Shown piece by piece: positions 1-35,234 of a stretch of 35,234 nucleotides of DNA (positions are counted from its first letter, which is position 1; the number at the start of each line of letters is the position of its first letter). The translations under genes and the position numbers were made by a program. The notes beneath the pieces are model-generated. The model did not search any database, had not been told where the DNA came from, and worked only from the letters and a program-made list of their open reading frames with translations. Source of the DNA: Kiritimatiellia bacterium (GTDB taxonomy: Bacteria; Verrucomicrobiota; Kiritimatiellia; SLAD01); assembly GCA_007128275.1 (NCBI GenBank), contig SKXR01000134.1, positions 1 to 35,234 on the forward strand, in the 5' to 3' direction.

Positions 1-9043: not shown

Positions 9044-10023
9044 CCGTGCGCGTTTTGGGTGACGAGATCAAGCGGGTTTTCCTGACCGGGGGCGCCGGGT
9101 TTATCGGCAGTCACGTGGTGGATACGTTAATTCCGCAGGGTTACGAAGTCACCGTGTATGACAATCTATCGAACGGGCGCCGCGACTTCTTGGAGGCCCA
9201 TTTCGGGCACTCCGCCTTTCGTTTTGTGGAAGCCGACGTATTGGATCTGGCAACGTTGACGGAAGCGATGCGCGGTCATGATCTCGTCTGGCATTTGTCC
9301 GCGAACACGGACATCATCGGCAGTCATGAACAGCCCGACCGCGATCTCCGGGAATGCGTGGTGGGTACGTTCAATGTTGTTGAAGCCATGCGCCAGTGTG
9401 GGATTCAACCGCTGTTGTTCGCCTCCTCCGGCGCGGTGTATGGCGATCTATGTCATGATGTGTCGGTGTCCGAGGAGGCGGGGCCGTTGTTGCCCGTATC
9501 GACTTACGGTGCGGGCAAGATCGGGAGCGAGGCGTTCATTTCCTCGTATGGTCATGTATACGGCATCCACGCGTGGATATACCGTTTCGGAAACGTGGTT
9601 GGAGGCCGGATGACGCACGGCGTCATTTACGATTTCATCCATAAGTTCAAGAAGAACCCGAAGGAGCTCTTGATCCGGGGCGATGGACGGCAGGAAAAGA
9701 ACTACTTTCTTGTCGAAGAATGTATCGATGGCATGGCCTGGGGCTTTCGACATATACCGATGACCGAAGATAGCCCCTGCGATGTGTTCAACCTCGGCAC
9801 CACCACCGTGACCAGGGTGACGCTGATCGCAGACATTGTACGCGAGGAGATGGGGCTGCACGACGCCGAAATCCTGATTGAGGGCACGAAGAAGGCGTGG
9901 CCCGGGGATCAGCCGCGCGTGCATTTTACCGTGGATAAGATCAACACACTGGGGTGGAAAACCAAACACACGTCGGACGAATCGGTGCGTCTGGCCGTTC
10001 GGCGCATGATGGAGAAGGCGTGA
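9040..10023 (+). CDS. Extended SDR NDP-sugar epimerase/dehydratase (paralogue of the upstream gene)
   Basis: TGGAGFIGS, FASSGAVYG, YGAGK, YRFGNVVG, GDGRQEKNY; ATGA overlap. Confidence 0.9.
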   Translation: MTVRVLGDEIKRVFLTGGAGFIGSHVVDTLIPQGYEVTVYDNLSNGRRDFLEAHFGHSAFRFVEADVLDLATLTEAMRGHDLVWHLSANTDIIGSHEQPDRDLRECVVGTFNVVEAMRQCGIQPLLFASSGAVYGDLCHDVSVSEEAGPLLPVSTYGAGKIGSEAFISSYGHVYGIHAWIYRFGNVVGGRMTHGVIYDFIHKFKKNPKELLIRGDGRQEKNYFLVEECIDGMAWGFRHIPMTEDSPCDVFNLGTTTVTRVTLIADIVREEMGLHDAEILIEGTKKAWPGDQPRVHFTVDKINTLGWKTKHTSDESVRLAVRRMMEKA

Positions 10024-10131
10024 AGAAGTGTTCAGTGTCCGGTATTCAGTGTACAGTGGAACGGGAGTATTGAAGTGTCTTTGACTGTCATCTCTGCGTT
10101 ACTCCAATACTCCATCACTCCCATAATCCAT
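10024..10131. repeat. Intergenic heptamer and octamer tandem repeats with an internal inverted repeat
   Basis: AGAAGTG TTCAGTG TCCGGTA TTCAGTG TACAGTG (10024-10058); TACTCCAA TACTCCAT CACTCCCA TAATCCAT (10100-10131); GGAGTATTGAAGT (10064-76) pairs 12/13 with ACTCCAATACTCC (10101-13). Confidence 0.7.
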
Positions 10132-10141
10132 TCTGTCTAAC

Positions 10142-11452
10142 ATGAGTCACATTGCCGTCATAGGTCTTTGGCATCAGGGCATCGTCGGTGCGGCCTGTCT
10201 GGCCGAGGCGGGACACAGCGTGCGCGCCGCAGGCGCGGATGAATCCGTATTGCGTGGTTTGCGGGATGGCAAGGCGCCCATATACGAGCCGGGCTTGGAT
10301 GATTTGCTGACGCAGGAATTGAAGTCGGGGCGACTGACCTTTCCCGACAGCCTGGAAACGGCCGTTCAAGGAGCCGACGTTGTCCTGCTCATGCACGACA
10401 CGCCCGTTGACGAGAAGGACCAAAGCGATCTGACTCCGCTATACAGCGACATGGACCGGATGATCCCGTCGTTGGATGACGGGGTTGTGATATATGCGAC
10501 GGCACAGGTGCCGGTGGGCACGTGCGATGAGATAGGCGCCCGGATTCGCGCCAGGCGTCCTGACCTGAAATTCGGGATGGCCTACAGTCCGGAAAATCTG
10601 CGCCTGGGTCAGGCGATCGAACGCTTCAAGCAGCCGCCTCTTCCGGTCATCGGCGCTGATGAGGACTGGGTCTTTGAGCGGGTCGAGGCGTTGTGGTCCA
10701 TCCATGCCGTGAAATGGGAGCGCGTCAACCTGCGCACGGGTGAAATGGTAAAGCATGCGCTGAACACGTTTCTGGCCACGACGATCACGCTCGGCAATGA
10801 GCTTGGCAATTTGTGCGACGAGGTCGGTGCTGACGGTCACCGGTTGACGGAAGTGCTGCGGCTGGAACCGCGCGTCGGTCCAAAAGCAATGCTCTTTCCG
10901 GGGTTGGGCTTTGCCGGGGGAACCTTGGCGCGTGACGTACAAACGTTGCGCGGGTTGGGCGACGGCGCACAGCTGGAAACGCCGCTCCTGGACGGGTTAT
11001 GGGCGTCCAACGAACAACAGAATAGTTTGGTGGAACGGAAACTGAACAGGCTTTTCGGCGGCTCACTCAAGGGGCGTGTCGTGACGATTCTGGGACTCAC
11101 CTACAAACCCGACACCAGCACACTACGCCGATCGGCCGCCGTCGCGGTGGCCGAGGCGCTTCATTCGGGCGGGGCGACGGTGCGCGCGACGGACCCGAAA
11201 GCGGATCGGACCGAGCTCGGCACCCATGCATGGTTGGCATTCTCGGAGGATCCCTATGAGGCGGCGCGCGACGCCGATGCGGTGGTCTTGATGACGCCGT
11301 GGAAGCAGTATCACGATATTGATCCCGCGCGAATGGCTTCGGTGATGAAGGGGCGGGGAGTGCTCGACACCGCCAACCTCTGGAAGGCAGAATCATGGAT
11401 CGAGCAGGGTTTCACGTATCTGGATATCGGCCGTGGACGGCGAAGCGGATAG
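10142..11452 (+). CDS. UDP-glucose/GDP-mannose dehydrogenase family protein lacking the catalytic Cys (LmbL-like role proposed)
   Basis: GLWHQG Rossmann variant, PIYEPGL, YSPENLRLG, EMVKHALNTFLA, GLGFAGGTLARD (Thr at the Cys position), LGLTYKPDTSTLRRS. Confidence 0.88.
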   Translation: MSHIAVIGLWHQGIVGAACLAEAGHSVRAAGADESVLRGLRDGKAPIYEPGLDDLLTQELKSGRLTFPDSLETAVQGADVVLLMHDTPVDEKDQSDLTPLYSDMDRMIPSLDDGVVIYATAQVPVGTCDEIGARIRARRPDLKFGMAYSPENLRLGQAIERFKQPPLPVIGADEDWVFERVEALWSIHAVKWERVNLRTGEMVKHALNTFLATTITLGNELGNLCDEVGADGHRLTEVLRLEPRVGPKAMLFPGLGFAGGTLARDVQTLRGLGDGAQLETPLLDGLWASNEQQNSLVERKLNRLFGGSLKGRVVTILGLTYKPDTSTLRRSAAVAVAEALHSGGATVRATDPKADRTELGTHAWLAFSEDPYEAARDADAVVLMTPWKQYHDIDPARMASVMKGRGVLDTANLWKAESWIEQGFTYLDIGRGRRSG

Positions 11453-11585
11453 CATGCATCTTGAGTTGGAAGGCGTCTTTCGGTGTGTCCTCCACGCCTT
11501 TACCGGTGCGGATTCGTAGCCGCCGCGGTGACGCGATGGACGCCTTGCGCGGGAGACCGTGCGGATATGGAAGCGGGAGTAGTGT

Positions 11586-12605
11586 ATGAAAGTATCTATT
11601 GTAGGAGCAGGATTACAGTGTCGCCGGCGTGCGCCGTCCGTAGGCGCCGTTAAAGGCGCGCAACTGGTGTCGATCTCCAGTCTGCACCGCGAGCATGCGG
11701 AGGCGGAAGCCGCAAAGTACGGTGTGGAATCCGACGACAACTGGCAGGCCACGCTCGCCCGCGATGACGTGGACGTGATCTTTGTCTGCACCCCGCCTTC
11801 GTCACACGCCGAGATTTCCATCGCGGCCATGCGCGCGGGGAAACATGTCCTTTGCGAAAAGCCGCTGACCAAGACGCTCGAAGAAGCGGAAGAGATGATC
11901 CGCGTTAGCCGGGAGACGGGAAAGGTCCTCAAATGCGGGTTCAATCATCGGCATCATCCCGCCATCTGGGAGGCGCATCAGCGGTTGCAGGCCGGAGAAC
12001 TCGGGACGCCCATGTTTGCCCGTTGTCGCTATGGCATCTGCGGTCGGCCGGGGTATGAAAACGAATGGCGCGCCGATCCCGAACAGGCGGCGGGCGGTCA
12101 GTTCATCGAGCAGGGCACGCATGCCATGGATCTGTTCCGATGGTTTCTTGGGGATCTTGTCGAGGTGGCGTGCATGTCGTCTACTCACTATTTTACCAAA
12201 CAACCCATGGAGGATGGCGGTATGGCCCTGTTTCGCGCGGGCAACGGTGCGACCGCCACCCTGCATACTTCGTTGACCCAATGGAAGAACCTGTTTTCCT
12301 TCGAGGTGTTCGGGGCCGACGGCTATATTCAAGTCGAAGGATTGGGGGGCGGTTACGGCACGGAAACGCTGGCCATCGGTCGGCGGGACTTCACGGCGCC
12401 GTTTCAGGATCAGAACATTTACTATCGCGGCGGGGACAAGTCGTGGGAAGCCGAATGGAAAGAGATGGCGGCGGCCATCGAGGCGGGGCGTGAGCCGATC
12501 GGTAACGGGACGGACGGTTTGGAAGCGATGCGTATCGCGTTGACCGCCTATCAGGCGGAGAAACAACATGCCACCCTGCCGATTCCGCATGGAGACATCG
12601 CGTGA
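11586..12605 (+). CDS. Gfo/Idh/MocA family NAD(P)-dependent oxidoreductase (LmbZ/CcbZ-like role proposed)
   Basis: IVGAGLQ, VCTPPSSH, AGKHVLCEKP, GFNHRHHP, WRADP..GGQFIEQGTHAMD. Confidence 0.9.
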   Translation: MKVSIVGAGLQCRRRAPSVGAVKGAQLVSISSLHREHAEAEAAKYGVESDDNWQATLARDDVDVIFVCTPPSSHAEISIAAMRAGKHVLCEKPLTKTLEEAEEMIRVSRETGKVLKCGFNHRHHPAIWEAHQRLQAGELGTPMFARCRYGICGRPGYENEWRADPEQAAGGQFIEQGTHAMDLFRWFLGDLVEVACMSSTHYFTKQPMEDGGMALFRAGNGATATLHTSLTQWKNLFSFEVFGADGYIQVEGLGGGYGTETLAIGRRDFTAPFQDQNIYYRGGDKSWEAEWKEMAAAIEAGREPIGNGTDGLEAMRIALTAYQAEKQHATLPIPHGDIA

Positions 12606-13543
12606 AGAGTCTCGTGACGGGCGCATCGGGCTTCATCGCCAAGCACTTGATTCGACGGTTGTTGGCGGACGGGACGCAGACGGTGGCGTGGTCGCGCGGG
12701 TCGGCGCCAAAGGAACTGCGCCATGAATCGCTGGCTTGGCAAACCATCGACTTGCTGGATGCCGGCCAAGTAAACGATGCGATGGAGTCGGCGAAGCCGG
12801 ATCACGTGTTTCATCTCTCGGCGCAGTGTTTGCCCAAGGTTTCCTGGGAAGACCCGACCGGGACCTTTGATGCGAATGTGATCGGCACCATCCATCTCCT
12901 TAACGCGCTACAACGGCACGCCCCCAAAGCGCGCCTGATCCTGGCCTCGTCGAGTGCTCTCTACGCCCCCCATCCGGATCATCAACCGATACGGGAAGAT
13001 CATCCCCTTGAAGGAGCGAGCCTGTATGCGATCAGCAAGATGGCCCAAGAGATGACGGCCCGGATGTGGGGCAGGAAATACAACATGCCGGTCGTCACGG
13101 TACGCCCCTTCTTTGTCATCGGGCCTGAGAAACGGGGCGATGTCTGCGCCGATTTAGCGCAGCGCGTGGTTTATGCGGAGCGGTCGGAAGAACCCGTGAT
13201 CCGCGTGGGAAACCTCGCCGCCGTGCGTGATTTTGTCGACATCACGGATGCCGTGCAGGCGTTCCGTGTGATCGCCGAAAAAGGGGAACCGGATGGGGTG
13301 TATAATCTGGCACGCGGATCGGGATGGTCCGTTGGCGATGTGCTGGAGTACTATCGCATTTCGGCCATGAGCCCGTTGGAGATCAAGGTGGACCCGGCCC
13401 TATTGCGGCCGGTGGACGAGCCGGTAAAGATTGGAGACCCCTCGAAATTGCGCGCGCTCGGGTGGGAGCCGGCGGTCCCGGTGGAGATGGCCCTTGCGAA
13501 GATTCTGGATTATTGGCGAACTCAAGATCAGGCCGATGGCTGA
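12602..13543 (+). CDS. Extended SDR, GDP-4-keto-6-deoxy-sugar reductase (Rmd)/Gmd-like
   Basis: VTGASGFIA, PDHVFHLSAQ..SWEDP, ASSSALY, YAISK, VGNLAAVRDFVD, LLRPVDEP; GTGA overlap. Confidence 0.85.
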   Translation: MKSLVTGASGFIAKHLIRRLLADGTQTVAWSRGSAPKELRHESLAWQTIDLLDAGQVNDAMESAKPDHVFHLSAQCLPKVSWEDPTGTFDANVIGTIHLLNALQRHAPKARLILASSSALYAPHPDHQPIREDHPLEGASLYAISKMAQEMTARMWGRKYNMPVVTVRPFFVIGPEKRGDVCADLAQRVVYAERSEEPVIRVGNLAAVRDFVDITDAVQAFRVIAEKGEPDGVYNLARGSGWSVGDVLEYYRISAMSPLEIKVDPALLRPVDEPVKIGDPSKLRALGWEPAVPVEMALAKILDYWRTQDQADG

Positions 13544-14255
13544 AGACATACAAACAATCATTCTTGCGGGCGGGATGGGTACACGCATTCAATCCGTGGC
13601 CGGCGATCTGCCGAAATCGATGATCCCGGTGGCCGGTCGCCCCTTTATTGAACATCAATTGGAGCTGTTGCGTGTGAATGGCCTCAGCCAAGTGCTTCTG
13701 TTGACCGGGTATCGGGGGGAGCTGATTCAGCAACATGTCGGTGACGGATCGCGATGGGGTATGCGGGTGACGTACGTGCAGGAGGATCCGGACGCCTTGT
13801 TGGGAACCGGCGGCGCGTTGGTTCATGCGTTGCCCCATTTGGAGGCCCGATTTGTGACGTTGTACGGCGACTCCTATCTGCCTGTCGACTTCCAGTCCAT
13901 GATCGCATGGTACGATGGGCAGGACTGCCCCGCTGTGATGAGCGTGTTCCGCAATGAAGGGCAATGGGATCGGAGCAACGTGCGGGTGGAAGCGGGGCGC
14001 GTAGTCCATTACTCAAAAGCGTCAAAGCCGGGGGAGGCGGATCATATTGATTATGGGCTCTCTCTATTTACCCGAGAGATCATGGAATCGTACGCCCATC
14101 ATTCCATGCCGCTTGATCTGGCCGTCATACAAGGCGATCTGGTGGCGCGTGGACTCTTGGCCGCCTATCCGGTCACGCAACGCTTCTACGAAATCGGGAA
14201 GCCGGAAGGGTTGGCTGAACTCGAGGCGTATTTGACTTCAGGAGGCGTATCATGA
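13536..14255 (+). CDS. Sugar-1-phosphate nucleotidyltransferase (HddC/LmbO-like)
   Basis: IILAGGMGTRI, LPKSMIPVAGRPF, LLGTGGAL, YGDSYL, FYEIGKPEG; ATG at 13536 overlaps the upstream stop. Confidence 0.9.
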   Translation: MAEDIQTIILAGGMGTRIQSVAGDLPKSMIPVAGRPFIEHQLELLRVNGLSQVLLLTGYRGELIQQHVGDGSRWGMRVTYVQEDPDALLGTGGALVHALPHLEARFVTLYGDSYLPVDFQSMIAWYDGQDCPAVMSVFRNEGQWDRSNVRVEAGRVVHYSKASKPGEADHIDYGLSLFTREIMESYAHHSMPLDLAVIQGDLVARGLLAAYPVTQRFYEIGKPEGLAELEAYLTSGGVS

Positions 14256-14863
14256 AGAAGGCGGTATTTGTGGATCGGGACGGCACGCTCAACAAGATGG
14301 TGTATGACCAGACACACGGGCTCATGGACTCGCCGCGCAGGCCCGAACAGGTCGCGCTGATTCCGGGGGCGGGCCGTTTTCTGAAGGAGGTGCGTTTGCG
14401 GGGGTATCTCGCCGTGGTCGTCTCCAATCAACCCGGGCTGACGAAGGGCACCTTGACCCTCGATGAACTGAACGCCGTACATCGTCAGTTGGCGGAACTC
14501 CTGTTGGGCGAGGGAGGCGCATGGGACGATCTTTATTATGCCGCCTATCATCCCGATGGCGGGCCGGGTGCGTGCCGGGCCTATGAGGCGCAAAAAGAAT
14601 TTCGCAAGCCCGCTCCGGGCATGTTGCTGGATGCGGCGAAGAAACACGATATTGATCTCGCCGCGAGCTGGATGGTCGGCGACGGCATCGTGGATGTTCA
14701 GGCCGGGCGGGCGGCGGGATGTCGGACCGTTCTGGTCACGCAACTCAAGCTCGAGCAGTTGGAACAGTTTCAGAAACTCGAAAATGCCACCCCGGACGCC
14801 GTCGTGGCGGACTTGGCGGAAGCCTTCACGATCATCCAGCGCGGAGAAGTTCCGAGGCATTGA
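14252..14863 (+). CDS. gmhB: HAD-IIIA sugar-bisphosphate phosphatase (GmhB/LmbK-like)
   Basis: AVFVDRDGTLN, VVSNQPG, RKPAPGML, SWMVGDGIVDVQAG; GGAGG RBS, ATGA overlap. Confidence 0.88.
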   Translation: MKKAVFVDRDGTLNKMVYDQTHGLMDSPRRPEQVALIPGAGRFLKEVRLRGYLAVVVSNQPGLTKGTLTLDELNAVHRQLAELLLGEGGAWDDLYYAAYHPDGGPGACRAYEAQKEFRKPAPGMLLDAAKKHDIDLAASWMVGDGIVDVQAGRAAGCRTVLVTQLKLEQLEQFQKLENATPDAVVADLAEAFTIIQRGEVPRH

Positions 14864-14895
14864 CCCGGATGCGCGTTTATGCGATAGGTACAGCC

Positions 14896-15849
14896 ATGTC
14901 GCGAATCTTGTCTATCTGCGTTCCCGTCTTCAATGAGAAGGATAATGTTTCTCACGTAGTGCAGGAAGTCGAACGAGTATTTGCCGATGAACTTTCACGG
15001 TACCAACTCGAAATAGTCTTCACGGACAATGCTTCGACCGACGGCACCTGGGAGATGATCCGGGAACTTGCCAAGACCAAACCGCATATTCGGGGATATC
15101 GATTCTCCCGCAATTTCGGGTATCAGAACTCCATCTTTGCAGGCCTGTCGATGGCCACCGGGGATGCCATCATCGAATTGGACGCCGATCTGGAGGATTC
15201 TCCCCGGGTGATCCCGAAATTCGTCAAGGAATGGGAGGCCGGCTATGACGTCGTTTACGGCGTGCGTTCCAAGCGCCATGAACCGTGGATGATGCGCTCG
15301 TTATTTTCCCTCTTTTACTGGCTGATGAACCGCATTTCCGACATCGAGATCCCCCGGCAAGCCGGGGACTTTCGACTGATCGATCGCAAGGTGGCAAACA
15401 TGTTGACGAGTCTGGGGGAGCGGAATCTGTATCTGCGGGGGTTGGTGTCCTATCTCGGATTCAAACAGAAAGCGGTCCCGTATGAACGGGATCCTCGCGC
15501 CGCGGGCCAAAGTAAATTCAACCTCCTGCGATATGTCATCATGGGCGTGGACGCGCTGACGGCCTTCACGAAGACCCCGTTACGCATGATCGGCCTGCTG
15601 GGGGTGGTCTTGTTTATCCTTTCCATGGCGTTGGCGGCGAATTTCTTCTTTGGCAAGATCTTTCATGGGGTTCCGGTTCAGGGCTTTACCACGCTGGTCG
15701 TCCTCATCCTCTTCCTGCACAGCATGACCTTCATCTTCCTGGGGGTCTTGGGAGAGTACCTCAGTCGTGTGTTCGACGATGCCAAGAACCGTCCGCGCGC
15801 GATTATTGCAGAGTCGACACATGGCGGCGACTTTCCCCGGGCGTTGTGA
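14896..15849 (+). CDS. Polyprenol-phosphate glycosyltransferase, GT2 (GtrB/ArnC/YkcC-like)
   Basis: SICVPVFNE, DNASTDGT, FSRNFGYQ, LDADLEDSP, GYDVVYGVR, GDFRLIDR, two C-terminal TM helices, GVLGEYLSR; ATG at 14896. Confidence 0.9.
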   Translation: MSRILSICVPVFNEKDNVSHVVQEVERVFADELSRYQLEIVFTDNASTDGTWEMIRELAKTKPHIRGYRFSRNFGYQNSIFAGLSMATGDAIIELDADLEDSPRVIPKFVKEWEAGYDVVYGVRSKRHEPWMMRSLFSLFYWLMNRISDIEIPRQAGDFRLIDRKVANMLTSLGERNLYLRGLVSYLGFKQKAVPYERDPRAAGQSKFNLLRYVIMGVDALTAFTKTPLRMIGLLGVVLFILSMALAANFFFGKIFHGVPVQGFTTLVVLILFLHSMTFIFLGVLGEYLSRVFDDAKNRPRAIIAESTHGGDFPRAL

Positions 15850-15872
15850 TGATGTGCCCTTGGTCGCTCGAC

Positions 15873-17006
15873 TCAGCGGGTGCGTGACAGCGCCCGATCA
15901 AAGAGTTCGAGGTATATGCGCGCCGTCTTCTGCCAATTCCATGTGGCCGCCGCAAACTCCGATAAGGCCTTTCGCGCGCCGATCAGCGGTTCGTCTCCAG
16001 CCGCCGCCGCTCGTATTCTGTTCCGCACGGCTTCCACGGTTCGGGGGACAATGAGGAATCGGTCCGGATCCTGCGCGTAGCCTGCAAACGTGTCTTCTGA
16101 AATCAAACAGGCCAGTCCGCAACACATGGCCTGCGGCACCACCGCAGGCCACCCCTCGCCGTAGGAGGGCATGATAAACAGGTCGTGGGCGCCGTACAGT
16201 TCGCGCAGTTCGTGATCCTCGACGTAGGCATGGACGGTGACATTGGGGAGGCCCCATTGGTCCGCCTTGATCGGGCCGCTCCCCACCAGCGTGTAATGAA
16301 CGTCCGGCGTGGATGTGGCCACCTTCTGAATGAGCGGCAACTCTTTCTTGTCGTTAAAACGCCCGACAAAAAGAACGTGGAAGCGATCCTCAGCCAAGTT
16401 CCATTGGCCGCGCAGGCGGAGGCGCTCCTCTTCGTCCACGAAATGGTATAAGGCCGGATCCACGCCCGCCGGGGTCATGCAGGTTTGCGCGTTGAGAATC
16501 CCGGCGTGGTCCAGAAACCATTGTCTGACGGCTTTGCCTACAAAGGTGATCGTGGCGCCGTACGCGGTCACTTCACGCGCGGCCTTACGGATCATGTGAT
16601 CCTGGAGCCGGGTAAGGCCGGGCACATGGAGTGGGATGATGCCGACATGTTGGGTTACCACCAGCGGTTTATTCTGCGCTATGGCAGCGCGTAACACCCG
16701 TTTCGTGACACCGGGCGCGAGGCTGTGCACGTTGATGACGTCGTGTTCGGCGACCAATGTTTTGATTCGTTTTCGCGCGAAAGGAGAGGGAATGGGCGAA
16801 TTGATTTGCACCGTGTCTTCCAGGATGTTCCAGGCGGGAATCCGGATCAAGTCCTGACCGATCGGGCCCGCGCCGCGCGGCACATCAGCCGCCACCCAAG
16901 TCACGTCGTGTCCGTCCGCTTCCCAGCATTTTTTCAAAGCCCGTGCGGCAAATTCGATGCCTCCGATGTGGGGCGGCTGGTAATTGCTGGAAAGTAGAAT
17001 GCGCAT
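15873..17006 (-). CDS. GT4 family glycosyltransferase
   Basis: MRILL..YQPPHIGGIE, VLFVGRFNDKK, DLFIMPSYGEGWPAVVPQAMCCG; start placed at ATG 17006. Confidence 0.88.
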   Translation of the reverse strand: MRILLSSNYQPPHIGGIEFAARALKKCWEADGHDVTWVAADVPRGAGPIGQDLIRIPAWNILEDTVQINSPIPSPFARKRIKTLVAEHDVINVHSLAPGVTKRVLRAAIAQNKPLVVTQHVGIIPLHVPGLTRLQDHMIRKAAREVTAYGATITFVGKAVRQWFLDHAGILNAQTCMTPAGVDPALYHFVDEEERLRLRGQWNLAEDRFHVLFVGRFNDKKELPLIQKVATSTPDVHYTLVGSGPIKADQWGLPNVTVHAYVEDHELRELYGAHDLFIMPSYGEGWPAVVPQAMCCGLACLISEDTFAGYAQDPDRFLIVPRTVEAVRNRIRAAAAGDEPLIGARKALSEFAAATWNWQKTARIYLELFDRALSRTR

Positions 17007-17078
17007 GTCCTGGATTGAGTATAGGCTGTCGGGGCACTGAGTAAGGGAAAGGGCGCCGGCTGGTGGCGGTTCGGCCAC

Positions 17079-18374
17079 TCACGGCTCGATATACAGTTCC
17101 ACATCCTTTCGCAAGGTCACGCCGAATTCGTTCCATCCAATGACAGCCACATAGACGCGGCCCGGTCGATAGGCTGTCAATGGCCTGTTGCCGGAATACC
17201 AGCCATTGTCCTCCAGAGAGAGGTCCCACTCGAGCGGAGGAAGCGGTTCCTGATACATCAACACACGGACTCCGGCATTGGTTCCAAATCCTTCCAAGCT
17301 CACGTCGTGGACGCGCACATACAGCGACTCGTCACGGTAGAAGTGTGTCACGTCGGCATCGCCGTCCGCCCTATTCGAGAAACCGATGAACAGGACGTGC
17401 CGGGAGGGTGTGGAGTCGAGAACCCCTCTGTCGACATCGCGTGTTCCCGGTCCGGCGATTTCGGGAAGGGCAGGGCGGGAAATGGGTCCCCCTGTATGCG
17501 GGGCGTACTCAGGAGTAGAAGAAGCCTCCATGGCCGACGGTCGCATTTCGCTTGCCGTCATAGGGGCTGTTTCTATGGAGCTGCTACTCAGGAGACCGGC
17601 CAAATCAGTTTCCGTAAGCACTCGGTTGTAGATTCGGATGTCATCGAGGCGTCCATAGAAGTAGGGACGGGGATTCCCGTTCTGGTCAATAAAGCCCGCG
17701 CCAATGATGAGGTCCGCAGAAGTAAATAAGTCATATGAGCCTACGGCCTGTCTCTTGACTCTTGTCCCATTAATAAACAGCTCGCCCACCCCTTGGTTTC
17801 GGTCATAGGTCACCATCATGTGATGCCACTGTAAGGGGGGCGGATCGGCAAAGCTGATGACGCGTTCGAGCCGGTCTTGGCGGCCATCCGCCCCGATCAA
17901 ATGCGTGCCTGTACCCAAACCCCGCCATTGGTAGCCATGCACATGGGACCATATCTGCGGTCCAAGTCGGATCGGTAATCGGGTGGTATCGACCCAGCTC
18001 ACCAAGGGCAACTGATCCTGATAGGCAGACACATAGAAGAACAAGGAAACCGTCAACTGATCCTGAATAGCAAGCGACTCGCTAGCGGGAACACGGATAT
18101 AGTTACTCGCGCCGTCAAAGGAAAAGGATCCGCCGATGCTCCCTTCCGGATGGAATTGAGCCCCGTGTATGACGCCATCATTTCCATGCCTGCTATGATC
18201 ACGGACCAAGGAAGTTTCTTCGGCGTCAAATGGGAAATGAAGGACCAGGCCGTCGGTTGCAACCCCTTCGGATGCATGGCACCACGTCGTCAGGACAATG
18301 AATGCGACCCGCAGGCTGTTTCGAGCGCCGGCAACGGCCGGCATGGAACGAGTAGCATATGAAGCACGTTTCAT
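17079..18374 (-). CDS. Secreted LamG/concanavalin-A-like lectin-domain protein with Pro/Ser/Thr linker and C-terminal beta-rich domain
   Basis: Signal-like N-terminus, GLVLHFPFD..DHSRHGNDG, FSFDG, WHHMMVTYD, LFING, FYGRLDDIRIYNRVLT. Confidence 0.82.
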   Translation of the reverse strand: MKRASYATRSMPAVAGARNSLRVAFIVLTTWCHASEGVATDGLVLHFPFDAEETSLVRDHSRHGNDGVIHGAQFHPEGSIGGSFSFDGASNYIRVPASESLAIQDQLTVSLFFYVSAYQDQLPLVSWVDTTRLPIRLGPQIWSHVHGYQWRGLGTGTHLIGADGRQDRLERVISFADPPPLQWHHMMVTYDRNQGVGELFINGTRVKRQAVGSYDLFTSADLIIGAGFIDQNGNPRPYFYGRLDDIRIYNRVLTETDLAGLLSSSSIETAPMTASEMRPSAMEASSTPEYAPHTGGPISRPALPEIAGPGTRDVDRGVLDSTPSRHVLFIGFSNRADGDADVTHFYRDESLYVRVHDVSLEGFGTNAGVRVLMYQEPLPPLEWDLSLEDNGWYSGNRPLTAYRPGRVYVAVIGWNEFGVTLRKDVELYIEP

Positions 18375-18415
18375 CGATCAGGCCCATTGTGAGGGTCTTC
18401 CTGGAAAATGGCAAG

Positions 18416-19468
18416 CTACGAGCCGACGTATCGGGCTTCGTCAATCAGTTCGTGCATCAACTCGACCACCCGCAGGCCTTCGTGTGCGTTCATCCCTTGC
18501 AGGCAGTCTTCGCCCTGCATGGCGCGATAAAACCGCCGCACCACTTCATCGTTCCCGTAATGATGCTTCTTCCGGAGGTACCGAAAACCGCCGGTCAGCA
18601 CGCCGCGAAAGTGCTGGCCGGCGCCGGTCAGGCTTGTCCATAGAATGTCCTTTGCGCTGTGCACCCCGTCGTTGGGCAATCGCACATAGATGTCGCGCCA
18701 CACGTCAATGTCTGCAGTGGCCTTTTCCCCGACGACGGTCACATGCCATTCCGTAATGCTTGCGTCGAAATTGATATGGAGGAACACGGGAAACCCGTCC
18801 GGTGCGCGGTATTCCGCGTTGACGGCGCGCGGGGTGTTCCGGCCTTCCATCGCAGCTTGCCAGACGGTAGAAGAGACGAGGTCGATCTCTCCCCCGGTCA
18901 GGCATCGAAACATGTAGTAGAAGTGAGGGGCCTCGTCATAGAAGAGTCCTAGCGGCAGACGGTCGCACCAGTCCGGTATATTCCGTTTATGATTGCACAA
19001 TTGAACGCCATACACCGCCTTGATGGAACCTATCCGTTCCCGTTCGACGTCGTCCAGGAACGATCGGGCGGCCCGCCCGAACTGGAAGTTATGGACCACG
19101 GCGAGGACGCGTTGTTGGTCTTCAGCGAGCGCGATGAGTTGGCGTGCGTCTTTCGGATCGACCGTCATGGGTTTCTCGGTCAGCACATGCTTCCCCGCAC
19201 GCAGCGCCGCGTCAGCGATCGTATGGTGGACGTGCGGAATCGTCCCGATCATGACGGCATCGGTATCGGCCAACCAACCCTTTGAGAAGTCCAAGTCCGT
19301 GGTGTGATTGGCAATGCCATGACGAACGGCCGTTTGCCGTGCCCGGTCGGCCTTATCAGAAACGACGCCCAAGATGTGATACAATCCGGACTTCTGCAAG
19401 GCGTTGAGGTGGCGGTTGTTTGCGACCCAGCCACCGCCGATACTGGCGATCTTCACTCGTGGGTTCAT
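18416..19468 (-). CDS. Gfo/Idh/MocA family oxidoreductase
   Basis: IGGGWVA, IGTIPHVH, AGKHVLTEKP, VVHNFQF, GLFYDEAPH. Confidence 0.88.
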   Translation of the reverse strand: MNPRVKIASIGGGWVANNRHLNALQKSGLYHILGVVSDKADRARQTAVRHGIANHTTDLDFSKGWLADTDAVMIGTIPHVHHTIADAALRAGKHVLTEKPMTVDPKDARQLIALAEDQQRVLAVVHNFQFGRAARSFLDDVERERIGSIKAVYGVQLCNHKRNIPDWCDRLPLGLFYDEAPHFYYMFRCLTGGEIDLVSSTVWQAAMEGRNTPRAVNAEYRAPDGFPVFLHINFDASITEWHVTVVGEKATADIDVWRDIYVRLPNDGVHSAKDILWTSLTGAGQHFRGVLTGGFRYLRKKHHYGNDEVVRRFYRAMQGEDCLQGMNAHEGLRVVELMHELIDEARYVGS

Positions 19469-19481
19469 GCGAAATATGCGT

Positions 19482-19529
19482 TTGCACTGATCAGGGGTTC
19501 TCTATACGTTATGCGCATCGGATCGTCAA
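19482..19529. promoter_or_regulatory. Overlapping divergent sigma70-like promoters
   Basis: Plus: TTGCAC(19482-87)-N17-TACGTT(19505-10); minus: TTGACG(19529-24)-N17-TATAGA(19506-01). Confidence 0.5.
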
Positions 19530-19598
19530 CCTGATTAGACGCACTGGCCTGCCGCATGGCGGGTGCAGTGCCATGTACGCTTTTCACATGCTCCAGTC

Positions 19599-20573
19599 AT
19601 GGGTTTCAAGAAACATAACTCTTTACGTATCGCCCTGCATCGCAGGCTGCAACATGTCTGGCCGTGGTATGTCCATGCCAAAGCCTGTTGCCGGTATGGT
19701 ATGACCTATCCGCGAAGCCTTATGACCGCTTCCCGAAGACTGTCGGCGTTGCCGCCCATCAGCGTAGACAGGGAGGGGGCTCTGGAAGTGCATATGCTGG
19801 TCTGCCATCGGGATTGGAAAGCGGCGGCCTGGGCCGCGTATTCGTGGTATTATCACTCGGAGCGACGGGATCCCTTCTATCTCCATGACGATGGGACATT
19901 GGGACCGGAGCAGAAGGAGGTGTTCGAGCGCATCTTCCCGGGCGTACACTACGTGGAGCGCGCATCGGCTGATCGCGAGATGGCGCAGGTCCTCGATCCC
20001 GTGAAGCACCCCGCCTGTCGTGAATTCCGCAGGACAGAAATCATGGGCGTCAAACTGTTCGACGCATGGCATATGGGCGCGAGTCCGTATATTCTGAATC
20101 TCGACTCGGATGTGTTGTTTTTTAAACGCCCGGACACGCTTCTCCGCTACCTGTCTGCGATCCATGGCGGTGAACGCATGAATAACCTGTTCCTTCAGGA
20201 TGCCATTGCTTCCTATAGTTACTACAGCGTGTCGCCGGAGCGCATACGTGAAGCCTTTGATGTGTCGATGCCGAAGACATTCAATGCGGGTATGGGATTC
20301 ATTGATCGCCAGGCGATGGACCTGGACACGGTGGAGCGTTTTCTTGTGGCCTTTTCGGAGCGTGACGGCTACAGCGCCTTCATGGAGCAGACGGTGTGGG
20401 CTTTCCTCAGTGCGAGACACGGCCTGGAGTTGCTGGATCCGTCTCAGTATCTGGTGCTGCAACGCGCCGCCGAAGACAAGCTTGAGGGCGTTGTGGCCTG
20501 CCACTATGCCGGGGCGGCGCGGGCGTCATTCTACACCCACGGCGTGCCCCTTTTCTTGGCGGGAGGTCCGTGA
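19599..20573 (+). CDS. GT-A fold glycosyltransferase (GT8-like)
   Basis: LHDDGTL, KLFD, LDSDVLFF (DxD), FNAGM, EQT, HYAG; start uncertain (19563, 19599 or 19701). Confidence 0.7.
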   Translation: MGFKKHNSLRIALHRRLQHVWPWYVHAKACCRYGMTYPRSLMTASRRLSALPPISVDREGALEVHMLVCHRDWKAAAWAAYSWYYHSERRDPFYLHDDGTLGPEQKEVFERIFPGVHYVERASADREMAQVLDPVKHPACREFRRTEIMGVKLFDAWHMGASPYILNLDSDVLFFKRPDTLLRYLSAIHGGERMNNLFLQDAIASYSYYSVSPERIREAFDVSMPKTFNAGMGFIDRQAMDLDTVERFLVAFSERDGYSAFMEQTVWAFLSARHGLELLDPSQYLVLQRAAEDKLEGVVACHYAGAARASFYTHGVPLFLAGGP

Positions 20574-20574
20574 G

Positions 20575-21396
20575 ATGAATTGGGCACGCCTCTATCAACG
20601 CTTTGAACAATCTCCCGTCTGGGCCTGGGTATGGCGGACTTTGCGCTTGCCCCGTGTAGTCAACGCCTTTCTTAGGCGGGTCCCCCTGCGACGCACGCAC
20701 GGCGCATTTCGATGGCGTGCGCGCGATATAGAGAGTTTCATTCTGGCCCACGAAATATTGGGATCACCCATGAAATATGATGTGTCGCTTTTCCCGTCCC
20801 CGATACGGACGTTTATTGATCTTGGTTGTCATGCCGGATACTTCACCGGCCTCCTTCAACAGATCTCCGGTTCGACGTGCCGAGGTCTGATGGTGGACGC
20901 CAACCCCGACATGATTCGTGAAGCCGAATGGCACATCCGGGAAAATGGGTGGGAAGGAGTACGTGCCATCTGGGGGCTCGCCGGGAATAGCGAGGCGGAG
21001 GGCGATGCGCCTTTTTTCATTCATCGTTGTTCCGTGTGCTCCTCCTTATATACCAATGCCAGCTGGTTTGAGGACAAACCGGTTCGGGAATTGCGGGTTC
21101 CTTCACTCCGTGTCGGCGAATTGTGGGAAACGCACAATCCCGGATTGACGGTGGACCTGCTTAAAGTGGATATCGAGGGGGCGGAACTCACATTCATAAA
21201 AAACGAGCAAGAATTACTGAAGCGGACTCAGACAATTCTTCTTGAGTGGCACACGTACGCCTGTGATCTTTCCGAAATCGACTCGATGCTGGAAGGCCTC
21301 GGCTTTGTTCGCGGAGCGTGTTTAGAGAAGGAGAAAGAGGTCGAAACCTATCTGTATACGAGGGAAGCGAGTGCGATTTCGTCATTGCAGGAATAG
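20575..21396 (+). CDS. FkbM family SAM-dependent methyltransferase
   Basis: FIDLGCHAGYF, VDANP, VDLLKVDIEGAE, ILLEWH; GGAGG RBS before ATG 20575. Confidence 0.85.
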   Translation: MNWARLYQRFEQSPVWAWVWRTLRLPRVVNAFLRRVPLRRTHGAFRWRARDIESFILAHEILGSPMKYDVSLFPSPIRTFIDLGCHAGYFTGLLQQISGSTCRGLMVDANPDMIREAEWHIRENGWEGVRAIWGLAGNSEAEGDAPFFIHRCSVCSSLYTNASWFEDKPVRELRVPSLRVGELWETHNPGLTVDLLKVDIEGAELTFIKNEQELLKRTQTILLEWHTYACDLSEIDSMLEGLGFVRGACLEKEKEVETYLYTREASAISSLQE

Positions 21397-21410
21397 GGAC
21401 GCGAGAACCC

Positions 21411-23456
21411 ATGAATCGTAAACAAATAGCTTGGTGCTTGATCCCCGTGGTGCTTGGGGGAGTCTATTTCCGCCTTGCGGGGCTGGGCGATGCGGCATTA
21501 CGCGCCGATTCCATAGAATTATGGCGGATTTGCCAACAACCAATCACGGGGTCGGTCATATTCACCAACTGGTTTGACCTGATGGGGGTGACCGGACAGT
21601 TTCCATTTCAAGCAGCCTTCACCCGGTGGGTCTTGGATGTGCTTTCACTTCCGCTGAATCATTTCACCTTCCGGTTTCCCTCGGCTTTGTGGGGGATCCT
21701 GACGATTATCGCCGCATATGGTTTGGGGAAATCCGTGCGCGACGAACGCGCGGGGCTGCTATTGGCGGCCCTCGTTGCGAGTAATCCGTTTCATATCCAA
21801 ATATCGCGCGAGGCCTATTTCTATTCCCCGCTCGTGTTGGGGGCGTGTTTATCCGCGTGGGGCGCTGTCTGGGCAATTCGCCGATGGCAGGAAGGCGCGC
21901 CGAAGCCCCTTCGCCATAACCTTGGTTTCATAGCCTTGAATATTTCAGGATTCTTCCTGCTGACCTACAGCCAGCCGACGGGATGGGCGTTGGCGTTGGC
22001 CTGCAGCGCAACCGTAATGGTCCTGGAAGTCATGCGGGTTACCGGAATACGCCGTCTGGACTGGGCCTTCACCGGGATGGCCTCCGGATATATCGCGGTT
22101 GGCTTGCCGCTTCTCTTGGCTCCGTGGGCCTTGCGCCAAGTCTTGCAGATATCGCGCGCCGAAGCACGCGAGGTCACGGAACTGGCGCTCGTCGCCACCA
22201 CCGATACGGTGTGGACCATGAGCTATCGGACGATCACGTCCTTTGCATGGGGCGGTACGGCATGGCGCGCTTCACTGTCGATCGTGGCGCTTGTAGCGGG
22301 GTTGTACGTCGTAGCGCGTCACTGGAAGGCTCGAAAACACCAACTCTTTCTTCCGGCCCTGATCACTGTTGGCCTTCTGAGTTTTCTTCATGCGCGCGCA
22401 CAGGCCGGCGCCCTGTTCGAAACAAGGTATGTTCTGGGATTGCTTCCGGCCTATCTCGCGTTGTTGACATTGGGATTGTTACATCTGGGCGAGGTGCTCG
22501 CGCGTCTCCGGCCTGGATGCAACCAAACGCTCTGTTACGCCCTCGTGCTGGGGGTAGGGATCGTGCCCGGTCTTTATCCCGCGTATCTTTGCACCCGGCA
22601 GACCGGTCAGCCGACGCCGTATAAGGAGATCGCCAAATGGTTTGACACCCAAATGCCGGAGGGGATTCCCGTCCTCGTCGATCGTTGGTTTGAACCGTGG
22701 AACGAATTGCGCGTCTACGATTCAGAGAATGTGGAGTTTACATTTACCATCCCCAATGAGCCCGTGAATGTGTTTCTGCAATACGATTGGCGCGGAACCG
22801 CTGAATCGTTCTTCCGTGCAAATCCCGATGCGGCTTATCTCGAAATCGCCAAGTCTTATTGGAACGTGCCGGCGGTGGGGCCGTGGGAGTGGCCCCGGGA
22901 ATACTTCACCCACTCAACATCCATCGTCAATCATGCCGGCGTCAAGTTGAGGGAATTGGGTCTGGCCAATCGTAGTGATTATTACGGGCCCTATACGAAT
23001 CACGTTGTTGTGGAAATATTCTACAATACCCGCGAGGATGTGCTGGAAAAGCTGAAGCTATCCCAGGTGCCGTATTTCACATTCTACGACGAAGGCTGGC
23101 GATATATGAAATCCGGACCGTTCGGGTTCCTTGAATTGCAATCCCAGCAGATGGTCGACTGGCGAGCGATGAAGGAACGGGCGGTTCTCCATGTGGCGAA
23201 TCTGACGGATGAGACTGCGCGTGTGGTCGTACGGATTCAAGGAGTGGCCTTGGATGGAACCAAATCCATGGTGGCCAACGATCAGTTCCGAATGCAGTTT
23301 CGACCGGGCACGATGGAGGCGTGGATGATCGGGCCCATCGACTTGCCGCCGGGTATCACGGAAGTCACGTTACGCGATCAGCGTGGCGCACAGTCGAGGG
23401 CGCGGTTACTGGTCCAAAGTGCGGTCGTTCAACCCGTGGAAAGGGAAAGCCCATGA
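21411..23456 (+). CDS. GT-C fold membrane glycosyltransferase (ArnT/PMT-like) with large C-terminal extracytoplasmic domain
   Basis: YFRLAGLG..LRADS, RFPSALWGILTI, GLLLAALVASNPFHIQISREAYFYS, ETRYVL; many TM helices. Confidence 0.82.
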   Translation: MNRKQIAWCLIPVVLGGVYFRLAGLGDAALRADSIELWRICQQPITGSVIFTNWFDLMGVTGQFPFQAAFTRWVLDVLSLPLNHFTFRFPSALWGILTIIAAYGLGKSVRDERAGLLLAALVASNPFHIQISREAYFYSPLVLGACLSAWGAVWAIRRWQEGAPKPLRHNLGFIALNISGFFLLTYSQPTGWALALACSATVMVLEVMRVTGIRRLDWAFTGMASGYIAVGLPLLLAPWALRQVLQISRAEAREVTELALVATTDTVWTMSYRTITSFAWGGTAWRASLSIVALVAGLYVVARHWKARKHQLFLPALITVGLLSFLHARAQAGALFETRYVLGLLPAYLALLTLGLLHLGEVLARLRPGCNQTLCYALVLGVGIVPGLYPAYLCTRQTGQPTPYKEIAKWFDTQMPEGIPVLVDRWFEPWNELRVYDSENVEFTFTIPNEPVNVFLQYDWRGTAESFFRANPDAAYLEIAKSYWNVPAVGPWEWPREYFTHSTSIVNHAGVKLRELGLANRSDYYGPYTNHVVVEIFYNTREDVLEKLKLSQVPYFTFYDEGWRYMKSGPFGFLELQSQQMVDWRAMKERAVLHVANLTDETARVVVRIQGVALDGTKSMVANDQFRMQFRPGTMEAWMIGPIDLPPGITEVTLRDQRGAQSRARLLVQSAVVQPVERESP

Positions 23457-23505
23457 AGGGCGGGGAAGGCCGTACGCAAGCGAACCGTCGTCGGGAGACG
23501 CCGCT

Positions 23506-24753
23506 TTGACGGGATCCCATCAAGACGGGCTTTTTCGACACAGCATTCTACTGCTGATCGCCACGCAAATCGGGAACGTGTGTAATCTGCTGTTTCAGAT
23601 GCTGATGATGCGGAGTTTGTCGGACGTGGAATACGGCATTCTGGCTTCGATGTTGAGCTTGATCTTGATCATGGGAACGCCGCTTGAAGCGCTCCGAACG
23701 GCGGTCGCGCATCGGGTCGCGTTGTTGAGTCGATTGCATCAAGCCCATGCCATTCGACACCTGCTCAAGCATTGGGCGCGTATATTGGGCATGGCCTCGG
23801 GTGTGATTGTTATGCTGGGGCTTGCGCTCAGTTATCCGGTGGCCCAATTCTTCCATTTGCCGAGCGTCCTGCCGGTCTTGCTCACCGTGTTCATCATTGG
23901 CGGCACTTTATTCATGCCGTATTTCGCAGGCGGATTGCAGGGCATGCAGGCCTTCCCTTGGATGGCGGCCCACGGCCAGATATGGGGGATTCTGCGGTTC
24001 CTTTTGGCCCTGCTTCTCGTCTATACGGTCAGTCAGACCGCCCTGACAGGGTTGACCGCCCACGCGCTGGGTGTGGTCGCCAGCATCGTGTTCGGGATCT
24101 ATGCGTTTTATCATGTCATGCGCACGGAATCAGCCGCGACGGACGTCGAATTCAGCGGCGGCAAATACTTTCTCATGTCGCTGTTTGTGTTGGCGGGTTA
24201 TGCCGTGCTGATGAATGCGGATATTGCCCTCGTGAAGCGATACTTCTCTCCGGAAGAGGCTGGCCTCTTCGCCAAGGCCGCGACGATCAGTCGAAGTATT
24301 ATCTTTTTGCCGGTGCCCATTGCCGCCGTCATGTTCCCGAAAGTGGTATCTTCGGGATTATCGACGCTGGCGGATCGAGGGATCCTCTTGCGCGCGGTGC
24401 TCTTCACGACCGCGCTCATTGTGGTGTCCGCCACCGTCTGTACGTGGGCCGTCGATCCGATCTGGCGTGTGTTTACGGGCGAGTACCCGGACGCGGATAC
24501 CCGGTTTCTGGTGCGTTGGATCCTTTGGGCGATGGCGCCGCTGGGATTGACCTTCTTGTTGATGAACTTTGAGTTGGCGCAGCACCGGTTCAAGGCGCCT
24601 TCGGTACTGGTGTTGCTGGCCTTGGTCTATGTCGGCGGTGTCGCGATCTGGCATGAAAGCTACGCGCACGTGCTCCTGGTGTTGACGTTCGTCAGCGTCT
24701 CTTCTCTGGTGGTTATGGTGGTAGACATGCTCCGGGCGCCGAAACCGACGTAA
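23506..24753 (+). CDS. Wzx/MOP-superfamily oligosaccharide flippase
   Basis: About 12 TM helices, LSDVEYG, GGLQGMQAF, NADIALVKRYFSPEEAGLF, VMFPKV; TTG start at 23506 after GGGAGA (ORF track starts at 23383). Confidence 0.85.
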   Translation: MTGSHQDGLFRHSILLLIATQIGNVCNLLFQMLMMRSLSDVEYGILASMLSLILIMGTPLEALRTAVAHRVALLSRLHQAHAIRHLLKHWARILGMASGVIVMLGLALSYPVAQFFHLPSVLPVLLTVFIIGGTLFMPYFAGGLQGMQAFPWMAAHGQIWGILRFLLALLLVYTVSQTALTGLTAHALGVVASIVFGIYAFYHVMRTESAATDVEFSGGKYFLMSLFVLAGYAVLMNADIALVKRYFSPEEAGLFAKAATISRSIIFLPVPIAAVMFPKVVSSGLSTLADRGILLRAVLFTTALIVVSATVCTWAVDPIWRVFTGEYPDADTRFLVRWILWAMAPLGLTFLLMNFELAQHRFKAPSVLVLLALVYVGGVAIWHESYAHVLLVLTFVSVSSLVVMVVDMLRAPKPT

Positions 24754-24849
24754 CGGTCCGTGCGGGTCATGGAAATTCTGCTTGGTCGCGCCGGGGCTTT
24801 GTGAATAATCCCGTACGTACGCGGGTGTCCTGTTGCAAGAGAAAGTTGT

Positions 24850-26067
24850 GTGAGTGATATGCTGAAGCAAAAAGAGATTGTGGTTATCGGCGGCTGCGGG
24901 CATGTGGGCTTGCCGCTTGGAATCAAACTGGAGTTGGCCGGCGGAAAGGTGTCGCTCATTGATCTGAATGAGAAAGCCGTGGGTATGGTCAACGCGGGCA
25001 CGCTCCCGTTCGTGGAGGATGGGGGAGAAACGCAGCTCCGTGACGCCTTGGCAAAAGGACTGAAAGCCACAACCGACCCGGCACCGTGCAAGACGGCCGA
25101 TGTTTGTATCTTCGTGACGGGGACCCCCGTGGACGAACATCTCAAGCCGAAGCTGTCGGAATTGAATGACGTGGTGGCGCAATACCTTCCGCAGATACGC
25201 AAAGACGCGCTGGTCATTATGCGTTCCACCCTGTTCCCGGGGACGATGTCTTATATCGCGGAACGCATCAAGAGTACCCGTCCGGACCTTTTGTTGGCCT
25301 TCTGTCCCGAACGCGTAGCACAGGGTAAGGCGCTTAAGGAAATTGAGTCGCTTCCCCAAATTGTTTCCGCATTTGACGAGGCCTCATTCCAGGCCGCCTA
25401 TGAAATCTTCAGGGCCTTGGCGCCGTCCGTCATTCGTTTGACGCCCTTGGAAGCGGAGGTGACCAAGGTCATGGCGAATGCGTGGCGCTACATCGAGTTT
25501 GCCATTGCCAACCAGTTTTATGTCATTGCCGACAGCAACGGGGTGGACTTTCAACGCGTCTATCAAGCGTTGCGCTATGACTACCCGCGCGCGGCTGGGT
25601 ATAAGGCGCCGGGCTTTGCCGGCGGCCCCTGTCTATTCAAGGATACGATGCAACTCGCCAGCTTCGATGAACAACAGTTTCATCTGGGGCACACCGCCAT
25701 GTTGGTGAACGAAGGATTGGCCTCTTTTGCCGTGAAGAAGTTGTCGCGCATGTTCGACTCTTCGTTGAAGGGGGTGACGGTGGGTATTCTGGGAATGACC
25801 TTCAAGGCGGGAGACGATGACACGCGTAATTCATTGAGCTTTCGTGTTCGCAAAGAACTCGATTTCGGCGGGGCCGAGGTGCTGTGCCATGATCCGTTTC
25901 AGTCCGACGGTCCCTCCCTCGAGGAAGTGCTGGAGAAGGCGGATGCATTTATCCTTTGCACGCCGCACAAAGAGTATCGGGGTCTGGACATCACGAAGCC
26001 CGTGGTGGACGTTTGGGGATTGTTGCATCAATCGGAAATCGAGATATTACCCGGCCGTAAGGGATAA
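24850..26067 (+). CDS. Nucleotide-sugar 6-dehydrogenase (WecC/WbpO-like branch)
   Basis: GGCGHVGLP, MRSTLFPGT, FCPERVAQG, EVTKVMANAWRY, GFAGGPCLFKD (Cys intact), LGMTFKAGDDDTRNS. Confidence 0.9.
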   Translation: MSDMLKQKEIVVIGGCGHVGLPLGIKLELAGGKVSLIDLNEKAVGMVNAGTLPFVEDGGETQLRDALAKGLKATTDPAPCKTADVCIFVTGTPVDEHLKPKLSELNDVVAQYLPQIRKDALVIMRSTLFPGTMSYIAERIKSTRPDLLLAFCPERVAQGKALKEIESLPQIVSAFDEASFQAAYEIFRALAPSVIRLTPLEAEVTKVMANAWRYIEFAIANQFYVIADSNGVDFQRVYQALRYDYPRAAGYKAPGFAGGPCLFKDTMQLASFDEQQFHLGHTAMLVNEGLASFAVKKLSRMFDSSLKGVTVGILGMTFKAGDDDTRNSLSFRVRKELDFGGAEVLCHDPFQSDGPSLEEVLEKADAFILCTPHKEYRGLDITKPVVDVWGLLHQSEIEILPGRKG

Positions 26068-26185
26068 GCGCTTCGCGGGATGGACAGCAGAATGGGCGTA
26101 TGTTTGCTGGCGCTGATTGTCCTCCGCGATCGGATATTTACTGGCGTTTGTGATAGGAGTCGATCTCGTGATCGGGATGCGGCAC

Positions 26186-26860
26186 TCAAGGAGTGCGGGG
26201 CTTGAAGCGCTTTGTCGTATAGGTGCGTAGAGCGGAGATGACAGGCTCGATGGCGGGATATGGCTGATACCCTTTCGGCGTGATCAGAAAGCCCCAGGAC
26301 AGCGGTTGCATGATGGACAGCCCGTACACGATTCGCCAATACCACAAATACTTCTGCATACAGGGGGCGACCAATACCTCGTGTTGGCCAAGATTCGAAC
26401 GCTCTACAAAGCGATGGGCGATATCACGGAAGAAGGCCAGGGAATGATCGTGGTTCCATCCGAGGACGTTCAACACCCAATTTCCATTGTTGGGGACCGT
26501 GATGAAAACGAGACTTCCATGCGTCTCCACGCTCCTGGCCAATTCGTTCATTAACTCGTAATGATAATTAATATGTTCAAGCGTTTCCATGCATAAGATT
26601 ACTTCGGGCCTGTATCCGGTAATAATATCGCGTATCTGACCTATTGAGTCAGGCTCGTTGAAGTTGACAATGTAATCGACCGAAGGCTTGGGTTGGTAAT
26701 CCACAATGCGATAGTCGTGCGCTGACTTTTCAATGAGACCGTACTTGATGGCAAAAGCACTTTTCGGGTCGCATCCTTCCATCTTTTGCCCACCAATATC
26801 CAGCACGCGGGCATTCTCCGATAGGCGGGTCGCAAAATCGATTCTATCTATGGTCATCAT
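26186..26860 (-). CDS. Class I SAM-dependent methyltransferase-like protein
   Basis: RVLDIGG, IVDY, ILCMETLEHI, VFITVPN, H.H motif. Confidence 0.7.
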   Translation of the reverse strand: MMTIDRIDFATRLSENARVLDIGGQKMEGCDPKSAFAIKYGLIEKSAHDYRIVDYQPKPSVDYIVNFNEPDSIGQIRDIITGYRPEVILCMETLEHINYHYELMNELARSVETHGSLVFITVPNNGNWVLNVLGWNHDHSLAFFRDIAHRFVERSNLGQHEVLVAPCMQKYLWYWRIVYGLSIMQPLSWGFLITPKGYQPYPAIEPVISALRTYTTKRFKPRTP

Positions 26861-27067
26861 GCGCTAGAAGCCCTTTCCCTTATTCGGCTTGTCGTCCCAT
26901 GTCGTCGAGGTTCCGTCGTCGCCATTCCCCGCGCGCTATTAAGCCGTTTACGCGCTTCATTGACCAGTAAAGAGTTGGCTCTATCCGAAGCCCTGCGCAA
27001 TTCGGGAGGATTGCCATTCCCCGCTCCGGGGGCCCGATCCTTGTCATCGGGCGCCAAGGGAAATGAG

Positions 27068-27115
27068 TTGCGAATCTATCTGCATATTATACATTCAGGC
27101 GGTGATTCTTATGAT
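27068..27115. promoter_or_regulatory. AT-rich divergent promoter region
   Basis: Plus TTGCGA-N16-TACATT and TATGAT (27110-15); perfect TATAAT on the minus strand (27091-86), between divergent genes. Confidence 0.4.
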
Positions 27116-27196
27116 GCAGGTCCTTCACATCTTGCCCGATCCAGGGCTGAGTGGGTGAAGCCATATGGTCCGTGCGTTGCCGATTTCCTTTAAGCC

Positions 27197-29695
27197 ATGA
27201 AGAATAGAGAACATTACGAAACACCTCGCGTCCGGGGGTTGTCCGCCCACAATTATTTCCTGCTCGGCATCGTCGGGTTGGCGCTGTTGGTCTGCCGGAA
27301 CGTGCTCTTGCCTGATCGCGTGCTGTTTACTACGGACGACAATATCGGTCATATGTATATGTGGAAGAATATGCTTCCCTATGGGTGGTGGGCTGGCTGG
27401 TATGACTCCGAACTGTTGGGTTCGGCCAGTCCGGTAATGTTCAACTTAACCACGTTCCTGCTCTACCTCCTCCCTGCGGGCTTCTTCAATAATTGGATCA
27501 ATATCTTCGATCTAGTGGTCGGTTCCTTTTTCTTGATGCGTTTTCTTCGACTGCGTCACCTCTCCTGGAGCGCCTGCGCCTTGGGTGTTCTGACCACGTA
27601 TTGGGTGGGCAGCAATTTCACGCTGATCTATGCCGGCCATATTGGGAAGTTTGGCATTCTGCTTTGGGTCCCCATCTTCCTGTGGCTTACCGAAAAGGCC
27701 TTGCAGCGCGACTCGCTGCGCCATGCTTTGCTCGCGGGCGGTGCGCTGGGCGCAACCTTCCTCGAGCAGGCGGATGTGGCCTTCTTCTTCGCGCTGGCCC
27801 TGGGACCCTATGCCTTGTTTGCGTGGTGGCGGACCTTCGGACGCTGGGACGGAAGGCTCGTGCGTTTTGCCGTCGTGCTCTTCGGCACCGCCATCCTGTT
27901 GGCTGTGCATCCGCTGTTGAGCGGTTATCAGGCTGCCGTAGAAGGGGTGAGCTCCGTGCAGGAAGAGGATCCTGCGGCCAAATGGGAGTTTGTGACACAG
28001 TGGAGTTGGCCGCCGGAAGAGTCCATCGATTTCATTGCGCCCGGATTTACCGGATGGCGAACCGGAGAACCGACCGGCCCGTACACCGGTCGGATGGGGC
28101 GCTCCGCGGGATGGGAAGAAACCGGGCAGGGTTTCCAGAATTTCAAATTGGAGAATCAGTATATTGGCGCCCTTCCGATTCTGTTCGCGATCATGGCCCT
28201 GTTCCTCGTTTGGCGACGTCGCGCCCCGGAGCATGCCAAGCGCGAGATCTACTTCTGGTTCTTGGTCACGGTGCTTGCCTTGCTCTTGTCGTTTGGTAAG
28301 TATTTCCCGCTCTATGCGCTGTTCTATCAGTTGCCCATCGTCTCTTCCGTCCGGAATCCAAATAAGTTCCTCCAAGTGTTCCAACTTGCGTTGGGTATCC
28401 TTTCCGCATACGGGTTGCATGAACTGTTGCGGCAATCCGTTGCCGATGGCGGCAAGGCGTTGCGCTTTCGCGATATCCGGCCGGTGGCCATGGGCGGCTT
28501 ACTGGTCGGCGTAGTGTTGATCGTCTGGGGCATCGGATCGATGGCGGCCTGGGATTCGTTGGTCGACCGATTTGCCCAGGCGGGGTGGGGGCGCGCGGCA
28601 ACCGTGATTGTCGAGAATCGAGTATGGGCGCTTTTGCACGGTGGCGTCATGGCCTGTCTCGGAGTGGCGATGTGGTACTTGCTCACGGCACAGCGTAGGC
28701 CGGGCGTGCGGGCGCCAACGATCATGGCATGGAGCCTGATCGGCGTGGTGATCGTTGACGTACTGTTCCTTTCCAGGCATTACGTGCAGACCGTTGAAGC
28801 CACGGCCTTTGAGTCGAATCCTGTCATCGAAAGGATTCGCGCGGATCGTTCCGGCTCCCGTGTGGCCCTTGTGACGCAGGAGGGATTCTACAACCAATGG
28901 CTTTCTCAACTCTTCCCGTACCACGACATCAAGACCATCAATGTGGCGCAGATGCCGCGTATGCCGATCGCCTATCAGCAGTATCTTGCGGCAGTGGGTG
29001 GCAATCCCATACGGCACTGGGAATTGGGCGCGGTGGGTTATATTCTGGGGCCAGCCCATATCTGGAACCAGATTACGAATGAACCGACTCTCCAAGACCG
29101 TTTCGAACTGTTTTTTGCGTATACCACGGAACCCATAGCTGGGGGTGTCCGAGTCATTCCAGCGACGGAACAACGTCCGGGACAGCACGTGTTGCTGCGT
29201 CACCTTGCACCGCATCCCCGATACGCCTTGGTCGCCGGGTGGGAGGTCATGGACGATGCCGCTGCGCTGAGACGTTTGGCATCGCCGACATTTACTCCGT
29301 TTGAACAGGTATTGATCGCTTCGGATTCGGTTTCGGAAGGGTTTCCCGAACCGGAAGGACAAGGCATAAGCGGTTCGGTCCGAACGGTCCGGTACCGTCC
29401 AGGCTATGTCCAATTACGCGTATCGGCTGAGGAACCCTCGATCCTGCGTTTGGCCGATAAGCACAACCCGCACTGGAAGGCCGAGGTAAACGGTGTCCCC
29501 GTACCCGTGCTGCGGGTCGATTATCTGATGCAGGGGGTGTATGTCGCACCGGGACTCCACGATGTGACGCTGCGCTATGCGCCGCCCACCGTGACCTTGT
29601 GGGTACAAGGCCTTGGCATGGCCCTTTGTGTCGGCGCCCTCATCCTGCTCCTGCGGGAACGTGTCCATGGCTTGCCACCGTCTCCCTCATCATGA
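27197..29695 (+). CDS. YfhO-like GT-C membrane glycosyltransferase
   Basis: 832 aa polytopic protein, FTTDDN acidic loop, YIGALPILFA, SFGKYFPLY..VRNPNKF, C-terminal PHWKAEVNG..LRVDYLMQGVYVAPGLHDVTLRY plus final TM helix. Confidence 0.85.
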   Translation: MKNREHYETPRVRGLSAHNYFLLGIVGLALLVCRNVLLPDRVLFTTDDNIGHMYMWKNMLPYGWWAGWYDSELLGSASPVMFNLTTFLLYLLPAGFFNNWINIFDLVVGSFFLMRFLRLRHLSWSACALGVLTTYWVGSNFTLIYAGHIGKFGILLWVPIFLWLTEKALQRDSLRHALLAGGALGATFLEQADVAFFFALALGPYALFAWWRTFGRWDGRLVRFAVVLFGTAILLAVHPLLSGYQAAVEGVSSVQEEDPAAKWEFVTQWSWPPEESIDFIAPGFTGWRTGEPTGPYTGRMGRSAGWEETGQGFQNFKLENQYIGALPILFAIMALFLVWRRRAPEHAKREIYFWFLVTVLALLLSFGKYFPLYALFYQLPIVSSVRNPNKFLQVFQLALGILSAYGLHELLRQSVADGGKALRFRDIRPVAMGGLLVGVVLIVWGIGSMAAWDSLVDRFAQAGWGRAATVIVENRVWALLHGGVMACLGVAMWYLLTAQRRPGVRAPTIMAWSLIGVVIVDVLFLSRHYVQTVEATAFESNPVIERIRADRSGSRVALVTQEGFYNQWLSQLFPYHDIKTINVAQMPRMPIAYQQYLAAVGGNPIRHWELGAVGYILGPAHIWNQITNEPTLQDRFELFFAYTTEPIAGGVRVIPATEQRPGQHVLLRHLAPHPRYALVAGWEVMDDAAALRRLASPTFTPFEQVLIASDSVSEGFPEPEGQGISGSVRTVRYRPGYVQLRVSAEEPSILRLADKHNPHWKAEVNGVPVPVLRVDYLMQGVYVAPGLHDVTLRYAPPTVTLWVQGLGMALCVGALILLLRERVHGLPPSPSS

Positions 29696-30684
29696 AGAAC
29701 ACGAATGCAGACATCGCCATCATTGTCCCTTTCAATGCATGGACGGGGTGGGTTGTCGACTGTGTAGAGGCCATCAGCCGTCTGAACGGGCTGCACCGAG
29801 GTTGGACCCTGTGGCTTGTCCCGGACGACGAACCGACCGCAGCATGGCGCGAGCGGCTCGCGCCGTATCAGTCCGGGCTTTCCCTCGAAATCCTGCCCAC
29901 CGGTTTCGGTAATCCTTCACAGAAACGCAACGCGGTCCTGCACCGGACAAAAGCGCCGGTGATTGCGTTGATCGATTCCGATGCCTGGCCCGAGTCGGAT
30001 TGGTTGATGAATGCCCTGAACCATTTCAACAATGACATCGGCGTGGTGACCGGTCCCAACCTGACCCCGACTGATGATGAATTATCGCGGCGCGTGTGTG
30101 GCCGTGTGATGGAAAGTCCCATTGGATTCGGTGAAGGCTATATTCGTCATGTGTCGACCGAAGCCCGTGACGTGCGTGAGATGCCCACATGCAATATGGT
30201 GTATCGTCGGCCGCCGGATCTTCGTTTTCATGAAGAACTGGCCACCGGTGAGGATATGGTGTTTTGCTCCGAGATGCGCGCAGCGGGGTGTCGCGTTGTC
30301 TACCGCCCGGATGTACGCGTGTATCACCATCGCCGCAAGCTGCTGCGTCCTTTCATGCAACAATTTTTCGGTTACGGACTTAACAAGGGTCGCTTGTGGC
30401 GGATGGGCAGTGACATCGCCTATCGCTGGCACGCTCTTCCCACGCTGTTCTTGCTCTATCTGGCGGTTGCTGTGCTCGGGACCCCGTTGGTCGGGGGCTG
30501 GATGGCATGGGCGTTGTGGATACCTCTGCTGGCCTATTTATTGGTGGTGACCGTTGAAAGCGCGCGCATGGCCGGATCATTCGGGGAGTTTATACTCTGC
30601 ATCCCCGCCTTCTTGGCCAGTCATCTATCGTATGGGGCCGGTTACCTCGCAGGGTATCTCAAACCTCCGCAGGCTATCCGCTGA
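29692..30684 (+). CDS. GT2 family glycosyltransferase with C-terminal TM helices
   Basis: IAIIVPFN, KRN, LIDSDAWP, GED, VYHHRR..QFFGYG; ATGA overlap with the YfhO-like gene. Confidence 0.85.
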   Translation: MKNTNADIAIIVPFNAWTGWVVDCVEAISRLNGLHRGWTLWLVPDDEPTAAWRERLAPYQSGLSLEILPTGFGNPSQKRNAVLHRTKAPVIALIDSDAWPESDWLMNALNHFNNDIGVVTGPNLTPTDDELSRRVCGRVMESPIGFGEGYIRHVSTEARDVREMPTCNMVYRRPPDLRFHEELATGEDMVFCSEMRAAGCRVVYRPDVRVYHHRRKLLRPFMQQFFGYGLNKGRLWRMGSDIAYRWHALPTLFLLYLAVAVLGTPLVGGWMAWALWIPLLAYLLVVTVESARMAGSFGEFILCIPAFLASHLSYGAGYLAGYLKPPQAIR

Positions 30685-30691
30685 GGGGCTG

Positions 30692-32431
30692 TTAATCATC
30701 ATCCGCGGGTTTCAGGTCAATCGCGCCTCTGATGATGTCGAGCCGCATTTCGTCGAGGCCTTTGATTTCGCTGCACGCTTCAAAGAGATCCTGCAACGAA
30801 AGCAATTCCTCGAGCAGGATGTAGCGCGCGACATCGCCGCCTTGCGCCATGACGGTGATCTCCACCTTGTTCCCGTCCTGCGCCAGGGTAAACGCCAGAT
30901 CATCCTTGCGAACGCGATAGGTCAGTATTTCCACGGGCAAACGATAGACAAAGAACTCTTCGTTTCGGAAAGCCCGTACCAAATGGTTTAACAGGAATTC
31001 CGCGATATCGAAGCTCGGAAATTCCAAGACGATGTTGGACGGCCCTTGCTCTTCCTCGCCTTCTTTCGTGCGCAGGCCCGAACCGCCGCGCAGAAAGATG
31101 TTGAGCAGGGGCGGCGCGGCAAGCGTGGTGAGCATGGTCATCATGATCGCGGCGCCAAAGATTTCCTTCGGAATGGCGCCGGCCGCCAAGCCGATTCCGG
31201 CCACGATCAAGGCCACTTCCCCGCGCGGGAGCATGCCGAGCCCGATGCGCATGGAGCCGCGCGTATTGAATCCGGTCAGCCAACCCGCCGCGCCGCAACC
31301 CAGAACCTTTGAGCCGACGGCGAACACGGTGTACACGGAACCGAATACCAGCATGCCCTGCATGGCGCTGAGATCCACCAACATGCCCATCACGCAGAAG
31401 AAGATGGGCACGAGGGCGTGGTAAATGTTGTGCAATTGATTCTGGATCAGATCCACCAGATCGGTCTGAGAAAGCGCCAACCCGGAAATGTACGCGCCGA
31501 TAATCATGGCCAAGCCCGCCATTTCCGACAACCCCGCGAGGAATAGCGCCAAGCCGAGTGAAATGTAGGCGATGGTGCCGGGATTCTTGACCGTCTTAAC
31601 GAACCCCGCAATGCGCTTTGCCGAGAGCAGGCCGACGGAGGTAAGAATCAACCAGAATCCGATGCCCTTGGCGGCGATCCAGGCGATCTGTCCCCAGCTA
31701 ATCTCGCCTCCGGCTTGTTCCACCTTCGTAATGCCCGTGACGATGGCCAGAATGATGATGCACAATACATCGTCGAGGACCGCGGCCGACAAGATGGTCA
31801 CGCCCTCCGGCGAATCCATTTTCTTGTGCTCAGACAGAATGCGCGCGGTGATGCCCACGGAGGTGGCGGTGGAAATGGCGCCGAGAAACAGGGCGGTGGG
31901 ATGCATCCAGGAATCCGCCATATTGAACCAGAGCGCGCACCACACCCCGAACAGGAATGAGAACAGAATGCCGCCGATGCCGACCACCGTGCCCTTGAAC
32001 GAATAACGCAGGAACATGGCCACGTCCGTTTCCAGACCCGACATGAAGAGAAGCAGGATCGAAGCCAGTACGGCGATCCCGTACAGCTCGGTGGTGACGG
32101 GAATCATCCCTTCGCCCAACGGAAACAGCGCACCGATGACGGGCAGTTCAATCCCGCCCAAGGCGTATGGACCGATCAGAATGCCAACGGCGACCTCGCC
32201 GATGACACTCGGAAGATGCAGAAAACGGCGGCACAGATAGCCCGCAATGTTGGCGACGATCAGAATGATCGCCAGATCCATCATGAGCCGGACAATCGGA
32301 TCGCCGCCGTGTTCCAAGCCGTCGCCGGGCGAAAAGGCCCACGCGCCCAGGGGCACCATACACAGCAGGGCGACGGCAAAGATCAAGCGCCGTCGTATCG
32401 ATATCCCGGAATCTGGTATCCCACTGTTCAT
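30692..32431 (-). CDS. CPA2 cation:proton antiporter (NapA/GerN-like) with C-terminal soluble extension
   Basis: LPSVIGEVAVGILIGP, LFMSGLETD, ATSVGITARIL, AAVLDD, GMLPRGEVALI; start uncertain (32431-32473 or downstream). Confidence 0.9.
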   Translation of the reverse strand: MNSGIPDSGISIRRRLIFAVALLCMVPLGAWAFSPGDGLEHGGDPIVRLMMDLAIILIVANIAGYLCRRFLHLPSVIGEVAVGILIGPYALGGIELPVIGALFPLGEGMIPVTTELYGIAVLASILLLFMSGLETDVAMFLRYSFKGTVVGIGGILFSFLFGVWCALWFNMADSWMHPTALFLGAISTATSVGITARILSEHKKMDSPEGVTILSAAVLDDVLCIIILAIVTGITKVEQAGGEISWGQIAWIAAKGIGFWLILTSVGLLSAKRIAGFVKTVKNPGTIAYISLGLALFLAGLSEMAGLAMIIGAYISGLALSQTDLVDLIQNQLHNIYHALVPIFFCVMGMLVDLSAMQGMLVFGSVYTVFAVGSKVLGCGAAGWLTGFNTRGSMRIGLGMLPRGEVALIVAGIGLAAGAIPKEIFGAAIMMTMLTTLAAPPLLNIFLRGGSGLRTKEGEEEQGPSNIVLEFPSFDIAEFLLNHLVRAFRNEEFFVYRLPVEILTYRVRKDDLAFTLAQDGNKVEITVMAQGGDVARYILLEELLSLQDLFEACSEIKGLDEMRLDIIRGAIDLKPADDD

Positions 32432-32501
32432 GCGTGCCGAAACACCCGCAGCCATGCAGAAGACATGCCTCAAAGCGAATCAAAAGGCCAAGCTTTGCCC
32501 G

Positions 32502-35234
32502 CTATTCCTTCTGCGGCGCGGCAGACGCTTGGCGGGCCGGTTGCGCGAAGACATCCGGTTCCACCTGTATACGAGCGTCCACGATACGGCATCCCTTGCC
32601 CGGTTCCAAGGCAAAGATGGGATTGAGGTCGAGCTCCAAGATCTCCGGCACATCTTCGACGAGCAGGGAGATCCGAAGCAGGATCTCCTTGATGGCATCG
32701 ATGTCCGCGGGAAGGTGGCCCCGGTAGCCCTCGAGCAGGCGATGTCCGCGAATTTCCCGGATCATGTTGTCCACGTCCTGATCCGTCAACGGAGTCACCC
32801 GGAAACAGATGTCGGCCAAGATCTCGACGTGCACGCCGCCCAATCCGAAAGCGACCAGTGGCCCGAATACCGGGTCGTTGGTCACACCGACCATGACCTC
32901 CACGCCTCCGGAAACCATGGGCTGAACGAGAACACCTTCCATCGCGTCCAGTTGATCGATTTCCACCAGCTTTCTCTGAATCTCCTCAAACGCGTTGCTC
33001 ACCGCGTCGCTGTTTTTCAGTCCCAGATACACGGCGCCCATGTCTGACTTATGGACGATGGTGAGGGAGGCGAGTTTCACCGCCACGGGATAGCCGATCT
33101 GGTCCGCGAGGGCAACGGCCTCTTTCGCGCTCTTTGCCACGCCCCCGTCCCCGACAGGCAGCTTGTAGGCTTGCAGTACGTTGCGCGTTTCCTCGGTGGA
33201 CAACCAACCGGCGCCGCGGTCCGCCAGCGCTTTCTGGCAGATGGCGCGCGCCTGATTAGGGTCGATGTCCGTGAACTCGGGGATCATGCCCGGGGGCTCG
33301 CGCAACCAGGCGGCATAGTTCGCCACTTTGCTCATCACTCGCGCCGCCGATTCCGGAAAGGCATAGACCGGTATGGCTTCCCCTTCGCTGACACGTAAAG
33401 GATCATGAGTACCTTCCTCGACCATCAGACATGCAAGTACCGTCTTGTTTTCGGCGCCCTGTGCTCGCGCGGATCTCACGCCTTCCTCGATGGCGGCGTC
33501 AATGGCCGTGTTCTTGGCCGTGCCGACGGGAATATAGATAACGATCACCATGTCCACGTCGTCATCGAGCAGAACCGCTTCCACCGTCTTGCGAAAATGC
33601 TCGGGCGGGGCGGAGGCGATCATGTCGACCGGATTGCCGACGGCCGCCGCCGTGGGGAGAAATTCCTTGAGATAGGTTTGAATCTTTTCGTTCAGCTCCG
33701 GTACCAGCAACCCGTTGGCTTCGCAGGTATCCGAGCAGAGAATACCGGGTCCCCCGGCATTGGTGACCACCCCGACGCGGTTGCCGGCGGGTAACGGTTG
33801 ACTGGAGAGTGCCGCAGCCAAATCGAACATTTCTTCCAGCGTATCGCAGCGCAGCACGCCTGTCTGCTGGAAGAGCGCTTCCACCGGCGTATCTGCGGCG
33901 GCGAGGGCCGCCGTGTGCGAACCCGCGGCCCGGCGCCCGGCGGTGGTGCGGCCGCCCTTCACGCAAACAATGGGCTTGCTCCGACTCACGCGGCGCGCAA
34001 TACGCGCGAAGCGACGCGGGTTCTTGATGGATTCCATGTAGAGCAAAATCACGTTGGTTTTGTCGTCGCCTTCCCAGTATTGGAGTAAGTCGTTGCCGGA
34101 CACGTCTGCCTTGTTTCCAATGCTGACGAAGGTGGACAGGCCAAGTTTGAGTCGCTTCGCCAACGCGAGGATAGCCAGTCCCAGAGCGCCGCTTTGCGAA
34201 GACATACCGACGGTGCCGTGCGGCGGGAACACGGGGGAGAACGACGCGTTGAGCAAGACTTCGGGGTCGGAATTGAGCAATCCCAGGCAGTTCGGGCCGA
34301 CGATGCGCATACCATACCCGCGCGCCTTGTCCACCAACGCTTCTTGGAGCAGTCGCCCCTCCTCATTGGTTTCCGCAAAACCGGCCGAGATCACGATCAG
34401 CGCGCGAACGCCGAGCGCGGCGCAATCATCGACCGCAGACATTACCGCGTCGCGGGGAACAACGATGACGGCCAGATCGACGGCTTCCGGAAGATCCCGA
34501 ACGGACGCATAAGCGCGCATCGAGCAAATGACCTTGGCCTTCGGGTTTACCGGATAGATGCAGCCCTGAAAACGGTTCAGGACCAGGCCTTCCATAATGC
34601 GATAGCCGATGGACGTCGGGTTTCGGGATGCACCGACGACCGCCACCGATTGCGGTTTGAAGAAGGGCCGAATCGAGGCCGCCGTAAAGAGGCGGTCGCG
34701 CATTTCCGTACGGGCTACGCTGTCGGCGCCGGGCAACACCGAGAATTGAACCGTGACAAATCCGTCGTTGTATTGCTCGGTCACCGGAAAACCGGAATGC
34801 CGGAAGACTTCCAGCATGGCCTTGTTCCCCGTATGTGTGATCGCCTTGAACTCCGTGAAGCCGTGTTGAATAGCCAGCAGCGCGAGCCGTTCCAGCAGCA
34901 GGGTTCCCAGTCCTTTGCCTTGAAAAGCGTCCTCCACGGTCACGGCAACCTCCGCAGTCACTTCATCGGACGCAAAGTAGGAACCCGCAGCGATAATGCG
35001 TTGTTCGCCTTCAGCGAATCGGTTCACAATCATGGTCAACACCTTTTTGGGGTCGGTATCGTCGCACATTTGTTCGATCGCCGATTCGCCGGGTTTGCTG
35101 TCCGTAAAGAAACGGTTGCGTCTCGATTCGGGGGAGAGCCGTTTAAAGAAGGCCGCCAGGGACGGGCCGTCTTCCGGTGTCGCCACGTGGACGGTGGCCG
35201 TGGTGCCGTCTCGGAGGATCAAACGACCTCGTTC
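32502..35234 (-). CDS. GNAT N-acetyltransferase fused to NDP-forming acyl-CoA synthetase domains (Pat/PatA-like); 5' end outside the window
   Basis: GNAT (LSPESRRNRFF, QGKGLGT), CoA-binding (VAVVGASR, GPNCLG, SQSG, GNKAD), SHT, TNAGGPG, NPVDM, ATP-grasp (HKSDMGAV, ELDLNP); frame open to the window edge. Confidence 0.9.
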   Translation of the reverse strand, partial: ERGRLILRDGTTATVHVATPEDGPSLAAFFKRLSPESRRNRFFTDSKPGESAIEQMCDDTDPKKVLTMIVNRFAEGEQRIIAAGSYFASDEVTAEVAVTVEDAFQGKGLGTLLLERLALLAIQHGFTEFKAITHTGNKAMLEVFRHSGFPVTEQYNDGFVTVQFSVLPGADSVARTEMRDRLFTAASIRPFFKPQSVAVVGASRNPTSIGYRIMEGLVLNRFQGCIYPVNPKAKVICSMRAYASVRDLPEAVDLAVIVVPRDAVMSAVDDCAALGVRALIVISAGFAETNEEGRLLQEALVDKARGYGMRIVGPNCLGLLNSDPEVLLNASFSPVFPPHGTVGMSSQSGALGLAILALAKRLKLGLSTFVSIGNKADVSGNDLLQYWEGDDKTNVILLYMESIKNPRRFARIARRVSRSKPIVCVKGGRTTAGRRAAGSHTAALAAADTPVEALFQQTGVLRCDTLEEMFDLAAALSSQPLPAGNRVGVVTNAGGPGILCSDTCEANGLLVPELNEKIQTYLKEFLPTAAAVGNPVDMIASAPPEHFRKTVEAVLLDDDVDMVIVIYIPVGTAKNTAIDAAIEEGVRSARAQGAENKTVLACLMVEEGTHDPLRVSEGEAIPVYAFPESAARVMSKVANYAAWLREPPGMIPEFTDIDPNQARAICQKALADRGAGWLSTEETRNVLQAYKLPVGDGGVAKSAKEAVALADQIGYPVAVKLASLTIVHKSDMGAVYLGLKNSDAVSNAFEEIQRKLVEIDQLDAMEGVLVQPMVSGGVEVMVGVTNDPVFGPLVAFGLGGVHVEILADICFRVTPLTDQDVDNMIREIRGHRLLEGYRGHLPADIDAIKEILLRISLLVEDVPEILELDLNPIFALEPGKGCRIVDARIQVEPDVFAQPARQASAAPQKE

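Follow-up and report, generated by a model that had tools for sequence, protein, structure and literature searches.

The locus raises the question of what reaction is catalyzed by an intact member of the UDP-glucose/GDP-mannose dehydrogenase (UGDH) family whose catalytic cysteine has been replaced by threonine. The protein is encoded within a stretch of 35,234 nucleotides, hereafter the window, that covers positions 1 to 35,234 of contig SKXR01000134.1 from a Kiritimatiellia metagenome-assembled genome (MAG). The gene belongs to a surface-glycan locus that also carries GT2, GT4 and GT-C genes, and the MAG is of the PVC type. A first-pass annotation of the window had noted the cysteine loss and the adjacent Gfo/Idh/MocA gene, and had proposed that the two products form a dehydratase pair like LmbL/LmbZ of lincosamide biosynthesis. 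Here we compare the protein, its partner and its gene neighborhood with related loci and with known pathways. The cassette probably makes an unusual deoxygenated seven- or eight-carbon cell-surface sugar and not a sugar acid.

A threonine in place of the catalytic cysteine

The open reading frame at 10142..11452 is full length and contains no internal stop. All three UDPG_MGDP_dh Pfam domains are matched (N-terminal 4.1e-31, central 8.1e-18 and C-terminal 1.5e-27), giving the complete three-domain architecture (PF03721, PF00984, PF03720), and TIGR03026 scores 268 bits (cut-off 189.8). PDB entry 4a7p aligns with residues 3-434 (E 1.3e-66), and identity to the solved UDP-glucose 6-dehydrogenases (4a7p, 3gg2, 2y0c) is about 35-40% over the full length. 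The window encodes two further members of the family, a Ugd at 4160..5608 and a homologue at 24850..26067 (motif GFAGGPCLFKD), both of which are Cys-type. In a three-way alignment of these proteins, the threonine of GFAGG-TLARD occupies the cysteine column of the other two, and Thr261 also falls in the cysteine column of 4a7p (GYGGSCFPKD) and of 3gg2. The cysteine nucleophile of GxGGxCxxKD is therefore absent, as the first-pass annotation had claimed, and its further statements that the frame is intact, that the KHALN helix is kept and that a GLWHxG motif is present hold as well. The canonical GxGxxG dinucleotide loop is not found; its place is taken by G-L-W-H-Q-G (Table 1).

Table 1. Coordinates of the Thr-type protein, its motifs and the surrounding cassette genes in the window.
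Feature	Position	Strand	Evidence
SIS-domain sugar-phosphate isomerase, distant GmhA relative	5673..6299	+	PF13580; best NCBIfam GmhA model 61 bits vs 320
Transaldolase	6303..7037	+	PF00923 3.5e-41; TIGR02134 332.7 bits vs 281.95
GHMP sugar kinase, distant HddA relative	7034..8059	+	Pfam; HddA model 126.7 bits vs 600
GalE-like extended SDR (epimerase type), paralogue a	8075..9043	+	Pfam Epimerase 6.5e-46; PDB 3ehe E 1.5e-75
GalE-like extended SDR, paralogue b (SDRb), directly upstream of Thr-type gene	9040..10023	+	Pfam; PDB 3ehe E 1.1e-76
Thr-type (cysteine-less) UDP-glucose/GDP-mannose dehydrogenase family protein, 436 aa	10142..11452	+	Pfam, TIGR03026, PDB 4a7p
G8-L-W-H-Q-G13, Rossmann GxGxxG with second Gly replaced by Trp	10163..10180	+	Thr-type vs Cys-type columns
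P150-E-N-L-R-L-G156, replaces PEFLxEG	10589..10609	+	Alignment to 4a7p
K204-H-A-L-N208, catalytic Lys and Asn kept, His for usual Tyr	10751..10765	+	Thr/Cys row comparison
ACC codon, Thr261, column of catalytic Cys	10922..10924	+	Alignments
Gfo/Idh/MocA oxidoreductase, 339 aa; EKP motif and E175-x-x-x-H179 kept	11586..12605	+	Pfam, PDB 2glx
Rmd-like extended SDR (candidate keto-reductase), start overlaps Gfo stop	12602..13543	+	Best PDB match 2pk3, E 1.6e-56
Sugar-1-phosphate nucleotidyltransferase	13536..14255	+	PF00483; mannose-1-P guanylyltransferase model 4e-28, HddC model 5.1e-25 (88.4 bits vs 300), both below cut-off
HAD-IIIA phosphatase, GmhB-like	14252..14863	+	Pfam; NF006506 111.4 bits vs 178

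The nucleotidyltransferase is listed with a TTG start at 13431; the ATG start at 13536 used in Table 1 is inferred from the MAEDIQTIILAGG start.

Conservation of the Thr-type clade

The threonine of GF[AS]GGTLARD is present in all 120 of the best homologues listed and in 131 of 151 rows of an alignment that combined 150 representatives (50%-identity clusters) with the query. A single split in the tree parts the Thr forms from the Cys forms, with a support of 1.0 for the Cys-type clade. Judged from the alignment and the tree, the exchange of cysteine for threonine is a fixed change and not decay, and its consistency goes well past anything that chance would give. A series of other columns distinguishes the two types (Thr-type/Cys-type: W10/G, Q122/T, N152/F, L155/E, H205/Y, G260/S, R264/K, Y321/F, T327/D). 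Position 10 is Trp in 94% of the Thr-type rows vs. Gly in 100% of the Cys-type rows, and position 155 is Leu in 126 of the 128 ungapped Thr-type rows vs. Glu (11) or Gln (4) in the 15 Cys-type rows. K204 and N208 are found in 100% of both sets, or 99-100% when D265 is included, and E151 is also kept.

The clade is large and phylogenetically broad. The pattern [GAP]F[AMG]G[GA]TL[AG]RD matched at least 599 stretches in contigs sampled at one genome per species, 573 of which were confirmed, and the cassette is present in Micrarchaeota, Nitrosopumilaceae and CPR bacteria. Plasmids carry it as well, namely those of rhizobia and one of Lawsonia intracellularis, a pathogen of pigs; on pRCCGE525c of Rhizobium jaguaris (L090) the cassette is complete. 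Among five long Thr-type representatives that were scanned, four are fused to a classical SDR (adh_short) and one to GT2, with no fusion to Gfo; the four SDR fusions tie the clade to a redox partner. A sample of 401 genomes was also drawn from the phylum of a Conexibacteraceae MAG (L058), and its best 30 places comprised two with the Thr-type motif (L091 and L092, the latter from a genome, G189, that is flagged as unpublished), 22 of the Cys type and six with no match to the regular expression. The E-value limit of 1e-70 applied to this sample does not separate Thr-type from Cys-type proteins, so its tally of 271 out of 401 genomes is uninformative on the Thr type. A literature search, mostly at abstract level, turned up neither a UGDH clade lacking the cysteine nor, outside the lincosamides, an account of the cassette.

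Uronic acid formation and annotation

The Glu of PEFLxEG has a role in thioester hydrolysis. In the Thr-type protein both this Glu (L155 here) and the Cys nucleophile, the residues of the second half-reaction, are shown by the alignments to be lost, and the Lys, Asn and Asp of the first, alcohol-to-carbonyl oxidation (K204, N208, D265) are kept. As judged from these residues, ordinary uronic acid formation is unlikely, in agreement with the first-pass annotation, and four-electron oxidation to the acid is not expected. On the same comparisons the protein is a neofunctionalized branch of the UDP-glucose dehydrogenase family, and we hold with high confidence that it is a real, selected enzyme whose product is something other than a uronic acid.

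A standard 6-dehydrogenase for UDP-glucose or GDP-mannose, with the function of Cys taken over by Thr or a different residue, would fit the full-length family match above the TIGR03026 cut-off and the name 'UDPglucose 6-dehydrogenase' that sources give to homologues. We consider this extremely improbable given that the loss of both Cys and the PEFLxEG Glu is a fixed clade signature, that the window already has a Cys-type Ugd as well as a second Cys-type homologue, and that the UGDH equivalog models all score far under their cut-offs on the Thr-type protein (e.g., TuaD 268 vs. 700). The names themselves illustrate the miscalling by automated annotation that had been predicted for this protein.

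A route of the WbpA/WbpB type (UDP-GlcNAc 6-dehydrogenase plus 3-dehydrogenase) was considered and rejected. That route employs a 6-dehydrogenase of the Cys type, accompanied by an aminotransferase and an acetyltransferase; the protein here is Thr-type, and the cassette contains no DegT or sugar N-acetyltransferase gene.

The Gfo/Idh/MocA partner and the cassette

The product of the gene downstream is matched by PF01408 (1.1e-27), PF22725 (1.4e-24) and PDB entry 2glx (E 8.7e-34), and its homologues share 63-92% identity over the best 120 matches listed, with many invariant alignment columns. The spacer between the two genes is 133 nt long and its RNA structure is not unusual (z -1.11); promoter-like and terminator-like sites between 5500 and 15000 are at or below shuffle expectation. 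The pairing on which the first-pass annotation was built is conserved: a Gfo gene lies near the Thr-type gene in 66 of the 80 related loci kept, and in 45 of the 51 that have at least 4 kb of flank on each side.

Other families accompany the pair across the 80 loci, including adh_short SDR (62), GHMP kinase (55), nucleotidyltransferase (52), transaldolase (52), SIS isomerase (50) and HAD phosphatase (44). Among the 51 full-flank loci, 49 have Gfo or adh_short, and each of the transaldolase, SIS isomerase, GHMP kinase, HAD phosphatase and nucleotidyltransferase families occurs in 34-45. Many loci have a GalE-like SDR of the paralogue b type ahead of the Thr-type gene. The gene order of the window (SDRb, Thr-type dehydrogenase, Gfo, Rmd-like SDR) is repeated in L001, L005, L007, L010, L020, L031 and L061, and in the class-level relatives L082 and L086. 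In the majority of related loci the Thr-type and Gfo genes are separated by a gene for a classical adh_short SDR; the window lacks one and so represents a minority variant of the cassette. The idea that the GLWHQG subtype is tied to the absence of adh_short was refuted, since adh_short is found in four of six Q-type loci.

No aminotransferase was detected among the 28 window ORFs scanned, and DegT accounted for 2/57 in the scan of neighboring ORFs in related loci. The transaldolase is the sole PF00923 match in the genome (92.65% complete), and may thus double as a housekeeping enzyme. The closest structure to the Rmd-like SDR, 2pk3, is a GDP-6-deoxy-D-lyxo-4-hexulose reductase. Another contig encodes a true GMD that scores 443 bits, above the cut-off, and has an SDR of its own next to it. 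The Rmd-like enzyme therefore has a conceivable classical substrate source, and the case that no dehydratase is there to supply it loses force.

Comparison with known systems

In a lincosamide study published in PNAS in 2020, LmbL and CcbZ together are said to perform 6,8-dehydration. LmbM, LmbL, CcbZ and CcbS are given as the enzymes leading from GDP-octose to GDP-lincosamide in the relevant text of PMC12945683, and Table 2 of PMC4351081 assigns enzyme types to LmbR, N, P, K, O, L, M, Z and S of the amino-sugar route. As far as these two sources go, the lincomycin and celesticetin clusters likewise encode a UGDH-family protein, a Gfo/Idh/MocA protein and an SDR epimerase together (LmbL, LmbZ/CcbZ and LmbM, with LmbS/CcbS). 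The likeness extends, at family level only, to the transaldolase, isomerase, GHMP kinase, phosphatase and guanylyltransferase-type enzyme beside the pair (PMC4351081, Table 2). In contrast to the lincosamide clusters, the window has no PLP aminotransferase (LmbS/CcbS) and has an Rmd-like keto-reductase instead, and it is a surface-glycan locus of a PVC-type MAG and not an antibiotic cluster. LmbL and CcbL are not named in the best 120 protein matches to the window protein, nor in those to five high-G+C Thr-type proteins (including those of Nocardia takedensis and Frankia). There is no LmbL entry among the PDB matches, the name is likewise absent from the Gfo matches listed, and Streptomyces is absent from the 80 related loci kept.

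Three other systems are relevant. Canonical UDP-glucose 6-dehydrogenases (4a7p, 3gg2, 2y0c) share the three-domain fold and the Lys, Asn and Asp residues with the Thr-type protein, which differs from them by Cys to Thr, by Glu to Leu in PEFLxEG, by Trp for the second Gly of GxGxxG and by at least seven further fixed substitutions. The GMD plus Rmd route would share the logic of transient oxidation, water loss and reduction of a keto-deoxy GDP-sugar, and the third gene here is Rmd-like; however, GMD is one extended SDR acting on C4/C6, whereas the dehydration proposed here would involve the side chain (C6/C8) and take two proteins whose folds, UGDH-like and Gfo/Idh/MocA, are unrelated. The GDP-D-glycero-alpha-D-manno-heptose pathway (GmhA, HddA, GmhB, HddC) uses the same four enzyme families as the cassette, but in the cassette a transaldolase and the Thr-type/Gfo module come on top of these, and its members of the four families score far below the equivalog cut-offs.

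A proposed two-protein dehydratase

By analogy with the lincosamide enzymes, the best explanation as a whole is that the Thr-type protein and Gfo act as an LmbL/LmbZ-like dehydratase and that keto-reduction follows, a reading to which we would give an even chance. The transaldolase, SIS isomerase, GHMP kinase, HAD phosphatase and nucleotidyltransferase would make an activated higher sugar, and it is likely that the Thr-type protein acts on this sugar, the cassette's own. The protein would oxidize the exocyclic C6 hydroxyl of the GDP-activated compound. Because the C6 hydroxyl of a heptose or octose is a secondary alcohol, the product of this step would be a 6-ketone and thioester chemistry would be unneeded. 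Acting together with Gfo, it would bring about a net elimination of water in the side chain (6,8-dehydration, as reported for LmbL and CcbZ); that the pair is a 6,8-dehydratase in this strict sense is, on the same analogy, a proposition about as easily false as true. The Rmd-like SDR would then reduce the keto group to yield a GDP-8-deoxy-octose and not an amino sugar, and the two GalE-like SDRs encoded upstream would fix the configuration of stereocentres, the part that LmbM plays. The missing aminotransferase, the minority form of the window cassette, the conceivable housekeeping role of the transaldolase and the GMD on another contig count against the dehydratase reading, and so does the Trp in the dinucleotide loop, which could mean altered or lost NAD binding. 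More speculatively, this Trp may mark a permanently bound cofactor.

The same Trp opens the way to a non-catalytic or non-redox role, in which the protein would bind no NAD and serve as a scaffold or as an acid/base (dehydratase) subunit, with Gfo doing all of the hydride transfer. The frequency of Trp at this position is consistent with such a role, as are the Gly found in the window protein where 4a7p has the Asp of VCVD and the stronger conservation of Gfo than of the dehydrogenase homologue among PVC relatives (63-70% vs. 57-62% identity). Nevertheless, G8, G13, the TP motif, E151, K204, N208 and D265 are conserved at 86-100%, as in an intact active site and Rossmann core, and one would not expect a pure scaffold to keep its catalytic columns fixed in bacteria and archaea alike; we therefore regard this role as improbable. 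Less remote, but still unlikely, is a one-step dehydrogenase that would do no more than oxidize one hydroxyl of the GDP-activated heptose or octose, giving a keto (or aldehyde) sugar, with Gfo and the SDRs as independent ketoreductases or epimerases, so that the net product is an epimer or a sugar in another oxidation state and not a deoxy sugar. Such an enzyme would need just what has survived, the first-step residues without those of the second step; solved Gfo relatives are plain sugar dehydrogenases or reductases (1,5-anhydro-D-fructose reductase 2glx, sugar 3-ketoreductase 3rbv), and aminotransferases are rare near the cassette. On the other hand, a relative of a reductase of keto-deoxy GDP-sugars directly follows the pair in the window, GalE-like epimerases are already in the cassette, and three or four redox enzymes are many for a simple epimerization.

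The size of the substrate is a separate matter, and can be combined with either dehydratase or one-step chemistry. A divergent GDP-glycero-manno-heptose route, with the Thr-type enzyme working on C6 or C7 and the transaldolase feeding sedoheptulose 7-phosphate only, draws on GmhA, HddA, GmhB and HddC being the named enzymes that the SIS, GHMP, HAD and nucleotidyltransferase proteins match best, and on the transaldolase being the only one found in the genome. We take it to be the less probable option, if the least improbable of the alternatives weighed here: the four proteins score far under the equivalog cut-offs (61 vs. 320, 127 vs. 600, 111 vs. 178 and 88 vs. 300 bits), and in 39 of the 51 full-flank loci, spread over many phyla, the cassette has a linked transaldolase, an enzyme that a heptose route can do without. 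Moreover, the same five families make the octose in lincomycin biosynthesis, as tabulated in PMC4351081 (Table 2).

Implications

For the UGDH family, this bears on annotation: database labels give thousands of Thr-type proteins as UDP-glucose 6-dehydrogenase, a reaction that is almost certainly beyond them. The clade also offers enzymologists a natural experiment, a UGDH active site cut back to a single hydride transfer, and glycobiologists a concrete cassette of nine or ten genes to express.

Returning to the dehydratase reading, we tentatively suggest, as a broader proposal somewhat short of an even chance, that the Thr-type protein and Gfo form an ancient side-chain dehydratase that, with the transaldolase-primed unit, would supply GDP-8-deoxy-octoses for the surface glycans of hundreds of species of bacteria, CPR and archaea. 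The lincomycin sugar pathway would then be a late offshoot that gained an aminotransferase, and deoxy sugars of eight carbons would be common yet so far unrecorded in prokaryotic envelopes. If this is true, a deoxygenation strategy known from one antibiotic pathway only would be a widespread route to higher deoxy sugars of the cell surface.

The Thr-type dehydrogenase homologue

The window encodes a UDP-glucose/GDP-mannose dehydrogenase (UGDH family) homologue that lacks the catalytic cysteine (here Thr-type, the ordinary forms being Cys-type). The replacement by threonine claimed in the first-pass annotation is seen in alignments with both paralogues in the window and with the nearest solved structures, 4a7p (E 1.3e-66, residues 3-434) and 3gg2, which are UDP-glucose dehydrogenases; in these, Thr261 (ACC, 10922-10924) occupies the catalytic-Cys column. 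The reading frame, described as intact and full length, indeed runs for 436 residues without a stop, and the N-terminal, central and C-terminal family domains are all matched in a domain search. The Lys/Asn helix KHALN is kept, and the dinucleotide loop reads G-L-W-H-Q-G, in agreement with the GLWHxG motif proposed earlier, with Trp at the second Gly position of GxGxxG. The subfamily model TIGR03026 is matched above its cut-off, and the protein lies far under all equivalog models of named dehydrogenases (TuaD, 268 bits versus a cut-off of 700). Both paralogues are Cys-type, and the window holds three nucleotide-sugar dehydrogenase paralogues within 35 kb.

Coordinates of features in the window
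Feature	Position	Strand	Remarks
UGDH paralogue	4160-5608		Cys retained
SIS isomerase	5673..6299		best named match GmhA
Transaldolase	6303..7037		passes TIGR02134; only PF00923 match in the genome (92.65% complete)
GHMP kinase	7034..8059		best named match HddA
SDRa	8075..9043		GalE-like
SDRb	9040..10023		GalE-like
Thr-type homologue	10142..11452	+	stop-free
Gfo/Idh/MocA oxidoreductase (Gfo)	11586..12605	+	domain match; 133 nt past Thr-type gene
SDRc	12602..13543		Rmd-like
Nucleotidyltransferase	13536..14255		best named match HddC
HAD phosphatase	14252..14863		best named match GmhB
GT2	14719-15849, likely start near 14899		directly past HAD gene; hydrophobic C-terminal tail
Second, divergent Gfo/Idh/MocA gene	18416-19468 and 17079-18374 region	-	other subtype than the Thr-type companion; adjoins a Laminin_G_3/concanavalin-like protein and a GT4
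PMT_2/PMT-type membrane glycosyltransferase	21318-23456		downstream of GT2
UGDH paralogue, 405 aa	24850-26067		Cys retained; nearest to UDP-ManNAc dehydrogenase models, under their cut-offs
Large membrane protein	27197-29695		weak YfhO match; downstream of GT2

The motif GF[AS]GGTLARD was present in all of the best 120 matches of the protein in a collection of 5.8 billion proteins; these share 57-74% identity with it, and the organisms named among them are Kiritimatiellia, Verrucomicrobia, Isosphaeraceae and Lentisphaerota. A search of representatives clustered at 50% identity gave 22,723 matching proteins, the best 150 of which were aligned with the query (151 rows). Column 261 holds Thr in 131 rows and Cys in 15, the remainder being Asn (2), Ser, Asp and His (1 each). 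Diagnostic columns, conserved inside each set and differing between Thr-type and Cys-type rows, were found at positions 10 (W versus G), 11 (H/Y), 93 (D/G), 122 (Q/T), 152 (N/F), 155 (L versus E or Q), 205 (H/Y), 260 (G/S), 261 (T/C), 263 (A or G versus P), 264 (R/K), 321 (Y/F) and 327 (T/D). Common to both sets are G8, G13, E151, K204, N208, D265, N290, K322, R329 and D351. After removal of 13 fragments, an unrooted FastTree phylogeny of the remaining 138 near-full-length rows groups the Cys-type rows and two odd rows in a single clade (support 1.0), so that one split sets the Thr-type apart. Judged by these alignments, the Thr-type is a fixed branch and not a gene in decay.

In UGDH, the Lys acts together with Asn and Asp in the first hydride transfer; the thiohemiacetal and the thioester are formed by the Cys, and the PEFLxEG Glu acts in hydrolysis. 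Given these roles and the residues lost and kept, the Thr-type clade appears to have lost exactly the second half-reaction and retained the first. The protein is almost certainly not a uronic-acid-forming dehydrogenase, and the earlier proposal of a non-uronic-acid enzyme is upheld by the loss of both the Cys and the PEFLxEG Glu across the clade.

Distribution

The pattern [GAP]F[AMG]G[GA]TL[AG]RD, scanned over one genome per species, matched at least 599 stretches, 573 of them confirmed. The 80 loci kept for context comparison come from Chloroflexota, Kiritimatiellia, Verrucomicrobiota, Planctomycetota, Lentisphaerae, Acidobacteriota, Alpha-, Beta-, Gamma- and Deltaproteobacteria, Myxococcota, Bdellovibrio, Elusimicrobia, one Firmicutes MAG, one Conexibacteraceae MAG, CPR lineages (Gottesman-, Paceibacter-, Nomura- and Taylorbacteria) and archaea (Micrarchaeota, Altiarchaeales, Nitrosopumilaceae). 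The Conexibacteraceae genome has three Thr-type profile matches, two of them above 430 bits, with one in-frame TGA reported in each. Cultured named carriers are Nocardia takedensis, a Frankia and, on plasmids, Rhizobium jaguaris (pRCCGE525c) and Lawsonia intracellularis PHE/MN1-00 (plasmid 3, NC_008014.1). Both plasmid copies have GLWHLG, PENLRLG, KHAIN and GGTLARD and are accompanied by adh_short, Gfo, GHMP, nucleotidyltransferase, SIS, HAD and transaldolase genes; in Lawsonia an LPG-synthase-type membrane protein stands at the usual extended-SDR position. Among the window's relatives the gene occurs at E <= 1e-100 in 8 of 41 genomes (the window's own counted), in neither of two same-genus genomes (73-89% complete) and in one of 11 others of the family, a patchiness that would be as expected of an accessory glycan cassette.

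Gene neighbourhood

In the 80 loci, stop-to-stop ORFs lying up to 9 kb from the Thr-type gene were scored with the window's cassette proteins and one adh_short domain; 51 loci have at least 4 kb on both flanks.

Cassette families near the Thr-type gene
Family	All loci	Full-flank loci
Gfo/Idh/MocA	66/80	45/51
adh_short SDR	62/80	42/51
Gfo or adh_short	not counted	49/51
GHMP kinase	55/80	45/51
Nucleotidyltransferase	52/80	41/51
Transaldolase	52/80	39/51
SIS isomerase	50/80	41/51
HAD phosphatase	44/80	34/51

The most frequent order is extended SDR, Thr-type, adh_short, Gfo, GHMP, nucleotidyltransferase, SIS, HAD and transaldolase, carried in full by pRCCGE525c. The window has a second variant (SIS, transaldolase, GHMP, SDRa, SDRb, Thr-type, Gfo, SDRc, nucleotidyltransferase, HAD), whose core from SDRb to SDRc recurs in loci L001, L005, L007, L010, L020, L031 and L061 and in relatives L082 and L086. 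Of the seven class-level relatives with a Thr-type gene, four have Gfo behind it. In the window-type variant, Gfo scores high against the window Gfo (320-512 bits) and forms a subtype; behind adh_short it scores about 200-260 bits. Four of five scanned long Thr-type representatives are classical-SDR fusions, in either order, and one (P0181) is a GT2 fusion.

The adjoining Gfo gene, also predicted at first pass, is present and highly conserved (120 listed matches at 63-92% identity). It keeps the EKP motif and has Glu-x-x-x-His instead of the Asp-x-x-x-His of 2glx. Two His-/Cys-rich stretches, CGFNHRHHP and RCRYGICGRPGY, are invariant in an alignment of its family, except that the second Cys of the latter is nearly so; they may belong to a metal site, an interface or the active site. 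SDRa and SDRb are paralogues (best PDB match 3ehe, E about 1e-76), and SDRc is nearest to Rmd, GDP-6-deoxy-D-lyxo-4-hexulose reductase (2pk3, E 1.6e-56), followed by GDP-6-deoxy-D-mannose reductase and GDP-heptose 4,6-dehydratase. The SIS, GHMP, HAD and nucleotidyltransferase proteins best match heptose enzymes and all lie far under the heptose-enzyme equivalog cut-offs. Among 57 scanned ORFs near related cassettes were 18 GT2 (recurring at ~320-350 aa), 10 Glycos_transf_1 (GT1/GT4), one other glycosyltransferase-like protein, 10 of other families, two aminotransferases and 16 without a family at E <= 1e-15.

Relation to the lincomycin pathway

LmbL and CcbZ together reportedly perform 6,8-dehydration, according to a 2020 PNAS lincosamide study. 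An LmbL/LmbZ-like dehydratase pair, the first-pass reading of the Thr-type and Gfo genes, is the best available but only partly supported: the Gfo linkage is conserved and enzyme families are shared. Compared by family description, the window has at least one member of each enzyme family listed in Table 2 of PMC4351081 (LmbR transaldolase, LmbN isomerase, LmbP kinase, LmbK phosphatase, LmbO guanylyltransferase, LmbL "C8 dehydrogenase", LmbM epimerase, LmbZ oxidoreductase) except the aminotransferase LmbS. In the account of PMC12945683, LmbM, LmbL, CcbZ and CcbS turn GDP-octose into GDP-lincosamide. Against the pair count the absence of an aminotransferase from the window and the rarity of aminotransferases near related cassettes, the lack of adh_short in the window cassette, unlike most loci, and the Trp of the dinucleotide loop, which may mean altered NAD binding; the substrate may also be a heptose instead of an octose. 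A GDP-mannose 4,6-dehydratase on a separate contig (C154:5964-7703, 443 bits, above cut-off) also counts against it; this genuine enzyme adjoins another extended SDR, which points to a separate classical GDP-deoxyhexose route in the same genome.

For the dehydratase pair, sequence comparison shows loss of the thioester machinery with alcohol-oxidation residues kept, and the linkage of the gene to a higher-sugar activation unit, to Gfo and to an SDR of the keto-reductase type is conserved. The UGDH scaffold would present the carbon bonded to C5, which is a secondary carbinol in heptoses and octoses, so that a single hydride transfer would give a 6-ketone without need of the Cys. The ketone would make H7 acidic, allowing the C8 hydroxyl to leave; Gfo would finish dehydration or enone reduction, and SDRc would reduce the remaining keto group to give GDP-8-deoxy-octose. 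A GT2 follows the HAD gene, with PMT_2-type and YfhO-like membrane proteins downstream; these proteins suggest a polyprenyl-phosphate-sugar relay, by which the sugar would be passed to an extracytoplasmic acceptor. The widespread Thr-type cassette is biochemically unstudied, the lincosamide sugar pathway being its only studied analogue, and the window cassette is a reductase-terminated, glycan-directed variant of it without adh_short.
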